From Sphingopyxis sp. (GTDB lineage: Bacteria; Pseudomonadota; Alphaproteobacteria; Sphingomonadales; Sphingomonadaceae): a stretch of 64,000 nucleotides of DNA. Made by a program: the position numbers and the translations under genes. Numbering within the stretch: position 1 is the first letter of the stretch; each line of letters starts with the position of its first letter. Below the pieces are notes generated by a model. That model was given only the letters and a program-made list of their open reading frames with translations. It ran no database searches and had not been told where the DNA came from. This document shows, one piece after another, positions 1-64,000 of the stretch. Location: NCBI GenBank assembly GCA_013821905.1, contig PNJO01000001.1:5989-69988 (forward strand). Reading direction: 5' to 3'.

Positions 1-145
1 CTGCCGATTAGTCGGCGGTCAGCCCCGATTCTCGCTTTGCCTTGGTGACGCGGCCTCGCGATAGAGACCACATGTTGGAGGGCGAGGGGATGACGATGTT
101 CCCCTTTTCTTCTTCTCTGATCTTCCGTACAGAGGTCTGGCTGAC

Positions 146-577
146 TTGGCCCTTATTTTCGCTTGGCCCTTTGCGGGTGCAGGTTCGGAAGGCGGGGACC
201 ATCGCGTGGCGATGAGCCTCGCGGTGCAGGTCGATGCTTCGGCGACACTGATCGTCGGCGCTTCGCCTGGAACACCGGGCGATGTCAGCCGCGAGACCAT
301 CACACGGGTAAATCCCGATCTCATAATCTGGATCGCCGACAGCGCAGTCGGTCGCCTGGCTCAAGCATTGAAGCTGAGCGACCCCAAGCTCGTGGTCCGG
401 CTCGATCCCCAAGTGATCGCCGCCCGCTATCTTCTCTGGCATCGCTATCTGCCGTCCAGCACGAACGACGTCGTGGAATCGATCAAGCCAGGCCGCAGCC
501 ATGTACGCAAGGCTTTGCGAGCGAAGCTCACGGAGGCGGAGTTAGTACGACATCGGACCCGCTACTACCCGGAGTAG
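146..577 (+). CDS. hypothetical protein (weak call)
   Basis: 143-aa ORF with ordinary amino-acid composition, ending 10 nt before the next + strand ORF. It competes with an overlapping 164-aa - strand ORF (8..502). Third-position GC over a 60-nt sample did not separate the two. No recognisable motif. Confidence 0.3.
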   Translation: MALIFAWPFAGAGSEGGDHRVAMSLAVQVDASATLIVGASPGTPGDVSRETITRVNPDLIIWIADSAVGRLAQALKLSDPKLVVRLDPQVIAARYLLWHRYLPSSTNDVVESIKPGRSHVRKALRAKLTEAELVRHRTRYYPE

Positions 578-937
578 AAGAAAGGCTTGAGCAACCCGGC
601 GAGCACCGCACATCAGGATACGGGTTGCGCCCGAACGCATAGGTTTGTCAGGATCGGGATCGACTTTCGACGCCGGCGCCTTCACATCCCGGTCATGACG
701 CATCCATTTTCCTCAGGGCACAAGGCGCTGAGCTGCACGGGCTTTCCCAAAGGCTTTCAGCATCTGTCTGGTGTAACGACAATCAGCGCGACACGGCTCG
801 CGCTGGCTCGATCGCTCATCACACTCGGACCAAGCCACCGGGCGCACCATCTGAGCGGGCCGTTCTGGTGGTCGCTGCGGGGTGTCGCGACTATCTACAG
901 CCTGCTTTCATCCGATCTTTTCCCTACCCCTGGCTTC

Positions 938-1735
938 ATGCATCTGACGTCGTCCCAAAGGAAAACCGACGCGTTTATCCTGGGCGAGGCCCTGACTCAT
1001 TGGTTTGCGCAAACCCACCTCAAGGCCCGCGTCGTGGTACCGCTCGAAGCGCATACGGGGTCATGGATTCCCGCTCAGGTCGCCGCGCCATATCCCAAGG
1101 ACATGCCGAAATATTTCAGGCACCCCGTGAAGGCGGGCATCAAATCGGAACCCGATTTTCTCGCCTTCTCATCGCCTGGCCAAGTTCATGTCCTGGAGAG
1201 CAAAGGCCGAGCCGGATTCAATGCTTACGGCGTTACCGAGAAGGAAATCAACGCCGCGCGCAACAAGGCGCTTCGGCAGGCTTGCAAAGTTGCGTCCGTG
1301 AATGGGATTCCTCCCGTTACCCGAACAGCGTGCGTGTTCGGCTTCGATCAATCCGGCCTGATAGGCCAAATTACCGACCCGCCCGAATACCGTTCCTCCC
1401 ATTATCTTGGAGAATGGCAACAGCTTATCCGCCAAGCTTACGCAACGGTATTGGACCCCCTTTTCGAAGGCTCGGCTCGCGACATCGGTGGCAACTATAT
1501 CGGGATCGAATTCATGCCAGGCTGGAAGTTCGGCATCGATAAGCATCTCTACAAGCTCGTCCGCAGCGTGAACAACGCCCAATCTGCTGGCGACCTCTTC
1601 AGCTTTCTAGAGGACTTCACGCCCGATGGCGACGGTGCAAGCCGGCGTGAAGAGCGAAGCGTTGGCAATGATGGCCTGATCCTTATTGGCGGTCCCGATT
1701 ACTCCGAGAAGGCATGGTACCGCGAGATCGGCTGA
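938..1735 (+). CDS. hypothetical protein with PD-(D/E)xK (restriction-endonuclease-fold) signature
   Basis: The ORF is open from 587, but the first 117 codons are Arg/His/Ser-rich and look non-coding. The first convincing start is ATG 938 (MHLTSSQRK). It contains SEPDFLAFSSPGQVHVLESKGR, a PD...ExK motif. No obvious RBS, so the start is uncertain. Confidence 0.6.
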   Translation: MHLTSSQRKTDAFILGEALTHWFAQTHLKARVVVPLEAHTGSWIPAQVAAPYPKDMPKYFRHPVKAGIKSEPDFLAFSSPGQVHVLESKGRAGFNAYGVTEKEINAARNKALRQACKVASVNGIPPVTRTACVFGFDQSGLIGQITDPPEYRSSHYLGEWQQLIRQAYATVLDPLFEGSARDIGGNYIGIEFMPGWKFGIDKHLYKLVRSVNNAQSAGDLFSFLEDFTPDGDGASRREERSVGNDGLILIGGPDYSEKAWYREIG

Positions 1736-2138
1736 CGGATCGATGAAAACGTCACCGCAGTAGTCCCGCTCCACGGCGCCGACCTATCATGCAACGGCAG
1801 CTGTGCTTGGGACGCCCGGTCCGTGTGCTGTCGGGATATACCTCGGCGGCGGTGTGTAGTGGACGCCAGCGATCGATGGGCACAAACCTGTAGCGTGCAA
1901 CGGATAGCACCGCCGGGGCATCCGTTCTTGAACGAGCCCATTTATGGCGGCGTGATGCTCGGTGCCTGTCCCGAATGAGCGGTATCGAACGCTATATCCG
2001 GCAACCCGCGACATATTTCGGTAATGAGGGAACGCGCGATGCGTTCGATCGCTGCGGCGCGTTAAATGAGGAAGGAAGGATCCGTACCCTAGGCGGGTTC
2101 CATAAGGGCGAATGATGATCCCGGCTTTTGCCGAGGTC

Positions 2139-2390
2139 TCAGCGTCCCAGCGTGACCGCGACGGGGCAATGATCCGACACATGCTTCTCGCCCGCCGCGT
2201 AGCGCGTCTCCTCGAACGTCGCGAGGTCCGCACCGGCACGCTTGTGGAGCACGATATGGTTGATGAAGCTGTCGTAGCGCGGATCGCACCCCGGCGGCGT
2301 GCCGGCGTCGGCAAGACGCAAGTCGGCGTTCGCGGGATCACCGTCGTCGATCTCGCTCCAGACGCTATCGCCGGCGAGCGCGAGCCGGCG
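2139..2390 (-). pseudogene. C-terminal remnant of an endonuclease/exonuclease/phosphatase (EEP) family gene
   Basis: The last ~83 codons of - ORF 2139..2795 read ...RYDSFINHIVLHKRAGADL...GEKHVSDHCPVAVTLGR*, which match the EEP C-terminal IDHIL-like and SDHxPV motifs. The upstream part of the ORF is antisense to the next fragment and looks like junk, so the N-terminal catalytic part is absent. Confidence 0.55.
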
Positions 2391-2399
2391 GTTCGTGCC

Positions 2400-2720
2400 A
2401 TGCGCCCGTCCGCATCCGACCTCGCCCGCGCACTGGCGCGCGAAGCCGAGCGCGTCTGCCGCCATTTTCTGCGTCGGGGGCGCCGCGAAGGCCGCTACTG
2501 GCTCGTCGGCGATGTCCATGGCAGCCTGGGGCGCAGCCTCTATGTGCGGCTCTCGGGTCCCGACCATGGCGGCGGTGCCGCGGGCAAATGGACCGACGCC
2601 GCGACGGGCGAGCATGGCGACCTCCTCGATCTCATCGCGCTTCAGCTCGGTCACCATCGATTGTCCGATACCCTTGAAGCCGCGCGGCACTTTCTTGCGC
2701 TGCCGCGCGAACGGCCGGGA
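2400..2720 (+). pseudogene. N-terminal remnant of an ICE/plasmid toprim-type (DUF7146-like, primase-related) gene
   Basis: The fragment starts at ATG 2400: MRPSASDLARALAREAERVCRHFLRRGRREGRYWLVGDVHGSLGRSLYVRLSGPDHGGGAAGKWTDAATGEHGDLLDLIALQ. From memory this matches the conserved N-terminus of ~300-aa toprim-domain proteins of conjugative elements. After ~105 codons the text turns Gly/Arg-rich and no toprim domain follows. Confidence 0.65.
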
Positions 2721-2847
2721 GGGGGGGGCGGCATCGGCGTGCTGCCGCGGGGTCGCCTTTCCGGGGAGCGGGATCAGTGCCAATCTCGTCGACAAGGCGC
2801 GCGCGATGGGGCTAGGCGTCTGGCGGCAGGACTAGCCGCCTCACGCT

Positions 2848-3723
2848 TCATTCGCCGACAGCGGCCGAATCCTCGTCGCGATCATCGCCGCCGCCCGCGC
2901 TGTTTGCGTCAGGCTGCGGCGTGAACCAGTCTTCGCCGATCGACACGGCTTCCACCTTGATCGTCTCGACACGGTATGGCGCGCAGGTGACGACATCGAC
3001 CGCCGCCGGATCGAACACCGCGATATTATAGCCCTCAGCATCGCCGAAATGGCTCTTGTACGCGATCGCATCATAGCCCCCTGCGCGAAAGAGCTCAGCG
3101 AGGATCTGCGTTGGCACATAATCGGCGGCGTCGTCCGAAACCGTCACCGGACGCGAAAAGGCGTTGTCGATATCGGTCCAAACCGCGGTCTTCTTCTCAG
3201 CAGCGCTCAGGGGTGGACCCCCCATCACATGCGAGAAGACCGGTCCCGCGAAGGACGACTGACCGTGGCCAAGCGAGAGATCGAGCGTGCGCAGATCGCG
3301 CAGCAGCCTGCAGCGTGCGACCGACACGTCGGCCCCGACCCACGGACGCACCTCCGACACGACGGTGTCGACCGTGCTTCCGAGATAGAGGACCGGGATA
3401 CCAGCCGGGTTGGCGCGGCCTTCCCGCGCGCGCCGCGGCAGCGGCTTCATACGGGCGGGACCATGGCCATAGATGGATTCGCCGGTCCAATTGCCATCGG
3501 CATCATGATGGTCTTCATAGACCACCCCGCGCTGCGCGCGAAAAAAGTGACGCCCCGCCTGCAGGACCTGGTCGCGCTGCGTGATCGTCGCGACGACGGT
3601 GTCCAGAAACGCCTGGATCGCTCCGCTCCAGATGTAGCGATTGCCATGCCGCACCCGCTCGGCGAAATCGGCATAGCTTCGCCACGATGCAAATTCGGGA
3701 ATGGCGGGATCGTCGAGCTCCAT
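2848..3723 (-). CDS. RES-domain protein (putative NAD+-targeting toxin/effector) with extra N-terminal region
   Basis: 291 aa. GRANPAGIPVLYLGSTVDTVVSEVRPW supplies the R and E, and DAIAYKSHFGDAEGYNIAVF supplies the S, in RES-domain order. No Xre/DUF2384 gene is adjacent. Confidence 0.8.
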   Translation of the reverse strand: MELDDPAIPEFASWRSYADFAERVRHGNRYIWSGAIQAFLDTVVATITQRDQVLQAGRHFFRAQRGVVYEDHHDADGNWTGESIYGHGPARMKPLPRRAREGRANPAGIPVLYLGSTVDTVVSEVRPWVGADVSVARCRLLRDLRTLDLSLGHGQSSFAGPVFSHVMGGPPLSAAEKKTAVWTDIDNAFSRPVTVSDDAADYVPTQILAELFRAGGYDAIAYKSHFGDAEGYNIAVFDPAAVDVVTCAPYRVETIKVEAVSIGEDWFTPQPDANSAGGGDDRDEDSAAVGE

Positions 3724-3945
3724 CGTCTCTCCTTCTCATCGGGTGCGGTGATCGTGTCGGCGCGTGAGCGGCGAACATCGCAGCCCTAACACCCCCTGCG
3801 TGCGCGTTGAAGGCGTTCAGCATGGAGGGGCGGGGGTTTTGCCAGCATTGCTGGAAGTGGATCAAATGGCACTTTGCCGGCGCGCCCGGCTCGGGCACAA
3901 GCCGGCCATGCGTCACCAGCTTTCTTCAGCATCCGGGCACCAGCC

Positions 3946-6900
3946 ATGACGATCGCGCCCATCGATCGCAGCATCAGCAAGGTCGGACCCGACAACGGAG
4001 CGTCGGCCCGTCTGTCCGAGCAACGCGCGCTGCCGCGCTACGTCCTCCTCGGCGAACCTGGCATCGGCAAATCGACCGCCTTCGCGCAAGAGGCCGCCGC
4101 CGCAGGCACGGTCCCGGTGCGCGCGGCCGATTTTGTCGAAGGAACCCGTCCGGCTGGTCCGACGCTCTTCATCGATGCGCTCGAGGAATATCGCATCGGC
4201 GAGGACGGGATCGACCGCCTGCGATCGCTCGTCCAGGCGCTCGCCGAGTCGGGGTATGCCGGTTGGCGGATCGCCTGCCGCGCCATCTCTCTCAAACCGC
4301 CCGATGCCCGTCTGCTGACGGAAAAGCTCGGCGCCTACGCCACGCTCCAGCTCGAGCTCCTCGACCGCTTCGAACAACGCGCGCTGCTCGCGGCGCGCGA
4401 TGAAGCCGATCCCTCGGGATTCATCGAGCGCATGCACGGCCTTGGCGCGGGCGCTTTGCTCGGCAACCCCGCGACACTGCTTCTCCTCAAGGACACGATC
4501 GACGCGGCCGCGGTGCCGCTCGACACGCGCGCCGCGCTGTTCGGCGAAGCGGCGCGCCAGATGAGCCATGAGGTCAATCCCGACCATCCCGAACGCGCCG
4601 ATCGTCCGCCGCCGCCGCTGATCGAGGCTGCCGCCGAAGCGGCGTCCCTCATCCTGCTGCTGTCGGGCCGCGACGATCTGTGGATGTATTCGACGAACCC
4701 GCCGCACCCGCATGTCGTTACGCGCGGCGACCTGCTGCCGGCGCGCATCGACACCGAGGCGCTACGCGCTGCGGTCGATACCGCAATGTTCAAGAGCGAC
4801 AGCGTGACCTTCCAGCCGAGCCACCGCGTCATCGCCGAGTTTCTCGCGGGCCGGGCGCTCGCGCGCGCCGTCGTTCCGCCCGATCCGGCGACCCCGGGGC
4901 TGCCGATTTATCGCGCGCTCGCCTTCTGCAACGGCGACAACGACCGCCCGGCGCCTGCGCTCACCGGTGTCTTTGCCTGGTTCGTCGCTGCGCTCGCGCA
5001 GTCGCGCTTGCCCGATCTGGCCGCGCCGCTTCTCGCTATCGACCCCGAGGCGGTTCTGTTGCACGGCGACGCGGCGGCGCTCCCCACCGCGCAGCGCCTA
5101 CGCCTCCTCGATCTTGTTGGCCGCGGCGATCCCTGGTTTCTTGCCGCGGTGCGCGGATCAAGCGCGGTCGGCGGCCTCGCGGGTGAGGACATCGCGCCCG
5201 CGCTTGCCACAATCCTCCTCGATCCTGCCGAAACCGTGCACCGCCAGACGATGGTCCTCGAAGCGCTGGCGACCGGCCGGCGCGTCTCCTCGCTCGCGGA
5301 CGTGATAGAGACGATCGCGGTGACGCCGTCGGCCGACCATTATCGCCGGCGCCGCGCGGTCGACGCCTGGCTCCATATCGTCGGCGACACCCCCGGCGGG
5401 CGGCGGCACCTGCTCGACGCGATCGCCGCGGAGACCCCGGAGACGGCGGCCGATCTTCGTGTCGAGCTCGCCGCCGGCCTGCTGCGCGCTGAAGCTATTG
5501 GCGTCGAGGAGATCCGCACGATCATCGAGGATTATGCGACGACCGGCGATCAGGTGATGGGCTATGCGCGTGTCCTCGGGGTCGCGCTCGCCGACCATCC
5601 GCTACCAGCCCTCTTCGACCGCCCGATCGCCGTGCCATCCGAGCGCGGCGTCGCGCGCTCGTTCGAAATTCGGATGCTTGTCTCGCGCGCCCTCGGGGCG
5701 ACGATCGAGAAAACCGCCGAGCTTGACGCGGACCGCCTGCTATCGTGGCTGTTCAACACCGGCATCGACGACGAGCAACAGGTCGAGAACAAGGTTCAGG
5801 GCGCGATCGCGCATTGGCTCGATCGGGACGCAGGGCATGAAAAGGCGCTGTTCACCGCGCTTCACGCCGCTGTCCAGCAAGGCGACCAGCGGCTGTGGCG
5901 CGCCGACATGGACCTTCGCCGCTTCTCGGGCCGCAAACCCTCCGAGGCGCTGCGCACCGCCGCGATCGAAGCGGTCGAGGCCGAGGCCGACCCTGCGGCG
6001 CTCGCCGCCGCCGCGCAGCTTGGCTATCAACTCGTCCAGCCGTTCGACGAGCATGAAGCGCTCTATTGGCGCCTTTTCTCCGCGATCGAGGGGCAGGACG
6101 CCGCCGCCGACTGGTTCCGGGCGATGACCCTCAGCGAAATTCCCGAATATCAGCGCAAGCGCGCTGGAAAGAGGAAGGACGAGAGGGCGGCGATCGAGGC
6201 GGCCAATGCGAAGGATCGCGCGCTGCTTTCTGGCGATATCGACGGTCTGCGCGACGGGTCGAAGGAAGCCTGGCTCGGTTATGCCGGCGACATCTACAAT
6301 GGCTATCGCGGCAACGACGCGCCGAGCGGCACGGAGCGGGTGACGAACTGGCTTGGCGGCGATGCGATCCTCATCGCGGCGATCCGGGAGGGGTGGCAGC
6401 GCTTGCTTGCCGCGCGGGCCGTATCGCCGCAACTCGTCGGCGCGGCGACGACGCGCACGCAATGGCCGACCTCGGAGCTGATGATCATCGCCTGGGCGGA
6501 GTGGGAGCTGCTCGACGGTCATGCGCTCGACCTCAATGTGCCGCTCGCGCTCCATCTCCTGACCCACTGCTACGCCGGCAACGACAAGGGCGACGAACTG
6601 CGCGAGATCGCGCTTCGTCGTCTCTATGCCGATCCGGCGGGCGCTGACGCGATCCGGGATTTCTGGGTCGGCGCCATCGAAGCGGGCGCCGACGATCTGC
6701 CGCAAGCCCAATATCTCGATCCCAATCAACCCGTTGTCGCCGGCGCCATTGCCGCGCTGCTGCAAAGCGGCATCGCGATGCCGCCTGCCGCAGCGCGCGA
6801 GGCGCTCGAGCTGGCCGCGGTCTCGATGCCTCCCGGCGAGCTTCTCGGTATCGCCGAAGCCGCGCTCGCCGCGCCCGATCCCAAGGGCGCGCGCACGACC

Positions 6901-8118
6901 TGGGCGCTCGCTGCCTTCGCGCTCGATCCCGAACGCCACGAAGGCCTGCTCGCGAGCGATTTGAGCGGCGCCGAAGGCGAGGCCCTGTTCGGGCGTCTCT
7001 GGGACGGGCATCACGGGTTCCTTCTCGCGGCCGCCGCCGACAAGACCGTCGCGCGATCGGAGGCGCTGATCCGGCACGTCGGACCGGGCCAACAGCCACG
7101 CCGCGGTGGGCAAAAAGTGCACAAACTGTCCGAACTGGTTGCAGGCGCGCTCGTCCAGCTCGCGCAGGCCGCGACGCTCGAAGCCAGCGAGGCGCTCGCC
7201 CGCCTGATCGCCGAACCCTCCTTGGCGCATTGGCGCGAGACGCTGCGCCACCACCAGGAGGAACAGAAACGCGTTTGCCGCGAAGCGCGCTTCCTGCCGC
7301 CGCCGCCCGAAGCGGTCGCTTCAGCGCTTGCGGCGGGGCCGCCTGCGAACGCTGCCGACCTGCGCGCGCTCGTGCACCATGTGATCGAGGAGCTGGCGCG
7401 CGATATCCGCGATGGCGACACGTCTCCGTGGCGAAGCTTCTGGAATCGCCCGACGCGGGGGACCAACGGGCCCAAGGTCGAAAATGATTGCCGCGATATC
7501 CTCACCGACCGGCTTCGCGACCGGCTCGAGCGCTATGGCATCCCGGTCAAGCGCATGACCACCGAGGCGCGCAGCGCGAACGATCGGCGCGCCGACATGT
7601 TCCTCATTGGCGATGGCGCGGCGCGGCTGCCGGTCGAGGTCAAGCGCCACTGGAACAAGGAGCTCTGGACGGCGATCGACGATCAGCTCGTCGATTATGC
7701 GCGCTCGGGCGACAGCAGCGGCCACGGGATCTATCTGATCTTCTGGTTCGGGACCCAATGGGCGCTGCCCAGGCTCCCCGATGGCGGGCCGCTTCCGGAG
7801 ACGCCGCAGGCGCTGCAGGCGCTGTTGATCGAGCGGATGCCCGCGACGCTTCGCGAGACCATCGCGGTCGTCGTGCTCGACGTCTCCGAGCCGCCGTCAC
7901 GCGACAAGCCCAAACCGAAAGCGAAAGGAAAACCGGAACCGAGGCTGAAACTTGGATCAACGGCGCGAGCTACGGCGATGCCCACCGCAAAGGTCGCGAA
8001 GGACGCAAAAGCGTCGGCAACGCCCGCCCGCCGGACGAAACCCGCCGCTGTGAAAGCGCCGGTCAAAAGCCCCCGGGACAGTGCGAAGACGGCCGCGCCT
8101 GCCACCCGGAAACGTTGA
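3946..8118 (+). CDS. giant STAND/NACHT-like P-loop NTPase with helical repeat region and C-terminal PD-(D/E)xK nuclease-fold module
   Basis: First ATG is at 3946 (ORF open from TTG 3874). The first ~250 aa carry Walker A GEPGIGKST, Walker-B-like TLFIDALEEY, RIACR and GNPATLLLL. About 900 aa of Ala/Leu-rich helical sequence follow. The C-terminal VENDCRDIL...RRADMFLIG...LPVEVKRHWN is an E/D/ExK nuclease pattern. The last ~70 aa are Lys/Ala/Pro-rich. Confidence 0.8.
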   Translation: MTIAPIDRSISKVGPDNGASARLSEQRALPRYVLLGEPGIGKSTAFAQEAAAAGTVPVRAADFVEGTRPAGPTLFIDALEEYRIGEDGIDRLRSLVQALAESGYAGWRIACRAISLKPPDARLLTEKLGAYATLQLELLDRFEQRALLAARDEADPSGFIERMHGLGAGALLGNPATLLLLKDTIDAAAVPLDTRAALFGEAARQMSHEVNPDHPERADRPPPPLIEAAAEAASLILLLSGRDDLWMYSTNPPHPHVVTRGDLLPARIDTEALRAAVDTAMFKSDSVTFQPSHRVIAEFLAGRALARAVVPPDPATPGLPIYRALAFCNGDNDRPAPALTGVFAWFVAALAQSRLPDLAAPLLAIDPEAVLLHGDAAALPTAQRLRLLDLVGRGDPWFLAAVRGSSAVGGLAGEDIAPALATILLDPAETVHRQTMVLEALATGRRVSSLADVIETIAVTPSADHYRRRRAVDAWLHIVGDTPGGRRHLLDAIAAETPETAADLRVELAAGLLRAEAIGVEEIRTIIEDYATTGDQVMGYARVLGVALADHPLPALFDRPIAVPSERGVARSFEIRMLVSRALGATIEKTAELDADRLLSWLFNTGIDDEQQVENKVQGAIAHWLDRDAGHEKALFTALHAAVQQGDQRLWRADMDLRRFSGRKPSEALRTAAIEAVEAEADPAALAAAAQLGYQLVQPFDEHEALYWRLFSAIEGQDAAADWFRAMTLSEIPEYQRKRAGKRKDERAAIEAANAKDRALLSGDIDGLRDGSKEAWLGYAGDIYNGYRGNDAPSGTERVTNWLGGDAILIAAIREGWQRLLAARAVSPQLVGAATTRTQWPTSELMIIAWAEWELLDGHALDLNVPLALHLLTHCYAGNDKGDELREIALRRLYADPAGADAIRDFWVGAIEAGADDLPQAQYLDPNQPVVAGAIAALLQSGIAMPPAAAREALELAAVSMPPGELLGIAEAALAAPDPKGARTTWALAAFALDPERHEGLLASDLSGAEGEALFGRLWDGHHGFLLAAAADKTVARSEALIRHVGPGQQPRRGGQKVHKLSELVAGALVQLAQAATLEASEALARLIAEPSLAHWRETLRHHQEEQKRVCREARFLPPPPEAVASALAAGPPANAADLRALVHHVIEELARDIRDGDTSPWRSFWNRPTRGTNGPKVENDCRDILTDRLRDRLERYGIPVKRMTTEARSANDRRADMFLIGDGAARLPVEVKRHWNKELWTAIDDQLVDYARSGDSSGHGIYLIFWFGTQWALPRLPDGGPLPETPQALQALLIERMPATLRETIAVVVLDVSEPPSRDKPKPKAKGKPEPRLKLGSTARATAMPTAKVAKDAKASATPARRTKPAAVKAPVKSPRDSAKTAAPATRKR

Positions 8119-8339
8119 TCGGTAGCTTGCCATCAGTCCCGGGCGCAGCGCTGAAGAACAGGTTCGGATTGCGCCAGTATTCGCTGCGTCCGCGGGGCCG
8201 GGATAGCTCCTATAAGCGATGCTCTGTTTGGCCTTCGCCAGTCGGGCGCGTAGCGGCAGGACATCATGCTGTGGGGCTGGATTAGTCTCTGCCTTGGCGA
8301 GGGATTTTCGTTGAGATGCGGCGCTGCTAGAAGGCAGCC

Positions 8340-9167
8340 ATGGCGGAGGGTATCTGCAAACTGACTGGCGAAACCGGCCCGCTCGTGAAGGCGCACATCC
8401 TGCCTAAGGCGCTCACGTCGCCAGCGGTCAAGGGACAGTCCTTCGCGCAGGCTGGTTCAAACTATGCACCGCGCAGGCGCCGCGATAGCTGGTATGATCC
8501 CGATCTCGTAACGCGCGCGGGCGAAGATATACTGGCGCGCTATGACAGCTGGGCGATCGAGGAATTGCGTCGGCACCGGCTGGTGTGGAGCGGCTGGGGC
8601 GGGGACCGGACACTCGCCGAGAACGAAATGCTCCTCGTACCGGGCATGGACGGCATCGGCTTTCGCAAGATCGATACGATCGACCAGCACCGCCTTCGCC
8701 TGTTTCTCCTCAGCATCTTATGGCGCGCCGCGGTCAGCAAGATGCACGAGTTCAGTGAAATTCGCATGCTCCCCAACGAGCGCCGCCGGCTGACGCATAT
8801 GGTGCGCAACGGCCGCGTCGAACCCTTGTCCTTCTTTCCCGTCATGCTGTTCCAGCTCTCGAGCCGCGGCGAAATTCATAATCTCAGCCCGATCGCGCAG
8901 CACAAGCGACGTGATGTGATGGATCCGGACAAAGGCACGATTCCGATCTTCCGCTTCTATTTCGACGGATTGATCGTCCATTTTCACCGCAAGGATCGCG
9001 CGAAAGACGTGGAAGCGATGGGCCCGATGATGGTGGGCCGCGGCAAGGAGCTTGTCGTTGGCCTCAGACCTTATGACGGATCGTGGCAGGAGGAAAATCT
9101 GGAAGTGTTAAAGGCCGAAGCCGAGGAGCGATGGCCCGGCAAGCTGGCGCGAATCTACAGCTCTTGA
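8340..9167 (+). CDS. hypothetical protein (N-terminal Cys...His-Ile-Leu-Pro motif, weakly HNH-like)
   Basis: 275-aa ORF with normal composition. It starts MAEGICKLTGETGPLVKAHILPKAL. It is convergent with the 1474-aa gene, leaving a 36-nt gap. No confident family assignment. Confidence 0.6.
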   Translation: MAEGICKLTGETGPLVKAHILPKALTSPAVKGQSFAQAGSNYAPRRRRDSWYDPDLVTRAGEDILARYDSWAIEELRRHRLVWSGWGGDRTLAENEMLLVPGMDGIGFRKIDTIDQHRLRLFLLSILWRAAVSKMHEFSEIRMLPNERRRLTHMVRNGRVEPLSFFPVMLFQLSSRGEIHNLSPIAQHKRRDVMDPDKGTIPIFRFYFDGLIVHFHRKDRAKDVEAMGPMMVGRGKELVVGLRPYDGSWQEENLEVLKAEAEERWPGKLARIYSS

Positions 9168-9203
9168 GGGCGTTGACGCGAGGAACGTAGCAATAGGCTG
9201 CCT

Positions 9204-12200
9204 TTAATCGTCCGGCCGCCGTGCCCGGACCCGGACACGCTTGAGGTTCGATTTCGTGAGGTCGTTGAGGCGCCGTGCCAGTTGCTGCTCGGCAAAATAG
9301 GTGAGTTGTGGGTCGATATTGATCTGATCGATAATGCGCAGCGGGTCATCGCGCATATAGGTCGGCTCGGGTTCGCAGACATCGAGTGCAAACTCCATCG
9401 TTACGAGCGAGGGGCGCTGCCGAAACTGCTCGGCTGCGGCCGCCGCATCGAGCCATACCCGCCGCACTTCATAAAGCTTGTCGCGCAAGTGCCGGTCGCG
9501 TTCGGTTTCGAGAAGGCCGGTCAGCAGGTGCGGCCCATCGGGCATCCAGCCGATCGCTTCAACAAGAGCTTCCTTCCGCTCGGCATCCGCTGCCGCGAAC
9601 TGCGCCATCAGATAGGGCTTGATCGTCGTGTGACCGATCCGGAGCTCGACACAGGCGGCGCGATAGGCATATCGATCGCCGCTACCCGGGCGGTCCTCGT
9701 CGAGGGCATCGACCATGGCCTCGAGCGCGCGCGAATCGACCGCCCGCACTGCGCGCGCCATGCTGCGCCGGCGATCGGGGTAGCCGATCCAGGCTTGGCG
9801 AAACGCCTGCGTCGCGCGATCCTTGTCGATCCGCGCCAGCGTCGCGATCGCATCGGGCTGAACGTTGGTGATAAAGTCGGGCTCGGAAAAAGCGCGTTCG
9901 AGCAAGATGTTGAGCGCCTTCACCTCGTCCTTGTCGACGAGCTGCTCGACGAAATCATCGGCCGACCAGAATCCACGCCCGCCGACGCGTTCCCCGATGG
10001 CCCAAAGCGCCTCGCTCGCGCCACCCTGGCCAAGCCGAATGACAAGCGCCTCGGAATCATAACTCTTCCAGCTCTTCGCATTCCCGAGCCGAGCGAGATA
10101 GGTATCGAAGATCGCCCGTGCCTCGGGCGACTTGTCCTTAAGGAGCGTATTGAGCGCACCGAGGCGGCCCGCTTCGTCGTCGTCGGTCGCGAGCCGCGCA
10201 AGCGCCCTCGCGGTGAGGTCGGGATCGCTCGGGCCGGCGACCGCGGCGGCGTTGAGAAGCATCGCCTCGATTTTGCTCCCCGGAGCACGGCCTCTCAGGC
10301 TTTCGAGCAGAAAGGCCTGATCGCCGGCCTCTTCATATTCGGGGAGCAGGCGGAGCGCGAAGGCGACATCCTCCTCGGTGTCGCGCTTTGTCAACGCCAT
10401 CAGCCGGGGTCGCCACCGCTCCGGCTCCACGGCCAGCAGGACGCGCCACAGGCTGAGCCGCACTTCGGTGGCATCGCCTTCACTCGTCCCGACCGAAGTC
10501 AGTTCTTCGAGCCGCGCCACAACCGGCGGGGTTGGCGCGAAAATGCTCATGGCGATGCCAGCGCGCGACTTGCCAAGATCGTCGTGTGACAGCGTGTGGA
10601 GCACCAAGCTCTCGTAATCGCTGCCGCCGATCCGCCGCAGGATGCGCCGGACTGCTACCTGCCGTTCGTCACTGTTTCTGTTGACGTGATCCATGGCGCG
10701 AGCGCAAATCCGTGCCGCGAAATCGGAACCCCGATAGGCTTCGAATAACGGGTCATGGCGCGGGTCGAGCGTCAGGCTCCCGAGCAGCGCGACGAGCGAG
10801 GCAAAGGGATCGCGCCGACCCTCGCCAAAGGGCGCACCCATGATATCGGCGAGTTTCGCCAACAGGTGCGAAACGAGCGCGTCATCGACGCGGTCCTCGG
10901 CGCGGGAAAACAGCGCGGCAAGCTCCCCGCCGGTCGAATCGCCGGCCTCGCGCCACTGCTGGAGCGCGGTTCGCGTGCGATCTCCATCATAGTCGAACAG
11001 GCGGTCCATCCAGTCGCGACCTGGAGGGATAGGCGCGAGCGGTGGAAGTGCTTCGATATAGTCGAGCACCGCCCCTGGATCGATCTTGGCCCAGGTCGCG
11101 ACCGCCTTGCTGGCCCAAGCACGGTCCGAAAGCGCGTGCAGTGCCAGCACGCCGGCATCCCGTTCGTCGCCGAAGCGGTCGATACACTCGATCAGGACCG
11201 ACTGCCGTTCGGGGGCGATCACTCCGAAAAGCCGGTCGCGGGTTCGCGACCAGATGGCGTTGCCGCGCTCCACGTCGAGCGACTTCAGGAAATAGGCCGC
11301 AATGCGATATTCGTCGGCACTTCTCTCGCTCTCGACGAGATCGGTCAACCAGTCGGGGGCGTCGCAGACGATGGTGCGCAGCGCCGCATCCATGGCATCG
11401 AAGCGCTCCGAAACGTAGCGATCGCTCTCGCGCTCGGCCGACATCGTGCAATAGTCGGTCCAGAGTCTGTCGCGATGCGCATGGAAGGGCCAGCCATTTG
11501 CAAGGGTCAGCGCGACGTCGATGCTATGCTCGCTCGCATGCGCCCACAGCTCGTCGAGAAGGACATCGCGCTTGGCACGATCGTCGCCCATGACTTGGCG
11601 GAGAGCCGCGACGATGTGAATCGCCATATGGCCGTCGTCGGCGCCGAGGCGCTTGATGCGGGCCACCAGCACCGGAATGATACGAGGGCCGATCGTCGGC
11701 AAGAGCGACCGGTAGAGTTCCCAAGGCCCCGTCGATTCCTCGTCTTCAAACCCGGCGAGGAACGCCGCAATCTCGTCGGCGCGTGCAGCGTCGGCGCTGA
11801 TCTGCCACACCACGTCCATGAGGAGGAAGCCAAGGCCTGCGAGCGTATCCGAAGCCTTTTCGCGCGCGGCGTTCAGCGTCTTGACGATGTCGATCAGGTC
11901 GGCGGCACTGCGTAAACGCTGCCCGAAATCAAAGGCCAGGGCTTCGGAAATGGCCCAAGTGAGCAGCCGATCATGCGCAAAACTCCAGCGCGTCCCGAGG
12001 TTCGACAACCAACCCGCGGCAAGCAGTTCCTCCAGTTCACCGGTCGTGAAACCGAGCGCCGCCATCTCGTCGTCGGTGGTATAGGCGCGCCGCGTCTCGA
12101 CAAGGAGGCGCGCGAGCGCCTTCAGTCGAACCGTTGCATAGGCTCCGGCGCGATCCCGTGCGCGCGTCCAGAAGGCTTCGAGCACTCGGTACTCGTTCTG

Positions 12201-13628
12201 CGGGTCCCAGCCGGGCATCTCGAGCGCGAGCCGCGAATAAATGCCGCAGAGAACGGGGCGGTGAAGCATTGCGCGGATATTGCGCGGCACGAGACCCGCA
12301 TCGACGCCGCGCCGCTCGAGCGCCTTGAACAACTGGATCGGCGTGAAGTCGCCGACCCTGTGGCTCGGAAAGGCCGCGCTGTTGCCGTCCCCCGCCACGC
12401 CAACCGGATATTCCGCGACGAGCGCTAGCCCCGCGCCAAGCCCGCCTTCGAGGTCGATGGCGTCCAGATCGGCAGCATTGCGGCAGCCTTCCCAAAGGAT
12501 CGCGATCCGATCCGCGGTCCCGCATTGCCTTTGCCCTGTCGCGCCGAGCAACGGCACTTGCACGGGTTCCGCCAGTTGCAGACCGTCCACGGCAATGATG
12601 CGCTGCAGCTGGCGTTCGAGGTCGGCGCGAGATGATGCGCGCACCAGCACAGCAGGATGGCGCGCGTGCAGCAGCGCCGATGCGGTCCGGTAGAGGCTCC
12701 AAGATTTTCCCTGGCCCGAGGCGCCAACGACAATCGTGATCGCCGCCTCGGGAACAGCAAGAGGCTCGCGAACATCGAGCGCGGGATCATAGTCGCGCTT
12801 GCCAAGCGATGCCGCAAGCCTGTCGAGCATTCGGTTGAGCACCGTGTCGGCCGCCGCGTCGTCGCTACGCGCGAGACCGAGCCGGGCGCGGAGGTCGTCG
12901 ACAGATATGACGGCATCATTCGTCTTCGCGCGCCCGATTAGATAGCCAACCAGTTGGTCGAGCCTGTCCGTAGCCTTTTCGGAATATGCGAGCGATCGTT
13001 GAAGCCATGCCACAACGCCGGCCTGCGCGCGGGCGAGCGAGAGCGGCTCGGCAGCCACGAAGCGGGCGAAAAAGGAGGCAAGGTCGCGTTCGAACGTTTC
13101 GCTCGATGCGCCGGTGGCGCCATGGATGGGGCGGCAACGCGCGGCGATCGCGCGCATGTCGGGATCGTCGAGCCATGCTTGGCGCGGCCCGTTCCGTCCC
13201 GCCTCGACAAGGCGGCGCGCGAGCGCGGATGCGGGCCTGCTCACCCCGTTCGTTGTCTGAAGGATATAAGAGGAGCACGCGCGATCGCTATGCGCGCGGT
13301 AAAGATCAGGCAGGACCTTGTGGATGAGATCGCCGCGTCCCACCGCAGTGCTGCGATGCTTGAACTGATAGGCGATGCGTCCTTGGCCGGTCTGGATCGT
13401 GAGGTCCGCCCCCGCACGCGGTTCGATCACAGCAACGATCGTATCGGGGTCGACCTTGCTCCCCGATCGCGCGAAGTGCGCGCCGAGAAGCGCATCGAGC
13501 GAGCCTGCCAACTGGTAGAGAAAGCCATAGATTGCAGCCGACCCGGCTTGCGACAAGTGGGGTTCCGACTGCGAGCCCGCACCCGCCGCCGGAGCTTCGC
13601 TATTGCGTGATGCCAGCCCGCTGCTCAT
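9204..13628 (-). CDS. giant protein: N-terminal DUF4297/Cap4-like nuclease-fold domain, P-loop NTPase, C-terminal HEAT/ARM-type repeats
   Basis: 1474 aa, with RBS GAAGGTG upstream of ATG 13628. The N-terminus reads IYGFLYQ...VIEPRAGADL...IAYQFKH...YILQTTNG, the GxxYQ / D / QxK pattern I recall for DUF4297. Walker A VVGASGQGKSWS lies at aa ~301-309. The C-terminal ~900 aa contain repeated helical units such as RLGALNTLLKDKSPEARAIF and RAVRAVDSRALEAMVDALDEDR. Confidence 0.85.
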   Translation of the reverse strand: MSSGLASRNSEAPAAGAGSQSEPHLSQAGSAAIYGFLYQLAGSLDALLGAHFARSGSKVDPDTIVAVIEPRAGADLTIQTGQGRIAYQFKHRSTAVGRGDLIHKVLPDLYRAHSDRACSSYILQTTNGVSRPASALARRLVEAGRNGPRQAWLDDPDMRAIAARCRPIHGATGASSETFERDLASFFARFVAAEPLSLARAQAGVVAWLQRSLAYSEKATDRLDQLVGYLIGRAKTNDAVISVDDLRARLGLARSDDAAADTVLNRMLDRLAASLGKRDYDPALDVREPLAVPEAAITIVVGASGQGKSWSLYRTASALLHARHPAVLVRASSRADLERQLQRIIAVDGLQLAEPVQVPLLGATGQRQCGTADRIAILWEGCRNAADLDAIDLEGGLGAGLALVAEYPVGVAGDGNSAAFPSHRVGDFTPIQLFKALERRGVDAGLVPRNIRAMLHRPVLCGIYSRLALEMPGWDPQNEYRVLEAFWTRARDRAGAYATVRLKALARLLVETRRAYTTDDEMAALGFTTGELEELLAAGWLSNLGTRWSFAHDRLLTWAISEALAFDFGQRLRSAADLIDIVKTLNAAREKASDTLAGLGFLLMDVVWQISADAARADEIAAFLAGFEDEESTGPWELYRSLLPTIGPRIIPVLVARIKRLGADDGHMAIHIVAALRQVMGDDRAKRDVLLDELWAHASEHSIDVALTLANGWPFHAHRDRLWTDYCTMSAERESDRYVSERFDAMDAALRTIVCDAPDWLTDLVESERSADEYRIAAYFLKSLDVERGNAIWSRTRDRLFGVIAPERQSVLIECIDRFGDERDAGVLALHALSDRAWASKAVATWAKIDPGAVLDYIEALPPLAPIPPGRDWMDRLFDYDGDRTRTALQQWREAGDSTGGELAALFSRAEDRVDDALVSHLLAKLADIMGAPFGEGRRDPFASLVALLGSLTLDPRHDPLFEAYRGSDFAARICARAMDHVNRNSDERQVAVRRILRRIGGSDYESLVLHTLSHDDLGKSRAGIAMSIFAPTPPVVARLEELTSVGTSEGDATEVRLSLWRVLLAVEPERWRPRLMALTKRDTEEDVAFALRLLPEYEEAGDQAFLLESLRGRAPGSKIEAMLLNAAAVAGPSDPDLTARALARLATDDDEAGRLGALNTLLKDKSPEARAIFDTYLARLGNAKSWKSYDSEALVIRLGQGGASEALWAIGERVGGRGFWSADDFVEQLVDKDEVKALNILLERAFSEPDFITNVQPDAIATLARIDKDRATQAFRQAWIGYPDRRRSMARAVRAVDSRALEAMVDALDEDRPGSGDRYAYRAACVELRIGHTTIKPYLMAQFAAADAERKEALVEAIGWMPDGPHLLTGLLETERDRHLRDKLYEVRRVWLDAAAAAEQFRQRPSLVTMEFALDVCEPEPTYMRDDPLRIIDQINIDPQLTYFAEQQLARRLNDLTKSNLKRVRVRARRPDD

Positions 13629-13663
13629 TCGGGCACCTTCGGGAATTTGGTGCGCTTTGACAA

Positions 13664-14266
13664 TCAGCCATCCTCGCCCGGTTCGGCGCCTGGCGGCGGC
13701 TTAAGAGCGACGAGCGCGTCGATTGCGTCACGGTCCGCCGCACAAAAGAGGATCGGAACCATTGCCACTTGCAGATGCCGCGCGAGGCCGAGCCGATGAT
13801 TGCCGCCCCGCACGCTGAGCCCCTTCGCCTGCGGCATGAGTACCGGCGGCGTTACCGATCCGCCGCTTTCGAGATGCGCGACGAGCGTTGCGGTCTTGTT
13901 GCGATAGCGCTTCGAGAAAGGCGTTCCGATCCGGCGCGAGTACTCGACAAGGACCTCGTGCAACAGGTCACTCTCTACCCAGCCTATCTCGATATCGGGA
14001 AAGGTGCGGGCGAAGGATTCAGCATCATGGTCATCCATCGACCGATAGAAATGCGCGGGCTCCAAGTCCCAATGCAGCGCGACACGCGGCCATTGCTCAT
14101 CGGGCAGATGGAAGATGTCCATGCCGCGTCGAAGCCGATGCTGGTTGGCGATTGCTTCATCGAGCCCGATCTCGCCTTGGGCCACCCGCAACGCAGCTTG
14201 CATGGAAAGCCCGTGGCGTGCCGCGAGTTCAGCGGCTTTGGCCAAAATCGCCTTCACGTCACACAC
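13664..14266 (-). CDS. small protein with C-terminal ParB/Srx-like (GxHR) domain
   Basis: 200 aa. TPPVLMPQAKGLSVRGGNHRLGLARHLQVAMVPILF resembles the ParB N-terminal/sulfiredoxin-fold core (DGxHR). The GTG start overlaps the stop of the upstream gene (GTGTGTGA). The stop lies 35 nt before the giant gene's start. Confidence 0.7.
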   Translation of the reverse strand: MCDVKAILAKAAELAARHGLSMQAALRVAQGEIGLDEAIANQHRLRRGMDIFHLPDEQWPRVALHWDLEPAHFYRSMDDHDAESFARTFPDIEIGWVESDLLHEVLVEYSRRIGTPFSKRYRNKTATLVAHLESGGSVTPPVLMPQAKGLSVRGGNHRLGLARHLQVAMVPILFCAADRDAIDALVALKPPPGAEPGEDG

Positions 14267-15170
14267 CGCTGGCTTTCGGTGCGACGATGCAGATCACGCT
14301 CTGCAGGTCGGCCGTCGCCCCCGACAGATCGGCCTCGAGCTGGTCGGGATGTTTCAGCACCCCGTCGGGATCGTAAACCAGGGCAATCATATGGTTGACA
14401 TTGGGATTGGCACCATAATGCGCCCGATCGACGATCAGCTCTTCCAGGATTTTCTTGTCCTTGCCGGGGCGTGCAAATTTGAGCTCGATCATCAGCCGTT
14501 GCGGCTTGAGATAGAATTCGCAGCGCGTACTGCTCCCGCCGAGCGACGGGTTCGGCTCTTCGATCCGGATGTCCGGGAAGAAGCCCGCGAGGATCGCGTG
14601 GAACAGATATTGGCAGTCCCATTCGTCCTGGAGCGTCCAGATCGTCCCGCCATGGGGATGATAGCGAAGCGCCCGCGCCGAGGCATGGAAACGGCGCGCG
14701 AGCCGCTCGACGATCTGAAGGTCGCTTGTCTGCGCCGGGTTGAACTTCGGATCAGGGCGTAACGCGATGACATGGTCGACCGCCGCAAGCGTATGGTTCA
14801 CCTGCTTCAAGGTAGAGTGTATGATGTCGGGATAGCCGATCCCGGTGCTGCCCGCGTGAAAGTGCTCGCCCGCCGCCACCACATCGTGGCGCATCTTGTC
14901 GACGAAAGCGCGATAATCTTCGAGCGCGTCCGCGACCGCCGCCGGCGAGCCGTAATTCGAACCGGGAATCGCCCGGTCGGCGACGAAGTCCTGCGTATAT
15001 TCCTTCAGGCTGAGAATGACGCTTTTGACCGTGGAAAACCATGCTGCGCCTTGCGCCTGCGGGCCATCCTCCCGCATCTCCGCCATGAGATTGTCGAAGT
15101 CCTGACGGGCCGCCCGCCGCGCCTTGTAAAGATAGTCCAGCGCATCGACCGCCCATTGCATCTCGTCCAA
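14259..15170 (-). CDS. protein with helical N-terminal half and C-terminal PD-(D/E)xK nuclease-fold module
   Basis: 303 aa. TTG start is preceded by GGGAGA with a 7-nt spacer; an in-frame ATG sits 3 codons later. The C-terminal QDEWDCQYLFHAIL...STRCEFYLKPQRLMIELKF is an E / (D->E) / ExK pattern. First gene of a three-gene - strand operon. Confidence 0.7.
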   Translation of the reverse strand: MDEMQWAVDALDYLYKARRAARQDFDNLMAEMREDGPQAQGAAWFSTVKSVILSLKEYTQDFVADRAIPGSNYGSPAAVADALEDYRAFVDKMRHDVVAAGEHFHAGSTGIGYPDIIHSTLKQVNHTLAAVDHVIALRPDPKFNPAQTSDLQIVERLARRFHASARALRYHPHGGTIWTLQDEWDCQYLFHAILAGFFPDIRIEEPNPSLGGSSTRCEFYLKPQRLMIELKFARPGKDKKILEELIVDRAHYGANPNVNHMIALVYDPDGVLKHPDQLEADLSGATADLQSVICIVAPKASGV

Positions 15171-15247
15171 GCGTCATTCTCCCATTTGATCCGTTATGCG
15201 GCCTTCCCAGCTATTCTATCGGGCACGCCGCCGCTATATATTCTCGC

Positions 15248-16363
15248 ATGATCGACCGCGCGCTCGACGCTATAACCCTGTCCGATATCGAGGATCTTGT
15301 CCGCTTCAAACGCAGCGAAGGAAGGACACTCGATTTCAAGGCGACGTTCCCCGATGCAGGTCACAAAGGCGTGCGCGATTTCCTCGCCGATGTCACCGCC
15401 TTCGCAAACAGCGGCGGCGGCGACCTCGTGATCGGTGTAACCGAGGACGACAATGGCGACGCCGCCGAGGTGCTCGGGATATCGCGCGACAATCTCGACG
15501 AGAATTTGCGGCGCATCGAGGATCAACTTCGCAGCTGCGTCGATCCGCGCGTGCCCGACTTTCGCATTCATCGCGTCGATCTGCCGGACGGCAAGGTTGT
15601 TCTTGTCCTCCGCGTCGGCGCGAGCCTGATCGCGCCGCACCGCGTGACCTTCGATCGCAGCAGCCGTTTCTACCGCCGCACCAACAGGGCGAATTCCGAT
15701 ATGAGCACCGCCGAGATCCGCCAAGCTTTCGCCGCATCCGAAGACACCCCGCGGAAAATCCGCGACCTCCACAGGCAGGCGCTTGCCGCTGCGGAAGGCG
15801 CCGATATGCCTGTTCGCTTGCGCGGCGAGCCGGCCGCGATTCTCACGATCGCGCCGCTCTCCGTGCTCCGCGAGGCGCGAAGCCTTCCCGTCGGACGCGA
15901 CGATGTCGTTTTTCCGCCGCGCATGACCGGCGCGATCAATACCGTCGTCGGACTCGACAGTGTAATTGTTCATTCTCCCGTCGATGACGGGTCCGGCGCC
16001 GTCCGAACTTTCTCGATCAACCATCGCCGGGGTTATATCGACCATGCTTGGACGATCGGGCACGAGAAGGATGGAACGACTTACGTCTGGCAGGACAATT
16101 TCGTCGTCAAGATCGAGGAGGCCGCGCGCAGCACGCTCGCGCGGCTTCGAGCTCACGGGATTGAGGGTCCGTGGATCGTTATGGCGACGCTCATCCGTAT
16201 CAAGGGTGCGCGTCTGTTCCTCGGCGATCACCAACTCAGCGAGCCTGCGTGGCAAGATCCCGCCTTTCTCGGCGAAATCATCGACGACCGGCTCGACAAG
16301 GACGCCCTCAAGCCTTTCGTCGACGGATTTTGGCGCGTCTTCGGCGTCGATGCGGCCCAATGA
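15248..16363 (+). CDS. AlbA_2 / Schlafen-like (divergent AAA) domain protein
   Basis: 371 aa. EGRTLDFKATFP...VRDFLADVTAFANSGGGDLVIGVTEDDNGDA matches the ExxxLEFK...AFANxxGGxLxIGV signature of the AlbA_2 domain. Divergent from the operon at 15170, with a 77-bp intergenic region. Confidence 0.8.
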   Translation: MIDRALDAITLSDIEDLVRFKRSEGRTLDFKATFPDAGHKGVRDFLADVTAFANSGGGDLVIGVTEDDNGDAAEVLGISRDNLDENLRRIEDQLRSCVDPRVPDFRIHRVDLPDGKVVLVLRVGASLIAPHRVTFDRSSRFYRRTNRANSDMSTAEIRQAFAASEDTPRKIRDLHRQALAAAEGADMPVRLRGEPAAILTIAPLSVLREARSLPVGRDDVVFPPRMTGAINTVVGLDSVIVHSPVDDGSGAVRTFSINHRRGYIDHAWTIGHEKDGTTYVWQDNFVVKIEEAARSTLARLRAHGIEGPWIVMATLIRIKGARLFLGDHQLSEPAWQDPAFLGEIIDDRLDKDALKPFVDGFWRVFGVDAAQ

Positions 16364-16446
16364 AGGTTTTTGTCGCTCCCGCGTCGCAGATGGCGGCAGC
16401 GCATCCTTCGCTATGGTCGGCATCCGACCGCTGCTAGGCTCATCGC

Positions 16447-17630
16447 ATGGACGAAGAGAATCTTATTTTCCTCAGCTATGCGAGCCCCGATCGCGATGCC
16501 GTCATGGGCTTCCACGCGTCGCTACAAGCTGCAGGCTACAATGTCTGGATGGACCGCTTTCGCCTCAAGGGCGGCCAAGCATGGGACGTCGAGGTCAAGC
16601 GTGCGATGCGTAAGGCAACGATCATCGTCGTGTTCCTCTCCTCGCACTCGGTCGATCGCCGCGGCTATGCGCAACGCGAAGTGAAGATCGCGCTGGAACA
16701 GCTCAAGGACCGCCTCGTCGACGACATTTATCTGATCCCGGTGATGCTCGAGCCCGGTCTGGCGGTTCCTGACCAACTCGCGGACATTCAGGCGGTCGGT
16801 CTGGACGGTCAGGACGCCGGTACCGCGCTCAAGGACGCGATCGACGAGCAGCTCTCGCGCCTCGGCGCCAAGATCGCGCAGGTGCAGGCGGACGCCAATA
16901 TCCAGTGGACCGACAGCGTCTTCGAGGACAAATGGGATGGACTGCCCGGCTATGATGTGAGCTACCATCTGCCGCGCTTCACCTCGCGCGACTATCCGGC
17001 GTCGCGGAAATCACCGACGTCCTGCGCGGCTGGCTCCAAGGCCAGGTCATGGGCCAGCGAACCGTCAAGTTCGACCAGTCGCCTGACCTCTACAGCTTCG
17101 CCGAAACCCGTTTCAGCCGCCAGAACAGCTGGGAGGCCTCCTATGGCGAACCGCAGATCCGGGGACGCGTCCTCAGCATCGCCTTCTCAATCTGGTGGTA
17201 CGGCGCCAAGGCGGCCCATCCGAACCACCAGTATCAGACCTTCGCCTTCACGCTCGATCCGGTGACCCGGATCAGTGAACTTCGCGAGATCTTTGTCGAT
17301 CCCGATGCAGGGTTCAAGCTCGTCCAAAGCGAGTCTCGGCGTCTCCTTCTCGCTCTCGATCTGGATGGCGACATGCTCCCTCCCGATCAGATCGCGAGCG
17401 GAACAGAGACCTGGGACGACTTCAGCGATTTTCTGTTCACTGCGGACGGTCTCGACATATTCTTCCCACCATATCAGGTCGCCGCCTACGCCTATGGGCC
17501 GCAGCATGTCCGGATCGCCTACGACCTCCTTACCGACCTTCTTCTCCCGCTCTATGCGCAGCTGCTCGACGCGACCTATCTGGGTGCCGCCCATCGTAAT
17601 CCGCCATGGGACGACACAGCGTCCGCCTGA
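16447..17630 (+). pseudogene. TIR-domain protein fused to DUF4163/DUF3298 (RsiV-like) domain, reading frame broken near 16996-17001
   Basis: ORF 16447..17265 begins with a TIR pattern: LIFLSYASPDRD...GYNVWMDRFRLKGGQAW...ATIIVVFLSSHSV...YAQREVKIAL. After ...YHLPRFTSRDYP it runs into low-complexity text. A frame shifted by one nucleotide continues GVAEITDVLRGWLQGQVMGQRTV and then shows DUF3298-like motifs (WWYGAKAAHPNHQYQTFAFTLDP, GLDIFFPPYQVAAYAYGPQHVRIAY) up to 17630. Confidence 0.7.
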
Positions 17631-17657
17631 TCGCGTACAGTCAGGGAGGAATAACCG

Positions 17658-19151
17658 TTAGGCGGTCAGGCGCGTGCGCAGGTGGATCAGGCCGCGGAGG
17701 CCATCCTTGAACGCGCCTCTCGCTGCCGAAATGGACCCCGGATGGCGATCGGCGAGATAGCCATGCATCAACCACTGCCGATATTCAGGCGATGCCTTTT
17801 CGGACAGGATCGGATCGATCCCGGCTCGCTCGCAGGCGGAGAGCAGCCCTTCGAACTCCGAGATCGAACAGACATGGTAGGGATAGCGTCGCAGCAGCTC
17901 GGGGTCGAGGCGCCGCCGGACGAACTCGGCATCGACGAGCCCCGCGATGGTCGTGTGAATATACGGCCCAAAATAAAACCATTCATAGAAGGTCACGACG
18001 ACCGGATGGATCGGGCGGCCGTCATCCTGCCAATGCGGATAATGGCCGGCCATCGCATCGGTCAGCGTCGCATAAAGCTGTCCGATATTTTTCGCGAGCC
18101 GCTCGAGGGCTTTCGCAAGCGGGGGCTGTTCGGTGATCTCGCTCTGCGAGGCGATATCGAGCCGCGCCATCTTGCACTCGACGAACAGGGTGCCCGTCGC
18201 ATCGCTCATGATCCAGTCGACGCTTTTGCATTCGGGCGTGCCCCATATCGCTTCGCCGTGCCGCTCAAGCCAGTCTCCGCCGAGATGCGCCGCGACGCTC
18301 CCGACATAGGCTTCGAACGCATCCCCCACGGCATCGCCAAACTGGTCGTCCGAGCGAATCAGATCGAAGAAGAGCCCATCGGTGAGACGCCGCACGAGCA
18401 TCGTCGGGATCGGGCACATCACCGAGTCCGGGTTACCTGCATGGAGAAGGGGATATTCGCGCATCGGATTGAAGCTGAAGGCCCAGTTGACCCCATAGCT
18501 CTGGCGCGCTGCCAATTCGGCGCGCAGGTCGCCCGCCGATTTGGCGATGCGGTCGCGCAGTGCCTTCACCGGCTCATGGATCGACGGGTCGGCCTCCGCG
18601 AGAAAGGCAAAGGGGGGTGCCGGTCCCTCGGCAAGTTCCTGGATCAGTAGCATGATGATCTGAAAAAGCTCATCGGTTGACATGCCGAACAAGGCCTCGA
18701 CCATCGGCGCGACCCGCGGGTGCGCGTAGAGCTTGTGGAAGCGCGCGACTTCGCCAGTGGCGAGCGGCGACTGGTAACTGAATTGCTGAAAGGCGAGGCG
18801 CGACAGCTGCAGCAGGATGTCGGTCGGGCGATTGTCGTGCGCCCCCCAATAGCGATCCTCAAGCTTTTGGATCATCGACATTGTTGTGAATGCCGGCTTC
18901 GCGCTGTTGAAGGGTTTTCCCGGCCGCAGCTGACAATTGAGAACGATTTCACGGGCCATCAGCTCGACCAGATGGCCATGGAGCTGCGACCGCATCGGCG
19001 ACAGCCCGAGGCTCAGCGGAATATTCTCGAGTCGCGGCGGGAGGTCATGGTCCCAGCCGATGCGTTGCATATAGGCGTAGACCGTGCCGAGCGCGCTCCA
19101 CAGGTGAAATCCGCGCAGGTAATTTCGTAGCGGCTTGTAATGCGCGTACAT
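17658..19151 (-). CDS. hypothetical protein with PD-(D/E)xK-like motif
   Basis: The ORF is open to 19478, but the first 109 codons are Arg-rich. The likely start is ATG 19151 (MYAHYKPLRNY). It contains FGDAVGDAFEAYVGS...SVDWIMSDATGTLFVECKMARL, a D...ExK pattern. Convergent with the TIR gene. Confidence 0.65.
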   Translation of the reverse strand: MYAHYKPLRNYLRGFHLWSALGTVYAYMQRIGWDHDLPPRLENIPLSLGLSPMRSQLHGHLVELMAREIVLNCQLRPGKPFNSAKPAFTTMSMIQKLEDRYWGAHDNRPTDILLQLSRLAFQQFSYQSPLATGEVARFHKLYAHPRVAPMVEALFGMSTDELFQIIMLLIQELAEGPAPPFAFLAEADPSIHEPVKALRDRIAKSAGDLRAELAARQSYGVNWAFSFNPMREYPLLHAGNPDSVMCPIPTMLVRRLTDGLFFDLIRSDDQFGDAVGDAFEAYVGSVAAHLGGDWLERHGEAIWGTPECKSVDWIMSDATGTLFVECKMARLDIASQSEITEQPPLAKALERLAKNIGQLYATLTDAMAGHYPHWQDDGRPIHPVVVTFYEWFYFGPYIHTTIAGLVDAEFVRRRLDPELLRRYPYHVCSISEFEGLLSACERAGIDPILSEKASPEYRQWLMHGYLADRHPGSISAARGAFKDGLRGLIHLRTRLTA

Positions 19152-19487
19152 CCGGCAACGCTGCCATTGCACCGAGCTGCCTGCAACCGCGCTTCGCGAC
19201 CATTCCGCAAGTCCTGCCCGTCTGCGTCTTACATTATACTCAGCTATCGCCGTGAGGCGGCGTCCCGTCAGTCTGCGTTCGAGGTGATGCGATGAACAAA
19301 TGGTCCCGGTGCATCGATCAATTCTTCCTCGCCGAGAACCGGCTTCCGCCATTGACGCGCCTGTTCCTGGTCGTCGCGATTGCGTTCGTTGCCGCGCTCG
19401 CTGGCGACCTCGTGAACATCGCCGGTTATACCGTCGGCTTGTTCGTCCGCTGACCGGGCTGAGCCCGAGCGTGTGCATAATTTGAAG

Positions 19488-20246
19488 TCACCGCGCCGCG
19501 ACCTTTCGCATGATCTCGAAATAGCGCGCATTGATTTCACCCTCCTCGTCGCCGATCGGGGCACTTTGGCGATAAAGATAGGAAAGCTTCGGAAAGTAGG
19601 GTGCGCGCTGGCTCGTCACACGAAACTGCAGATCGGCGGCATGCCGCTTGGTCTTCTCGACGACGAAGGTCGCGAGCGTGATCCTGTGCCCGTCGACAAT
19701 ATCCCAGACCTGTCCCTCGATACGCCCGTCGCGCAACTGCCCCTCAACTTCCAGCCGCGAGAAGATATGATATTGCCGTAACCCCTCGCTGATGATCTCC
19801 CCCTGAGCCGCCCCGTCATAGGTGCGTAGCGCGAGTTTCACCGGCTCGCCTTCGACCGATGGATCAAGACCTTCGGGCGAGCTGGCCTCGTCGACTGCCC
19901 CGCTCTCGCTCGACCAAACGCCGGTAAACGCCTTCGAGACATATATTTCGTCCGCCGCGTCCCGCGCGAGCTTCGGTGCCTCCGAGCGAAAGCTGTTGAT
20001 CACTGCCGGGAATTGCAGTGCGCCGAACACCGCTGCCGCCGCCCAGCCCGAAAAGGCGAAGAGCGGCCTCTGGTAAAACGCTGCGGGTTGCGCAGGCGCG
20101 GGTGGAGCGCCATCGCCCACCGGCCGTTTGCGCTTGGGTTTGGAATAGGGTTTGATAGATACGTCCTTCGGCGCAAAGTTAATCGAACGAAGAACAACTC
20201 CGCCAGTAAATAATTCTGGCGTCGGGCAAGGAGAAGCGCCCTTCAT
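19488..20246 (-). CDS. hypothetical protein with one predicted TM helix
   Basis: Ordinary composition. Hydrophobic stretch RPLFAFSGWAAAAVFGALQFPAVI, followed by a beta-rich-looking domain. Start uncertain (ATG 20267 or 20246). ATG 20246 shares the palindromic CATG with the start of the divergent RES gene. Confidence 0.5.
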   Translation of the reverse strand: MKGASPCPTPELFTGGVVLRSINFAPKDVSIKPYSKPKRKRPVGDGAPPAPAQPAAFYQRPLFAFSGWAAAAVFGALQFPAVINSFRSEAPKLARDAADEIYVSKAFTGVWSSESGAVDEASSPEGLDPSVEGEPVKLALRTYDGAAQGEIISEGLRQYHIFSRLEVEGQLRDGRIEGQVWDIVDGHRITLATFVVEKTKRHAADLQFRVTSQRAPYFPKLSYLYRQSAPIGDEEGEINARYFEIMRKVAAR

Positions 20247-21357
20247 GTACGCCAGGATTTCGCGCACTTATCTGAAACTGCAGGCCCGCTTGCGAGGCGA
20301 CCATCGATCCCCCCTTTGCGCCGAATGCTTTCAGGATCATGGGCTGCGCAGGATGGCGCGCGCTGTGCGTGGCAAGTCGGTCCGGTGTCGCCAATGCGGG
20401 GCGGTCTCGGTGCACGGCCTCTCCAGAGAGCAGCTCCACGACCTCTGCCAGACCTTCTTCGTTCGCGGAAGCATCATTGCCGCCGACTATGGCGCCTCTC
20501 CCCTCATTCAGTTCAATGACCTGCGGGAAAACGAACTCGACGTGGAGGGCGAGATCAATGCCGACATCGCTCTCCTGCACAAGACGATCGGGATCGGATT
20601 CTTCCACTATGGGCCGCGCCTCTGGATGCTCGGAGCGGTTGAACCGCTCCAGAAACTTCGAACCAGGCGGGGGCGCCGGCCCGTCATCAACCGGATCCTT
20701 CGCACCTATCCTGTGCGCGAACTCACGCCCCGCGACGAATTCTACAGGGTGCGCAAGGCCCCGGCCGAAGCGTCGGACGCGGCCCAATATGACGCGCCGC
20801 CGGATGAATTTTGCGGGTCGGGACGGCTCGATTCGCCGAGCAATTCCATGCTCTACGGCTCGCAGGATATCGAAATCTGCGTGCACGAATGCCGGTTCAG
20901 TGCGGGCGACGAACTTTACGTCGCGACGCTCGCCCCGACCCGGACGCTTCGCCTTGTCGACCTCACCGAAATATTGGAGGAGACGGGAACCGAATTCGAC
21001 AGCCTCGACCTCACGGTACTGATGCTCTTCCTGGCTGGCAGCCACGCCTATGAGATCACGCGCGAGCTTGCCGCTTCCGCGCGCGCCAAAGGGTTCGACG
21101 GCATCATCTACCCATCCTATTTCAGCATGCTGCGCACCGGCGGCATGCCGTTCGAAACGATGTTCGGTATCGCGATGCGCCGCATTCGCGAGACACGCAG
21201 CTATGAGAAGGCCAAGGTCATCGGAAATCTCGCCTTGTTCGGCCACCCGATCGCTGACGGAAATGTCCAAGTCGCCGGAATCAATCGACTGGTGATCAGC
21301 AAGGTGGCCTATGCGGTGACATTCGGTCCGGTGATGTCACCGGAACCAAGCGGGTGA
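20245..21357 (+). CDS. RES-domain protein with N-terminal CxxC...CxxC zinc-ribbon-like region
   Basis: ATG 20245 is preceded by AAGGAG. CAECFQ-x18-CRQCG lies near the N-terminus. GSGRLDSPSNSMLYGSQDIEICVHECR supplies the R and E; GFDGIIYPSYFS...NLALFG supplies the S. Confidence 0.8.
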   Translation: MYARISRTYLKLQARLRGDHRSPLCAECFQDHGLRRMARAVRGKSVRCRQCGAVSVHGLSREQLHDLCQTFFVRGSIIAADYGASPLIQFNDLRENELDVEGEINADIALLHKTIGIGFFHYGPRLWMLGAVEPLQKLRTRRGRRPVINRILRTYPVRELTPRDEFYRVRKAPAEASDAAQYDAPPDEFCGSGRLDSPSNSMLYGSQDIEICVHECRFSAGDELYVATLAPTRTLRLVDLTEILEETGTEFDSLDLTVLMLFLAGSHAYEITRELAASARAKGFDGIIYPSYFSMLRTGGMPFETMFGIAMRRIRETRSYEKAKVIGNLALFGHPIADGNVQVAGINRLVISKVAYAVTFGPVMSPEPSG

Positions 21358-21485
21358 CGATAGGTCATCGGTGGCGAAGTCTCATGCTGCAATGCCGGAG
21401 GATCGGGGCACGGGTTCGCGCGCGATTGGTTCGCACTCGCCTGCAAGAGCCCGGTCCTGCGCGGGAGAAGACAGAGGGGGTGAAC

Positions 21486-22286
21486 ATGACCGAAGAATCC
21501 GAAACGGCGGCTCCGTCACTCAGCGACACGTTGCGCCAACAGACGGTCGCGCTCGCGAACGGATTGGAAGCCACGCTGCTGCGGCATATCGCGAACCTGC
21601 CGGCTCCGCCGACGCTCAGTGCCGCGACCGAGGCACAGATCAAGAAGCGCGTGCCGCCAAAGGCCTTGCCGCGCTCGCTGACGCCCGATGGGGCCATTGC
21701 GCTGCTCGCGCTAGAGATCGACGATATCGGGACGCGTATTTCGCACTATCAGTTCATCGAACGCTATTGCGAGCATTTCAACGCCCCCGATCAGGTGTGG
21801 CGGGCGGCCTTCGTCACGCACACGCATATCCTGCGCGGGAGCGAAATCTATGTGATCATGGAGCGCAGCTGCGAATGGCTGGACTTCTTTGCGAGTTTCG
21901 CCGGCGACATCGGCATTACCGCTACAAAACAGTCCAAAGCCCTCCAGAAAAAGTTCAAGAAGCATTTCGAGCGCCATCTGCGCGAGCGCCACCGGATCGT
22001 CCACGTCCATGAGCGGCCGTCGCTCGTCTCGCGCATGCTCAGCGTACCCCCTGCCGAAATGGGCCGGCCCGAGGTGGCCGACGTGTTCGCGACGGTCCTC
22101 GGCGCCCTCACGACGATGATGAAAGAGAGCCTCGGAGAGGCGGCAGACGGCGCGAGCCCGCAGCAGACCTTCGCGACGATCAATGACTTGCGGCTACGGG
22201 CCGTCGACAAGGAATGCCTCGACATGTGGGATTTGTTCCAGGATGCGATCAATAGCGCGATTGATCCTTCGAGCCTGCTCAAATGA
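21486..22286 (+). CDS. hypothetical protein
   Basis: ATG 21486 follows GAGGGGG. An alternative GTG at 21354 would overlap the RES stop (GTGA) but adds 44 Arg-rich codons. Helical-looking sequence with no recognisable motif. Confidence 0.6.
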   Translation: MTEESETAAPSLSDTLRQQTVALANGLEATLLRHIANLPAPPTLSAATEAQIKKRVPPKALPRSLTPDGAIALLALEIDDIGTRISHYQFIERYCEHFNAPDQVWRAAFVTHTHILRGSEIYVIMERSCEWLDFFASFAGDIGITATKQSKALQKKFKKHFERHLRERHRIVHVHERPSLVSRMLSVPPAEMGRPEVADVFATVLGALTTMMKESLGEAADGASPQQTFATINDLRLRAVDKECLDMWDLFQDAINSAIDPSSLLK

Positions 22287-22930
22287 CATATCCGGCAACA
22301 CTGGAAGAGAAGGCAGGGCTCTATCTCAAGGCCATGCACGAGGTCCGGGCGCGGCTTCGCTGTGTCGATGACCTGTTGAACCGCGACATGGCACCGCTTC
22401 TCATCGACGAATTCTGTCAGTTGCAGCTCCGCCTGTCCTGCGAGTGCCTCGCGATCGCCTGCCTCGCGGCGCAAGGCGATTTCGAGACCCACAAGGATTT
22501 GCGCGAGCGTTATCAGCCAAGCCTGATCTTCAAGGCGCTCGAAGGGCTGTATCCTGCCTTCTTTCCGACACCGTCGATTCTTCAGCCCACGGGGCCGGGG
22601 AGCTGGCATTTCGACGATGTCGGGCGTGGTCATGCGATCACGCGCGAGGAGGTAGAACAGATCTGGAATCTCTCGGGCGATCGCCTCCACCGCGCATCGG
22701 TCAAACGCTATCTCCAGGACGTCAAGCAGACCGATTTGCTGGCTGTCTGCAATGCCAAGGAACGGTTCTGGAATCTTGTGCTCGACCATATGGTGGTCCT
22801 GGCCGACCAGGTGTCGCGCCTGCACGTCCATGTCGAGCGCGAGACCGAGGACATCCGGTGCCATTTCCTGTTTCTCGATCTCGAGACCGGAACCTCGAAG
22901 GTGCAGGCTTTCGATATCGAGGTCGAATAG
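22283..22930 (+). CDS. hypothetical protein
   Basis: The start overlaps the upstream stop (ATGA). Sampled third-position GC is 17/20 in this frame versus 13/20 for the antisense ORF. No recognisable motif. Confidence 0.65.
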   Translation: MTYPATLEEKAGLYLKAMHEVRARLRCVDDLLNRDMAPLLIDEFCQLQLRLSCECLAIACLAAQGDFETHKDLRERYQPSLIFKALEGLYPAFFPTPSILQPTGPGSWHFDDVGRGHAITREEVEQIWNLSGDRLHRASVKRYLQDVKQTDLLAVCNAKERFWNLVLDHMVVLADQVSRLHVHVERETEDIRCHFLFLDLETGTSKVQAFDIEVE

Positions 22931-23488
22931 GGCGGTCGCCAAGTCGCAGTGATTATGGTCGATATCGCCATGGAATTCGCCGCCCTGAATCGGTAGAGTG
23001 AAACCGAAATTTTCTTCTCGAATGTGGATTGTCACATCGACATGAGTTCCCAGCGGAAGCGCTGGTAGCTCCCAAGGGTCGACGAAGTTCTTGAACACGT
23101 CGAGTTGCTCTTCGAGAATCTCCTGTCGAAGTCGCGTCTTCAGTTCGTCCAGGTTTCCGTCTTCGTCTCAGTCGAGCACCCGGCGACGCAGGGCGGTCGT
23201 CTTAAGCTCGACACTCTCAACGGCTTGTACCGCTTCCTGTAGCCAATAGGCCGGGTTCGCAGTTTTGATCGCGCTTTTGACTGCCAGCTGGACCGGAATG
23301 CTAGCGGTGCGCGAGCAGCAAGGGAGCGGATAGTCAGCTTTTCCATATCCGGGCCGTAAAGCTGCCATTCCGCAATCGGCCAGATCCGCCCAGGGCGCGC
23401 TCCTCTCGCTTGAAAGATTTTCTGATTGTCCCGATAGGTGAAGCGGTCAAATCGAACGATTGACTCGATTTGAACTACTGGAGATATT

Positions 23489-23740
23489 ATGCAAACCATC
23501 ACGGCCAATGAAGCGAAAACCCGCTTCGGCGAACTGATCGACCGTGTGCAGCGGGAACCTGTGCGGGTGACCCGGCATAACCGCGTCGTCGGCGTGATGG
23601 TGTCGCCAGAGGACTATGCAGCCATGCAAGACTTCTACGCCGACAGACTTGCGCGCACTCTCAGCGAAACCACACGCGAAGCCGCTGAAAAGGGCCTGAC
23701 CGAGGACGAACTCGCGCGACTGCTTTCCGATGAAGGGTGA
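23489..23740 (+). CDS. Phd/YefM-family type II antitoxin
   Basis: 83 aa. MQTITANEAKTRFGELIDRVQREPVRVTRHNRVVGVMVSPEDY is the classic Phd/YefM N-terminus. RBS GGAGA is upstream. Confidence 0.85.
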   Translation: MQTITANEAKTRFGELIDRVQREPVRVTRHNRVVGVMVSPEDYAAMQDFYADRLARTLSETTREAAEKGLTEDELARLLSDEG

Positions 23741-23804
23741 CGCGTTCGTTCTCGCTACCAATGTTATTAGTCCGCCCCGTCAGCAGAATCCGCGGGCGCA
23801 GTAA
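23730..23804 (+). pseudogene. truncated PIN-domain (VapC-like) toxin, N-terminal 24 codons only
   Basis: The ATG overlaps the antitoxin's end. MKGDAFVLATNVISPPRQQNPRAQ* resembles the VapC start (hhLDTNVISElRrp.PnP). It terminates after 24 codons and is directly followed by a hairpin. Confidence 0.6.
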
Positions 23805-23809
23805 AAAGA

Positions 23810-23839
23810 ACGCCCGCCCAATCGTAACCGGGCGGGCGT
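23810..23839 (-). terminator. hairpin with T-tract on the - strand (intrinsic-terminator-like)
   Basis: ACGCCCGCCC (23810-23819) pairs with GGGCGGGCGT (23830-23839) around a 10-nt loop. On the - strand the stem is followed by TCTTTTTAC. It lies downstream of the - strand genes 23960..24943. Confidence 0.5.
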
Positions 23840-23959
23840 CAGAAGAAGAGCGGTGTTTCCTGAAAGGAAGAGCTCTCCTGGGTCGCACGGCGCGGATAGC
23901 GTCGCAGACGGAATGATTATTGTACGGCAACGCCAAAACGGATCGCCGGAAAACGGCCA

Positions 23960-24214
23960 TTATTCGCTGGTCTGATCGGAGGGATCGCGCTCGCCGAGAG
24001 CCGTGTGAACCGAGCGGCCGACCTGAAATCGGATGCCGAGCTTTTTCGCGATGCGGCGCAGGGATGCGCGGGCTGTCTTACGCCGGTTGGGCGGTATCTT
24101 CACAGGTTGGGGTCTCCGGAATTCGTGGATAAGCAAGCCGCCGCATGAGCAAGGGAAGCGAAGTGCAGAAATCTGCCGAGATCGATGCACCAAGCGCAGG
24201 GCATTGACGATCAC
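23960..24214 (-). CDS. small basic hypothetical protein (weak call)
   Basis: The GTG start overlaps the DUF2384 gene's stop (GTGA). Only the distal ~47 codons (from internal GTG after GGAGA: VKIPPNRRKTARASLRRIAKKLGIRFQVGRSVHTAL...) show high third-position GC. Confidence 0.3.
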   Translation of the reverse strand: MIVNALRLVHRSRQISALRFPCSCGGLLIHEFRRPQPVKIPPNRRKTARASLRRIAKKLGIRFQVGRSVHTALGERDPSDQTSE

Positions 24215-24666
24215 TCGTAAATGATCTCGTTATCTTCGTAAGGGGCGGCGGTTGCCTCTTCAGGGGTGGGCGGCATGTATAGGCCGCCTCTCGCCGCGTT
24301 GACGAAACGCCGGACGGTCATCGGTCCCTCCAAGGTTCCATCGGCAATGAGGTCGATCGGCGGATTACCACCGAACGAGGTAGCGCTATGGGGTTTGTGC
24401 AACCAGGCGACGCCCTCCAGTTCGTCGGCGAAGAGGTCTCCCAGGCCCTGGTGAATTCCGAGCACCGCCGAGATCCGCATCAGGACGTTCTCTTCCAAGG
24501 CGATTTCGCGATGTTCCCGAACCCTCTTACGCCAGCGACTATAGGCCGAGCGGGATGGAGAGCCGAGGATCAGGCGTTGCTGCTCCCCGGTGAGTCTCCA
24601 CAGGCCCGCGATGGCCAGAAAGGTACGGAGGGCCGGTGCGCTCAGGCGGCGGCGATCATCGGTCAT
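24211..24666 (-). CDS. Xre-type antitoxin with DUF2384 (MbcA/ParS-like) toxin-binding domain
   Basis: LRTFLAIAGLWRLTGEQQRLILG is the HTH part. AVLGIHQGLGDLFADELEGVAWLHKPHSATSFGGNPPIDLIADGTLEGPMTVRRFVNAARGG is the DUF2384 signature (A..Wl..P...lgG..Pidll). ATG 24666 follows GGGAGCGGGG; the ORF is open to GTG 24690. Confidence 0.8.
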   Translation of the reverse strand: MTDDRRRLSAPALRTFLAIAGLWRLTGEQQRLILGSPSRSAYSRWRKRVREHREIALEENVLMRISAVLGIHQGLGDLFADELEGVAWLHKPHSATSFGGNPPIDLIADGTLEGPMTVRRFVNAARGGLYMPPTPEEATAAPYEDNEIIYE

Positions 24667-24943
24667 CGTCAGCCCCGCTCCCGGAGTCACCGGACTTGGG
24701 GATAGCCAGTATCAAAGCATCGCGGATCAGCGCGAGAGGGCCGGCGCGGCGGTCATGATCGCGCAGGATCAGTTCTTCGGAAATCCCGGCGACGCCGGCT
24801 TCCCGATATTCATCCTGATGGACGCGTATTTCATATGTCCCGATGGGGCCTGAGCCCGCGATGTTCCCGGCGGTGATCTCGCCAACTTTGCGTTTCAGCT
24901 CGGCGCGGCCCCACGGCCAGACCTCGACAGTTACGACCAGCAT
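24656..24943 (-). CDS. small hypothetical protein
   Basis: 95 aa, with AGGA 8 nt upstream of the ATG. It overlaps the start of the DUF2384 gene by ~11 nt. No motif recognised. Confidence 0.45.
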   Translation of the reverse strand: MLVVTVEVWPWGRAELKRKVGEITAGNIAGSGPIGTYEIRVHQDEYREAGVAGISEELILRDHDRRAGPLALIRDALILAIPKSGDSGSGADDDR

Positions 24944-25086
24944 ATAATTATCCTAACATCCATATCTTGAGGTTAGCGTCGGCAACTTACCCTTCGCCTC
25001 CGCTTTTTGCAGGGCTTCACCCAACGGCCATTCTTCGGCCAACCGGAAAAAGCGCGCAGCGCAGGCGCGAGAAGAGCCTCATTGCT

Positions 25087-25554
25087 TCATTGCTCACCGA
25101 AGCACGCCCCGTCGAAATCTGAGGACGCTGTCAGGCCCTTTTTCGTCAGTTTGAAGAGCGGTCCGGCCGGATCGAAGGCGGGTGCGAAATAGAGCGCACC
25201 ATCGATGAGGCGGGCGCAATATTCCGAGTGCCAGACGGGAACGAGGCCATCGATGCCGATTTCCAGGGTGACCTTCTTGGGCCCGATGGACGGTCTGGAA
25301 ACGCTGACAACGATGGCGTCGCACTTGGACATGCACATGGCATTCTCGACCCGTCTGCGGCCGCCGTCGTCCAAAGTGACGGCAGGTACGATCAGAAGAT
25401 ATGCGTCGGGTGCGATCAGGAATTGCGCGAACTGGCGCGGCAGCATCGAAATATCGCTGTCCAGATCGAGGCCGGCGATCTCGATGATCGTGAGGGCGAT
25501 CTTGAGGATCTCGGCCTCTTCGGCCCGGTCCCTGGCGGTCATATATTTTTTCAT
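25087..25554 (-). CDS. hypothetical protein
   Basis: 155 aa with balanced composition (MKKYMTARDRAEEAEILKIALTIIEIAGLD...). The overlapping + strand ORFs look like antisense artefacts. Confidence 0.55.
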   Translation of the reverse strand: MKKYMTARDRAEEAEILKIALTIIEIAGLDLDSDISMLPRQFAQFLIAPDAYLLIVPAVTLDDGGRRRVENAMCMSKCDAIVVSVSRPSIGPKKVTLEIGIDGLVPVWHSEYCARLIDGALYFAPAFDPAGPLFKLTKKGLTASSDFDGACFGEQ

Positions 25555-25643
25555 CGTCTATCCATTCTTGCAGCGGCTCCGGCTGGCTGCCGCTGCTTTC
25601 ATCTCTTCGCTCCAGCCGTCAGACTGGCTCCTTCCATTTGAAA

Positions 25644-25669
25644 GCGGCGGCAGGCTCTGCTGCCGCCGC
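25644..25669. terminator. GC-rich hairpin flanked by T-tracts on both strands
   Basis: GCGGCGGCAG (25644-25653) pairs with CTGCCGCCGC (25660-25669) around a 6-nt loop. It is followed by GGATATTTTTA on the + strand and TTTCAAATGG on the - strand. It is unclear which transcript it would terminate. Confidence 0.4.
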
Positions 25670-25851
25670 GGATATTTTTACCTATTTCTTGTGAGTTCCG
25701 GCGGCCATTGCGTGGAGATTCCGCAATGCCTGAATTGGCCGCAATCCGGACGGTCGCGAGGGTCAGAGGCCAAGCCGGAATATTCTTGGCTTAATCTTCC
25801 TGTCGTAAATCCGTATCTATATTCATGGAATTGCAGGAGAAAAAAGAAGTC

Positions 25852-26073
25852 ATGACGATAGCGTACAAGATTCCGGCGTTGGACCTTCACCAGGGGCACC
25901 GGGTTGAATTGCAAGAATATGGCCTGGCGGAGTCGATGACCGTATTCGAGGTGTATCAGGGAAAACCTGCCGCGAAGGACGTGCTTCCCGGCGGATATGA
26001 TCTGTCGATGCTTCCGATCGAGGATGTATCGCGCAATGACGACGATGACGTGTCCGAAGATAATGCCGGATGA
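25852..26073 (+). CDS. small acidic hypothetical protein (weak call)
   Basis: AGGAGA lies 11 nt upstream of ATG 25852, and an in-frame ATG sits at 25825. 73 aa ending in an Asp-rich tail. It lies in a lower-GC stretch, and a competing - ORF (25956..26297) overlaps it. Confidence 0.35.
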   Translation: MTIAYKIPALDLHQGHRVELQEYGLAESMTVFEVYQGKPAAKDVLPGGYDLSMLPIEDVSRNDDDDVSEDNAG

Positions 26074-26369
26074 CGTTGATTGTCGCGCCCCGGTCGGGTG
26101 CGCGCGGAATTGTAATCTACATCGCCGATGATCAAAAAGAGGTAAGCGTGGTTGACGCCGAGGAAACTCAGCAGGCCATTTGACGCATCCCAAAGATCGA
26201 ATTCCAGGCCTCCTTGCGATGATGTCGCAAGGAGGCCTGCATCGGAGAGATGCAGATCTTTGTCGACGAACTCAGCGACGAAGCCCGGATCAGCCAATAT
26301 ACGGACATAGTCGATGCCGTCCGATATCTGGTGCGATCCGGTAAAAATGGATATCCGCTGATCTGAAGG

Positions 26370-26966
26370 TCAGGATCTTCGGCGCTCCTGCCATTCCGCC
26401 CATTCAGCCGCGATCATCGCCTTGCCCGCATCGGCGGAAAATGGCCGGACGAACGGGCCGAAGCCGTAACATTGCAGTTCGCGGGCCGGTGCCATCAAAT
26501 GAATATGCGGTGGGTTCGTCGAGCCCACGGTTACGGGCAGGTGCATCGCCGCAATCACGGCGACATTGCGCTCGCGGCACAAGCGTTCGATCGCAAATGC
26601 GCGAACATCCTCCCAGGCCCGATGCAGGCGATCGGGGTTGGGAAAGCGCAGCGTGATCATGACGAAGAGGTCCTTGAGATTGCTGCACGCCTGCTCTTCA
26701 TATTTTTCGCAGAGGTGTTTCGGATCGCGAAACTCGTCGTTCGCGTGAGGTGGCAAAAGAACGTCCCAGCGATAGCAGCTAGGCAGCCATGGCGCAGCGA
26801 CGTCGACCTTTTGCCCCGGGCACAGGCGCTTGAGGACCGAGGTGGGAACGGTCCGGACGGGGCCATCCTTGATCTGCCGGCGCACGACGCCGAACACGAA
26901 GTTCGGATCGTCACCGCCAGGAATGGGCACGAAGTCGAGCTCGCCAGGGGCAGGGATTTTCTTCAT
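26370..26966 (-). CDS. hypothetical protein with relaxase-like HxxxxNPPHxH motif
   Basis: The likely start MKKIPAPGE (ATG 26966) overlaps the upstream stop (ATGA). LFVMITLRFPNPDRL...NVAVIAAMHLPVTVGSTNPPHIHLMAPAREL resembles the MOBQ relaxase motifs (hhhSlP...; aiH.D..NPHaHhh). Confidence 0.55.
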   Translation of the reverse strand: MKKIPAPGELDFVPIPGGDDPNFVFGVVRRQIKDGPVRTVPTSVLKRLCPGQKVDVAAPWLPSCYRWDVLLPPHANDEFRDPKHLCEKYEEQACSNLKDLFVMITLRFPNPDRLHRAWEDVRAFAIERLCRERNVAVIAAMHLPVTVGSTNPPHIHLMAPARELQCYGFGPFVRPFSADAGKAMIAAEWAEWQERRRS

Positions 26967-27562
26967 CACCACGACCAGCCTCCGATCTTGTGCGAAGTGA
27001 GGTGCGCGCTCGCCCGATCGATCCCGGCATCGCGATCCCAATCGTCGGCAAAAGGATGATGCTCCGACAGGAACAGACCGCGCTGCATCAGATGGATTGA
27101 TGGACCGCTGCCCGGCGGAACGAGCCAGCTATCGCCGGCGAGGCTGCGGAACAGGCGATAGCACAGTAGCCATTCGAGATCGGCAGGGCTGGGCAGGGCG
27201 ATGTCGACCGTCACATCGGTCGACGATCCGTCCGCTGCTCGCCGGAGCAACAAGACCGGGTGGCCCGTCGCGATCGCGACGACTTCGGTCTCGCCCAGGA
27301 ACAACGGAGCCGCAGCTGCGGTGGCATGGACGATTATATTCGGAGTCTTCAGAAAAAGGCTCCCAGGGAGCAACGTCGCCGCCATTCCACGGTCGGGACG
27401 GGCCGAACTGTGCATCAGCGCAGCAACATGGTGCATGAGTTTGCTGTCGGCGCGCGTCACCGCGGGGAGTGGAACACTGCCCCTCAGGACAGTATGTAAC
27501 ATGGAGCCGTAACCGTCGGTCGGGTCCAGTGGATCGGATATTGTCGAAAATTGCACGGGCAT
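26966..27562 (-). CDS. hypothetical protein
   Basis: The likely start MPVQFSTISDP (ATG 27562) follows AAGAG. The ORF is open to 27652. No recognisable motif. Confidence 0.5.
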   Translation of the reverse strand: MPVQFSTISDPLDPTDGYGSMLHTVLRGSVPLPAVTRADSKLMHHVAALMHSSARPDRGMAATLLPGSLFLKTPNIIVHATAAAAPLFLGETEVVAIATGHPVLLLRRAADGSSTDVTVDIALPSPADLEWLLCYRLFRSLAGDSWLVPPGSGPSIHLMQRGLFLSEHHPFADDWDRDAGIDRASAHLTSHKIGGWSW

Positions 27563-27696
27563 TGCTCTTAATTGGGAACCCGGTTGCCGGGGCTCAGGCG
27601 GCAGCCCAGCTTCAGATGCTTTCATCCTTCCAGCAGGGCCAACCTGCCTCATCTTCCCCTTTCAAGCGGGAGGAACCGCCGCAATCCTGTCTGCTT

Positions 27697-27726
27697 GACG
27701 CGGGTTGCGTGCACGCAACCCGCGTC
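27697..27726. repeat. perfect 30-bp palindrome GACGCGGGTTGCGTG|CACGCAACCCGCGTC
   Basis: Read directly from the sequence. It lies 7 nt downstream (- strand sense) of the relaxase stop. Its 18-nt core GGTTGCGTGCACGCAACC recurs with one change at 30154-30171. Confidence 0.9.
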
Positions 27727-27733
27727 CGGCGGC

Positions 27734-29974
27734 TCATCGCTCGTGACCGCCGCGCCCGCGCGACGGACCGGGGCGTGACGGCTCGGGCGGGCTCTCCGTG
27801 CTGCGCGCGGCCCGCGGCAGGGGCAATGTCCAGGCAAGCGGGAGCGCCTTGCGGTCGATCGGTCGGTCGGCGGTCAGCTTGCCGAGCGCGACCAGGGCGT
27901 TCCGCCCGGTTGGCGAAGCCTCGAGTTTTCCGGCAATGCTCCGCAGGGCCTCGGACTCGCAGTAGAGATATGCGTCGCTACCGATCATGCGCATCGCGAA
28001 CTGCCCCTTGATGATGGCCTTTGCGATCACCCCCACGGCGGCAAGGGGCATATCATTGGCCCCGGGCCATTTGCCCTGTTCGACCAATGTTTCGGCGCGC
28101 GCGATAATCCGGTCGGCGCGGCTCCGGAGCTCGGCGTCGGCTGCGGCCTTCGCCAGCGCTACCTTCTTCTGCTCGCGGCGCTGCGCCTCTTCGCGGACCT
28201 GCCAATCCCGCCGCAGCCCTTCAAGAAGCGTCTGCATGTCGCGCGACGGATAAGCTGCCCAATAGGCATCTCTAAGGCGCATATCGAGACTATAGGGATC
28301 GAGCTTGGGCCGACCTTCGCTCGCGACAAATGGCGATCGGGCGCTTCCTTCAACATGTCGTTTCAACGCCGTGAGCGTTGCCTCCCATTTGCGGGCATGG
28401 ATGCGCTGGATGATAGCTTCGGCTTCGAAGCGATCGATATCGACATGTTGCGACGTGAAGCCCTGCGCAATCGCAAATCCCGTGGCAGTTCGAACGATCG
28501 GAGGAAAGGCGGTCTGGCGGAGACTGCGTGCCGCGGCGGCGATTGCGCGGCGGCGTTCCGGATCGCGCGTCACCGGCGGCCTGTGCAGGACCGGTTGTGC
28601 TTGTGGTTCCGGAAGAGGCTGACGGGCACGCGGTTCCGCATTCTGCAGTCGTTCGGTGAGCGATTGCAGCCGCGTCCTCGCGGCAGCATGCGTGTCGTGC
28701 GTCAATTGCCGCAGCAGGACGGCGCGTCGAACGGCGGTCGCGCGAAGCTCGGCGGCTTTCGATGCCAGATTGGTCCGCGCCCGCGAAGCGTAGCCGGCGA
28801 TCAGGGCGCGCCGATCCTGTTCGGGTTCGGCTGCGATCCGGGTGACCGCACCCCGCAGCCGCTGTAATGTCGCCTGACGCTGCAGCAAGGCGGCGCGCTC
28901 CTGCTGCATCCGCGCAAGGTCTTCCTGTTTGCGCTGCCAATGCTTCTCGCCCGGAGTCGATTTGCCCGAACGCTTCGAGCGGGGTTCGAGACCCCGATCG
29001 GCATCACTGAGCGCGGTAAAGCGCCGGGGGTGGTTTTCCCGCGCCATGGCGGCGTTCAGGATGTCGGCGACCTTGTGACGAAAGGGCTCGATGAAGCTTT
29101 CGTCGTTGAGGTCGCTCGACTTGTCGGTCGCGAAGGCATAGCGGCCCAGCCCGTCGATGACGCACGGCCGCAGGCTGAACATGACGTGGGCATGGAAGTT
29201 GCGCTGGTCGCCGCGCGGATCGGGTGCGTGCAGGACGCCGGCATAGGGAAGATCATGCTCGGCGAAGAGCGCGCACGCGTCGCGCAATATCTGTTCGCGC
29301 CCCGCGGGTGTCAGCTCGTGAGGCAGCGAGAGAACGAGCGACATATAGACATTTGCATTGGCGCGATCATGCGCCTCGAGGTCTTCGAGTGCGGCGAAGA
29401 AGCCGGCGAATTCGTCGGGGTCCTGCGATATGTTGGAAACTAGCCCGTCGACGCCGGGCTCGCGGGCGCTGGCGCGGATGATGTAGCGCAGGTGCCGCAC
29501 CGCCTCGCCAGGCTTGTAAGTCCGCGAGCGATTGGCGCGCCGCTCGCCAAAACCCCGGCTCGTGAACTTGCAATGGAACGATGACAGCCCATCAGCCTTG
29601 GTGGCGCTGCGCTTGCCGAAGTGGAACAGCTTGTCGAACTGCTTGATCTCGCGTTCGCCGATCTGCCCGCCGCCATAGGCACGGGCATAGGTGAGGATCG
29701 TCCGATCGCGCTCGCGGCTCGCTTTCCGGCTTGCGGCGCCGACTTTGCGAAGATGCGCGTCGAGCTTGCGCAGTTCCCGGTCGATCTCGCGAAGGCGTTT
29801 CTTGGTCGCTTTGTGCAGCGCCCGGGCATCGGCGTCGTCGGCCGCTTCCGCTTGTATGGCCAAACGGAGCTCGCCGAGGCGGCGCATCTTGTCGGCGCGT
29901 GCCGCGCTGAGGATCGCGGTCAAGCTCGCCGCATCGGCCTTCCGGCCATCGTGGATCCAGACGTGACGTGTCAT
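27734..29974 (-). CDS. MOBQ (MobA/MobL-like) relaxase, putative
   Basis: The likely start MTRHVWIHDG (ATG 29974) follows AGGAAGG; the 5' extension of the ORF runs through a hairpin. NVYMSLVLSLPHELTPAGREQIL...YAGVLHAPDPRGDQRNFHAHVMFSLRP matches the relaxase motifs. The C-terminal half is Ala/Arg-rich and coiled-coil-like. Confidence 0.65.
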   Translation of the reverse strand: MTRHVWIHDGRKADAASLTAILSAARADKMRRLGELRLAIQAEAADDADARALHKATKKRLREIDRELRKLDAHLRKVGAASRKASRERDRTILTYARAYGGGQIGEREIKQFDKLFHFGKRSATKADGLSSFHCKFTSRGFGERRANRSRTYKPGEAVRHLRYIIRASAREPGVDGLVSNISQDPDEFAGFFAALEDLEAHDRANANVYMSLVLSLPHELTPAGREQILRDACALFAEHDLPYAGVLHAPDPRGDQRNFHAHVMFSLRPCVIDGLGRYAFATDKSSDLNDESFIEPFRHKVADILNAAMARENHPRRFTALSDADRGLEPRSKRSGKSTPGEKHWQRKQEDLARMQQERAALLQRQATLQRLRGAVTRIAAEPEQDRRALIAGYASRARTNLASKAAELRATAVRRAVLLRQLTHDTHAAARTRLQSLTERLQNAEPRARQPLPEPQAQPVLHRPPVTRDPERRRAIAAAARSLRQTAFPPIVRTATGFAIAQGFTSQHVDIDRFEAEAIIQRIHARKWEATLTALKRHVEGSARSPFVASEGRPKLDPYSLDMRLRDAYWAAYPSRDMQTLLEGLRRDWQVREEAQRREQKKVALAKAAADAELRSRADRIIARAETLVEQGKWPGANDMPLAAVGVIAKAIIKGQFAMRMIGSDAYLYCESEALRSIAGKLEASPTGRNALVALGKLTADRPIDRKALPLAWTLPLPRAARSTESPPEPSRPGPSRGRGGHER

Positions 29975-30147
29975 GATGCCGATACCTTCCTGGAGAAAGT
30001 TATGGGCCGCAGCATTCACCTCGCAGGTGAATACGTTATCGCGCGCCCATAACTTTCTCCTGCCTTTCTGCTCTGTGGTCGCGGGCCAAAGGACCGCGGA
30101 GTACCATTCGGATTTGAGGGAGATGCCCAGCGAGGCCGACAAAAGGA

Positions 30148-30177
30148 GAGGGCGGTTGCGTGCGCGCAACCGCCCTC
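30148..30177 (-). terminator. 13-bp-stem hairpin downstream of the ParB-family gene
   Basis: GAGGGCGGTTGCG (30148-30160) pairs with CGCAACCGCCCTC (30165-30177) around a 4-nt loop. On the - strand it is followed by TCCTTTTGTC. It shares its core with the palindrome at 27697. Confidence 0.55.
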
Positions 30178-30187
30178 GATGGACCGG

Positions 30188-31132
30188 CTATTTGAAGCCG
30201 ATCTGTTTCAGCGCATGGCCGATCGCGATGATCAGCGGCTTCACCATGACCGAGTCGGCAGTTGGAAGGAGCTTGATCGTCACGCCACTCTTGCTGTGCT
30301 GAAGCGACCCAAACGTGGTTCCGTCGATGACGATCTCGGCGCTGTTGGCGTCTGCTGGCGGAGCGATCACCGCTTCGAGCGCCTTGAACACGGTCGCAGC
30401 GCTCTGAGGTCCATTGGCCGAAAGCGCGTCAATGGTGTCGCTCAACGTGTCGTGGAACTCGGGCATGTTCCAGTCGCGCATGAACGAACTTGCCTGCGCC
30501 GCGCTAATAGCGTGGCGGTCCTTGATGATACCCATCATCGCGGGGGGCAGCCGGGTGATCGCCAGCGTCCGGTTAACCGTGCTCTTATTGAGGCCGAGGG
30601 CCTCGGCGAACGCGGCCTCGGTCGGGTAGGTGCCCGGAATCGCGCGGTCGTAGAAGAGCGCCTTCTCATATTGCGACATATCGGATCGCCCGCGGTTTTC
30701 CGCATCGACGATCTTGATCGCTGCCGCATCGTCGAGATCGCGCAGATCGACCAGGATCTGCATCGGATCGTCATCGCCGCGCGTTTCGTTAATCTGCCGG
30801 ATCGCCGTCAGACGGCAGGCACCGGCGATGATTTCCAGACGGTCGGGCGCGTCGGGCGCGATGCGCGCGATGGCTGGCACCTTTTGCCCGACGGATTTGA
30901 GCGAATCCATCAGGTCGAGAAAACTGCCTGAACCCAGGGCCTGGACATCGCGCGTATTGCCGGGCCAGATATTGCAAAGATCGGGACTGACCGAGAAAGG
31001 GCCGCCTTTGCTAAGTATCTTCCAGCGGGCTCGGGCGCGGGATTTTTCGTCGGCGACCGATGGAACAATGTCTTCGTAATTGACATCCGTCAGGCCGGCT
31101 ATGCTATCTTGTTCACTCATTTGATCCTCCAT
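30188..31132 (-). CDS. ParB/RepB-family partition-like protein
   Basis: 314 aa. GQKVPAIARIAPDAPDRLEIIAGACRLTA is the ParB box (GQ..P..vr...yeiiaGerR..A). VDAENRGRSDMSQYEKALFY and an HTH (EALGLNKSTVNRTLAI) follow. No ParA gene is adjacent. Confidence 0.85.
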   Translation of the reverse strand: MEDQMSEQDSIAGLTDVNYEDIVPSVADEKSRARARWKILSKGGPFSVSPDLCNIWPGNTRDVQALGSGSFLDLMDSLKSVGQKVPAIARIAPDAPDRLEIIAGACRLTAIRQINETRGDDDPMQILVDLRDLDDAAAIKIVDAENRGRSDMSQYEKALFYDRAIPGTYPTEAAFAEALGLNKSTVNRTLAITRLPPAMMGIIKDRHAISAAQASSFMRDWNMPEFHDTLSDTIDALSANGPQSAATVFKALEAVIAPPADANSAEIVIDGTTFGSLQHSKSGVTIKLLPTADSVMVKPLIIAIGHALKQIGFK

Positions 31133-31425
31133 TCAAGGTTGGGGATCAAAGTCATGGACGCCGCGCTCAGACCGATTCGGCGTTGGCGGCCCTCGAGATG
31201 TTGAACACCATACAATATTCAGACCGCCAGCGACCGCAGGCGGCGATATCAGGTCGCGATGGTCAGAGTGATGTGTCTGGCTAATACAGCTGTGATCTAG
31301 CCGTAAGTGGCTGATTAGGAATGGCCCTTTCCTCGGGGAACCTGCGCGGCTCGCGGTTTCATCATTTACTGGTCGCACATGTTGCGGGATCGAAGTGCGG
31401 TGATGCTTTGGACGTTACGCGAGGG

Positions 31426-32913
31426 CTACCCTTCGTCCGGCTCAAGCCAGCGGCCTTGCGACGACCCTCTAGGGATCAGGACGGTCGAGAAGACGCGCGG
31501 GGTTTCCGTCATCGTCACCGCTTCGGTCACGCCCTGATATCGTCCGAGCGGCGTGTTTGCCTCGAAACGAAGGGGGTCGAGAAGCGCGTGGGGACCCTCG
31601 TTGCCCGCGGTGGCCCGGGCGAAATCCTTGTCGAACACACCCAGCGACAGCAACCAGAGCGCCGCCCGGGTCAACGAGACATGAACCTTCCAGGAGCCGC
31701 CGACCGTCGCGCGGCGATGGAGCGCGGCCATCGCCCCTGTGGCGGCCAGCCAGCCGACGAGATAGTCGTTGACGATAACGGTCGGCGGCAGCGCAGCCTT
31801 GTCCGGTGTCCCCTCGATCGACAGCATGCCGGTAACGGCGCCGGCGACCTGGTCGAAGCCCGGCCGATTTGCCCAGGGGCCATGCTCGCCATGCGTGCTG
31901 ATCGAGACATGGACGATTCCGGGGCGGCGGGCGGCCGCCGTTTGGGCATCGAGGCCGATCGACGCGAGATAGCCGGGGCGGCGGTTCGCAAAAAAGATGT
32001 CGGCGCCTTCGAGCAGGCCCGCGAGCGTGGCCGATCCTGCATCGCTGCGCGGATCGAGGCGGATAGAGCGCAGGCCGACATTTGCGGTGCAATAGAGCGC
32101 TTCCTGCTCATATTCGTTCGGACGCCAGACGTTGAGCACGTCCGCGCCGAGCGAAGCGAGCGAGCGGCCGCAACCCGCGCCCGCGATGACATGGCCCATC
32201 CCCAGCGCCCTGATCCCCGACAAAGGCTGTAGTCCCGCAGGTGGCAGAGGCCGAACCGGGGCATCGCCGATCTGCTCGATCGAAATCAACGGCTGGTCGA
32301 GAAGATAGTCGGCCACGGGTTCATCGAAGAATTCCTCGAGCGTGCGGACCTTGCAAAGCACGAGACCTTCGGTCTCGAACATCATCTCGAGCTCGTCGGC
32401 GGTATGGCCCGCGATGGCTTTCGCAATCGACTTGGGATTGTCGGCGCAATCGAGCAACGCCAGCATCCTGGTGCGGAGTTGTGGATAGAGGTTGGCCGGA
32501 AGCACCTCGCGCCCGTCGGACGTGCGATAGAACATCAGGAAATTTCGCACGGTGGCATCCTCGATCTGCGGAGGATGGCCGTTGAGCAGCTCCCAGCGGC
32601 GCTCGGTACTGGGCGCGAGACGGCGCAGGGCATGAGCGAGCTCGATCTCGATATCTTGTCCCGGCCCACCGCGGAGCCGGTGAAGCGCGGCTGCGACGAT
32701 CGATTGCTGCACAAGCCCCAGCGCCGCGCCGCCGCCGAGCCGGAGCGTGCTGGGCATGAGCGGGTCGGCGCCCGCGAAGGTCACGCGGCCGCCGCTGTCC
32801 ACCGGGCAAAACCCGATTTCGTCCAGCATTGCCGCAAGCGCTTCGTGGATGTCGAACGCCGCATCGGTCGCCGGGGCGGCGACCGCTTGCGCCAGTCTGC
32901 TGCGAAGGTCCAT
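31426..32913 (-). CDS. CoA-transferase family III (CaiB/BaiF) protein
   Basis: The real start is MDLRSRLAQ at ATG 32913; the 265-codon upstream extension is Arg-rich junk. LSGIRALGMGHVIAGAGCGRSLASLGADVLNV and GFDQVAGAVTG are typical family III motifs. Confidence 0.85.
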   Translation of the reverse strand: MDLRSRLAQAVAAPATDAAFDIHEALAAMLDEIGFCPVDSGGRVTFAGADPLMPSTLRLGGGAALGLVQQSIVAAALHRLRGGPGQDIEIELAHALRRLAPSTERRWELLNGHPPQIEDATVRNFLMFYRTSDGREVLPANLYPQLRTRMLALLDCADNPKSIAKAIAGHTADELEMMFETEGLVLCKVRTLEEFFDEPVADYLLDQPLISIEQIGDAPVRPLPPAGLQPLSGIRALGMGHVIAGAGCGRSLASLGADVLNVWRPNEYEQEALYCTANVGLRSIRLDPRSDAGSATLAGLLEGADIFFANRRPGYLASIGLDAQTAAARRPGIVHVSISTHGEHGPWANRPGFDQVAGAVTGMLSIEGTPDKAALPPTVIVNDYLVGWLAATGAMAALHRRATVGGSWKVHVSLTRAALWLLSLGVFDKDFARATAGNEGPHALLDPLRFEANTPLGRYQGVTEAVTMTETPRVFSTVLIPRGSSQGRWLEPDEG

Positions 32914-32915
32914 GA

Positions 32916-34688
32916 TCAGGCTGCGGTCCGTTGGGCGTGCGCGACGAGAACGGTTCGCGCGCGGGCGAATTCGCCCAGCGCCTTGCCGACCTGGTCGAGG
33001 CCGACATTTCCTGAGCCGCTGACGCCGAAATATCCCTTCAGGATGAACAGGGCCGCTCGGACATTGGGCAGCAGATAGCGCTCGACCGCAACCTCCTCGG
33101 GGAGGCCGAGCAGCGATGCGAGCTCCGCGGTTCCCAGCCGGGTCTGGAGGAAATCCCAGCCTTCTTCGGTTCGCGCCCATAGTCCGAGGCTGGCGTTCGC
33201 GCCCTTGTCGCCGCTTCGCGCATATACAAGGTCGCCGAGGGTCGCCGGTTCGCCGGAGGCGTCGACGCCGGGCATCACATCGTCCGGTGTATCGCCGGGA
33301 ACGGCCGCGGCGACGGGAGGCATTGGCGGTTCGAGAATACGGCCGTCGTCGAGCACCACTTGCTGCGCGAGGTCGGCCTGACGGATCAGTCCGGGCCAAT
33401 AATCGGTTCGCGGCGACGGGGCACCGGCAACGTCGCCGTGAAAACCGGGAATGCCTCCGAGGCCGAAGGAAGTGAATCCCGCAATCACCCGTCCGACATC
33501 GCTGCGTTTTGCCGCCGAGGCGGCAATCCTGATTGCGACCGTCGCCTCTGCCTGCGACGACGGATTGTCCGCCGGTCGGCCGAGCGCGTCGAAATGATAG
33601 TCGTCGAGGGCGAGGCCGCCCGCGATCGACTGCATCTGGCGGCGCAGCCAATCGATTTTTGCATCGACATCGGTTCCGGTCGCATAGCCGAACAGCGTTG
33701 TGGCCCACCCGTTCGGATAGAAACAGCCGACCTTGGTCAACGGCGAAGGGGGCGATCCCTTGGACCCGCTGATCTGCACCCTGTCAGCCGCGACCTGCTC
33801 GAGCCGCACCGTTTCGAGGTGCAGCGTGACATCGGGGTTGAGATAGGTGGTGCCCTGGATTTCGTAGACGAGCTGCGCGGTGACGGTATCGACCGTCACG
33901 GAGCCGCCTTCGTCGACGCGTTTGGTGATCACGCTGCTGCCGTCGGCCGCAATTTCAGCGATCGGAAAGCCGAGCCGGGTCGCCGCATCGATTTCGGTGA
34001 AACCGGCGAAGTTGCCGCCCTGTGCCTGCGGACCGCATTCGATCACATGCCCCGCCGCGAGCGCGCCCGCGAGCGCGTCCCAATCGTCGATCTGCCAGTC
34101 ATGCCACCACGCGGCAGGTCCCATCACCAGCGAGGCATCGGTAACCCGCCCGCAAATAACGATGTCGGCCCCGGCGCCCAGCGCCGCGGCTATCCCCCAG
34201 CACCCCAGATAGGCGTTCGCCGCGACGAGGCGATCCGCGAGATCGCCAAGCGGGGCGTCGGTGTCGAGGTTGCGAAGCTGACCTTCGCCGGCCAGTTGTT
34301 TGACGCGGTCGAAGACATCGTCGCCCACGACATGCGCGACCGACAGCGCGATGCCGCGCTCGCGGCATTCGCGGCGGATGGAATCGGCCAGCCCCGCGGG
34401 ATTGAACGCGCCGGCATTGACGACGACCTTTATTCCGCGGGCGGCGATCTCGGGGAGCAGGGGCGACAATTGCCGGGCAAAGATCGGCACATAATATTGG
34501 CGGAGGCCGCTGTTGGCGCCCGGTTCCGCACCGGCAAAGCCCGCGGCGATGCGCGCCATCGTCATTTCGGCGAGATAATCGCCGACGACGACATCGACCG
34601 GGTCGCCGTTCACGGCATCGGCAAGCGCGCCGGTATAGTCGCCAAGCGCCCCCGAAAAGTTGGCGATGCGAATGGGGCGGTCAACCAT
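32916..34688 (-). CDS. acyclic terpene utilisation AtuA-family protein (DUF1446)
   Basis: MVDRPIRIANFSGALGDYTGALADAVNGDPVDVVVGDYLAEMTMA is the AtuA-family N-terminus. AAGGAA RBS before ATG 34688. About 590 aa, as for AtuA. Confidence 0.8.
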   Translation of the reverse strand: MVDRPIRIANFSGALGDYTGALADAVNGDPVDVVVGDYLAEMTMARIAAGFAGAEPGANSGLRQYYVPIFARQLSPLLPEIAARGIKVVVNAGAFNPAGLADSIRRECRERGIALSVAHVVGDDVFDRVKQLAGEGQLRNLDTDAPLGDLADRLVAANAYLGCWGIAAALGAGADIVICGRVTDASLVMGPAAWWHDWQIDDWDALAGALAAGHVIECGPQAQGGNFAGFTEIDAATRLGFPIAEIAADGSSVITKRVDEGGSVTVDTVTAQLVYEIQGTTYLNPDVTLHLETVRLEQVAADRVQISGSKGSPPSPLTKVGCFYPNGWATTLFGYATGTDVDAKIDWLRRQMQSIAGGLALDDYHFDALGRPADNPSSQAEATVAIRIAASAAKRSDVGRVIAGFTSFGLGGIPGFHGDVAGAPSPRTDYWPGLIRQADLAQQVVLDDGRILEPPMPPVAAAVPGDTPDDVMPGVDASGEPATLGDLVYARSGDKGANASLGLWARTEEGWDFLQTRLGTAELASLLGLPEEVAVERYLLPNVRAALFILKGYFGVSGSGNVGLDQVGKALGEFARARTVLVAHAQRTAA

Positions 34689-34723
34689 GATTATTTCCTT
34701 GCGCTGGGTCGGGTTAGTGCGGG

Positions 34724-35506
34724 TCACAATGTCTGCCCGTCGTCGATCATCAGCTCGCTGCCGGTCACCCGCGCCGAGTGATCGGAGGTGAAGAAAAGCA
34801 GCGGCACGTCCATGTCGGTGAGTTCGCCCAGACGCCGGCGCGGAAAGGATTTGAGGAGATATTCGCCCGACGCGGTGTCGAAGAGATCGCCGGTCAGCTC
34901 GGTCTTGAAATAGCCCGGTATGATCGTGTTCACATTGATGCCCTTGCGCGCCCAGTCGCGCGCCATGATCCGGCTCATGTGGAGCACGGCAGCCTTGCTC
35001 GCGCCATAGGCCGCGGTTTGCGCATAGGCCTTGCGCGCCGTCACCGAGCTGACGATCACCACACGCCCGCGGCCGGTTTCGGCGCTGCCGGCCGCAATCA
35101 GGCGCCGGGCTCCTTCGCGAACGGTCAGGAAAACGCCGCGCAAATTGGTGGCAAGCACCGCATCGAAACTATCGACGTCGATGTCGAACGTGGACAATTC
35201 GGTGCCGATGCCGGCGTTGGCGATGATCGTATCGACCGTGCCGAAGACCCGCTCGGCCTCGTCATAGGCGGCGCGTGTCTGATCTTCGTCGGCGACATCC
35301 AGCGCTACGGCATGCGCCTTGCCGCCGTGCGCGGCGATTTCCTCGACTGTCGCCGCAAGGCGGTCGACACGCCGCGCAGCCATCACGACGCGCGCTCCGG
35401 CCGCCGCCAGCAGCCGCGACCAATGCGCACCGAACCCCGAAGATGCGCCGGTGACAAGCGCAACGCGTCCTGAAAGGTCGAAAGATGGCGTCGAGGCTAT
35501 GGTCAT
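34724..35506 (-). CDS. SDR-family oxidoreductase
   Basis: The start MTIASTPSFDLSGRVALVTGASSGFG carries the TGxxxGxG motif. NAGIG is present, and the catalytic YxxxK appears as YGASKAA. Confidence 0.9.
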   Translation of the reverse strand: MTIASTPSFDLSGRVALVTGASSGFGAHWSRLLAAAGARVVMAARRVDRLAATVEEIAAHGGKAHAVALDVADEDQTRAAYDEAERVFGTVDTIIANAGIGTELSTFDIDVDSFDAVLATNLRGVFLTVREGARRLIAAGSAETGRGRVVIVSSVTARKAYAQTAAYGASKAAVLHMSRIMARDWARKGINVNTIIPGYFKTELTGDLFDTASGEYLLKSFPRRRLGELTDMDVPLLFFTSDHSARVTGSELMIDDGQTL

Positions 35507-35564
35507 GATCGAATCGAATCCGGCAACCCGCGTCTCGGTTCGACGCCATGTATTGATATAGAAC

Positions 35565-36530
35565 CTAGTTATATATCTCAATCGGAGATTTTCGGCCTTC
35601 GTTTGCGGGGATCGCAGCAAGCTCGGTCAGATCCGACAGGATTTCATGCTGCTTGCGCGCGGTTTCGAGAAACTGGACGGCGACTTGGCGCTGCTCGGTC
35701 CGCGATGCGTAGACGACGAGTTCGATTTTGAGTTCGACACCATCAAATGGCACCTGCGCCCAGCCGTCGGCGATCATCCTTTCCTGCCGTGTGTGCCGCC
35801 AGCGGAGAACGGGGATGCCGCGAATGCTGGCGAAATGCTCCATTGCCGGCCGATGCGCTTCGGGTGCGAGAACGAGCTTCGCGCCTCGCCGGACGAGCCG
35901 CGTCGAGATTTCGGCGCGGACGAGCTGGTCCTGATGCGACGGTGAATAGACAATTTCTGCATTGTCGAGGTCGGCGGGTTCGATCGCTCGCCGGTCGAAG
36001 AGCGGATGACCGGGCGGGACGAGCAGATGCGCCTCGAGCTGCGCGAGCTTCACCGTGGCGAAGTCGGGCTCGAAGTGGTTGGGAAGTGAGGCCATCATCA
36101 CAACATCGAGCTTGCCGGTGCGGATCCCGGCGAAAAGCTCGGGCCGCGATCCGTAAACCACCTCGGTGTGCGCCGCGGGATATTCGGCATGGAAGAGATC
36201 CATCAACTCCATGCGAAAATGGATCAGGAAATCATAGGTGCCGAGCACGAGCTGGCCGGCCGTCTCCTCGTGCAGATTTTTTGCGGCATATCGCGCCGTG
36301 GTTTCGGCATCGACCATCGCCTGTGCGTAGGGGAGAAAGGCGCGGCCCTGACGCGTCAGCTCGACCGATCGCGAGGTGCGCGCGAAAATCCTGAGGCCGA
36401 GCTGCTCCTCGACCCGGCGAACCCGCTTCGACACGACCGACTGCGCAAGGCCGAGCCGCTCGGCCGACCGCGAGAAGGATCGCGTGTCGGCGACGTCGAG
36501 AAGGCAATGGATATGATCGAGTTCGAGCAT
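35565..36530 (-). CDS. LysR-family transcriptional regulator
   Basis: The N-terminal HTH is FSRSAERLGLAQSVVSKRVRRVEEQLGLRIFARTSRSVELT. 321 aa, a typical LTTR length. Confidence 0.9.
   Translation of the reverse strand: MLELDHIHCLLDVADTRSFSRSAERLGLAQSVVSKRVRRVEEQLGLRIFARTSRSVELTRQGRAFLPYAQAMVDAETTARYAAKNLHEETAGQLVLGTYDFLIHFRMELMDLFHAEYPAAHTEVVYGSRPELFAGIRTGKLDVVMMASLPNHFEPDFATVKLAQLEAHLLVPPGHPLFDRRAIEPADLDNAEIVYSPSHQDQLVRAEISTRLVRRGAKLVLAPEAHRPAMEHFASIRGIPVLRWRHTRQERMIADGWAQVPFDGVELKIELVVYASRTEQRQVAVQFLETARKQHEILSDLTELAAIPANEGRKSPIEIYN
35567..35578. promoter_or_regulatory. operator-like site AGTTATATATCT (one mismatch to palindrome AGTTATATAACT)
   Basis: Lies upstream of the SDR/AtuA/CoA-transferase operon, immediately after the LysR stop. 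Context: GAACCTAGTTATATATCTCAATCGG. Confidence 0.5.
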
Positions 36531-36651
36531 TTCACCTCGCTTACTAGGTAAGCTATCTCAATCGGGAATAGATGTCTCCTCTTTTTGTGCATGATCGATC
36601 GGAGGGCGGTGGTCAGTCTGGCTCGAGAAGAAAAACGGGAGAGGCTGGCGC

Positions 36652-38361
36652 ATGATCGACGATATCGTCGAAGCGGCGTCCCGCGAGCGCGACACGGGCG
36701 ACCATGACGAATTGACCGTCGTCAATTGGTGGCGCCGGCTTGCGACCGGTCGGGACAAGGAGATCGCCGTACTGGAGGCGGGCGAGGGCGTCAGCTTCGG
36801 CGATCTCGATCGCCGTTCGGCCGACCTTGCTTGGGCGCTTCTCGATGCCGGCTATGGCAAGGGCAGCCGCATCGCGCTGCTGATGGGCAACAGCGCGGAC
36901 TGGATTGCGGCGTGGCTTGCGACGCAGCGCATCGGCGCGCTGGCGGTGTTCGTGAGCAGCTTTTTCGCCGAGCAGGAACTGCGCCACGCCCTCCGTCACG
37001 CCGATGCGCAATTACTGCTCCTCGATCCCGCCTATCTCCACCATGACTATCTGGCGCGGATGGAGACGGCGTTCCCGGACCTTGCGGCGCACGAGGGTTC
37101 GGGGCCGCTCTTGATTGACGAGGCGCCATATCTGCGGGCGGTGTGGACGAGCAAACCCGCCGCGCGCGCGTGGGTCGAGACCGATTTCGCCAGCGCCGCG
37201 CGAACGGGACAGCGCGTCGCCGCGCGCGCGCCGGCGCTCCTGGACCGGATCGCTGCGGAAATTCATCCCGCGGATGCCTCGGCGATCATCTATACGTCGG
37301 GAAGCACCGCGCATCCGAAAGCAGTCGTCCACCGGCAGGGGGTGGTCGCGGACAAGATCCGCTTCCTGGCGGGCAATAATGCGGTCATTCCGGCCGATAC
37401 CGGGGCGGGAGACCGGGTGCTCGTCACCATGCCGCTGTTCTGGGTCGGGGGATTCCTGTCGTGCTTCGGGGCTCTCGAACGCGGTGCTTCGGTGGCCTTT
37501 TCGCCCGCCTTGCCCGCGGCCCGGTTGTGGGACGAGATCGAGACGATCGGCGCAACCCACGTCACCGGCCCCGATGCGACCTTGCGAAGCCTGCAGGACC
37601 ATATCGGACCCGGCTGCCGGCTCGCCGACCGTCTGAAGCCGCAGAACAGCAACCAGATGGCATGGTTCCGCGGCGAGCAGGGCTATGACCCCGACAGCAT
37701 CGGATCGGCTTTCGGCATGACCGAGACGATGGGACCGCACAGCGGGTTCCGGTCGATCGACGACACCTATGGCATGCAGGCCGGGAGCCTCGGCGGTGCA
37801 CTTGGCCGGATGGAGCGGCGGATCGCCGACCCCGTGACGGAAGAGGATGTCGCGCCGGGAACCGAGGGCGAGCTGCGCGTCAGGGGACCCTGGCTGATGG
37901 AGGGATATTACAAGCAGCAGCGCGGCACGGGGCTCGATGACCGGGGCTATTTCCGCACCGGGGATCGCTGCATCATCGACGATGCCGACCGGCTGCATTT
38001 CGTCGGCCGCGACAGCGGCATGATCAAGACGTCGGGCGCCAATGTCGCGCCCGAGGAAGTCGAGAACGCGCTGCGCCAGTGCGACGAGGTCATCGAGGCG
38101 GTGGTCATCGGCATGCCCGATCCGGTGCGCGGGCAGCTCGTGGTGGCCTTTGTGGCGCCGCGGCCGGGCGCGGCGCTTGACGCGGACATGCTGCGCGACT
38201 GGCTGCGACCGCGCGTGTCGAGCTTCAAGATTCCGCGGCGGTTTCTGTTCATGCCGTTCGACGACATGCCGCGCACCGCGAGCAACAAGATCCACCGCGG
38301 CGCGCTCGCGGAGATCGCGGAAGCGCGCGCGCGCACCGACGAGGGCATTCCGACAAATTGA
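36652..38361 (+). CDS. AMP-dependent acyl-CoA synthetase/ligase
   Basis: IIYTSGSTAHPKAVVH is the AMP-binding motif I. GELRVRGPWLMEGYY, FRTGD and SNKIHR are also present. RBS GGGAGAGG. Confidence 0.9.
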   Translation: MIDDIVEAASRERDTGDHDELTVVNWWRRLATGRDKEIAVLEAGEGVSFGDLDRRSADLAWALLDAGYGKGSRIALLMGNSADWIAAWLATQRIGALAVFVSSFFAEQELRHALRHADAQLLLLDPAYLHHDYLARMETAFPDLAAHEGSGPLLIDEAPYLRAVWTSKPAARAWVETDFASAARTGQRVAARAPALLDRIAAEIHPADASAIIYTSGSTAHPKAVVHRQGVVADKIRFLAGNNAVIPADTGAGDRVLVTMPLFWVGGFLSCFGALERGASVAFSPALPAARLWDEIETIGATHVTGPDATLRSLQDHIGPGCRLADRLKPQNSNQMAWFRGEQGYDPDSIGSAFGMTETMGPHSGFRSIDDTYGMQAGSLGGALGRMERRIADPVTEEDVAPGTEGELRVRGPWLMEGYYKQQRGTGLDDRGYFRTGDRCIIDDADRLHFVGRDSGMIKTSGANVAPEEVENALRQCDEVIEAVVIGMPDPVRGQLVVAFVAPRPGAALDADMLRDWLRPRVSSFKIPRRFLFMPFDDMPRTASNKIHRGALAEIAEARARTDEGIPTN

Positions 38362-38389
38362 TTGACCAAAACAAATGGGGAGAGATGCA

Positions 38390-40729
38390 ATGCAGACAGT
38401 TCGGCACCTTCTGATCGGCGCGGCGGTCTGGCCGCTCGCGCTGGCGATTTGCGGTCCGGCGGCGGCACAGGATGCCCCCGCGCCGCCGGTCGACGAAACC
38501 GGGCGCGGCAACTCGGTACTGAACGAGGATATCGTGGTCACTGCGCAGCGCCGCGACCAGAATGTCCAGGATGTGCCGATCTCGATCACGGCGATCGGCG
38601 GCAACCAGCTCGCGGCCATGAACATCCAGGACGCGCAGCGGATCGTCGACATGGTCCCGAACTTCAAGGCAGCCGGGCTCGGCGGCGCCGGCGGCCCGCC
38701 CTTCTTCAACATTCGCGGCATCAGCTTCGTCGATTTTTCCAACATCAACGAGGCGTCGGTCGCGCTCTATATCGACGATGTCTATCAGGTCGCGCAGGGC
38801 ACCGGGACGTCGCAGGTCTTCGATCTCGAACGCGTCGAGGTGCTGCGCGGGCCGCAGGGAACCTTGTTCGGACGCAACTCGACCGCCGGCGTCGTCCATT
38901 ATATCTCGAAGAAGCCGGGCGACACGTTCGAGGGCGATATCAGCGCGCAATATGGCCGCTTCAACCAGGTCATTCTCCAGATGGCGGCGGGTGGACCCGT
39001 TGCCGAAGGGCTGCGCGCGCGTTTCGCGCTCAAATATAACCGCGACGATGGCACCCAGCTCGACCCCGTGTCGGGTCAGCGCTTCGCGAAGACCGACGCG
39101 CTTGCAGCGCGCGCGATCGTCCAGGCCGACCTGTCGTCGGCGGTCACTTTCGAAGCCAAGCTCAGCTATGCCCGCAACGACGGACAGTCGCCGATCCACC
39201 GGCCCTATTTCGTGCTCGATCCCAATAATCCGAGCGGCTATTGCGGCGGCCGTCCGGTGCCCGGCTCGGCGGCGGACCTCGCCCATGCCGCCTGTATCCT
39301 CGCCAACCGCGGCGTCAGCCGCACCGCGGGTCAGGCGTTCGACAATTTCAAGGCGACGCGGGGGCGGTCGGATGTCGACGAATGGCCATTCCGTTACACG
39401 AGCTGGGGCGGCTATGCGAAGCTCACCGCCGATCTCGGCTTTGCCGAACTGATTTCGATCACGGGCTATGAAAATTACCGTCAGGCCTTCAGCTATGACG
39501 GCGACGGGTTCGACAACCGGCCCTATGGCGGTTCGGGCTCGCGCGATCTCGGCATCTATTTCCAGTCCAGATCGGACACGATCTCGCAGGAGATCAGGCT
39601 TTCGGGACGCACCGACGGCGGCATACAGTGGCAGCTCGGCGGATATTATTACGACGCCGAGCAGCGCGCGGATTCGACGATCGCCGTCGACAATGTGAAG
39701 ACCGACCTCATCGGCTATACCACGCATACGCGAAGCTACGCGGGGTTCGGCCAGGTCGACGTGCCGATCGGCGACAAGGTGACGCTGACGGGTGGGCTTC
39801 GCTACACCGACGACCGGCGCATTCTCGATCCGCTCGATTGCAGCCGCAGCATCACGAGCACGACCTGCGCGCCGACGCCGATCCCGCGGATCGACGATGG
39901 CGAGCTGACCTATCGCCTTGCCGCCGAGTTCCGTCCGGCGGACGATCTGCTCGTCTACGCGGCCTTTTCGCACGGCTTCAAGAGCGGCGGCTTCAACACC
40001 AATCGCAATCCGCTCCTGCGCGGGCCGGTCGGTTCCGAGGAAATCGACAATTATGAAGTGGGCTTCAAGAGCAAATTCTTCGACAATCGCGTCACGCTGA
40101 ACGCGGCCGCCTTCTACTATAAATATACCGGCATCCAGGCCTTGATCGGGACGACCGATCCGCTGACCGGCGCATCGAATGTGCTCTACATCAACGCGGG
40201 CGATCCGCGCACCTATGGCGCGGAGGCCGAGCTGACGGCGAGCCTGACCGACGATCTGGAACTGCGCCTCGGCGTCGGTTACCTCGATACGAAGGTTATC
40301 GCGGACCCGAGCTTTACCGCCGATGGCCGCGTGCTGAATGGCAATCGCCTGCCGCAGGCGCCCGAGTTCAGCGGCAATATGATCCTGCGCTACAATATTC
40401 CGCTCGGTGACAGCGGCACGCTGACCTTGCAGGCCGACGGGCGCTATCAGACCTCGGTCTATTCGGGGATCGACAACGACCCGGCCGAACGCGTTCCGGC
40501 CTATGGCATCGCCAACGCGCGCATCGGCTGGAAGTCGGCGGACCGGAGCTATTCGATCGAAGCCTTTGTCGACAACGTCTTCGACAAGCAGGTTATCCAG
40601 CAGATGTTCCACAATACGCTGGGGTCGTTCCCGACGACGGTCACCGCGAACGCACCGCTGTTCGATTCGGGGTTCGGCGTCTGGGGCCGGCCGCGAACCT
40701 GGGGAATCCGGGCAGGTTATAGCTTTTGA
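38390..40729 (+). CDS. TonB-dependent receptor
   Basis: Signal peptide MQTVRHLLIGAAVWPLALAICGPAAAQD. Plug motifs IVVTAQRRDQNVQDVPISITAI and VEVLRGPQGTLFGRNSTAG. C-terminal ...RAGYSF. ATG 38390 follows GGGGAGAG; an alternative ATG is at 38375. Confidence 0.9.
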   Translation: MQTVRHLLIGAAVWPLALAICGPAAAQDAPAPPVDETGRGNSVLNEDIVVTAQRRDQNVQDVPISITAIGGNQLAAMNIQDAQRIVDMVPNFKAAGLGGAGGPPFFNIRGISFVDFSNINEASVALYIDDVYQVAQGTGTSQVFDLERVEVLRGPQGTLFGRNSTAGVVHYISKKPGDTFEGDISAQYGRFNQVILQMAAGGPVAEGLRARFALKYNRDDGTQLDPVSGQRFAKTDALAARAIVQADLSSAVTFEAKLSYARNDGQSPIHRPYFVLDPNNPSGYCGGRPVPGSAADLAHAACILANRGVSRTAGQAFDNFKATRGRSDVDEWPFRYTSWGGYAKLTADLGFAELISITGYENYRQAFSYDGDGFDNRPYGGSGSRDLGIYFQSRSDTISQEIRLSGRTDGGIQWQLGGYYYDAEQRADSTIAVDNVKTDLIGYTTHTRSYAGFGQVDVPIGDKVTLTGGLRYTDDRRILDPLDCSRSITSTTCAPTPIPRIDDGELTYRLAAEFRPADDLLVYAAFSHGFKSGGFNTNRNPLLRGPVGSEEIDNYEVGFKSKFFDNRVTLNAAAFYYKYTGIQALIGTTDPLTGASNVLYINAGDPRTYGAEAELTASLTDDLELRLGVGYLDTKVIADPSFTADGRVLNGNRLPQAPEFSGNMILRYNIPLGDSGTLTLQADGRYQTSVYSGIDNDPAERVPAYGIANARIGWKSADRSYSIEAFVDNVFDKQVIQQMFHNTLGSFPTTVTANAPLFDSGFGVWGRPRTWGIRAGYSF

Positions 40730-40746
40730 CGAACCCGAGCGTCGAT

Positions 40747-42042
40747 ATGTCCGCTGCGCAAGGGCAGGCCAGCCCTTCCGCGGCGGCGCGGCGCTATGCG
40801 CTGCTGCTGCTGTTCCTCGCCTATGTCGTCAACTATATCGACCGCCAGATCGTCACGATCCTCCAGGAGCCGATCAAGGCCGACCTGGGGCTCAGCGACA
40901 CCCAGCTCGGGCTGATGACGGGCCTCAGTTTCGCGCTCTTCTACGCGACGCTCGGAATCCCGATCGCGCGGATCGCCGACCGGCATTCGCGGACGCGGCT
41001 GATCGCAGGGGCGATCACCTTGTGGAGCGCGATGACTGCTGCATGCGCCGCCGCGGGCAATTTCTGGACGCTGCTGATGCTCCGGATGGGCGTCGGGGTC
41101 GGCGAGGCCGGGCTCAGCCCGCCGGCGCATTCGCTTATTTCCGACTATTATGAGCCCGAACGGCGCGCGACGGCGATCGGCATCTATTCGGTCGGGATCC
41201 AGGTCGGCGTCTTCCTCGGGTTTCTCGCCGGCGGGGTCATCAATCACTTCTTCGGTTGGCGGATGGCGTTCCTCGTCGTTGGCTTGCCGGGGCTTCTGCT
41301 GGCGCTCCTGATCCGCTTCACGATGCGCGAGCCTCCGCGCGGGCAATTTGATCCGCCTGCGGATCGGGCCGGCGCGCCCGGCAACGAAGGCCTGTTCGCT
41401 TCACTGGCGGCGCTATGGCGCATCAGGCCGTTTCGATACGCTGCTTTCGCGTCGGGTTTTCATGCCCTCGTCCTTTATGGTCATGGCCATTGGGCGCCCC
41501 CCTATCTCGGGCGCCTCCACGCCATGCCGCTCCACGAGATCGCCTTCTGGCTGGCGATTCTGGCGGTTCTGCCGGGCGCGCTCGGCATCTGGCTCAGCGG
41601 CATCGCCGCGGACTGGCTCGTCCGCCGGTCGCCGAAGGGGCGGCTTTGGGTCGCGTCGGGAAGCCTTGCGCTGCTGATCCCGTTCGAAATTGCCTATGCG
41701 CTTGCGGGCAGCCCCGGGCTGGCGCTCGCGATGTCGGCGATCACCCATTTCCTCGGCGGCGCCTATCTAGCGCCGACGATCGCCTTCGCCCACAGCCAGG
41801 TCACGCCGCGCCAGCGCGCGTCGGCTTCGGCGGTGCTGCTGCTCGGGCTCAACCTGATCGGGCTTGGCATCGGCCCGATGCTGGTCGGGCTGCTCAGCGA
41901 TGCGGCGACCGCACAGGGGTTCGGGACCGCGGGCCTGCGCTACGCGCTGCTCGCGATCATTCCCTCGCAGTTCGTCGCGCTGGCGCTTTTTCTCCGGGCC
42001 AACGCCATCGACGCGCCTCCGCTTCCATCCAGCAAGGAATAA
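40747..42042 (+). CDS. MFS transporter (spinster-like)
   Basis: YALLLLFLAYVVNYIDRQIVTILQEPIKADLGLSDTQLGL and multiple TM segments. ATG 40747 (ORF open from TTG 40726). Confidence 0.85.
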   Translation: MSAAQGQASPSAAARRYALLLLFLAYVVNYIDRQIVTILQEPIKADLGLSDTQLGLMTGLSFALFYATLGIPIARIADRHSRTRLIAGAITLWSAMTAACAAAGNFWTLLMLRMGVGVGEAGLSPPAHSLISDYYEPERRATAIGIYSVGIQVGVFLGFLAGGVINHFFGWRMAFLVVGLPGLLLALLIRFTMREPPRGQFDPPADRAGAPGNEGLFASLAALWRIRPFRYAAFASGFHALVLYGHGHWAPPYLGRLHAMPLHEIAFWLAILAVLPGALGIWLSGIAADWLVRRSPKGRLWVASGSLALLIPFEIAYALAGSPGLALAMSAITHFLGGAYLAPTIAFAHSQVTPRQRASASAVLLLGLNLIGLGIGPMLVGLLSDAATAQGFGTAGLRYALLAIIPSQFVALALFLRANAIDAPPLPSSKE

Positions 42043-43331
42043 TGACCATGGCATCCCAAGCAACGCCGATCTGGTCGAAGCCCTTCTATCGGGGCTGGTT
42101 CCTGTTCCTGCTCACCATGGCCTATGCGCTGAACTTTCTCGACCGGCAGCTCTTGTCGATCCTGCAGGAGCCGGTGAAGGCCGAACTCGAGCTCAGCGAT
42201 ACGCAGCTCGGGCTCATCGGCGGGCCGGTGTTCGCATTGCTCTACGTCGGGCTCGGCGTGCCGATCGCGCGCCTCTCCGACCGCACCAACCGGGTGCGGA
42301 TCATTTCGGGCGCGATCGGCCTCTGGAGCATCGCCACGGCGACATGCGGCCTCGCTGCCAACTTCTTCCAGCTCGCCGCCTCGCGGATGACCGTGGCGGT
42401 CGGCGAAGCGGCAGCGACCGCGCCGTCCTATGCGCTGCTCGCCGATCTCTACAAGAAGGAGCAGCGCGCGAGTGCGATCGGCATCTTTACGACCGGAACC
42501 TCGATCGGTTCGGCACTCGGCCTCGCGCTCGGCGGCTGGGTCGGCTTTACTTATGGATGGCGCAGCGCCTTTCTGATCATCGGCCTGCCGGGCGTGCTCC
42601 TCGCGCTCGTCATCTTTCTCACCTTGCGCGAACCGCCGCGCGGCTTCTCGGACGGGCGCAGCGCCGACGTGCCGCCCGCGAAATTCGCCGAGGTGGCAAA
42701 GCGGGCGCTCGCGACGCGGGCCTTTCCGGGGATCGCCTTTGCGATCGGCATCGCCAGCATTTCGGGCTTCGCGCTCGCGCACTGGATGCCGAGCTTCATG
42801 GTCCGCAGCTTCGGGGTCACCATCGCCGAGGCGGGGTGGCGCGTCGCGCTGGCTTCGGGCGGCGGCGGCCTTGTCGGCGGCCTCGTGGGCGGCTTCGTCT
42901 GCGACCGTCTCGCGAAACGCGACCGGCGCTGGTGGTGCTGGGCGCCGGCGATCGCCTTCTTCCTCAACATTCCGTTGATGCTGCTCCTGTTCCGCGCGAC
43001 GAGCGCGACCGAAGCCATGCTGTTGATGGCGGCGGTGCTCTTTCTCTATCATTTCTGGGGCGGGGCAGGGCATTCACTGATCCAGAGCCTTGTTGGCGTC
43101 CGCATGCGCGCCACCGCCGCCGCACTGTTCCTGATGTGCATCAGCCTGATCGGACAGGGGCTGGGTCCGCTCGTCGTCGGTTTCGCGAGCGACCGGCTTC
43201 ACGCGGGGGCGGGCGCCGAATCGCTGCGCTATGCGCTGATGGCGACGACGCCGGTCTGGCTCGTTGCGGGATTGCTCTGGATGTGGGCCGCGACGCGGCT
43301 GCGCGAGGAACTCGACAATACGCCCGAATGA
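42042..43331 (+). CDS. MFS transporter (paralogue of the preceding gene)
   Basis: The start overlaps the upstream stop (TAATG). LFLLTMAYALNFLDRQLLSILQEPVKAELELSDTQLGL parallels the preceding gene. The upstream part of ORF 41415..43331 is out-of-frame overlap junk. Confidence 0.85.
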   Translation: MTMASQATPIWSKPFYRGWFLFLLTMAYALNFLDRQLLSILQEPVKAELELSDTQLGLIGGPVFALLYVGLGVPIARLSDRTNRVRIISGAIGLWSIATATCGLAANFFQLAASRMTVAVGEAAATAPSYALLADLYKKEQRASAIGIFTTGTSIGSALGLALGGWVGFTYGWRSAFLIIGLPGVLLALVIFLTLREPPRGFSDGRSADVPPAKFAEVAKRALATRAFPGIAFAIGIASISGFALAHWMPSFMVRSFGVTIAEAGWRVALASGGGGLVGGLVGGFVCDRLAKRDRRWWCWAPAIAFFLNIPLMLLLFRATSATEAMLLMAAVLFLYHFWGGAGHSLIQSLVGVRMRATAAALFLMCISLIGQGLGPLVVGFASDRLHAGAGAESLRYALMATTPVWLVAGLLWMWAATRLREELDNTPE

Positions 43332-43356
43332 ACGTGGGCGCCCGCCGGGACTTCGT

Positions 43357-44487
43357 CTAGGGAATGGCGCCGCTCGCCTTGAGCGCGGCGAGGCGCGCCG
43401 CGTCATAGCCAAGGCTTGCGAACAACGTATCGCCGTCGGCGCCCACGGCGGGGGCCGGCTGCGGCACCGGATTGACGGTCGCCGAATAGCGCGGCGCGGG
43501 GGCAGGGTGCGGAACGCCCGCGACGCTCACGAAGGTGTCGCGCGCGACATTGTGAGGATGGAGCGGCGCTTCGCCGAGCGACAGCACGGGAGCGAAGCAG
43601 ACGTCGGTCGCCTCCATCAGCGCGCACCATTCGTCACGCGTCTTGCCCGAGAACAGCGCGGCGACCTTTTCCTTGAGGGCAGGCCATTGCGCCTCGTCGA
43701 GTTGGGCATCGAAGGCGGGATCGGCATCGAGGCCGGTCTTTTCGCGGAGCAGCGCATAGAATTGCGGTTCGATCGACCCGATCGAGATGAATTTGCCGTC
43801 GGAGCAGGTGTAGGTGTCGTAGAAATGCGCGCCGCCGTCGAGGCGGTTCACACCGGCCTCGTCGCGGATCATGCCGGCGCCGTGGAACCACCAGCTCATG
43901 CCGGCCAGCAGCGCCGAGCCGTCGGTCATCGCGCAGTCGATGACCTGGCCTTCGCCGGTCTTCGCCGCGTGAAGCAGCGCGCTCGCCATGCCGAAGGCGA
44001 GCATCATGCCGCCGCCGCCGAAGTCGCCGACATAATTGACCGGCGGCACGGGCTTTTCGCCGGCGCGGCCGATGCCGTGGAGCACGCCCGAGAGCGAGAT
44101 GTAATTGATGTCGTGCCCCGCCGCCTGCGCATAGGGGCCGAATTGCCCCCAACCGGTCATGCGGCCGTAAACGAGCTTCGGATTATCGGCGAGCAGCACC
44201 TCGGGGCCGAGCCCGAGCCGTTCCATGACGCCCGGACGATAGCCTTCGATGATCCCGTCGGCGCCGCGGCAAAGGTCGCGCGCAGCGTCGATCGCGCCAT
44301 CCTTCTTCATGTCGAGCACGACCGACTTGCGATTGCGGCAGAGCGGGTCGCGCGGGTCCATGATGCCGCCGGGGCGATCGATACGGATCACCTCGGCGCC
44401 ATGGTCGGCGAGCATCATGCCGCAGAAGGGGCCGGGACCGATGCCGGCAAATTCGATGATCCGGATTCCCGTCAGCGGTCCCGCCAT
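43357..44487 (-). CDS. alpha-methylacyl-CoA racemase-like CoA-transferase family III protein
   Basis: [83 protein letters not shown] and IEPQFY track the AMACR/Mcr sequence as I remember it along the whole length. Confidence 0.85.
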
Positions 44488-44519
44488 GTGATTTTCCCCT
44501 GTTCTTTCCGCGGCGCGCT

Positions 44520-45773
44520 TCAGCCGAGGCGTTCGATGACGATCGCGGGGGCCATGCCGCCCGCCGCGCACATGGTGACGAGACCATAACGGCCGCCCGA
44601 GCGTTCGAGTTCGTCGAGCGCGGTGCCGATGAGGATCGATCCGGTGGCGCCGATCGGATGGCCGAGCGCCATCGCGCCGCCGTTGATGTTCACCTTCTCG
44701 CGGTCGAGATCGAGATCGCGGATGAACTTTTCGGCGACGACGGCAAAGGCCTCGTTGATTTCCCAGACGTCGATATCGTCCTTGGTCAGCCCGGCCTTGG
44801 CGAGCACCTTCTTCGCAGCCGGGACGGGGGCGTTGAGCATCAGCGTCGGATCGTCGCCGACATTGGCATAGGCGACGACGCGCGCACGCGGCTTGAGGCC
44901 GTTCTTCTCGGCATAATCCTTCGAGGTGATCAGCAGCGCGGCGGCGCCGTCGACGACGCCCGAGCTGTTACCGGCATGGTGGACGCCCTCGAAGTCGAGA
45001 TCGGGATAGCGGCGCTGGATCTGCTTCTTGAAGGTGACGCCGCCGCCAAGATCGAAGTCGGCAAGCGCGCCGAAGCTGGGCTTGAGCGAGGCGAGACCTT
45101 CCGCCGTGGTTTCGGGACGCGGAAATTCCTCATGGTCGAGCGCGACGCTGCCGTCGGGGTTGTGGACGGGGACGACAGATTTCGCGAAACGGCCTTCCCT
45201 GATCGCCTTGTCGGCGCGCTGCTGGCTGACGAGCGCGAGCGCGTCGACCGCCGCGCGGTCGATTCCCTCGATCGCGGCGATCGCGTCGCCGCAGACGCCC
45301 TGGTGCGATTGCGGATGTATCTCGTCGAGCGCCGCGTTGCCCGCACCCATGCCGAGCGGCTTGAGGCCGGCATTGGCTTCTTCGGCGGCGAGCGTCGCCG
45401 TGTAGCTCATCATTTCGGTTCCGCCAGCGATGACGCAATCTTCCATGCCCGACATCACCGTTGCCGCGGCGAAGTTGACCGAGCTGATGCCGCCGCCGCA
45501 GAAGCGGTCGAGCGTGGTGCCCGAAGCCTTGACGTCATAGCCCGCCGAAAGCGCGGCCATGCGGCCGAGGTCGGTGCCTTGCTTGCCCTTCTGCGTCGAC
45601 GTCGACCAGATGATGTCGTCGACTTCGGCGGTGTTGAGATTGTTACGGTCCTTGATCGCCTTCAGCACCGTCGCGGCGAGATGCTGCGGGTGGAGATGCG
45701 AGAGCGCGCCCTTGCCGGGCTTGCCGATCCCGCGCGGGGTACGGACGGCGTCGATGATATAGGCTTCGGTCAT
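44520..45773 (-). CDS. acetyl-CoA C-acyltransferase (thiolase)
   Basis: [18 protein letters not shown] at the N-terminus, [17 protein letters not shown], and [15 protein letters not shown] at the C-terminus. Confidence 0.9.
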
Positions 45774-45791
45774 GGTCGGATTTCCTTGTGG

Positions 45792-46997
45792 TCAGGCGGG
45801 AATCTGGTTGAAGGGCACGCCCTTGTCGGGGCGGTGATCCTGCGGCAGGCCGAGAATCTTTTCGGCGATGGTGTTGAGCAGCATCTCGTCGGCGCCGCCG
45901 GCGATGCGGCCGGTCGGGGCGTTGATCCAGCTGTTGGTCCAATTATCCTTGACGAAACCATGCGCGTCATAGGCAAAGCCGCTGCTGCCCTGGAGGTCGA
46001 TCGCGAGCTCCGACAGCTTCTGGCGCGAGCGAACCGAGACGAGCTTGTTGAGCGAGCCTTCGGGCCCCGGGGTCATTCCCGCCTGCATCATCAGCATCGC
46101 GCGCGCGGTGATCGCATCGAGGCCCGATCGCATCGCGTAGTTGCGCGCGATCTGCTGGCGGATGCGGCTATCCTCGATCGCCGGCTTGCCGCCGAAGTCG
46201 GTCGCTTTCGCAAGGTCGATGAAGAGGTCGAGGTGCGGACCGAAGCCGCCGCTGTCGGTCGCGACATAGCGCTCGATCATCAGCGTTGCCATCGCGACGG
46301 CAAAGCCGCCGCCGACGGGCGACATGCGGTGATCGTCACCGATCTTCACATCGTCGAAGAAGACTTCGTTCACATGGCTGTCGCCGCCTGCGAGCTTGAT
46401 CGGGCGTACCGTGACGCCGGGGGCCTTCATGTCGACCCAGAAGTAAGTGAGTCCCTTGTGTTTCGGCACATTGGGGTCGGTCCGGGCGACGATGACGCCA
46501 TAGTCGCTATATTGCGCCCAGCTCGTCCAGACCTTCTGGCCGTTGAGCTTCCAGCCATTGCCATCGGTCTCGGCACGCGTGCGCAGCCCCGCGAGATCGG
46601 ATCCGCCGGCGGGCTCGGAAAAGAGCTGGCACCAGATTTCCTCGCCCTGCAACGCCTTCAATACGCGTTCGCGGACGAAATCCTTGTCTTCGCCGAACTG
46701 CATCAGGATCGGGACGGGCATGCCGAGCGAAATGCCGAAATAGGCGTTGGGGAAGCCGTGCTTCATCTCCTCGGCCTCGAAGGTCACCTTCTCGAGGTGC
46801 GTGAGACCCTGGCCGCCATATTCGGTCGGCCAGTTGATCCCGGCATAGCCGGCGTCGAATTTCGCCTTCTGATAGCGGCGTCCGAGCGCGAGGTCGTCGG
46901 CTTCGGAGAGCCCCTTGCGCGCACACTTTCCGAAGGTCGGCCTGACGCTCTCCAGCCAGGCAGCCGCCTTGGAGCGGTAGGCGTCGAGATTGCTCAT
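45792..46997 (-). CDS. acyl-CoA dehydrogenase (larger member of an adjacent pair)
   Basis: 401 aa. WCQLFSEPAGGSDLAGLRTRAE..GWKLNGQKVWTSWA is the ACAD middle-domain signature. The start overlaps the stop of the upstream ACAD gene (ATGA). Confidence 0.9.
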   Translation of the reverse strand: MSNLDAYRSKAAAWLESVRPTFGKCARKGLSEADDLALGRRYQKAKFDAGYAGINWPTEYGGQGLTHLEKVTFEAEEMKHGFPNAYFGISLGMPVPILMQFGEDKDFVRERVLKALQGEEIWCQLFSEPAGGSDLAGLRTRAETDGNGWKLNGQKVWTSWAQYSDYGVIVARTDPNVPKHKGLTYFWVDMKAPGVTVRPIKLAGGDSHVNEVFFDDVKIGDDHRMSPVGGGFAVAMATLMIERYVATDSGGFGPHLDLFIDLAKATDFGGKPAIEDSRIRQQIARNYAMRSGLDAITARAMLMMQAGMTPGPEGSLNKLVSVRSRQKLSELAIDLQGSSGFAYDAHGFVKDNWTNSWINAPTGRIAGGADEMLLNTIAEKILGLPQDHRPDKGVPFNQIPA

Positions 46998-48088
46998 GCG
47001 GCTTCTCCTGTCAGGCGGTCGACCAATATATCCTCCCAGAACAGGCTGTTGCCCTGTTCGAGCGCAAGGCTGCGCGCGCGGCGCATATGAAGATGGAGGC
47101 CGGCCTCCCAGGTGACGCCGATGCCGCCATGGACCTGCACGCAGTCGCGCGCGGCGGTGTCATAGGCTTCGGTCGCCGACAGGCGCGCGGCGGCGGCGGC
47201 GAGGATGAATTCGGGCGTTTCCGCGCGCGCGGCGGCATGGATGCAGTTGGCGCGCGCGAGTTCGACGAGACCATAAAGTTCGGCGATGCGGTGCTTCACC
47301 GACTGGAAGCCGCCGATGAGCTGGCCGAAGGCGCGGCGGGTGAGGGCATAGTCGCGCGCGACTTCCATCAGCGCCTCGGCGCCGCCGGTCTGTTCATGCG
47401 CGGTGACGACCGCCTGCAGCGCGAGGATGTGGAGCGCCGCGTCGCGCGCCGCCGAGCCGGTGACCAGCGCTTCGGCGGGGGTGCCGGTAAAGCCGAGATC
47501 GGCGAACAGGCGGCTGTTGTCGAAGCTCGCGATCGCGGTGCGTGCCACCCCGGCGAGTTCGGCGATCGCCAGCACCGGCATGCCGGGGCCGTTCGCGAAG
47601 ACGATCGCGATGTCGGCGGCGAGCCCGCCTGCTACGCCCGTTGCCGTGCCGTCGATCCGGTCGTCGGTAAAGGTCAGCTTGGGGGCGGCGGGCAGGGCGT
47701 TGGCGCCCTCGGCAAAGGCGACTGCCCCGATGATCTCGCCGCTCGCCAGCCCGGGAAGCCAGCGCGTTTTCTGTGCATCGGATCCATATCGTTCGATGGC
47801 CTTCGCGGCGCCGAAGCTCGAGGTCAGAAAGGGCGCGCCGCTCAGCGTGCGTCCGGCCTGGTGCGCGATGAGGCCAAGTTCGGCGAGGCCGAGGTCGAGC
47901 CCCCCATAGGCTTCGGGGAGGGCAAGCGCCGTCCAGCCTTGCTCCTTAGCCGTCTCCCAGAAGGCCGTGTGATATTCGCCGCTCGCTTCGAGCAGGGGGA
48001 GCAGCTCGTCCTTGCTCACCCGGGCCTCGAGCACGCGGCGCGATTCGGTCGCGATCGCCTGCTGCCCCTCGTCGTACAAAATCGACAT
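46994..48088 (-). CDS. acyl-CoA dehydrogenase-family protein (smaller member of the pair)
   Basis: 364 aa. ACAD-like N- and C-terminal helices (FGQLIGGFQSVKHRIAEL, VQVHGGIGVTWE). Translationally coupled to 45792..46997. Confidence 0.85.
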   Translation of the reverse strand: MSILYDEGQQAIATESRRVLEARVSKDELLPLLEASGEYHTAFWETAKEQGWTALALPEAYGGLDLGLAELGLIAHQAGRTLSGAPFLTSSFGAAKAIERYGSDAQKTRWLPGLASGEIIGAVAFAEGANALPAAPKLTFTDDRIDGTATGVAGGLAADIAIVFANGPGMPVLAIAELAGVARTAIASFDNSRLFADLGFTGTPAEALVTGSAARDAALHILALQAVVTAHEQTGGAEALMEVARDYALTRRAFGQLIGGFQSVKHRIAELYGLVELARANCIHAAARAETPEFILAAAAARLSATEAYDTAARDCVQVHGGIGVTWEAGLHLHMRRARSLALEQGNSLFWEDILVDRLTGEAA

Positions 48089-48103
48089 AGCGGTCCTGTT
48101 CCT

Positions 48104-48904
48104 TCAGCGGATCGTATATTTCTTGGCCTTGTCGGCCATCAGCGCGGCGCGGTTCACCTGCGGCACGCCGACCGGATTGCCGATCTGGCAATATTTGAGC
48201 CCCTGCTGCAGCGCGACGCTGCGCGGCAGGTCGAGCGATTCCCAGATCGCCTTGACCGATCCTGCGGTCGCCGCGGGCGGCTTGGCGGCGATCGCGGTCG
48301 CCAGTTCGTGCGCGCGCGGCCAGAGATCCTCGAGCGTCGTGATTTCGCTGACGAGGCCGATGCGCAGCGCGGTGCCGGCACCTATCCTTTCGTCATTGCC
48401 GAGCAGCACCATGCGCAGCACGTCGTGGAGCGGCATGTGATAGGTCATACCGATCGGCTCGAGCGCGCTCGTCATCCCGTAGGTGACATGCGGGTCGAAG
48501 AAGGTCGCGTCTTCGGAGCAGATGATGATGTCGCTCTCGTTGAGCCAGTAGAAGGCGCCGCCGGCGGCCATGCCGTGGACCGCGGCGATGACCGGCTTCC
48601 AGCATTTCATCGACTTCGGGCCGAGATAGTTGCCGGGATCCTCGGCGTGCCAGATATTGTCGAGATCGACGACCGTTCCGCCGGGTTTCTGCGATTCCTT
48701 GACGTCGACGCCGGTGCACCACGCTTTTCCGGGGGCCGCGCGCAAGACGCAGCAATGAATATCGTCGTTGGCGCCGATCCACTTCCACAGATGTTCGAAT
48801 TCGTCCATCATCCGCCTGGTGAAGCTGTTCATCGCGTCGGGACGATTGATCGTGATCGTCGCGACATGGTCGGCGACCTCGAGCAGGATGGTTTCATATT
48901 GCAT
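48104..48904 (-). CDS. enoyl-CoA hydratase/isomerase (crotonase) family protein
   Basis: LLEVADHVATITINRPDAMNSF and AAVHGMAAGGAF are crotonase motifs. Confidence 0.9.
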   Translation of the reverse strand: MQYETILLEVADHVATITINRPDAMNSFTRRMMDEFEHLWKWIGANDDIHCCVLRAAPGKAWCTGVDVKESQKPGGTVVDLDNIWHAEDPGNYLGPKSMKCWKPVIAAVHGMAAGGAFYWLNESDIIICSEDATFFDPHVTYGMTSALEPIGMTYHMPLHDVLRMVLLGNDERIGAGTALRIGLVSEITTLEDLWPRAHELATAIAAKPPAATAGSVKAIWESLDLPRSVALQQGLKYCQIGNPVGVPQVNRAALMADKAKKYTIR

Positions 48905-48943
48905 GGCCAGCGAATCCTCTCCCGGCGTTTGTCATGGTTGACC

Positions 48944-48955
48944 TAGTTATACAAC
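48944..48955. promoter_or_regulatory. operator-like site AGTTATACAACT within TTGACCTAGTTATACAACTCGCTATGAC
   Basis: Lies in the divergent intergenic region between the crotonase (48904, -) and the ACAD (48996, +). A TTGACC -35-like hexamer abuts the site and a TATGAC -10-like hexamer follows it. Confidence 0.55.
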
Positions 48956-48995
48956 TCGCTATGACACAGAGGGCAACAACGAGGCAAGTCCCGCA

Positions 48996-50087
48996 ATGAA
49001 TTTCGACCTTAGCGATGAACAGAAAATGCTTGGCGAGCAAGCCCGGGCGCTGCTTTCCGACCTTTCGCCGTTCGACCGGCTTCGCCACCTGATCGATTCG
49101 GGCGCCGATTGGGACGAGGAACTGTGGCGCTCGCTCGCCGAGATGGGCTTCCTCGGGGCGGCGATCCCCGAGGAACATGGCGGACTTGGCCTCGGCGCGC
49201 TCGACCTCGGCGTGATCATGGAGGCGCTGGGCGCCGCCAATGCCGCGGTGCCCTTCATGAGCTCGATCGTCCTCGCCGCCGAGGCCATCGCACTCGCGGG
49301 CAGCGAGGCGCAAAAGGCGGCGTGGCTCCCCAAGCTCGCTTCGGGCGAAGCGGTGGCGACCTTTGCCTATGCCGAGGGGCCGGGCCCGGTGTTTGCGGCT
49401 GGCGTGCAGCTTCGCGACGGAAGATTGACCGGCAGCAAGTCTCCGGTCGCCGATGCAGGCATCGCCGACATTGCGGTCGTACTGGTTGCGGGCGGCGGCT
49501 TCGCGCTGGTCGAACTCGATCAGCCCGGCGTGCTGCGCACGAAGCTCGAGAGCTTCGATCAGTTGCGCCCGCATTATCGCCTCGATTTCATTGATGCGGC
49601 CGCCGAGGTCATGCCCGGTACCGGTAAACTCGACCGGCTGATCGATCAGGCGGCGGTGCAGGCGGCGTTCGAAGCGGCGGGCGCCGCCGAAGCCTGCCTG
49701 ACGATGGCGCGCGACTATGCGATGGAACGGCAGATGTTCGGCCGCTCGCTCGCCGGTTATCAGGCGATCAAACACAAGCTTGCCGACGTCGCGGTCGCGA
49801 CCGAGCTGGCAAGATCGAACGCATATTATGGCGGCTGGGCCGCCGAATCCTCGCCCGACGACTTGCCCGCCGCCGCCGCGGCGGCGCGCCTTTCGGGCAT
49901 CAAATGCTTCGAGATGGCGGCGCGCGAAAATCTGCAGGTGCATGGCGGCATCGGCTACACGTTCGAGGCGAACTGCCATTTCTATTATCGGCGCGAGCGC
50001 ATGTTGGCGGTGCATCTCGGAAACCGCGGTTTCTGGGCCGACCGCCTGCTGAACGCGCAGCCCGGCAGCCAGGCAAAGGCGGTATAA
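48996..50087 (+). CDS. acyl-CoA dehydrogenase-family protein (smaller member of a pair)
   Basis: 363 aa. MNFDLSDEQKMLGEQARALL, FGRSLAGYQAIKHKLAD and LQVHGGIGYTFE. Confidence 0.85.
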   Translation: MNFDLSDEQKMLGEQARALLSDLSPFDRLRHLIDSGADWDEELWRSLAEMGFLGAAIPEEHGGLGLGALDLGVIMEALGAANAAVPFMSSIVLAAEAIALAGSEAQKAAWLPKLASGEAVATFAYAEGPGPVFAAGVQLRDGRLTGSKSPVADAGIADIAVVLVAGGGFALVELDQPGVLRTKLESFDQLRPHYRLDFIDAAAEVMPGTGKLDRLIDQAAVQAAFEAAGAAEACLTMARDYAMERQMFGRSLAGYQAIKHKLADVAVATELARSNAYYGGWAAESSPDDLPAAAAAARLSGIKCFEMAARENLQVHGGIGYTFEANCHFYYRRERMLAVHLGNRGFWADRLLNAQPGSQAKAV

Positions 50088-50088
50088 G

Positions 50089-51312
50089 ATGGATTTCAAC
50101 GACAGCCCCGAAGAAGCCGGCTTTCGCGCCAAGGCGCGCGACTGGCTCGCAGCGCACGCCCCCGCGCATGTGCTCAAGCCGGGCGAGAAGATGCCCGATA
50201 CCGAAGAGGCCGATCGCGGCCGCGCGTGGATGCGCGAATTGTTCGCGGGCGGCTGGTCGGGCCTGACTTTTCCGAAAGCCCTCGGCGGCGGCGGCCTTTC
50301 GGGGGCCGAGGCAGTGATCTTCTCCGAAGAAGAGGGCAAATATCACCTCCCCAAGGGGCCTTTCACGTCGATCGGGACTGGCATGGCGCTGCCGGTTATT
50401 GCGAAGCATGGCAATGACGAACAGCGCGCGCGCTTCATCGAACCGACGCTGAAGGGCGACATCACCTGGTGTCAGCTGTTCTCCGAACCGGCGGCGGGGT
50501 CCGATCTCGCGGCGCTGCGTACCAAGGCGGTGCGTGCCGATGACGGCTCGGGCGACTGGATCGTCAACGGCCAGAAGGTCTGGTCGAGCTGGGCGCATCT
50601 GACCGACTGGGGCATTCTCGTCGTGCGCACCGACCCGACCCTGCCCAAACACAAGGGGCTGACCTTTTTCGTCGTCGACATGAAGACGCCGGGGATCGAG
50701 ACGCGCCCGATCCGCCAGATTTCGGGAGCATGCGAGTTCAACGAAACATTCCTCACCGATGTCCGGATTCCCGATGCAAACCGGCTCGGCGCCGAGGGCG
50801 AGGGCTGGGCCTGTTGCATGACGGTGCTCATGGGCGAACGCCTCGGGTCTGGCGCGCATCGCAGCGGGGTCGAACCGCTCATCGATTATGCCGCGGCGAC
50901 CCCCGATGGCCGTGGCGGTACGATGCTCGACGACCGCGCGATCCGCCAGCAGCTCGCCGAGGCACTCGCCGAAGAGCAGGGCGAACGGTTCTTCCAGGCG
51001 CGCCTCAGGACGATGGTCTCGAAGGGCGAGAATCCCGGCGCGCTCGCGGGCATGGTCAAGCTCGCCTATGCGTCGCGCTACCAGAAGACCAATGGCCTCG
51101 CGCTCGAATTGCGCGGCCTCGCGGGCATCGCACCCGAGGCTGGCGATACCGCAACCGGCGACGTCCAGTACGACTATATCTATTCGACCGTGATGCGTAT
51201 CGCGGGCGGGGCCGACGAGGTGCTGCGCAACCAGATTGCCGAACGTGTGCTTGGCATGCCCGGCGAGGTGCGGATGGACAAGGATGTGCCGTTCGATAGC
51301 CTGAAGGGCTGA
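50089..51312 (+). CDS. acyl-CoA dehydrogenase (larger member of the pair)
   Basis: 407 aa. WCQLFSEPAAGSDLAALRTKAV...WIVNGQKVWSSWA. Starts 1 nt after the upstream stop. Confidence 0.9.
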   Translation: MDFNDSPEEAGFRAKARDWLAAHAPAHVLKPGEKMPDTEEADRGRAWMRELFAGGWSGLTFPKALGGGGLSGAEAVIFSEEEGKYHLPKGPFTSIGTGMALPVIAKHGNDEQRARFIEPTLKGDITWCQLFSEPAAGSDLAALRTKAVRADDGSGDWIVNGQKVWSSWAHLTDWGILVVRTDPTLPKHKGLTFFVVDMKTPGIETRPIRQISGACEFNETFLTDVRIPDANRLGAEGEGWACCMTVLMGERLGSGAHRSGVEPLIDYAAATPDGRGGTMLDDRAIRQQLAEALAEEQGERFFQARLRTMVSKGENPGALAGMVKLAYASRYQKTNGLALELRGLAGIAPEAGDTATGDVQYDYIYSTVMRIAGGADEVLRNQIAERVLGMPGEVRMDKDVPFDSLKG

Positions 51313-51315
51313 TCG

Positions 51316-52488
51316 TCAGGCGGCGAGCCCGGCCTTCCAGTCGCGGCGGATTTTCCTGGCGAGGCTCCATTTGTGGACCTCGGTCGGGCCGTCGTAGATG
51401 CGGAAGGCGCGAACCTCGCGGAACACCTGCTCGACGATCGTCTTGTCGGTCACGCCGGTACCGCCCATCACCTGGACGCAGCGGTCGGCGATGCGCATCA
51501 GCGCCTCGGACACCGCGACCTTCGCCATCGAGCTTTCGACCGTGCCGAGCGATCCGGTGTCGAGCACGCCCGCGCACCAGTCGATCATCAACTCGGCTTG
51601 CTTCAGGTCGATCATATTTTCGGCGAGCATGAAGCCGACGCCCTCATGGTCGATCAGCGGCTTGCCGAAGGCCTCACGGCGGTTGGCATAATCGGTTGCG
51701 ATCTCGTGCGCGCGGATGCACGCGCCGAGCCAGCGCATGCAATGCGACAGGCGGGCAGGGGACAGGCGCACCTGCGCGTACCGGAATCCTTCGCCCGCCT
51801 CGCCGAGCATCTGGTCGGCGGGGATGCGGAGGTTGTCGATCGTCAGCGTTGCGTGGCCGCCGGGCATCGAACTGTCGATCGTGTTCGGCACCTCGTCGAT
51901 GCGGATCGCGGGATCGGGCAGGTCGACGAGGAACATGCACGCGCCCTGTTCGGACTTTGCCATCACGATGCCGACGCGCGCGCCCTGCGCGCCGGTGATG
52001 AAGGTCTTGCGGCCATTGACCACCCAGTGATTGCCGTCGAGGTGGCACGTCGTCTTCATCATCGACGGGTCGGACCCGGCGCCGCCTTCTTCGGCAGGCT
52101 CGGTCATGAAAAAGGCCGAACGGACGCGGCCTTCGACCATCGGTTTCAGGAAGCGCTCCTTGAGTTCGGGGCTGCCTTCCTTGCCGAGCAGGTACATATT
52201 GCCCTCGTCGGGCGCCATCGTGTTGCACGCGAGCGGCCCGAGCGGCGACAGGCCGCTCTTGATCAGCACCACGGCGGTCTCGCCCTGATTGAGGTGGCTG
52301 CCGTCGGCCAGGATATGCGGGGTCAGCACGCCCGCGGCGCGGGCATGTTCGCGCATCTCCATCACCAGCTCGTCGGTCGGCGCGCCATGATGATCGCGGC
52401 GCGGGTCGCTCTCGTAGGGAATGATGCGTTCCCGGACGAACGCTTCGACCCTTGCGGCTATCGCGAGCGCGCGGTCAGTCTGTGTCAT
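51316..52488 (-). CDS. acyl-CoA dehydrogenase
   Basis: 390 aa. FFMTEPAEEGGAGSDPSMMKTT...HWVVNGRKTFITGA, and IYDGPTEVHKWSLARKI at the C-terminus. Confidence 0.9.
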   Translation of the reverse strand: MTQTDRALAIAARVEAFVRERIIPYESDPRRDHHGAPTDELVMEMREHARAAGVLTPHILADGSHLNQGETAVVLIKSGLSPLGPLACNTMAPDEGNMYLLGKEGSPELKERFLKPMVEGRVRSAFFMTEPAEEGGAGSDPSMMKTTCHLDGNHWVVNGRKTFITGAQGARVGIVMAKSEQGACMFLVDLPDPAIRIDEVPNTIDSSMPGGHATLTIDNLRIPADQMLGEAGEGFRYAQVRLSPARLSHCMRWLGACIRAHEIATDYANRREAFGKPLIDHEGVGFMLAENMIDLKQAELMIDWCAGVLDTGSLGTVESSMAKVAVSEALMRIADRCVQVMGGTGVTDKTIVEQVFREVRAFRIYDGPTEVHKWSLARKIRRDWKAGLAA

Positions 52489-52513
52489 GAAATGTCCTTG
52501 CCGTCGGCTGCGT

Positions 52514-54001
52514 TCAAGCCGCTCTGCGCCGTTCTGCTGCGGCCTTCGCCAGCGGTCCGGCCAGATCCTTTTTCAGTATCTTGCCATTCGGATTGAGCGG
52601 CATCACGTCCATCACCAAAAGGGTGCGGGGCACCTTGTTGTCGCCGAGATGCTCCTTGCAAAAGGCGATGATATCGTCGGGCGTCGCGCTTTCGCCGGGG
52701 CGCAGCGTGACAGCGGCCGCAATGTCTTCGCCCAGCACCTCGTGCGGGACGCCGACGACCGCTGCCTGCTGGACCGCCGGGTGAAGGTGGAGCGCGGTTT
52801 CGATCTCGAGCGGCGTGATATTATAGCCGCCGCGAATTATCAGCTCCTTGGACCGTCCCGCCATGATGAGGTCGCCGTCGGCATCGACGAAGCCGAGGTC
52901 GCCGGTCTTGGTCCAGCCGCCCTTGAAGCTCGCCGCCGTCGCTTCGGCATCGTTCCAGTAGCGACGCGGATGCTTCTGCCAGCCGAAGATTTCGCCGACG
53001 ACGCCGGGCTCGGTAATGACGTTTCCGGCTTCGTCGCGAAGCTGCATATGCGGCGGCAGTTTGCCGACGCAGCCGGGTTTGCGGACCTGTTCCTGGCTCG
53101 TCGTGCCCACGCCGATGCCGCCTTCGGACATGCCGTAGCTGTTGCGCATCCGGACGTGGGGCCAGAGCTTCAGCGCACGCTCGACCGAATCATGCGGCAG
53201 GGGCGCGGTGCCGGTCATCAGATACTTGACCCCCGCAAAATCATAGTTCGCGACGTCGGGGTGATCGAGGATCAGCCGCAGCATCGAGGGAACCAGATAG
53301 ACGAGGTTCGGCTGCTTTTCGCGGACGAGGTCCAGAAAGCCCTTGGGGTCGAACTTCTGCTGGGTGATGGCGGTCGCGCCGCCGCGGGCGGGCAGCATGA
53401 CGATGCCGATGTTGCCACCCGACCCGGTAAGCGGAAGGGCGCTCAACGTCGAGCGCGAACGGTCCATATTGTGACCTGTGACCCCGGTCATCAGGTCGGG
53501 GTGCGACACCACGACGCCCTTGATCTTGCCCGTGGTTCCCGACGTTCCAAGGATCTCCGCGTCGGCATTGGGATCGAGGCCCGCCTGATCGGGCAGAGCG
53601 CCGATGTCGCGCGGCATGGCATCGACGTGCCAGCTGCCCGCAAGATCGAGCTCCTTCACGAGGTCCGGCGTGTCGGTCAGGCAGAAGCGCGGTTCGCATA
53701 GCGCGGCATAATCTACGATTTCGCGGGGATTGAGGCGCGTATTGATCGGGCAGGCGATGCCGCCGGCGCGAAAGACAGCGAACACCGCGATCGCCATTTC
53801 GACCGCACGCATGTTGCTGATCGGCAGGAAGACGCGGTCGCCAGGCACGAGGCCTGCGGCTGTCAACCCGCCGCCGACTTCATCGGCCTCGCGGTCCCAC
53901 TCGGCGAAGGTGATCTGCCGCCTGACGTCGTCGTGCGCGATCTCATTTGCCTGATGCGACGCGCGCACCTTCAATGCATCGCTGATGCGGCGAACTTCCA
54001 T
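52514..54001 (-). CDS. AMP-dependent acyl-CoA synthetase
   Basis: ILGTSGTTGKIKGVVVSH is motif I. GEIFGW...YWN, WTKTGDLG and NPNGKILKKDL are also present. Confidence 0.9.
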   Translation of the reverse strand: MEVRRISDALKVRASHQANEIAHDDVRRQITFAEWDREADEVGGGLTAAGLVPGDRVFLPISNMRAVEMAIAVFAVFRAGGIACPINTRLNPREIVDYAALCEPRFCLTDTPDLVKELDLAGSWHVDAMPRDIGALPDQAGLDPNADAEILGTSGTTGKIKGVVVSHPDLMTGVTGHNMDRSRSTLSALPLTGSGGNIGIVMLPARGGATAITQQKFDPKGFLDLVREKQPNLVYLVPSMLRLILDHPDVANYDFAGVKYLMTGTAPLPHDSVERALKLWPHVRMRNSYGMSEGGIGVGTTSQEQVRKPGCVGKLPPHMQLRDEAGNVITEPGVVGEIFGWQKHPRRYWNDAEATAASFKGGWTKTGDLGFVDADGDLIMAGRSKELIIRGGYNITPLEIETALHLHPAVQQAAVVGVPHEVLGEDIAAAVTLRPGESATPDDIIAFCKEHLGDNKVPRTLLVMDVMPLNPNGKILKKDLAGPLAKAAAERRRAA

Positions 54002-54043
54002 TGTGCACTATCCCCTTGCGTGACTTGTGAGGATATATTACCT

Positions 54044-54055
54044 AGTTATATAACT
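54044..54055. promoter_or_regulatory. operator-like perfect palindrome AGTTATATAACT
   Basis: Lies in the divergent intergenic region between the acyl-CoA synthetase (54001, -) and the hydratase gene (54076, +). Context: TTACCTAGTTATATAACTCGTGAC. Confidence 0.55.
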
Positions 54056-54075
54056 CGTGACAAGGGAGATATGCG

Positions 54076-55362
54076 GTGGCCGATACGAAAGAAGATATCA
54101 AGCAGAGCGACGAATGGCAGAAAGCCGTCGATTACGAGATCACCGACCATGATATCGAGCGCCAGCGCCAGCTGCTCGGATTCGATCAGGCCGCAAAGAC
54201 CCGCGAATATATCCAGACGGCAACCGAAGATAATATCCGCAACTTCGCGCATGGCTGCGGTGACGACAATCCGCTCTATTGCGATCCGCATTATGCGAAG
54301 AAGACGCGCTGGGGCGGCGTTATCGCGCCCGGCATGTTCACCGGCATGATTAACCGGCCGATGAAGGGCGATCCCGTACCCGAAGAGATCAAGGCGCTGC
54401 GCAAGAGCCTGTTCAAGGGCATCCACGTCTTTGTGTCGGGGTCGACCTGGGACTTCTATCGTCCCGTGCGCCCCGGTGACACGATCTACAGCTTCAACGG
54501 CGACGAGTCGGTCGAGGTGAAGAGTTCCGAATTCGCCGGCAAGTCGGTCATTTCGGTCCGCCGCGACGTCAAGGTGAACCAGCGCGGCGAAGTCGTCGCC
54601 GTCTATCGTATCCTGCGCGTTCTGACCGAACGCAAGACGGCGGCGAAGAAAGGCAAGAATCTCTCGATCCAGCCTGCGACCTACACCGAGGAGGAGTTCG
54701 CCAAGATCGAGGAAGTCTACGCGAACGAGAAGGTACAGGGCGCGGCGAAGCGCTGGTTCGAGGATGTCGAGCCCGGCGACAGCCTCGGCACGCAGGCCAA
54801 GGGCCCGCTGACCGTCACCGACGTGATCTGTTTCCATTCGGGCGGCTATGGTTTCGTGCCCTACGCGCCGACGGCCAACCGCCTCGCGCACAAGAATCGC
54901 CAGCGCATTCCGGCCTTCTACGTGAAGAACGAACATGGCATTCCCGACGTCGCGCAGCGGCTGCACTGGGATCCGGTGTGGGCGCAGGCGATCGGCAACC
55001 CGATGGCCTATGACTATGGCGTGATGCGCGAAAACTTCCTCTACCAGTATCTGTCGGACTGGTGCGGAGACGATGCGATCATCCTTCACGTCCATGACGA
55101 GATCCGCAAGTTCAACTATATGGGCGACGTCCAGACCGTGACCGGCAAAATTCTCGCCAAGCGACAGGAAGGCGGCCAGAATCTGGTCGATGTTGCGGTG
55201 GCCTTCACCAACCAGCGCGGCGAGGAATCGGTCCGCGCGACCGCGACCATTGCCTTGCCGAGCAAGGATAATGCCCTGCCGATGTATCCCGAGGTTCCGG
55301 CGGACCTCGCGCAGAAGGCGGCGAAGATGATGGCGCGGCACTGGGAACTTGGCGGCGATTGA
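54076..55362 (+). CDS. MaoC-like (R)-specific enoyl-CoA hydratase / acyl dehydratase, double hot-dog
   Basis: GTG start 7 nt after AGGGAG. IRNFAHGCGDDNPLYCDPHYAKKTRWGGVIAPGMF is the MaoC-dehydratase N-terminal-type motif. A second hot-dog-like half follows, ending ...VRATATIALP. Confidence 0.7.
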   Translation: MADTKEDIKQSDEWQKAVDYEITDHDIERQRQLLGFDQAAKTREYIQTATEDNIRNFAHGCGDDNPLYCDPHYAKKTRWGGVIAPGMFTGMINRPMKGDPVPEEIKALRKSLFKGIHVFVSGSTWDFYRPVRPGDTIYSFNGDESVEVKSSEFAGKSVISVRRDVKVNQRGEVVAVYRILRVLTERKTAAKKGKNLSIQPATYTEEEFAKIEEVYANEKVQGAAKRWFEDVEPGDSLGTQAKGPLTVTDVICFHSGGYGFVPYAPTANRLAHKNRQRIPAFYVKNEHGIPDVAQRLHWDPVWAQAIGNPMAYDYGVMRENFLYQYLSDWCGDDAIILHVHDEIRKFNYMGDVQTVTGKILAKRQEGGQNLVDVAVAFTNQRGEESVRATATIALPSKDNALPMYPEVPADLAQKAAKMMARHWELGGD

Positions 55363-55410
55363 TCCGGCCTCCATTTCCTTGGAAGATTGCAGGGCAAAGG
55401 GGGACCATTC

Positions 55411-56208
55411 ATGTCCGAAGTGCTGATCGACGATGATGCGGGCGTTCGCACCATCACCCTCAACCGGCCCGACCGGCTCAATGCGCTGACGGGCTCGATC
55501 ATGGCGCCGCTCGCCGATGCGTGCGCCGATGCGGCGCGCGACGCGTCGGTCGGCTGCGTCGTCGTGACGGGCGCGGGCAGGGGCTTTTGCGCCGGGGGCG
55601 ACCTCAAGGAGGGAGGCGCCGACAAGGCCATCGTGCCCGCCAACGCCGAGAGCGGCAGCCGTGCGGAGCAGAGCTTCGTGCGGCTGCGCGGTTTCATGGA
55701 AACTTCGCGCCTGCTCCATGAAATGGCGAAGCCGACGATCGCCATGATCAACGGCCCGGTCGCGGGCGCGGGCATCGGCATCGCCGGGGCTTGCGACCTG
55801 CGCTTCGCGGCGAAAAGTGCAAGCTTCCTCACCGCCTTCGACCGGATCGGCGCGGGCGGCGATTTCGGCTCGACCTGGTTCTGGACCAAGATCGTCGGCA
55901 CCGGCGTTGCGCGCGAACTCTTCCTGCTGGGCGAGAAGCTGACTGCGGACGAGGCCTTTGCAAAGGGGCTCTACACGCGTCTGTTCGACGATGACGCCTT
56001 GCGCGACGAGACGATGAAGGCCGCCCGCCGGCTCGCCGACGGCCCGCGCATGGGCTACCGCTATATGAAAACCAACCTCAACAACGCCGAGGATTGGGCT
56101 TTCGAGGCGGCGCTCGATGCCGAAGCGCTCAATATGGGCCTGTCGACCAGCGCGACCGCGATGATCTGGCGCGAGAAGAAGAAGCAGGACGAACAGGGCG
56201 GTGGCTGA
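55411..56208 (+). CDS. enoyl-CoA hydratase/isomerase family protein
   Basis: MSEVLIDDDAGVRTITLNRPDRLNAL, VVVTGAGRGFCAGGDL and INGPVAGAGIGIAGACDL. Confidence 0.9.
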   Translation: MSEVLIDDDAGVRTITLNRPDRLNALTGSIMAPLADACADAARDASVGCVVVTGAGRGFCAGGDLKEGGADKAIVPANAESGSRAEQSFVRLRGFMETSRLLHEMAKPTIAMINGPVAGAGIGIAGACDLRFAAKSASFLTAFDRIGAGGDFGSTWFWTKIVGTGVARELFLLGEKLTADEAFAKGLYTRLFDDDALRDETMKAARRLADGPRMGYRYMKTNLNNAEDWAFEAALDAEALNMGLSTSATAMIWREKKKQDEQGGG

Positions 56209-57133
56209 GCCGCTCGACCTGCGGATCGATGTTTCGGATGCGCTGCCCGCCGCGATCACCGGCGGCGAGCCGCTGCATATCGCCGCATGGGTGTTTATGC
56301 CCGACCTCTTGCCCGAAAAGCCGACGGTCGTCACGCTGTTCAACGGCGGGACCTACGATCGCCGCTACTTCCATTTCGAGGTGCCCGGACGCGAGGGCTA
56401 TAGCTGCGCCGAATATCTGAGCGCGCGCGGCCATATCGTCATCCTTCCCGACCATCTCGGCATCGGCGCCAGCGACCGTGCGAAGGATCAGATGCTTGCG
56501 ACGCGCGAGGTCGCGGCGCTCGCGCATCACACCGCGATCGAACGGATCTACGACCAATTACGCGATGGAAGGCTGGCGACGCTTCGGGAATTCGTGAAGG
56601 TCGGTGGCGGCCATTCGATGGGCGGGTTCATGACGATCACCCAGCAGGCGGCGTATCGGACCTACGATCTCTGCCTGATCCTCGGCTATACCGCCGACGG
56701 TGTGCACCTGACGTTCGGCGACCAGCTGGTGCGTGTGCATCCCGGCGATCTCGACCCGACCCAGCCCGACTATGACAAGCGCGACCGGTCGAAACTGCGC
56801 AAAAGCTTCCACTGGGACGATGTTCCCGAGGATGTGATCGCGGTAGATGACGCCCTGCTCGTCGAAGTGCCTTATGTGCTCTCGACGCAGTCGATCATGA
56901 CCGGCATCGTTACCGCCGACGCCGCGAAGATCGACGTGCCGATCTATATCAACCTCGGCGAGCGAGATGTATCGCCGAACCCGCATGCCGAGCCCGGCTA
57001 TTATTCCGCGTGCCGCGACATCACGCTGCATGTCCTGCCGCACTCGGGTCATTGCCAGAATTTCGCGACGACGCGTATCGAGATGTACGACCGCATCGAC
57101 CGCTGGGTGCGCGACCAGGCTGGAGCCCCATGA
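56201..57133 (+). CDS. alpha/beta-hydrolase-fold protein
   Basis: The nucleophile elbow is GGGHSMGG. The GTG start overlaps the upstream stop by 8 nt, but the start is uncertain. Confidence 0.7.
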   Translation: MAEPLDLRIDVSDALPAAITGGEPLHIAAWVFMPDLLPEKPTVVTLFNGGTYDRRYFHFEVPGREGYSCAEYLSARGHIVILPDHLGIGASDRAKDQMLATREVAALAHHTAIERIYDQLRDGRLATLREFVKVGGGHSMGGFMTITQQAAYRTYDLCLILGYTADGVHLTFGDQLVRVHPGDLDPTQPDYDKRDRSKLRKSFHWDDVPEDVIAVDDALLVEVPYVLSTQSIMTGIVTADAAKIDVPIYINLGERDVSPNPHAEPGYYSACRDITLHVLPHSGHCQNFATTRIEMYDRIDRWVRDQAGAP

Positions 57134-57924
57134 CCACCGAACATATCCGTATCGACCGCCATGAGGGCGGTATCGCCGCCGTTACTGTCGCCCGCGCCGA
57201 TATCGGCAACGCCTCCTCGCCCGAGATGCTCGGCGAGATACGCGACGCCTTCGCCGCGCTGTCGGTCGACCGCGAGGTCCGTGCCATCGTCTTTGCCGCC
57301 GAGGGAAAACATTTTTCTGTCGGTGCCGATTTCGCTTTTTTACAGCGACTTACGGTCCTGTCCGCAAGCGAGATCAAGGATACCGTCTACGCCAATTTCC
57401 AGGGCGCGGCGCGCGCCATCTATCGCTGTCCGAAGCCCACGCTTGCGCTGGTGCAGGGCGCCGCCGTCACGGTCGGCTGCGAGCTGGCGCTGGCCTGCGA
57501 TTTCCGCGTCGCTGCCGATTCGGCGATGTTCCAGGAAAGCTGGATCAAGCTCGGCATCATGCCGCCGCTTGGTGGAACCTTCCTGCTCCCGCGCATCGTC
57601 GGCCTCGGCCGCGCGATGGAGATGTGCCTTCGCGGCAAGCAGGTGCGTGCTGAGGAGGCGCTCGCGATCGGGCTGGTGAGCGAAGTGGTAGGCAAGGACG
57701 GGCTTGCCGCGCGCGGTATCGAACTGGCGCGCGAACTCGCCGCTTCGGCCCCGCTCGGTTATGCGACCGTGAAACAGTCGATCCAGCGTGCGCTCGAGAG
57801 CAGCATGGAGGCGGAATGGCAGGCCAATCTGCCCAATCAGGCCTTGCTCCTCGGGAGCCGGGACCATCGTGAAGGGCTGGCCGCAATCACCGAAAAGCGG
57901 GCACCCGACTTCCGCGGCGAATAG
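57130..57924 (+). CDS. enoyl-CoA hydratase/isomerase family protein
   Basis: ATG 57130 overlaps the upstream stop (ATGA). VFAAEGKHFSVGADF and VQGAAVTVGCELALACDF. Confidence 0.9.
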   Translation: MTTEHIRIDRHEGGIAAVTVARADIGNASSPEMLGEIRDAFAALSVDREVRAIVFAAEGKHFSVGADFAFLQRLTVLSASEIKDTVYANFQGAARAIYRCPKPTLALVQGAAVTVGCELALACDFRVAADSAMFQESWIKLGIMPPLGGTFLLPRIVGLGRAMEMCLRGKQVRAEEALAIGLVSEVVGKDGLAARGIELARELAASAPLGYATVKQSIQRALESSMEAEWQANLPNQALLLGSRDHREGLAAITEKRAPDFRGE

Positions 57925-57926
57925 GG

Positions 57927-58715
57927 TCAGCGGGGGCTGCCCGGCCCCACGAAAATCGTTTGCGTCCCTTTGGCATAGACGCCGTCGACATCGGCGAAGA
58001 CCGTCTGCGCCAGCGCATGGCCGTTCCCCGCACCCTCGGTATGCGCATCGAGCAGGAACCAGTCGCCGCGCGGGAGGCGGAAGAACTGGATCGAGATGTC
58101 GAGATTGGCGTAGCTCCACTCGTGCGCGTGGGTCGCGCTGCCGACCCCGTTGCCGAAGTCGGCGAAGAGGCAGGCCTTGACGAAGGGTGACGCCGGCACG
58201 CCCGACACAATCTCGCCGTCCATGCGCATCCACGATACGCCGCGCCCGGGCTGGCGGACCCCGCCCATGATCGGGCGCGTCTTTATCGCTCCTGCCATGC
58301 TCGCGCCGATCAGGAAGACATCTTCGGGGACGTCGCCGGGAGCGGGATGGGGCTGGGGCGCCGGCAATTCGGGAGTGTCCATATGGCGCGCCAGGAGCAC
58401 ATGGGCTTGCGCTACGGGCTTGCCGGCGGCGAGCAGTTCGATCCGGTAGAGTTGCGCTTGCCGCCCTTGCCGGACCGGGACGATGCGCGGGGTCAGGAGA
58501 GTCTGCGGGACGATGCCGAGGATGTCGATCGTCAGCCGGCAAATCTCGAACTCGGGATCGAAGCCCGCCTCTCCGGCGACATGACCGATCAGCGCGCCGA
58601 TCGGTCCGCCCGCGACAGCATTGGCGAACCATGGATTGCGGGCAAGACCGGAGGGGTCGAAGCCGGCGCCGTCGCGGACGAAATAATGGGGAATGGCGAT
58701 CGTGTCGGTGCTCAT
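57927..58715 (-). CDS. thioesterase-like (TesB-type double hot-dog) family protein
   Basis: ATG 58715 follows AGGGAGG. MSTDTIAIPHYFVRDG...NPWFANAVAGGPIGALIGHV...VRQGRQAQLYRIEL resembles acyl-CoA thioesterase-like proteins. This call is from memory only. Confidence 0.6.
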   Translation of the reverse strand: MSTDTIAIPHYFVRDGAGFDPSGLARNPWFANAVAGGPIGALIGHVAGEAGFDPEFEICRLTIDILGIVPQTLLTPRIVPVRQGRQAQLYRIELLAAGKPVAQAHVLLARHMDTPELPAPQPHPAPGDVPEDVFLIGASMAGAIKTRPIMGGVRQPGRGVSWMRMDGEIVSGVPASPFVKACLFADFGNGVGSATHAHEWSYANLDISIQFFRLPRGDWFLLDAHTEGAGNGHALAQTVFADVDGVYAKGTQTIFVGPGSPR

Positions 58716-58763
58716 CGGGCCCTCCCTAACCTTGGCCGTGCTGGCATACAACATATTTGACGT

Positions 58764-58775
58764 AGTTATATAACT
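58764..58775. promoter_or_regulatory. operator-like perfect palindrome AGTTATATAACT
   Basis: Lies in the divergent intergenic region between the thioesterase-like gene (58715, -) and the ACAD (58814, +). Context: TTTGACGTAGTTATATAACTCGGGCATAG. Confidence 0.55.
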
Positions 58776-58813
58776 CGGGCATAGGATTCGCCAGAAACGA
58801 GGGAGAGCGATCA

Positions 58814-60025
58814 ATGGATTTGAGCTATGGTGAGGCCGCCGAGGCGTTTCGCGCCGAAGTTCGTGGCTTCCTGTCGGCGCACTGGCCGCCCGCACCGGAT
58901 ATGCGCGGCGCCGACCTCAAGCAATTTGTCCGGGAATTCCGCGCGCGGGCGACGGATGCAGGGTTCCTTTATCGCGCGATTCCGAAAATCTATGGCGGGT
59001 CGGAGCAGCCGGTCGACGTCATCAAGGCGCAGGTGATCCGCGAGGAATTCGCCCGGGCCCGTGCGCCGATGGAGGTCGGCGGCAACGGCATGAACATGAC
59101 GGTGCCGACCCTGCTCGAAAAGGGAACGGAGGAACAGAAAGAGCTTTTCATCCGCAAGACGGTGTCGGGCGAATATATCTGGGGGCAGGGCTATTCCGAA
59201 CCCGGGTCGGGCAGCGACCTTGCCAGCGTGCGCACGAAGGGCGAGCTGTCGGCGGACGGCACGAAATGGATCATCAACGGCCAAAAAATCTGGACGTCGC
59301 AAGGCATGCAGTCGACGCACATGTTCATGCTCGTGCGCACCGAACCCGATGCGCCCAAGCATGACGGCATCACCTATCTTCTCATCGACCTCGACCAGCC
59401 CGGGATCACGCGGCGGCCGATCCGCCAGATGACCGGCGAGGAGGGCGATCACACCTTCTGCGAATTCTTCTTCGACAATGCCGAAACCCCGGTGTCGTGG
59501 CAGGTCGGCGAACGCGGCCAGGGCTGGTACGTCAGCCGCACGACGCTGAAGCACGAGCGCGCGAGCATCGGCAGCGCCGACGGCCTCGGGCGCCAGTTCT
59601 CGAAGCTCGTCGAGCTTGCGCAGGAGGTCGGGCGCATCGACGACCCGATCGTCCGCGACAAGCTGGCGCAGATCGAGGGCTTTGTCCTCTCGCACCGCTA
59701 TACGAGCTTCCGCCTGTTCAGCTGTGCCGCGGCGGGCGAAGATCCGGGTCCGGTTTCGTTGATGATGAAGCTTCTCCTCACCGAGACCGGCCATGAAATG
59801 GCGCTGCTCGCGCAGGAACTGATCGGCGAGCATGGCTTCGTCGAACCCGCCGGCGCCGGCGGGCGCGGCAACCGCGGGCCGCGCGGCCCCGAAAAATGGA
59901 TGGATCAGATCATGGGCAGTCTCGGCAATTCGATCGCGGGCGGCGCATCGAACATCCAGCGCAACATCATCGGCGAGCGCGGTCTCGGCTTGCCGCGCGA
60001 TCTCGCGATGAGCGGGGAGCGCTGA
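58814..60025 (+). CDS. acyl-CoA dehydrogenase (larger member of a pair)
   Basis: 403 aa. IWGQGYSEPGSGSDLASVRTKGE...KWIINGQKIWTSQG. Confidence 0.9.
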   Translation: MDLSYGEAAEAFRAEVRGFLSAHWPPAPDMRGADLKQFVREFRARATDAGFLYRAIPKIYGGSEQPVDVIKAQVIREEFARARAPMEVGGNGMNMTVPTLLEKGTEEQKELFIRKTVSGEYIWGQGYSEPGSGSDLASVRTKGELSADGTKWIINGQKIWTSQGMQSTHMFMLVRTEPDAPKHDGITYLLIDLDQPGITRRPIRQMTGEEGDHTFCEFFFDNAETPVSWQVGERGQGWYVSRTTLKHERASIGSADGLGRQFSKLVELAQEVGRIDDPIVRDKLAQIEGFVLSHRYTSFRLFSCAAAGEDPGPVSLMMKLLLTETGHEMALLAQELIGEHGFVEPAGAGGRGNRGPRGPEKWMDQIMGSLGNSIAGGASNIQRNIIGERGLGLPRDLAMSGER

Positions 60026-60026
60026 C

Positions 60027-61043
60027 ATGCACTTCCACCTGACCGAAGAGCAGACGGCGATCCAGGACGCGGTGCGCGGGACGCTCGCCGACAGCTGGCC
60101 GATGGAGCGCATCCACGCCTTTGCCGATGGCGATGCCGATTTCGACGGGGACAGCTGGCAGGCGATGATGGCGCTCGGGCTCGGCGGCATCTTGTTGCCG
60201 GACAGCGGGATGGGACTTCTCGACGCCGCGCTCGTCTGCGAAGTGGCCGGCGAAGCGGCGGCGGCGGGACCGCTGATCGGGCAGCTGCTGGCGGTCGCGG
60301 CGATCGCGCGCAGCGAAAATGAAGCGGCAAAGGCCCATCTCGAAGGGCTGAGTTCGGGTACGACGGTCGCGACCTTGGCCTTTACCGCCGGCGATCCGGC
60401 GGAAGCCGAACTGATGGTGCCCTGCGCCCGCAGCGCGCAGCTGTTCCTCATCGGATCGCGCACGGGAGGGATTGCGCTCGTCGAGGCGGGCGATGCGGTG
60501 ACGATCGCGCCGGTGGCGTCGACCGACCGCAGCCGGCCGGTTTCGAAGGTGACGTTCGCGGGCGCGACGATGCTTCAGCTCTTCGCGCCCGAAGATCCGA
60601 TGACGGCGAAACTCTATGCCGCCGCCCTCGTACTGGCGGCGGCCGATGCGCTCGGCGGCGCACAGAAAGTTACCGATATGAGCGTCGCCTATGCAAAGGA
60701 GCGCGAGCAGTTCGGCCAGCCGATCGGCCGTTTCCAGGGGCTCAAACACCAGCTGGCGCATATGGCGCTCGACGTCGAGCCGGCACGCGCGCTGCTATGG
60801 TACGCAGCCTATGCCTGGGACGCCGACCTGCCCGATGCGGCGCGCGCCGCGGCCATGGCGAAAGCGCATCTGTCCGACGTCTATGTCCGCGCCACACGCG
60901 CCGCGGTCGCCGCGCATGGCGGGATCGGATATACATGGGAATATGGTCTCAATTACTGGTTCCGCCGTGCCGTGTTCGATCGCGCCTGGCTCGGCAGCCC
61001 GTCGATGCAACGCGCCCGCGCGGCGAAATTGGCGGGATGGTGA
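60027..61043 (+). CDS. acyl-CoA dehydrogenase-family protein (smaller member of the pair)
   Basis: 338 aa. Starts 1 nt after the upstream stop. FGQPIGRFQGLKHQLAHM and AAHGGIGYTWEYGL. Confidence 0.85.
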   Translation: MHFHLTEEQTAIQDAVRGTLADSWPMERIHAFADGDADFDGDSWQAMMALGLGGILLPDSGMGLLDAALVCEVAGEAAAAGPLIGQLLAVAAIARSENEAAKAHLEGLSSGTTVATLAFTAGDPAEAELMVPCARSAQLFLIGSRTGGIALVEAGDAVTIAPVASTDRSRPVSKVTFAGATMLQLFAPEDPMTAKLYAAALVLAAADALGGAQKVTDMSVAYAKEREQFGQPIGRFQGLKHQLAHMALDVEPARALLWYAAYAWDADLPDAARAAAMAKAHLSDVYVRATRAAVAAHGGIGYTWEYGLNYWFRRAVFDRAWLGSPSMQRARAAKLAGW

Positions 61044-61046
61044 TAT

Positions 61047-61784
61047 ATGGCTGTTTTCTGTCTTGTCCCCGGAGCCTGGCACGGCGCATGGTGCTGGCAA
61101 CTGGTCGCTCCGCTTCTCGAAGCGCGCGGCCACTATGTATTGCTCCCCGAACTGGTCTCGCTGGGCGAAGATTCGACAAGTCCCGCCGAAGTGACGCTCG
61201 CGCGCTGGGCCGACGATGTCGCGTCGGCCGTGCAGACGGCAGGCGAACCGGTAGTGCTCGTCGGGCATAGCCGCGGGGGTATTATAATCAGCGAGGTCGC
61301 CGAACGTGTGCCATCGGCAGTGGCTTGCCTTGTCTATCTCGCCGCTTTTCTGCTTCCCGACGGGAAAAGCGTCACCGACGTCGCGGTTTCGGCCGAGGAC
61401 GAGGATGCCGGAGCTATGATGACGCCCGACGGACATGGCGGTCTGGCGATCGGTCGTGCGTTCGTGGGTCCGCGCTTTTACAATGAAACCGCAGCCGATT
61501 GGGTCGCGACCGCCGAGAAACTGGTGAAGCCCGAGCCGATTGCCGGGCTTACCACGCCGGTTCATGTGACCCGCCAGAATTTCGGGAGCGTGCCGAGGGC
61601 CTATATCGAGTGCCTGAAGGATATGGCGGTGCCGATCGCACTGCAGCGGACGATGCAGGAAGGCTGGCCGTGCGATCCGGTCGTAACGCTCGATTCGGAT
61701 CATAGTCCGTTCTTTTCAATGCCGGAAGAGCTTGCCGATAGTCTCGACCAGGTCGCTGCCCAAATTGTGCGTGCGCCGGCATGA
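61047..61784 (+). CDS. alpha/beta hydrolase (esterase-like)
   Basis: MAVFCLVPGAWHGAWCW, the nucleophile elbow VLVGHSRGG, and a C-terminal DSDHSPFFS. Confidence 0.75.
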   Translation: MAVFCLVPGAWHGAWCWQLVAPLLEARGHYVLLPELVSLGEDSTSPAEVTLARWADDVASAVQTAGEPVVLVGHSRGGIIISEVAERVPSAVACLVYLAAFLLPDGKSVTDVAVSAEDEDAGAMMTPDGHGGLAIGRAFVGPRFYNETAADWVATAEKLVKPEPIAGLTTPVHVTRQNFGSVPRAYIECLKDMAVPIALQRTMQEGWPCDPVVTLDSDHSPFFSMPEELADSLDQVAAQIVRAPA

Positions 61785-62839
61785 CCGCCGACCTTACGTT
61801 CTCGCCTGCCGATGATCGCTACCACCAGCTGTCCGACGATCCCTTTGAGACCGAGACCAACTGGTGGTCGTTCAGCATCCCGGAGCGCAAGATCGGATGC
61901 TGGATCCATGCGCCCTATTATCCGAACCGCAAGAGCGTGACCTGGCGCATCTTCGCCTGGGACGACGAAGGCTATGACCCGGCGCGCATGGCCTATTACC
62001 GGAAGGTCGAGGAGGCGCCGATGCCCGACGATCCCGACCTTCGCGATATTGTCTTTCCGGGCGACGCGCACGGCGGCGGCTACAGTCTCAAGATGATCGA
62101 GCCGGGGATGAAATATCACCTGCAATATGATGATCCGGCGCGGGGCTTTGCGCTCGATTTCACGCACAGCGGGCTCCACGAACCGCATCGCTTTCCCCCC
62201 GGCAAACCGCCGTTCATGGCGACCCCCCATTATGACCAGCTCGGACATGTCGAGGGCTGGATGACGCTGCGCGGGGAAAGGATTCGGATCGACGGCATCG
62301 GGGTGCGCGACCGCACCTGGGGGCCGCGCGGCGGGCCTTATGCCGCGAGCCCCAAAGTCTATGCGAGCGATCTTGAGCGCGTGAAAAATCCCGGAGGCGC
62401 GCGCTGGCGCGAGATCGAACGCGAGCGCGGGCGAGGTCGCATCCAGTATATTTTCGGTCACCGCCGCGACGGGACCGGCTTCCTGGGCTTCGTGCGCGTC
62501 GCCGACGGCGATGCCGAGGGCTGGGCGCCGATGAACGCCGGCTGGATTCGCCGCGACGGTTCGTTCGGCAGCCTGATCCCCGCGCGTTCGCGGATGCGCT
62601 GCTTCCGCAGTCCGAAGACCGGCTGGTCGACGCATATGCAGGTCGAACTGGTCGACGAACAGGGTCGCGAAATGGTCAGCGAAGGCTTCGTCGTCAGTAC
62701 GATGAGCGAAGCCGGCTATGGCGTGAACCAGCTTATGCGCTGGGATATCGATGGCGGGATCGGCTGGGGCGAAGACCAGGACGTATGGAACCCCGCCCAT
62801 TTTACGCGCATGCTCGATGCCTTGAAGACGACGGCCTGA
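61781..62839 (+). CDS. conserved hypothetical protein
   Basis: 352 aa. The start overlaps the upstream stop (ATGA). Normal composition. I cannot assign a family with confidence. Confidence 0.6.
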   Translation: MTADLTFSPADDRYHQLSDDPFETETNWWSFSIPERKIGCWIHAPYYPNRKSVTWRIFAWDDEGYDPARMAYYRKVEEAPMPDDPDLRDIVFPGDAHGGGYSLKMIEPGMKYHLQYDDPARGFALDFTHSGLHEPHRFPPGKPPFMATPHYDQLGHVEGWMTLRGERIRIDGIGVRDRTWGPRGGPYAASPKVYASDLERVKNPGGARWREIERERGRGRIQYIFGHRRDGTGFLGFVRVADGDAEGWAPMNAGWIRRDGSFGSLIPARSRMRCFRSPKTGWSTHMQVELVDEQGREMVSEGFVVSTMSEAGYGVNQLMRWDIDGGIGWGEDQDVWNPAHFTRMLDALKTTA

Positions 62840-62843
62840 TCCA

Positions 62844-63773
62844 ATGTTCAAGCGATTGTCGTTGCCGCTGATGTGCGCTCCGATGAGCTTCGCCTCCTCG
62901 GTGCCGCTCGCGGTCGGCTGTTGCCGCGCCGGGGTCATCGGCGGCTGGCAGGGCGGGTCGGCAACTTCGGCCGAAGTCTTCGAGGATTATCTGAAGGCTC
63001 TCGATACGATCGGCGGCGCGCCGCCGATCGTCAATATTCCTGCGCGCTGGGGCAGCGACCCCAGGGCCGCGCCGCGCCTCGACCTGCTCGAGCGCTACCG
63101 CGTTCCGCTCGTGCTCTCGAGTATCGGCGACCCATCGGCGCTCGTCGAGCGCGTCCATGGCTGGGGCGGGCGCGTCGTTCATGATGTGACGACGATGCGG
63201 CATGCCGAAAAGGCGATTGCCGCGGGCGCCGACGGTTTGATGCTGACCTGCGCGGGTGCGGGGGGACACACGGGCTTCCTCACTCCGATGGCGTTCGTTC
63301 CCGCCGTACGCCGCATTTTCGGCGGGCTGCTGATCGTCGCGGGCGGCATCGCCGACGCGCACGGGATCGCGGCGGCGCTTGCGCTCGGCGGCGATATCGC
63401 CTGCATGGGGACGCGCTTCATCGCGACGCCCGAGAGCGGAGTGGTCGAGGGACACCGTTCGATGATCCCCGAGGCCGGTGTCGACGACATCGTCGCATCG
63501 GCGGCGATGAACGGCGTTCCGGCGCACTGGATGCGGCAGTCGATCGAGGCGGTCGGGCTCGATACCAGCGCGTTGCCCGATGTGCGGTCGGACATGCCCG
63601 CGGGCGTGATGCCGTGGCGCGACATCTGGAGCGCCGGCCAAAGCGTCGGACTGATCGACGGGGTCGAACCGGTCGCCGATCTGGTCGCCCGGCTGCGCGG
63701 TGCCTTCGATGCGTTGCCGGCGGTTCCCGACTGGCGCGCGCGGCTTGCCGCCACGGCCGCCGGCTGGGGCTAA
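62844..63773 (+). CDS. nitronate monooxygenase (NMO / 2-nitropropane dioxygenase-like) family protein
   Basis: PLMCAPMSFASSVPLAVGCCRAGVIGG, AGADGLMLTCAGAGGHTG and IVAGGIADAHGIAAALALGGDIACMGTRFIATPES. Confidence 0.85.
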   Translation: MFKRLSLPLMCAPMSFASSVPLAVGCCRAGVIGGWQGGSATSAEVFEDYLKALDTIGGAPPIVNIPARWGSDPRAAPRLDLLERYRVPLVLSSIGDPSALVERVHGWGGRVVHDVTTMRHAEKAIAAGADGLMLTCAGAGGHTGFLTPMAFVPAVRRIFGGLLIVAGGIADAHGIAAALALGGDIACMGTRFIATPESGVVEGHRSMIPEAGVDDIVASAAMNGVPAHWMRQSIEAVGLDTSALPDVRSDMPAGVMPWRDIWSAGQSVGLIDGVEPVADLVARLRGAFDALPAVPDWRARLAATAAGWG

Positions 63774-64000
63774 TCCATCGTCAGGACGATCCGGCCGGCG
63801 CTTTGTCCAGCTGCCGCATCCTCCATCGCCGGCCGGAATTCCTCCAGCCTGTACGACCGCGCGATCGCGGGACGAAGCGATCCGGCGGCGGCGAGCGCGA
63901 ACAGGGTATCGCGATTGGCTTCGCTCTTGAGGGGCTCGAAGATCCCGAATTGCCGGACATCGACCCCGATCAGGCTTGCGCCCTTGAGCAGCGGCAGATT
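63770..64000 (-). CDS. zinc-type alcohol dehydrogenase / quinone oxidoreductase family protein, C-terminal part (truncated by window edge)
   Basis: The - strand reads ...LKGASLIGVDVRQFGIFEPLKSEANRDTLFALAAAGSLRPAIARSYRLEEFRPAMEDAAAGQSAGRIVLTMD*, a typical MDR-superfamily C-terminus. The ORF continues beyond 64000. Confidence 0.7.
   Translation of the reverse strand, partial: NLPLLKGASLIGVDVRQFGIFEPLKSEANRDTLFALAAAGSLRPAIARSYRLEEFRPAMEDAAAGQSAGRIVLTMD

Follow-up and report, generated by a model that had tools for sequence, protein, structure and literature searches.

Domain layout of the gene

The window (the whole 64,000-nucleotide stretch of DNA analysed here) contains, on the + strand, a single unbroken ORF that runs from an ATG at 3946 to its stop codon and encodes 1390 aa. 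This ATG is supported as the start because the N-termini of 41 homologues line up with it. The homologue search yielded 98 full-length proteins. The domain order is a NACHT NTPase, a helical sensor, a three-helix linker, a C-terminal PD-(D/E)xK-type module and a Lys/Ala/Pro-rich tail. An earlier reading made from the letters of the DNA (the sequence-only reading) had proposed a giant protein of about 1390 aa here, which the intact ORF confirmed, and had quoted the motifs GEPGIGKST, LFIDALEE, GNP, ENDCRD, RRADMFL and VEVKRHW, all of which are present with their key residues conserved. The features, with the evidence for each, are as follows.

3946..8118, +: complete gene for the EruA/Avs10-family NACHT antiphage protein, stop codon 8116-8118 (ORF translation, NF058535 match, homologues)
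4021..4995, +: NACHT module (NBD-HD1-WHD), residues ~26-350 (AlphaFold2 (AF2) model, Foldseek, invariant residues)
4051..4077, +: Walker A / P-loop GEPGIGKST, residues 36-44 (conservation)
4165..4188, +: Walker B with the NACHT signature D[GAS]hDE, LFIDALEE, residues 74-81 (conservation)
4996..7095, +: fast-evolving alpha-helical sensor, residues ~351-1050 (identity profile, hhalign, AF2 for residues 351-460)
7096..7341, +: conserved helical linker, residues ~1051-1132 (AF2 from residue 1085, hhalign)
7342..7890, +: putative PD-(D/E)xK-type nuclease-like effector module, residues ~1133-1315 (identity, AF2, motifs, weak matches)
7480..7698, +: predicted catalytic core E1179, E1207, D1217, E1231-x-K1233, Q1247-xxx-Y1251 (invariance)
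7891..8115, +: lineage-specific Lys/Ala/Pro-rich basic tail, residues 1316-1390 (translation; gapped in homologues)

The NTPase is preceded by only about 25 residues, which hold no domain, and its Walker A begins at residue 36. Across 42 aligned sequences, G39, G41 and K42 of Walker A (also kept in Citrobacter EruA), D77 of Walker B, C111-R112 and H293 were invariant, and E81 and P175, the latter in the GNP motif at residues 173-175, were at least 90% conserved. The residues D77-A-L-E80-E81 form the NACHT signature as defined by Kibby et al. 2022, while R112 is the sensor arginine and H293 the winged-helix histidine. The AF2 model of residues 1-460 had a pLDDT of 89.8, and its top 48 Foldseek matches in the PDB were NOD2, NLRP3, NLRC4 and NAIP5 (E values to 3.8e-8, probability 1.0). 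With Walker A and B, R112, HD1/WHD and H293 all present, the NTPase is a member of the NACHT clade of STAND NTPases, in agreement with the sequence-only reading. The likeness to these animal NLRs lies in the NBD-HD1-WHD fold and the conserved winged-helix histidine; in contrast, sequence identity is about 12%, and the NLRs sense through LRRs, use CARD/PYD adaptors at the N-terminus and carry no fused C-terminal enzyme.

Assignment to the Erebus/Avs10 family

The protein matched NCBIfam NF058535, 'NACHT domain-containing antiphage protein EruA', at 704 bits (E 5.5e-211) in one collinear stretch, with residues 26-1314 aligned to positions 21-1318 of the 1318-position profile (1298 of 1318 positions). 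From its name, its description and the grouping of Lee et al. (Nature 2026; PMC13581612), who placed Erebus, Hypnos and bNACHT64 together as Avs10 with the phage major capsid protein (MCP) as trigger, we read EruA as the Erebus protein. The score falls under the model's equivalog cut-off of 1000 bits, so the NCBI pipeline would not name this protein EruA. That cut-off is an annotation threshold for 'same function' and not a structural one, and we therefore filed the protein as a divergent family member rather than as an equivalog. Scores of relatives form a continuum, with 772-978 bits in Pantoea, Vibrio, Acidimicrobiales and P0088; above the cut-off stand P0082 (1106 bits) and Citrobacter youngae (1109.5 bits), in which all the NTPase and nuclease motifs recur in unchanged order. 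Identity to cut-off-passing EruA proteins was about 26-29% overall and 11-17% in the sensor; against Citrobacter EruA it was 37% in the nuclease-like module, 29% in the NACHT module and 11% in the sensor. The family comprises about 2,000 clusters at 50% identity from many phyla, and the sub-clade to which this protein belongs is alphaproteobacterial (Sphingomonas, Caulobacter, Bradyrhizobium).

We then compared this protein's clade (46 sequences) by hhalign with a distant clade that includes Citrobacter EruA (86 sequences). The NACHT modules aligned with E 9e-78 and the C-terminal modules with E 1.4e-64 (reversed-sequence controls below 7% probability), the linkers with E 4.4e-22, and the sensors (residues 461-1050) with a probability of 99.9 and E 7.5e-36 over 580 columns (reversed control 1.8%). 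At the level of sequence profiles, the sensor is homologous end to end with EruA sensors and of the Avs10 sensor type.

The protein resembles EruA in length (about 1320-1400 aa), in being encoded by a single gene, and in its layout, with NACHT at the extreme N-terminus followed by a long helical sensor, then the three-helix linker and lastly the E/D/ExK/QxxxY module at the C-terminus; it differs in its lower score, its extra Lys/Ala/Pro-rich tail and its alphaproteobacterial placement. Hypnos HyoA (NF058534) is also a NACHT antiphage protein, but its match was partial and far weaker than that of EruA (94 bits, E 5.4e-27, residues 128-728), and its 1430-position profile, which extends to the C-terminal module in relatives, has about 60-70 extra N-terminal positions. 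We conclude with confidence that the protein, to judge from its sequence, belongs as a divergent member to the Erebus/Avs10 family, which already has a name and experimental validation: real, but not new. The novelty implied by the sequence-only reading, which had found no named system, was therefore misplaced, given the existing antiphage_EruA entry and the report of Kibby et al. 2022 that the effectors of some bacterial NACHT proteins lie at the extreme C-terminus. Searches of PADLOC-DB 2023 and Pfam-A returned no match. With these blanks, a newer Pfam entry that is only DUF8371, and an NCBIfam score under the cut-off, the gene stays 'hypothetical' in current tools.

A diverged sensor and its possible trigger

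The helical stretch between the NACHT and nuclease-like modules spans about 700-780 aa; the helical region expected from the sequence-only reading is thus there, but not at the ~900 aa proposed. Residues 351-460 were wholly helical in the AF2 model of residues 1-460, and in the model of residues 1085-1320 the linker formed three long helices (fragment residues 7-31, 37-44 and 52-72). Mean identity to homologues was 40-44% in the NACHT module, 46% in the C-terminal module and 21-31% in the sensor, a steep contrast between sensor and effector that documents an arms-race signature.

Lee et al. drew the boundaries of the Avs families from sensor clusters, and the representatives that they tested were all of Enterobacteriaceae type (PMC13581612). 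The tested enterobacterial Avs10 proteins are reported to protect against phage; the phage protein that they sense is the HK97-fold MCP, and cell death follows. Because the sensor studied here is so distant from that of Citrobacter EruA, the MCP trigger is weakly founded for this protein. It is possible, though we lean against it, that the alphaproteobacterial sub-lineage keeps the family's effector logic and, with its strongly diverged sensor, recognises some phage (or host) molecule that is not MCP. The low identity of the sensor relative to the NACHT and nuclease-like modules would fit such a change, as would a BLASTP comparison with a Pantoea homologue, which aligned the NACHT and C-terminal parts only. 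Yet the sensors are equal in length and homologous along all of it, and Avs sensors are able to recognise folds across highly divergent targets.

The C-terminal module is a putative nuclease

The C-terminal module is the best-conserved part of the whole protein. E1179 (in ENDCRD), E1207, D1217 (in RRADMFL), E1231 and K1233 (in VEVKRHW), Q1247 and Y1251 were invariant in the 42 sequences and in a 32-sequence multi-phylum alignment of the domain. The predicted catalytic residues are also present in EruA proteins above the cut-off, and the E/D/ExK/QxxxY set is conserved across about 170 homologues from many phyla, as the sequence-only reading had required of a nuclease. As the standard for a PD-(D/E)xK fold we took an alpha-beta-beta-beta-alpha-beta core with E/D...D...(D/E)xK on canonical elements and QxxxY in the next helix. 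The AF2 model of residues 1085-1320 (pLDDT 89.9) had an alpha-beta-beta-alpha-beta-alpha-beta core, with D1217 ahead of a strand, ExK within the next strand and QxxxY within the following helix; the first beta-strand of the canonical core was poorly defined, and the loop preceding D1217 was of low confidence.

Foldseek against the PDB and BFVD gave no statistically significant structural match for the module. The top weak PDB matches were PspGI (E 0.013) and Can2 (E 0.037), both below significance, with further weak matches to viral endonucleases, RecU and PD-(D/E)XK proteins (best in BFVD, E 4.6e-3). Thus, while the conserved residues of the earlier E/D/ExK proposal stood, its nuclease fold did not gain a significant structural match. 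A PDB sequence search with the module found no match, and the sole recurrent Pfam match was the HSDR_N nuclease domain, which was sub-threshold (4 of 32 members, E 0.027 or weaker). The module occurs in 1983 representative proteins, and in the best 150 of these 1983 it was the last globular domain in every case. Taken together, the motifs, topology and sub-threshold matches point to a putative PD-(D/E)xK nuclease with a RecB/HsdR-like motif set.

The missing Foldseek, PDB and Pfam support, the unclear first strand and the low-confidence loop could instead indicate a degenerate restriction-endonuclease-like fold that binds DNA, mediates oligomerisation or caps a ligand, the toxicity having another source. 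We consider this unlikely, as the acidic and Lys residues do not vary across phyla, follow the canonical order and fall on the secondary-structure elements expected to bear them, in the most conserved part of a protein that has no other candidate effector domain, and as Avs10 toxicity is lost on effector mutation.

The basic tail noted from the sequence is real, though missing (gapped) in 73% of homologues. The tail encoded on a twin contig differs by a KP indel, and P0118 has a similar tail. Speculatively, such a tail could add non-specific DNA affinity.

Genomic context

The neighbours in the window include RES, DpnII-MboI-like REase, SLFN_AlbA_2, TIR and MobA relaxase genes, and the assignment to Erebus/Avs10 marks the first ~31 kb as a mobilisable defence island. 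Elsewhere, homologues adjoin integrases, relaxases and genes of prophage or other defence type; they also lie in ICE-like or prophage-like elements, and the family is present on 23 plasmids, a non-housekeeping setting such as the sequence-only reading had anticipated. The gene is flanked by a RES-domain gene upstream, a 275-aa gene downstream and a convergent gene for a 1474-aa P-loop protein. Gene tables and tblastn revealed no conserved partner gene, with neighbours varying in every locus examined.

That one of these three neighbours is a required partner in a multi-gene system might be argued from the tight packing of the island and from the unchanged gene order in the twin contig, but it seems distinctly improbable: the twin, at 99.8% identity, is too close to be informative, 221 bp separate the stop codon from the next gene, and the RES, 275-aa and 1474-aa genes are all absent beside homologues in six other loci. 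We conclude that the system consists of one gene, set in mobile or defence contexts that vary. That the protein is instead a housekeeping STAND ATPase with a MalT/AfsR-like role in signalling or regulation can hardly be credited: STAND clades do include non-defence members, but this protein lacks a DNA-binding regulator domain, is matched by an antiphage NCBIfam model, has a predicted nuclease-type effector and occurs in mobile-element or defence islands, plasmids and prophages.

A proposed mode of action

The most probable product of the gene, in our judgement, is a pattern-recognition receptor that works against phage on its own and belongs to the Erebus (EruA)/Avs10 family; it is built on a NACHT-clade STAND NTPase, and its gene is carried on a mobilisable defence island. 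The NACHT fold, the conserved residues and the lack of a conserved partner gene favour the single-protein defence sensor, ordered NTPase, sensor, C-terminal nuclease, that the sequence-only reading had sketched. By analogy with characterised Avs proteins, it would rest as an autoinhibited ADP-bound monomer before infection, and on infection its sensor would wrap a conserved phage protein. Binding would lift autoinhibition, allowing the NACHT module to take up ATP and oligomerise. As Kibby et al. proposed, the curved helical sensor may then bring the C-terminal nuclease modules to the position that N-terminal effectors occupy in canonical Avs proteins, where the clustered putative nucleases would switch on, cut DNA indiscriminately and abort the infection. 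The mechanism of Erebus was still termed 'unclear' in one 2026 preprint.

Canonical Avs1-4 and Avs7 (Gao et al. 2022; Lee et al. 2026) likewise combine a STAND NTPase, a large helical sensor and a PD-(D/E)xK effector, and their path from phage-protein binding through oligomerisation to nuclease activation is a likely common logic. In contrast to their N-terminal Cap4/Mrr-type effector, central NTPase and C-terminal sensor, this protein places the NTPase first and a nuclease-like module with RecB/HsdR-like motifs at the C-terminus. We rejected a canonical Avs1-4 architecture, as Walker A lies at residue 36 and the effector-like module at residues 1133-1315. Similar in layout are those bNACHT proteins whose effectors are C-terminal (Kibby et al. 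2022/2023), which share the D[GAS]hDE signature and, according to their Supplementary Discussion, an extreme C-terminal effector after a repeat region; bNACHT01 and bNACHT25, which Kibby et al. dissected, differ in having either a short sensor at the C-terminus or an Mrr-like REase effector at the N-terminus.

A bolder and more doubtful proposal is that the sub-clade is a functionally distinct Erebus/Avs10 offshoot, in which a sensor for a non-MCP phage protein is joined to a histone-H1-like Lys/Ala/Pro tail that tethers the nuclease to DNA. If so, it would be a tractable model in which to study how effectors lying at the distal end of the sensor are activated by a STAND oligomer.

Existing knowledge of STAND immunity is unchanged by this finding. 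The family-wide invariant E...D...ExK...QxxxY set at the extreme C-terminus provides a concrete, testable effector hypothesis for Erebus, and the gene can be assigned to Erebus/Avs10 despite blank tool output, an assignment that marks a defence island. Its 1474-aa P-loop neighbour is unannotated and may be the more novel gene.

The target is a full-length but divergent EruA-family protein

The target is encoded by a single uninterrupted ORF at window 3946–8118 (+), with an ATG start and a stop codon at 8116–8118, which translates to a product of 1390 aa. A longer ORF with a TTG start at 3874 was rejected because 41 homologs align from the ATG (residues 1–25 have a gap fraction of 0.05 in the homolog alignment), and we therefore kept the coordinates proposed in the sequence-only reading. 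Every motif quoted there is also present in the translation.

That reading had matched the protein to no named system. The NCBIfam profile NF058535 ('NACHT domain-containing antiphage protein EruA') matches the target end to end in a single alignment (E = 5.5e-211), covering target residues 26–1314 and profile positions 21–1318 of 1318, with a score of 704 bits, short of the 1000 bits that the curators set as equivalog cut-off. Scores against the EruA profile are continuous, running from the target through Pantoea and Vibrio plasmid proteins (772–777) and an Acidimicrobiales protein (878) to two EruA-family relatives, P0088 (978) and P0082 (1106), and a Citrobacter youngae protein (1109.5), with the latter two passing the cut-off. 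The HyoA profile, NF058534, gave a weaker, partial match. PADLOC-DB 2.0 had no match to the target protein, Pfam-A searched with the whole protein returned chance-level matches only, and neither phmmer nor profile searches against PDB sequences, queried with the target, the family alignment and an alignment of the C-terminal domain, yielded more than P-loop noise.

Aligned jointly with the target, the proteins above the cut-off share with it the Walker A and B, CR, NP and HRxIAE motifs as well as the C-terminal E/E/RAD/ExK/QxxxY/GIYLxFWFG/DVS motifs, in equal order and with equal spacing. Pairwise identity between the target and Citrobacter EruA is 29% in the NACHT module, 24% in the linker, 37% in the nuclease and 11% in the sensor. 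Because the last value is near random, sensor homology was assessed separately by profile. Aligning the sensor portions of the 46 nearest relatives with those of 86 distant ones, Citrobacter included, gave an hhalign probability of 99.9 and an E of 7.5e-36 over 580 columns, with a reversed-sequence control at 1.8%. The target is therefore a member of the EruA family over its full length, collinear with the other members yet divergent. The 98 homologs we found (1250–1440 aa, mostly alphaproteobacterial) are annotated 'hypothetical' or with Pfam PF28130 (DUF8371), and part of the target's value lies in exposing this annotation gap of its clade.

A NACHT NTPase is followed by a fast-evolving sensor and a nuclease-like module

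Domains and motifs of the target, in residues of the 1390-aa product.
~26–350, +, NACHT NTPase, assigned from an AlphaFold2 model, PDB matches and invariant motifs
36–44, +, Walker A, G36-EPGIGKS-T44 (G39, G41 and K42 invariant in 42 sequences)
74–81, +, Walker B, L74-FIDALE-E81 (D77 invariant, E81 at least 90% conserved)
~351–1050, +, middle (sensor) region, fast-evolving, helical where modeled (351–460)
~1051–1132, +, conserved helical linker, with three long helices in the model starting at residue 1085
~1133–1315, +, C-terminal module, the most conserved part of the target
1316–1390 (window 7891–8115), +, Lys/Ala/Pro-rich basic, histone-H1-like tail, lineage-specific

The Walker B segment fits D[GAS]hDE, the NACHT signature in the definition of Kibby et al., and C111-R112, P175 (GNP) and the winged-helix histidine H293 (HRxIAEFLAG) are invariant or nearly so in the 42-sequence alignment. 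An AlphaFold2 model of residues 1–460 built from that alignment (pLDDT 89.8, pTM 0.85) had animal NLR NACHT modules as all 48 of its best PDB matches in Foldseek, among them NOD2, NLRP3, NLRC4, NAIP5 and NLRP9 (E down to 3.8e-8, probability 1.0).

Only ~25 residues precede the NTPase, and thus the target has no N-terminal effector. Whereas the canonical Avs-type order is effector, NTPase, sensor, here the NTPase comes first and the effector-like module is C-terminal. Kibby et al. had noted effectors at the far C-terminal end of some bacterial NACHT proteins, and propose that a curved repeat region brings the effector back to its usual spatial position; as a variant, the 'inverted' order is thus already known. 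An order of NTPase, sensor and effector is the fixed architecture of the EruA family. The family match and the domain evidence bear out the sequence-only reading of a single-protein defense sensor with an NTPase, a sensor and a C-terminal nuclease in that order. The non-canonical order is indeed present but not new, as the target is a divergent member of a family already named and experimentally validated, with a domain order already described in the literature.

The sensor region is by far the least conserved part of the target, with a mean identity to homologs of 21–31%, compared to 40–44% for the NACHT module and 46% for the C-terminal module. In a model of the C-terminal module (pLDDT 89.9), a long helix begins with E1179, D1217 immediately precedes a strand, E1231-x-K1233 lies in the strand that follows, and Q1247xxxY1251 in the helix after that strand, a layout known from PD-(D/E)xK nucleases of the RecB/HsdR/Cas4 type. 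Foldseek searches of this model against PDB and BFVD gave no match at E <= 0.001, and the linker helices in the model attracted AAA+ lid noise. The best PDB matches were weak (PspGI, a restriction enzyme, E = 0.013; Can2, a CRISPR ancillary nuclease, E = 0.037), and the best viral matches in BFVD, also below threshold, included 'endonuclease' proteins, bunyavirus and arenavirus L-protein N-termini, DUF2726, RecU and a 'PD-(D/E)XK nuclease'.

The only Pfam family matched by more than two domain sequences was HSDR_N, which represents the nuclease domain in R subunits of type I restriction systems, with weak matches in 4 of 32 members (best E = 0.027) that cover exactly the RAD...ExK...QxxxY segment. 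Invariant in the 42-sequence alignment are E1179, E1207, D1217, E1231, K1233, Q1247, Y1251, G1261, W1267, G1269 and D1312, and all but G1269 (at least 90% conserved) are also invariant in a multi-phylum domain alignment (n = 32). The C-terminal module is very probably a catalytic PD-(D/E)xK nuclease, a non-catalytic module being the less probable reading.

The basic tail is gapped in 73% of homologs. Its length varies even between close copies, a twin contig 99.8% identical to the window having a KP insertion, and a tail resembling it was found in another protein, P0118.

Homologs occur in mobile and defense contexts without a conserved partner

A scan of one genome per species identified at least 155 relatives of the target, and nearly all of the best 80 match its residues ~6–1316. 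They come from Alpha-, Beta- and Gammaproteobacteria (including Citrobacter and Pseudomonas), Acidimicrobiales, Dehalococcoidia, Rhodothermales, Gemmatimonadota, Latescibacterota, Acidobacteriota, Nitrospinota and other lineages. When a single window fragment was used to query a 1.84-billion-protein library, the C-terminal module alone matched 1983 representative proteins (50%-identity clusters) at E <= 1e-3, and it was the last globular domain in all of the best 150. Shorter 'proteins' with the module start inside the family's linker sequence and, by their sequence, look like truncated gene calls.

By tblastn, the family is present on 23 plasmids. Gene neighborhoods vary among the loci. In Sphingomonas sanguinis, a homolog adjoins the integrase of an ICE-like element with ArdC, HEPN, TraD, MobA, BrxR and SbcCD; the island around a Bradyrhizobium homolog also holds a resolvase, PIN-TPR-GreABC, TIR, an integrase and IS elements. 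Another homolog belongs to an element resembling a prophage or satellite, one adjoins integrases and an AAA_5/VWA cluster, and others are carried by conjugative plasmids. These mobile and defense contexts, with the antiphage NCBIfam match, led us to reject a housekeeping STAND regulator.

No conserved partner gene was found, as the window neighbors are absent beside homologs in six other loci and recur only in the twin contig. An obligate multi-gene system was rejected on this ground, and with no recurring neighbor the target behaves as a single-gene system. PIN-TPR-GreABC proteins lie beside or near homologs in two unrelated loci (1327 aa at 5718–9701 of L004 and 302 aa at 14247–15155 of L003), which may be chance co-location in defense islands.

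A proposed mechanism by analogy to Avs10

Erebus and Hypnos were reportedly introduced by van den Berg et al. in 2024. Lee et al. (bioRxiv January 2026; Nature July 2026, PMC13581612) use the name 'Avs10 (Erebus/Hypnos/bNACHT64)', and find that the phage major capsid protein (MCP) activates Avs10 and that cell death is lost when the effector is mutated or deleted. A literature search for EruA and HyoA as gene names found nothing relevant; from the names, identical descriptions, adjacent accession numbers and mutual homology, we infer that they are the Erebus and Hypnos proteins.

What we observed for the target comprises its domain identities, the conservation of residues of catalytic type, the rapid evolution of its sensor, its organization as a single gene and its mobile or defense context. 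By analogy to characterized Avs and NLR proteins, the resting target would be autoinhibited. The sensor would then bind a conserved phage protein, which is MCP in the tested Avs10 members; ATP-dependent NACHT oligomerization would cluster and activate the C-terminal nuclease modules, and degradation of DNA would abort infection. Extrapolating from those members, the chances that MCP is also the trigger for the target's clade seem about even, the rival being some other trigger. Erebus was still said to have an 'unclear mechanism of action' in a preprint of March 2026, and the target offers a concrete effector hypothesis for Erebus-type proteins, namely a RecB/HsdR-like ExK/QxxxY nuclease.

The target lies in an apparent mobilizable island beside a second giant gene

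Neighbors of the target in the window.
2848–3723, −, RES-domain (toxin-type) protein, 291 aa (E = 4.9e-19)
8340–9167, +, 275-aa orphan ORF between the two giant genes, N-terminus CKLTGETGPLVKAHILPKAL
9204–13628, −, P-loop protein, 1474 aa, convergent with the target
14259–17637, defense-type cluster of DpnII-MboI-type REase-like, SLFN_AlbA_2 and TIR_2 genes
15248–16363, +, SLFN_AlbA_2 gene of this cluster
20152–21357, +, second RES-domain (toxin-type) protein, 401 aa (E = 5.9e-14)
27734–30169, −, MobA/MobL relaxase, an island gene

Window positions ~1–31500 look like a mobilizable island holding the target, and housekeeping-type genes for catabolism and transport start at ~32 kb, among them AtuA, an AMP-binding enzyme and a TonB-dependent receptor. 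GC content is 0.59–0.61 at 16 to 26 kb, compared to ~0.65 elsewhere in the window. No left boundary was identified within the window, a tRNA scan of the 64 kb found none, a promoter and terminator scan gave nothing useful, and no database record was found for a 606-aa downstream ORF. Pfam, NCBIfam and PADLOC have no match to the 275-aa ORF, which the twin contig carries in identical form and which was not found next to target homologs.

Within the defense-type cluster, the REase-like gene matches PADLOC Aga_Helical-REase (E = 4.7e-25) and the TIR_2 gene Aga_TIR-PNTD (E = 1.3e-19). The cluster resembles Argonaute-associated effector types, and no Argonaute was seen nearby. Its TIR_2+DUF3298 region (16447–17630, +) is one 394-aa ORF in the twin contig, L001, and two overlapping ORFs in the window (16447–17265 and 17049–17630). 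Coordinate offsets in blastn imply a 1-nt indel somewhere between the two contigs, besides a 6-nt one in the target's tail, and the ORF layout suggests that the 1-nt indel is a frameshift or sequencing error in one copy of the TIR_2+DUF3298 gene.

The 1474-aa protein has no match in Pfam, NCBIfam or PADLOC and only 8 homologs among 5.8 billion protein clusters. Its invariant residues include G35/Q39 (GFxYQ), E69, D75 and Q88-x-K90, a set similar by eye to the Cap4/DUF4297 nuclease motif, as well as a Walker A (S304–K308) and H552-D-R, and over its C-terminal ~185 aa it matches HEAT-like alphaRep repeats (E = 1e-6). The protein looks to be a rare one of STAND/Avs-like type, in which effector, NTPase and sensor follow the canonical order. 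Essentially unannotated, this neighbor may be more novel than the target and is the remaining point of value in the locus.

Follow-up and report, generated by a model that had tools for sequence, protein, structure and literature searches.

Three closely packed genes on the minus strand of a 64,000-nucleotide stretch of Sphingopyxis sp. DNA (GCA_013821905.1, PNJO01000001.1:5989-69988; hereafter, the window) raise the question of whether they form a single multi-gene defence system or are neighbours that act separately. The preliminary description took the trio for one novel sensor-effector system, in which a 1474-aa giant is served by two small coupled partners, a nuclease-fold protein and a ParB/Srx-like protein, within a defence island. 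The setting is borne out by the EruA-like NACHT, GapS1-like, TIR, Schlafen/AlbA_2 and RES genes found there, and neither PADLOC nor NCBIfam names a system for the trio. The coordinates of the genes and of their domains are collected in Table 1.

Table 1. Genes and predicted domains of the three-gene cluster, in positions of the window.
Feature	Residues	Coordinates	Strand	Remarks
Gene 1	303 aa	14259..15170	-	TTG start; ORF listing
Gene 1, N-terminal helical domain	about aa 1-150		-	conserved
Gene 1, nuclease domain	aa 153-298	14277..14714	-	DpnII/MboI-type PD-(D/E)xK; invariant D185, E218, E229-x-K231
Gene 2	200 aa	13664..14266	-	GTG start; 197 aa if from GTG at 14257
Gene 2, ParB/Srx core	about aa 92-186	13709..13993	-	T-P140-P141, G154-G155-N-H157-R158...A162
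Gene 3	1474 aa	9204..13628	-	ATG start; ORF listing
Gene 3, nuclease domain	about aa 27-135	13224..13550	-	G35-x3-Q39, E69-P-x2-G-x-D75, Q88-x-K90
Gene 3, STAND NTPase	about aa 295-570	11919..12746	-	Walker A, Walker B, helical domain, winged helix
Gene 3, C-terminal region	about aa 600-1474	9207..11831	-	presumed ligand sensor; HEAT/alphaRep-like at C-terminal end

The reading frames, spacing and motifs quoted for the three tightly packed genes are all present in the sequence. Gene 1, the 3' end of which reads ...GGT GTG TGA, overlaps gene 2 by 8 nt (GTGTGTGA), the gene 2 GTG lying 8 nt upstream of the end of the gene 1 stop codon. In the sister loci the start of gene 2 is called at the next GTG, 1 nt past the gene 1 stop, and the coupling of the two genes is tight whichever start is used. 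For gene 1, homologues beginning with MDEM or MDKM speak for the TTG start. The gene 2 stop is separated by 35 nt from the ATG of gene 3, which is preceded by AAGGTG, and no terminator-like site was found on the coding (minus) strand at the gene junctions. The overlap or 1-nt gap, the 35-nt spacer and the absence of a terminator-like site suggest one transcript, and the three genes are probably transcribed together. Mere juxtaposition would not call for so tight a packing. In a sister locus that is 92-94% identical all three genes are intact, with non-synonymous/synonymous codon changes of 21/31 in gene 1, 17/17 in gene 2 and 94/183 in gene 3; non-synonymous changes are thus fewer than synonymous ones in genes 1 and 3 and equal to them in gene 2. 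Given the intact reading frames together with these counts, the three are genuine genes kept by purifying selection.

The nuclease fold proposed for the product of gene 1 was recovered by the Pfam family PF18742 (DpnII-MboI REase), with an E-value of 2.1e-38 over aa 153-298. The module singled out earlier (EWDCQYL, RCEFYL, MIELKF) contains the residues E183-W-D185-C-Q187-Y-L, R216-C-E218-F and E229-L-K231, which are invariant across 20 homologues. PADLOC matches the protein to Aga_Helical-REase (4.7e-25, nuclease part alone), and the family profile matches EcbAgaN in the PDB (5e-6). Among solved structures the nearest relative of gene 1 is bAgaN, which serves long-B Argonaute systems as their effector. 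Full-length homologues form 37 clusters at about 41-47% identity. They adjoin T4CP/relaxase, integrase and DnaE2 genes, their typical flanks are unrelated or opposite-strand genes, and no conserved partner gene was found beside them. Gene 1 is probably carried on its own, as cargo of integrative and conjugative elements, and its conserved helical N-terminal domain may restrain the nuclease or sense a trigger.

For the product of gene 2, the ParB/Srx fold suggested previously is upheld by an AlphaFold2 model (pLDDT 95.9), the best Foldseek matches of which are Osa, PadC, Noc, ParB and Srx; ParB, Noc, PadC, KorB and Srx dominate the lists from the PDB and viral libraries, and the viral library returned ParB/Sulfiredoxin proteins. 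By sequence motif, G154-G155-N-H157-R158...A162 is the counterpart of the ParB GxxR and Srx GGCHR NTP-binding motif, and the secondary structure of the model is further evidence for the core. Across 50 homologues, G154-G155-x-H157-R158 of this GxHR motif varies little or not at all, R158 being invariant; the motif also aligns to the GERR motif of Spo0J (1VZ0), a match that alone is non-significant (E=0.68). Searches of Pfam, PADLOC and NCBIfam with gene 2 itself gave no match, and Pfam ParB_N matches weakly in 2 of the 50 family members. Exhaustive phmmer searches extended the family to 161 clusters of remote homologues. The proteins, of about 190 aa, constitute an undescribed and unannotated family of ParB/Srx proteins, carried by ICEs and by large or conjugative plasmids.

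The neighbours of the gene 2 relatives are varied. In two ICEs (L066, L067) the relative sits after a DNA-binding RepA-like gene and overlaps it by 4 nt, and in a third locus (L073) a relative that is 41% identical (P0051) overlaps the end of an OLD-family ATPase-nuclease gene, again by 4 nt. The translational coupling of P0051 to the OLD gene indicates that the family can partner defence enzymes, and the L073 and L066/L067 overlaps together suggest that its members are often translationally coupled behind a DNA enzyme. The settings seen are thus behind an OLD nuclease, behind a RepA-like initiator in the ICEs and, in the window, with a bAgaN-type nuclease on one side and an Avs-like STAND protein on the other. 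The gene 2 protein may be an NTP-binding, DNA-directed factor that acts against incoming or rival mobile DNA in the manner of Osa-like fertility inhibition; alternatively, it may be an accessory of neighbouring DNA enzymes.

The order of modules described for gene 3, an N-terminal PD-(D/E)xK nuclease, a P-loop STAND NTPase and a HEAT-like C-terminus, is supported. A word-seeded search recovered homologues in 8 clusters among 5.8e9 proteins. In these 8, down to 25% identity, the nuclease residues G35, Q39, E69, D75, Q88-x-K90 and T125 are invariant, and so is the Walker A motif S304-G305-x-G307-K308. The label "DUF4297-like" finds some support at the level of the fold, in which Cap4, LmuA and HamA are structural matches, but not of the sequence: Pfam DUF4297 gave no match at E<=10 when 7 family members were searched over their first 260 aa. 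Pfam Mrr_cat is weak on the N-terminus of the family (0.0027-0.028, below the cut-off), and weak LmuA HMM traces occur in relatives (score 0.008). Foldseek matched the N-terminus to LmuA (9NXX), Cap4 (6WAN/6WAM) and HamA (8ZUE) with probabilities of 0.97-1.0 but low TM in a multi-domain model; the AlphaFold2 model, of aa 1-600, was built from an 8-sequence alignment and is of moderate quality (pLDDT 72), and its TM-scores are low. The NTPase module contains the Walker A sequence GASGQGKS (K308), a Walker B acid in ILWEG (about E380) that is E or D across the family, and an invariant, MHD-like A-H552-D553-R-L-L (AHDRLL) in the winged helix; the secondary structure of the AlphaFold2 model is a further line of evidence for it. 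Its sequence matches to nSTAND_NTPase5 and AAA_22 are weak, and Pfam NACHT does not match gene 3, a relative (P0002) reaching 0.064 and 13.5 bits, where the cut-off is 26.7. Foldseek matched the module to NLRP14/7/9/3, Cdc6/Orc1, CED-4, NRC2, NAIP and RPP1 (probability 0.85-1.0), and the likeness to NLRP NACHT modules is confined to this fold level. Of the approximately 900 aa of HEAT-like repeats read into the C-terminal region, roughly the last 180-250 residues do match HEAT/alphaRep proteins, and significance is limited to that end: the family profile matches alphaRep, a HEAT-type protein in the PDB, at 7e-8 over profile positions 1226-1404. Pfam HEAT_2 is found in two relatives, P0008 (5e-10) and P0007 (3.5e-4), the BLAST alignments of which reach only about aa 1-1050 of gene 3.

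Whether the genes belong together was addressed with profile HMMs of all three families, run on all ORFs of 71 loci and of the window, and with tblastn. The trio was seen only in the window and in two loci (L009, L010) that are collinear with its island and 89-94% identical, with a DNA identity of 92-94%; these are copies of one island and therefore not independent observations. Genes 1 and 2 are missing, by tblastn and HMM, from the 7 other gene 3 loci (L001-L008, L002 and L003 being one place; 25-46% identity). Genes 2 and 3 are missing from 55 loci of the gene 1 family (12 full-length, 43 partial), and genes 1 and 3 from 9 other gene 2 loci, which comprise ICEs, large plasmids and the one with the OLD-nuclease partner (L066-L074, L074 sharing the backbone of L069; L066-L071 searched by HMM, L072-L074 by called or annotated genes). 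With 7 independent gene 3 loci and 9 gene 2 loci the sample is thin. Neither BLAST nor profile HMMs found the co-occurrence elsewhere that a single system would lead one to expect, and the claim of one system is not supported. We consider it probable that these are three autonomous conflict genes with separate distributions, packed head-to-tail in one lineage, within a defence island that a mobilisable element carries. The tightness of the packing leaves room for a lineage-specific functional coupling of the three, although the comparison of loci lends it no support.

The reading of the preliminary description makes the STAND giant the sensor, with the ParB/Srx protein and the REase as coupled partners. 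Taken as transducer or loader and as second effector, much as in the Menshen logic of ParB sensor, ATPase and nuclease, these partners would form one integrated system with it, and this reading does account for the shared strand, the overlapping or nearly overlapping genes, the 35-nt spacer and the junctions free of terminator-like sites. It is also consistent with the fact that the sister islands retain all three genes intact, under purifying selection, with the coupling of a gene 2 relative to an OLD ATPase-nuclease elsewhere, and with Menshen itself, which shows that trios of ParB protein, NTPase and nuclease exist (PMC12065111). Yet no two of the three families co-occur outside one island of about 90% identity, gene 3 relatives at 39-46% identity are full-length and keep all catalytic residues without the partners, the gene 1 family and the gene 2 family occur in different contexts of their own, and there is no match to Menshen or to another multi-gene PADLOC system. 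We regard integration of all three as distinctly improbable. A smaller grouping, in which genes 1 and 2 are a two-gene module of nuclease and ParB/Srx regulator, loader or immunity protein that landed upstream of an independent gene 3, gains from the overlapping or abutting gene 1 stop and gene 2 start, and from the 4-nt overlaps of gene 2 relatives with another nuclease gene (OLD-family, L073) and with the RepA-like gene of the two ICEs. An ORF of the gene 2 family is, however, present in 0 of 12 full-length and 0 of 43 partial gene 1 loci, gene 1 homologues are usually flanked by unrelated or opposite-strand genes, and the pairing is known from one lineage only, so that this grouping appears rather unlikely.

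The settings of the gene 2 relatives bear on a further reading, which we hold to be unlikely, that the gene 2 family is a new, reusable accessory subunit of varied DNA-targeting conflict enzymes and the trio a young composite system; an NTP-gated ParB/Srx clamp or nuclease may then modulate one or both neighbouring nucleases. For gene 3 taken by itself, one could suppose a housekeeping HEAT-repeat/ATPase scaffold with an inactive nuclease-like N-terminus, given that Pfam, NCBIfam and PADLOC assign it no significant family. Such a role is barely credible for a family so rare and patchy (8 clusters in 5.8e9 proteins), the loci of which always lie in variable defence or MGE neighbourhoods, the E/D...QxK residues of which are invariant across relatives at 25% identity, and the fold of which is NLR-like plus Cap4/LmuA-like. 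Each of the seven gene 3 relatives is preceded by an intergenic region of its own, and the genes around them are unrelated, mostly defence or MGE genes, among them a Lamassu-like SIR2+SMC trio, type I R-M, an Mrr/NA-iREase1 protein, a HEPN-RES protein, Tn7-like genes and integrases.

If the three genes are autonomous, gene 3 would be the main actor of the cluster, a single-gene pattern-recognition receptor of Avs-like (NLR-type) design. By analogy with Avs3 and Avs7, its C-terminal helical/HEAT region might bind an invader (phage) protein. Binding would lift autoinhibition, and the STAND module would exchange ADP for ATP and oligomerise (K308, the Walker B near E380, H552-D553); the nuclease domains (E69, D75, Q88-x-K90), thus brought together, would cut DNA indiscriminately and abort the infection. 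The domains, the conserved catalytic residues, the separate distributions of the genes and their defence or MGE settings come from the data, whereas triggers, oligomerisation, DNA cleavage and any defence phenotype are properties that we infer. The locus also carries a caution, as tight packing in a defence island, even with overlapping stop and start codons, does not make a system: the three genes look like plausible partners, yet their phylogenetic distributions are entirely separate. Gene 2 reveals an unannotated, Osa-like ParB/Srx family on ICEs and plasmids, and its relative paired with the OLD nuclease may be a small defence or anti-plasmid module.

Among known systems, Menshen, composed of the ParB-DUF262 sensor NsnA, the ATPase NsnB and the nuclease NsnC (PMC12065111), is likewise encoded by three adjacent genes for a ParB-fold protein, an NTPase and a nuclease. 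It differs in that the PADLOC HMMs for NsnA, NsnB and NsnC match none of the three proteins, gene 2 is not DUF262 (no Pfam DUF262 match), the NTPase of gene 3 is not an ABC-type transducer but a STAND module that shares a polypeptide with its own nuclease, and genes 1-3 show no phylogenetic co-variation. With bAgaN, a collateral DNase and the nuclease effector of the long-B pAgo BPAN systems (PMC10620215), gene 1 shares its layout, a helical N-terminal part followed by a C-terminal DpnII/MboI-type PD-(D/E)xK nuclease, and the nuclease domains are homologous; the match is, however, confined to that domain, the N-terminal domain of gene 1 being of a different family. An Argonaute gene, as expected of BPAN, adjoins neither gene 1 of the window, where the neighbours are gene 2 and the Schlafen/AlbA_2 gene and no PIWI/Argonaute match was found among the scanned flanking genes, nor the genes in 12 full-length homologue loci.

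Osa, a plasmid fertility-inhibition factor that targets coupling proteins (PMC5696584), is the top structural match of gene 2 (4O7K/4OVB; probability 0.97-0.98, 169-170 aligned columns, TM 0.39-0.41). Like Osa and FiwA, the gene 2 protein is a stand-alone polypeptide of about 190 aa that has helical elements at the N-terminus as well as a ParB/Srx core, and its family occurs on ICEs and large or conjugative plasmids. By contrast, sequence similarity to Osa is undetectable and the TM is about 0.4, Osa not being retrieved from the PDB sequences by the family profile at E<=10; gene 2 of the window belongs to a defence island, with a nuclease-bearing gene on either side, and the L073 relative is partnered with an OLD nuclease.

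The closest parallel to gene 3 is the Avs paradigm, which combines Cap4, STAND and a repeat sensor and in which the target induces tetramerisation and DNA is cleaved (SeAvs3, SeAvs7; PMC13581612). The analogy rests on architecture and fold, because no PADLOC Avs/NACHT HMM recognises gene 3: PADLOC returned 0 families at E<=0.1 and no Avs1-5 HMM, and only P-loop traces below significance appear in relatives (Avs2, E 0.007-0.06; PDC-M54A, 1.3e-5 over 64 aa). Gene 3 differs from Avs in that its sensor end is HEAT/alphaRep-like, not TPR, and in the tiny size of its family (8 clusters). As modelled, its architecture is of the Avs type, with effector, STAND NTPase and helical/HEAT C-terminus: one tripartite polypeptide of about 1,500 aa carries an N-terminal PD-(D/E)xK (Cap4/LmuA-like) nuclease, then a STAND NTPase in the centre, the winged helix of which holds a His motif, and a presumed C-terminal helical-repeat sensor, and the family occurs alone in defence islands. 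Gene 3 would thus define a clade of Avs-like receptors, very rare and missed by PADLOC, NCBIfam and Pfam, and its combination of Cap4/LmuA-like nuclease, STAND NTPase and HEAT-type sensor would enlarge the catalogue of prokaryotic pattern-recognition receptors and provide a new sensor domain for ligand searches.

Three tightly packed minus-strand genes, designated genes 1, 2 and 3 in the order in which they are read, had been put forward in a preliminary description as a novel system made up of a nuclease-fold protein, a ParB/Srx-like protein and a DUF4297-like/P-loop/HEAT giant. The ORF listing returned the three reading frames exactly at the coordinates proposed for them (table below), the 35-nt spacer between genes 2 and 3 is seen on the minus-strand reading, and an AAGGTG Shine-Dalgarno sequence precedes the ATG of gene 3, in agreement with the good ribosome-binding site ascribed to it. 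The 8-nt overlap between genes 1 and 2 (GTGTGTGA, joining the stop codon of gene 1 and the GTG start of gene 2) is also present; since gene callers let gene 2 of the sister loci start 1 nt past the gene 1 stop, at the following GTG (197 aa), this overlap is one of two possible readings. The junction is tight under either start. Homologues beginning MDEM or MDKM back the TTG start of gene 1, and the motifs singled out earlier in all three genes are present and are among the most conserved positions of each family. A sister locus with 92-94% identity retains the three genes in intact form, and the codons that differ (non-synonymous/synonymous: 21/31 in gene 1, 17/17 in gene 2, 94/183 in gene 3) include no excess of non-synonymous over synonymous changes in any of them; these are functional genes. 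A promoter/terminator scan of the region gave an uninformative, chance-level signal, and the DNA of the trio has no match among PLSDB plasmids.

Coordinates of the features discussed (window positions, or positions in the compared locus named)
Feature	Sequence	Position	Strand	Remarks
Gene 1	window	14259-15170	-	303 aa, TTG start (ORF listing)
Gene 2	window	13664-14266	-	200 aa, GTG start (ORF listing)
Gene 3	window	9204-13628	-	1474 aa, ATG start (ORF listing)
EruA-like NACHT giant	window	3874-8118	+	1414 aa; NCBIfam antiphage_EruA over full length, 5.9e-211, 704 bits, below the equivalog cut-off of 1000 bits
275-aa gene, function unknown	window	8340-9167		
Schlafen/AlbA_2	window	15248-16363	+	part of cassette
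TIR	window	16447-17265	+	part of cassette
Schlafen + TIR cassette	window	15269-17656		2.4 kb
GapS1-family-like protein	window	17658-19478	-	NCBIfam 5.5e-24, below cut-off
Two RES-domain proteins and MobA/MobL-type relaxase	window	2848-3723, 20152-21357, 27734-30169	-, +, -	
Gene 2-family gene and neighbours	L066	5541-12009		ICE fragment
Gene 2-family gene and neighbours	L067	427-2417		ICE fragment
OLD + ParB/Srx pair	L073	5986-8585		CP021330.1 chromosome
Gene 3 relative P0007 and SIR2-SMC trio	L006	751-10176		

The complete trio was found again in two loci only, L009 and L010, which are 92-94% identical to the window and collinear with it over >17 kb (blastn); they are therefore the same island and not independent observations. 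No relatives of genes 1 or 2 were detected in the seven other loci carrying gene 3 (tblastn at E<=10 and family HMMs; L002 and L003 are the same place seen twice), and a weak gene 1 match at the C-terminus of the gene 3 relative P0008 (E=0.058) was dismissed because Pfam calls that region HEAT_2. Similarly, genes 2 and 3 are absent from the 55 loci of the gene 1 family, and genes 1 and 3 from the other gene 2 loci (by HMM in L066-L071, by called or annotated genes in L072-L074). As the trio is thus limited to copies of one island and does not co-occur in other genomes, an outcome that the preliminary description had itself named as refuting its proposal, a novel three-gene system is not borne out by these data. 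The arrangement described was real, and the domain reading largely right. A PADLOC check for a known system bore out the preliminary description, with no match for genes 2 and 3 and the nuclease domain alone for gene 1, and likewise in NCBIfam; Menshen and BPAN were rejected as candidates because components are missing. A literature search on Helical-REase, EruA and DpnII-MboI + STAND found nothing relevant.

The best-supported reading, and probably the correct one, is that three autonomous genes have been packed together in one lineage. Defence islands on mobilisable elements are places where unrelated single-gene systems pile up back-to-back. Alternatively, genes 1 and 2 could form a module beside an independent gene 3, which we consider unlikely, or all three could constitute a lineage-specific three-part system, which is somewhat less likely still; the translational-coupling geometry and the pairing of an OLD gene with a gene 2-like gene in L073 speak for both alternatives, but neither has comparative support.

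The setting of these genes is a defence island, probably the cargo of a mobilisable element. The MobA/MobL relaxase lies ~13 kb from the trio, GC content is slightly lower over ~14-27 kb, and no tRNA was detected across the window. The EruA-like NACHT giant is convergent with gene 3, the 275-aa gene lying between them; this convergent gene accompanies gene 3 in L009 only. The two giants were considered as paralogues and show no BLASTP similarity. The collinear islands differ in one indel only, the Schlafen + TIR cassette: the window and L010 carry it and L009 lacks it (blastn), so that in L009 the GapS1-like gene abuts the upstream region of gene 1; the cassette may represent a separate two-gene module. 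The longest ORF of the GapS1-like gene encodes 606 aa, and its L009 counterpart was called at 497 aa. Members of the gene 1 and gene 2 families recur at a distance of a few kb or less from genes for error-prone polymerases (dnaE2/imuB or umuDC; L013-L016, L009, L069/L074, L070, L071), and this proximity may point to an integration or cargo zone shared by the elements that carry them.

Pfam assigns REase_DpnII-MboI to residues 153-298 of gene 1 (2e-38), and its sole PADLOC matches are 'Aga_Helical-REase' models, which cover the nuclease part (4.7e-25). A profile of 20 homologues retrieved one solved relative, EcbAgaN (5e-6). bAgaN is a PD-(D/E)xK DNase that is turned on by long-B Argonautes and degrades DNA collaterally (PMC10620215). 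No Argonaute gene is adjacent to gene 1 in the window. The family comprises 37 clusters with ~41-47% identity over the full length, including the helical N-domain. Full-length homologues stand alone in 12 loci, frequently with flanking genes on the opposite strand and with no conserved neighbour, being found beside a T4 coupling protein and a DUF3363 relaxase (L011, L018/19), integrases (L012, L013-16) or DnaE2. No conserved small partner is encoded downstream, the recurring ~100-aa ORFs being mutually unrelated. Gene 1 is best read as a bAgaN-type nuclease that acts alone and carries a helical regulatory domain of its own, a mechanism that we infer from homologues and fold.

Gene 2 has no matches in Pfam, PADLOC or NCBIfam. 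A word-seeded search yielded three near-identical relatives and exhaustive phmmer 161 representative clusters, mostly of ~180-210 aa, whose alignment reveals a conserved core of W66-D67, D78, T-P-P (140-141) and G-G-x-H-R (154-158). The AlphaFold2 model built from this alignment (pLDDT 95.9) has as its top Foldseek match in the PDB Osa, the fertility-inhibition factor of IncW (prob 0.97-0.98, 169-170 columns, TM ~0.4), followed by PadC, Noc, ParB, sulfiredoxin and KorB, and a viral structure library returned ParB/Sulfiredoxin proteins. With these matches and the model confidence, the ParB/Srx fold proposed earlier is a sound assignment. The likeness to Osa appears to be structural only, because the family profile did not retrieve Osa by sequence. 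Members were found on two ICE fragments and on nine large plasmids of Burkholderia/Caballeronia, Pseudomonas and Comamonas, where their neighbours are hypothetical genes, with genes for replication and translesion polymerases close by; they are absent from the phage collections searched, and a metagenome scan with a 14-sequence alignment returned 2 loci only. On the ICE fragments (L066, L067) the family gene directly follows, and overlaps by 4 nt, the gene of a 476-aa RepA-like protein (RP-C N-terminal + DnaA_N), with TrbI upstream and a 495-aa unknown, a DUF7146-Toprim primase-like gene and a large HTH_ParB protein downstream. The one chromosomal member (L073; 194 aa, 41% identical to gene 2) shares 4 nt with the end of a gene whose 672-aa product is an OLD-family ABC-ATPase + TOPRIM protein (PADLOC AriA/Old/GajA, ~1e-26); housekeeping-type genes flank this pair, and it may be an undescribed two-gene system. 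The best-supported interpretation of gene 2, its mechanism being modelled on homologues and fold, is a ParB/Srx protein that resembles Osa and descends from ICEs or plasmids, and it brings out a family of such proteins that has remained unannotated.

The gene 3 family consists of only eight clusters in 5.8 billion proteins. Its members adjoin an AAA_15/21 pair, a radical-SAM gene and Mrr/NA-iREase1 and HEPN-RES proteins (L001), AAA_22 and SMC genes (L005), or an integrase on one side and type I R-M genes on the other (L007); others lie within a Tn7-like element (L004), at the L002/L003 site, where L003 also shows transposase debris, and on a short contig (L008). In L006 the relative P0007 lies 117 nt downstream, on the same strand, of a Lamassu-like trio (SIR2_2, a 211-aa protein and SMC_N/AAA_23), a further case of tightly packed separate defence units. 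A housekeeping role is rejected, given the rarity, patchy distribution and genomic context of the family and the conservation of its catalytic residues.

Sub-threshold Pfam matches place Mrr_cat at residues 47-139 of gene 3 and nSTAND_NTPase5 / AAA_22 at 294-348; the DUF4297-like N-terminus claimed for it has no counterpart at the level of Pfam, whose DUF4297 model matches no member of the family, isolated N-termini included. In the family alignment, a PD-(D/E)xK signature (G35-x3-Q39, E69-P-x2-G-x-D75, Q88-x-K90), the Walker A motif S304-G305-x-G307-K308 and the sequence A-H552-D553-R-L-L are invariant down to 25% identity, and the Walker B position keeps an acidic residue, E or D (ILWEG in gene 3; DD/DG in P0007 and P0008). 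In the AlphaFold2 model of residues 1-600 (pLDDT 72), A-H552-D553-R-L-L starts a helix just past a β-hairpin, where STAND winged-helix domains have their MHD-type histidine. This model matches NLRP14/7/9/3, Cdc6/Orc1, CED-4, NRC2, NAIP and RPP1 (prob 0.85-1.0), and additionally LmuA, Cap4 and HamA; the C-terminal end is HEAT/alphaRep-like by family profile (7e-8), with HEAT_2 in P0007 and P0008. Relatives show weak LmuA and Avs2/PDC-M54A HMM traces. The P-loop region of P0004 (residues 270-333; L004) has a local match (1.3e-5), at the equivalent position, to the ~1,620-1,660-position profile of the PADLOC candidate PDC-M54A, which may be a remote link to this uncharacterised candidate system. 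On the basis of homologues and fold, gene 3 is best interpreted as an Avs-like receptor-nuclease, a new and rare member of the Avs/NLR-like kind. It shares its architecture with Avs proteins, SeAvs3 and SeAvs7 among them, in which target binding by the C-terminal sensor leads to NTPase-mediated tetramerisation and DNA cleavage by the Cap4 domain (PMC13581612).
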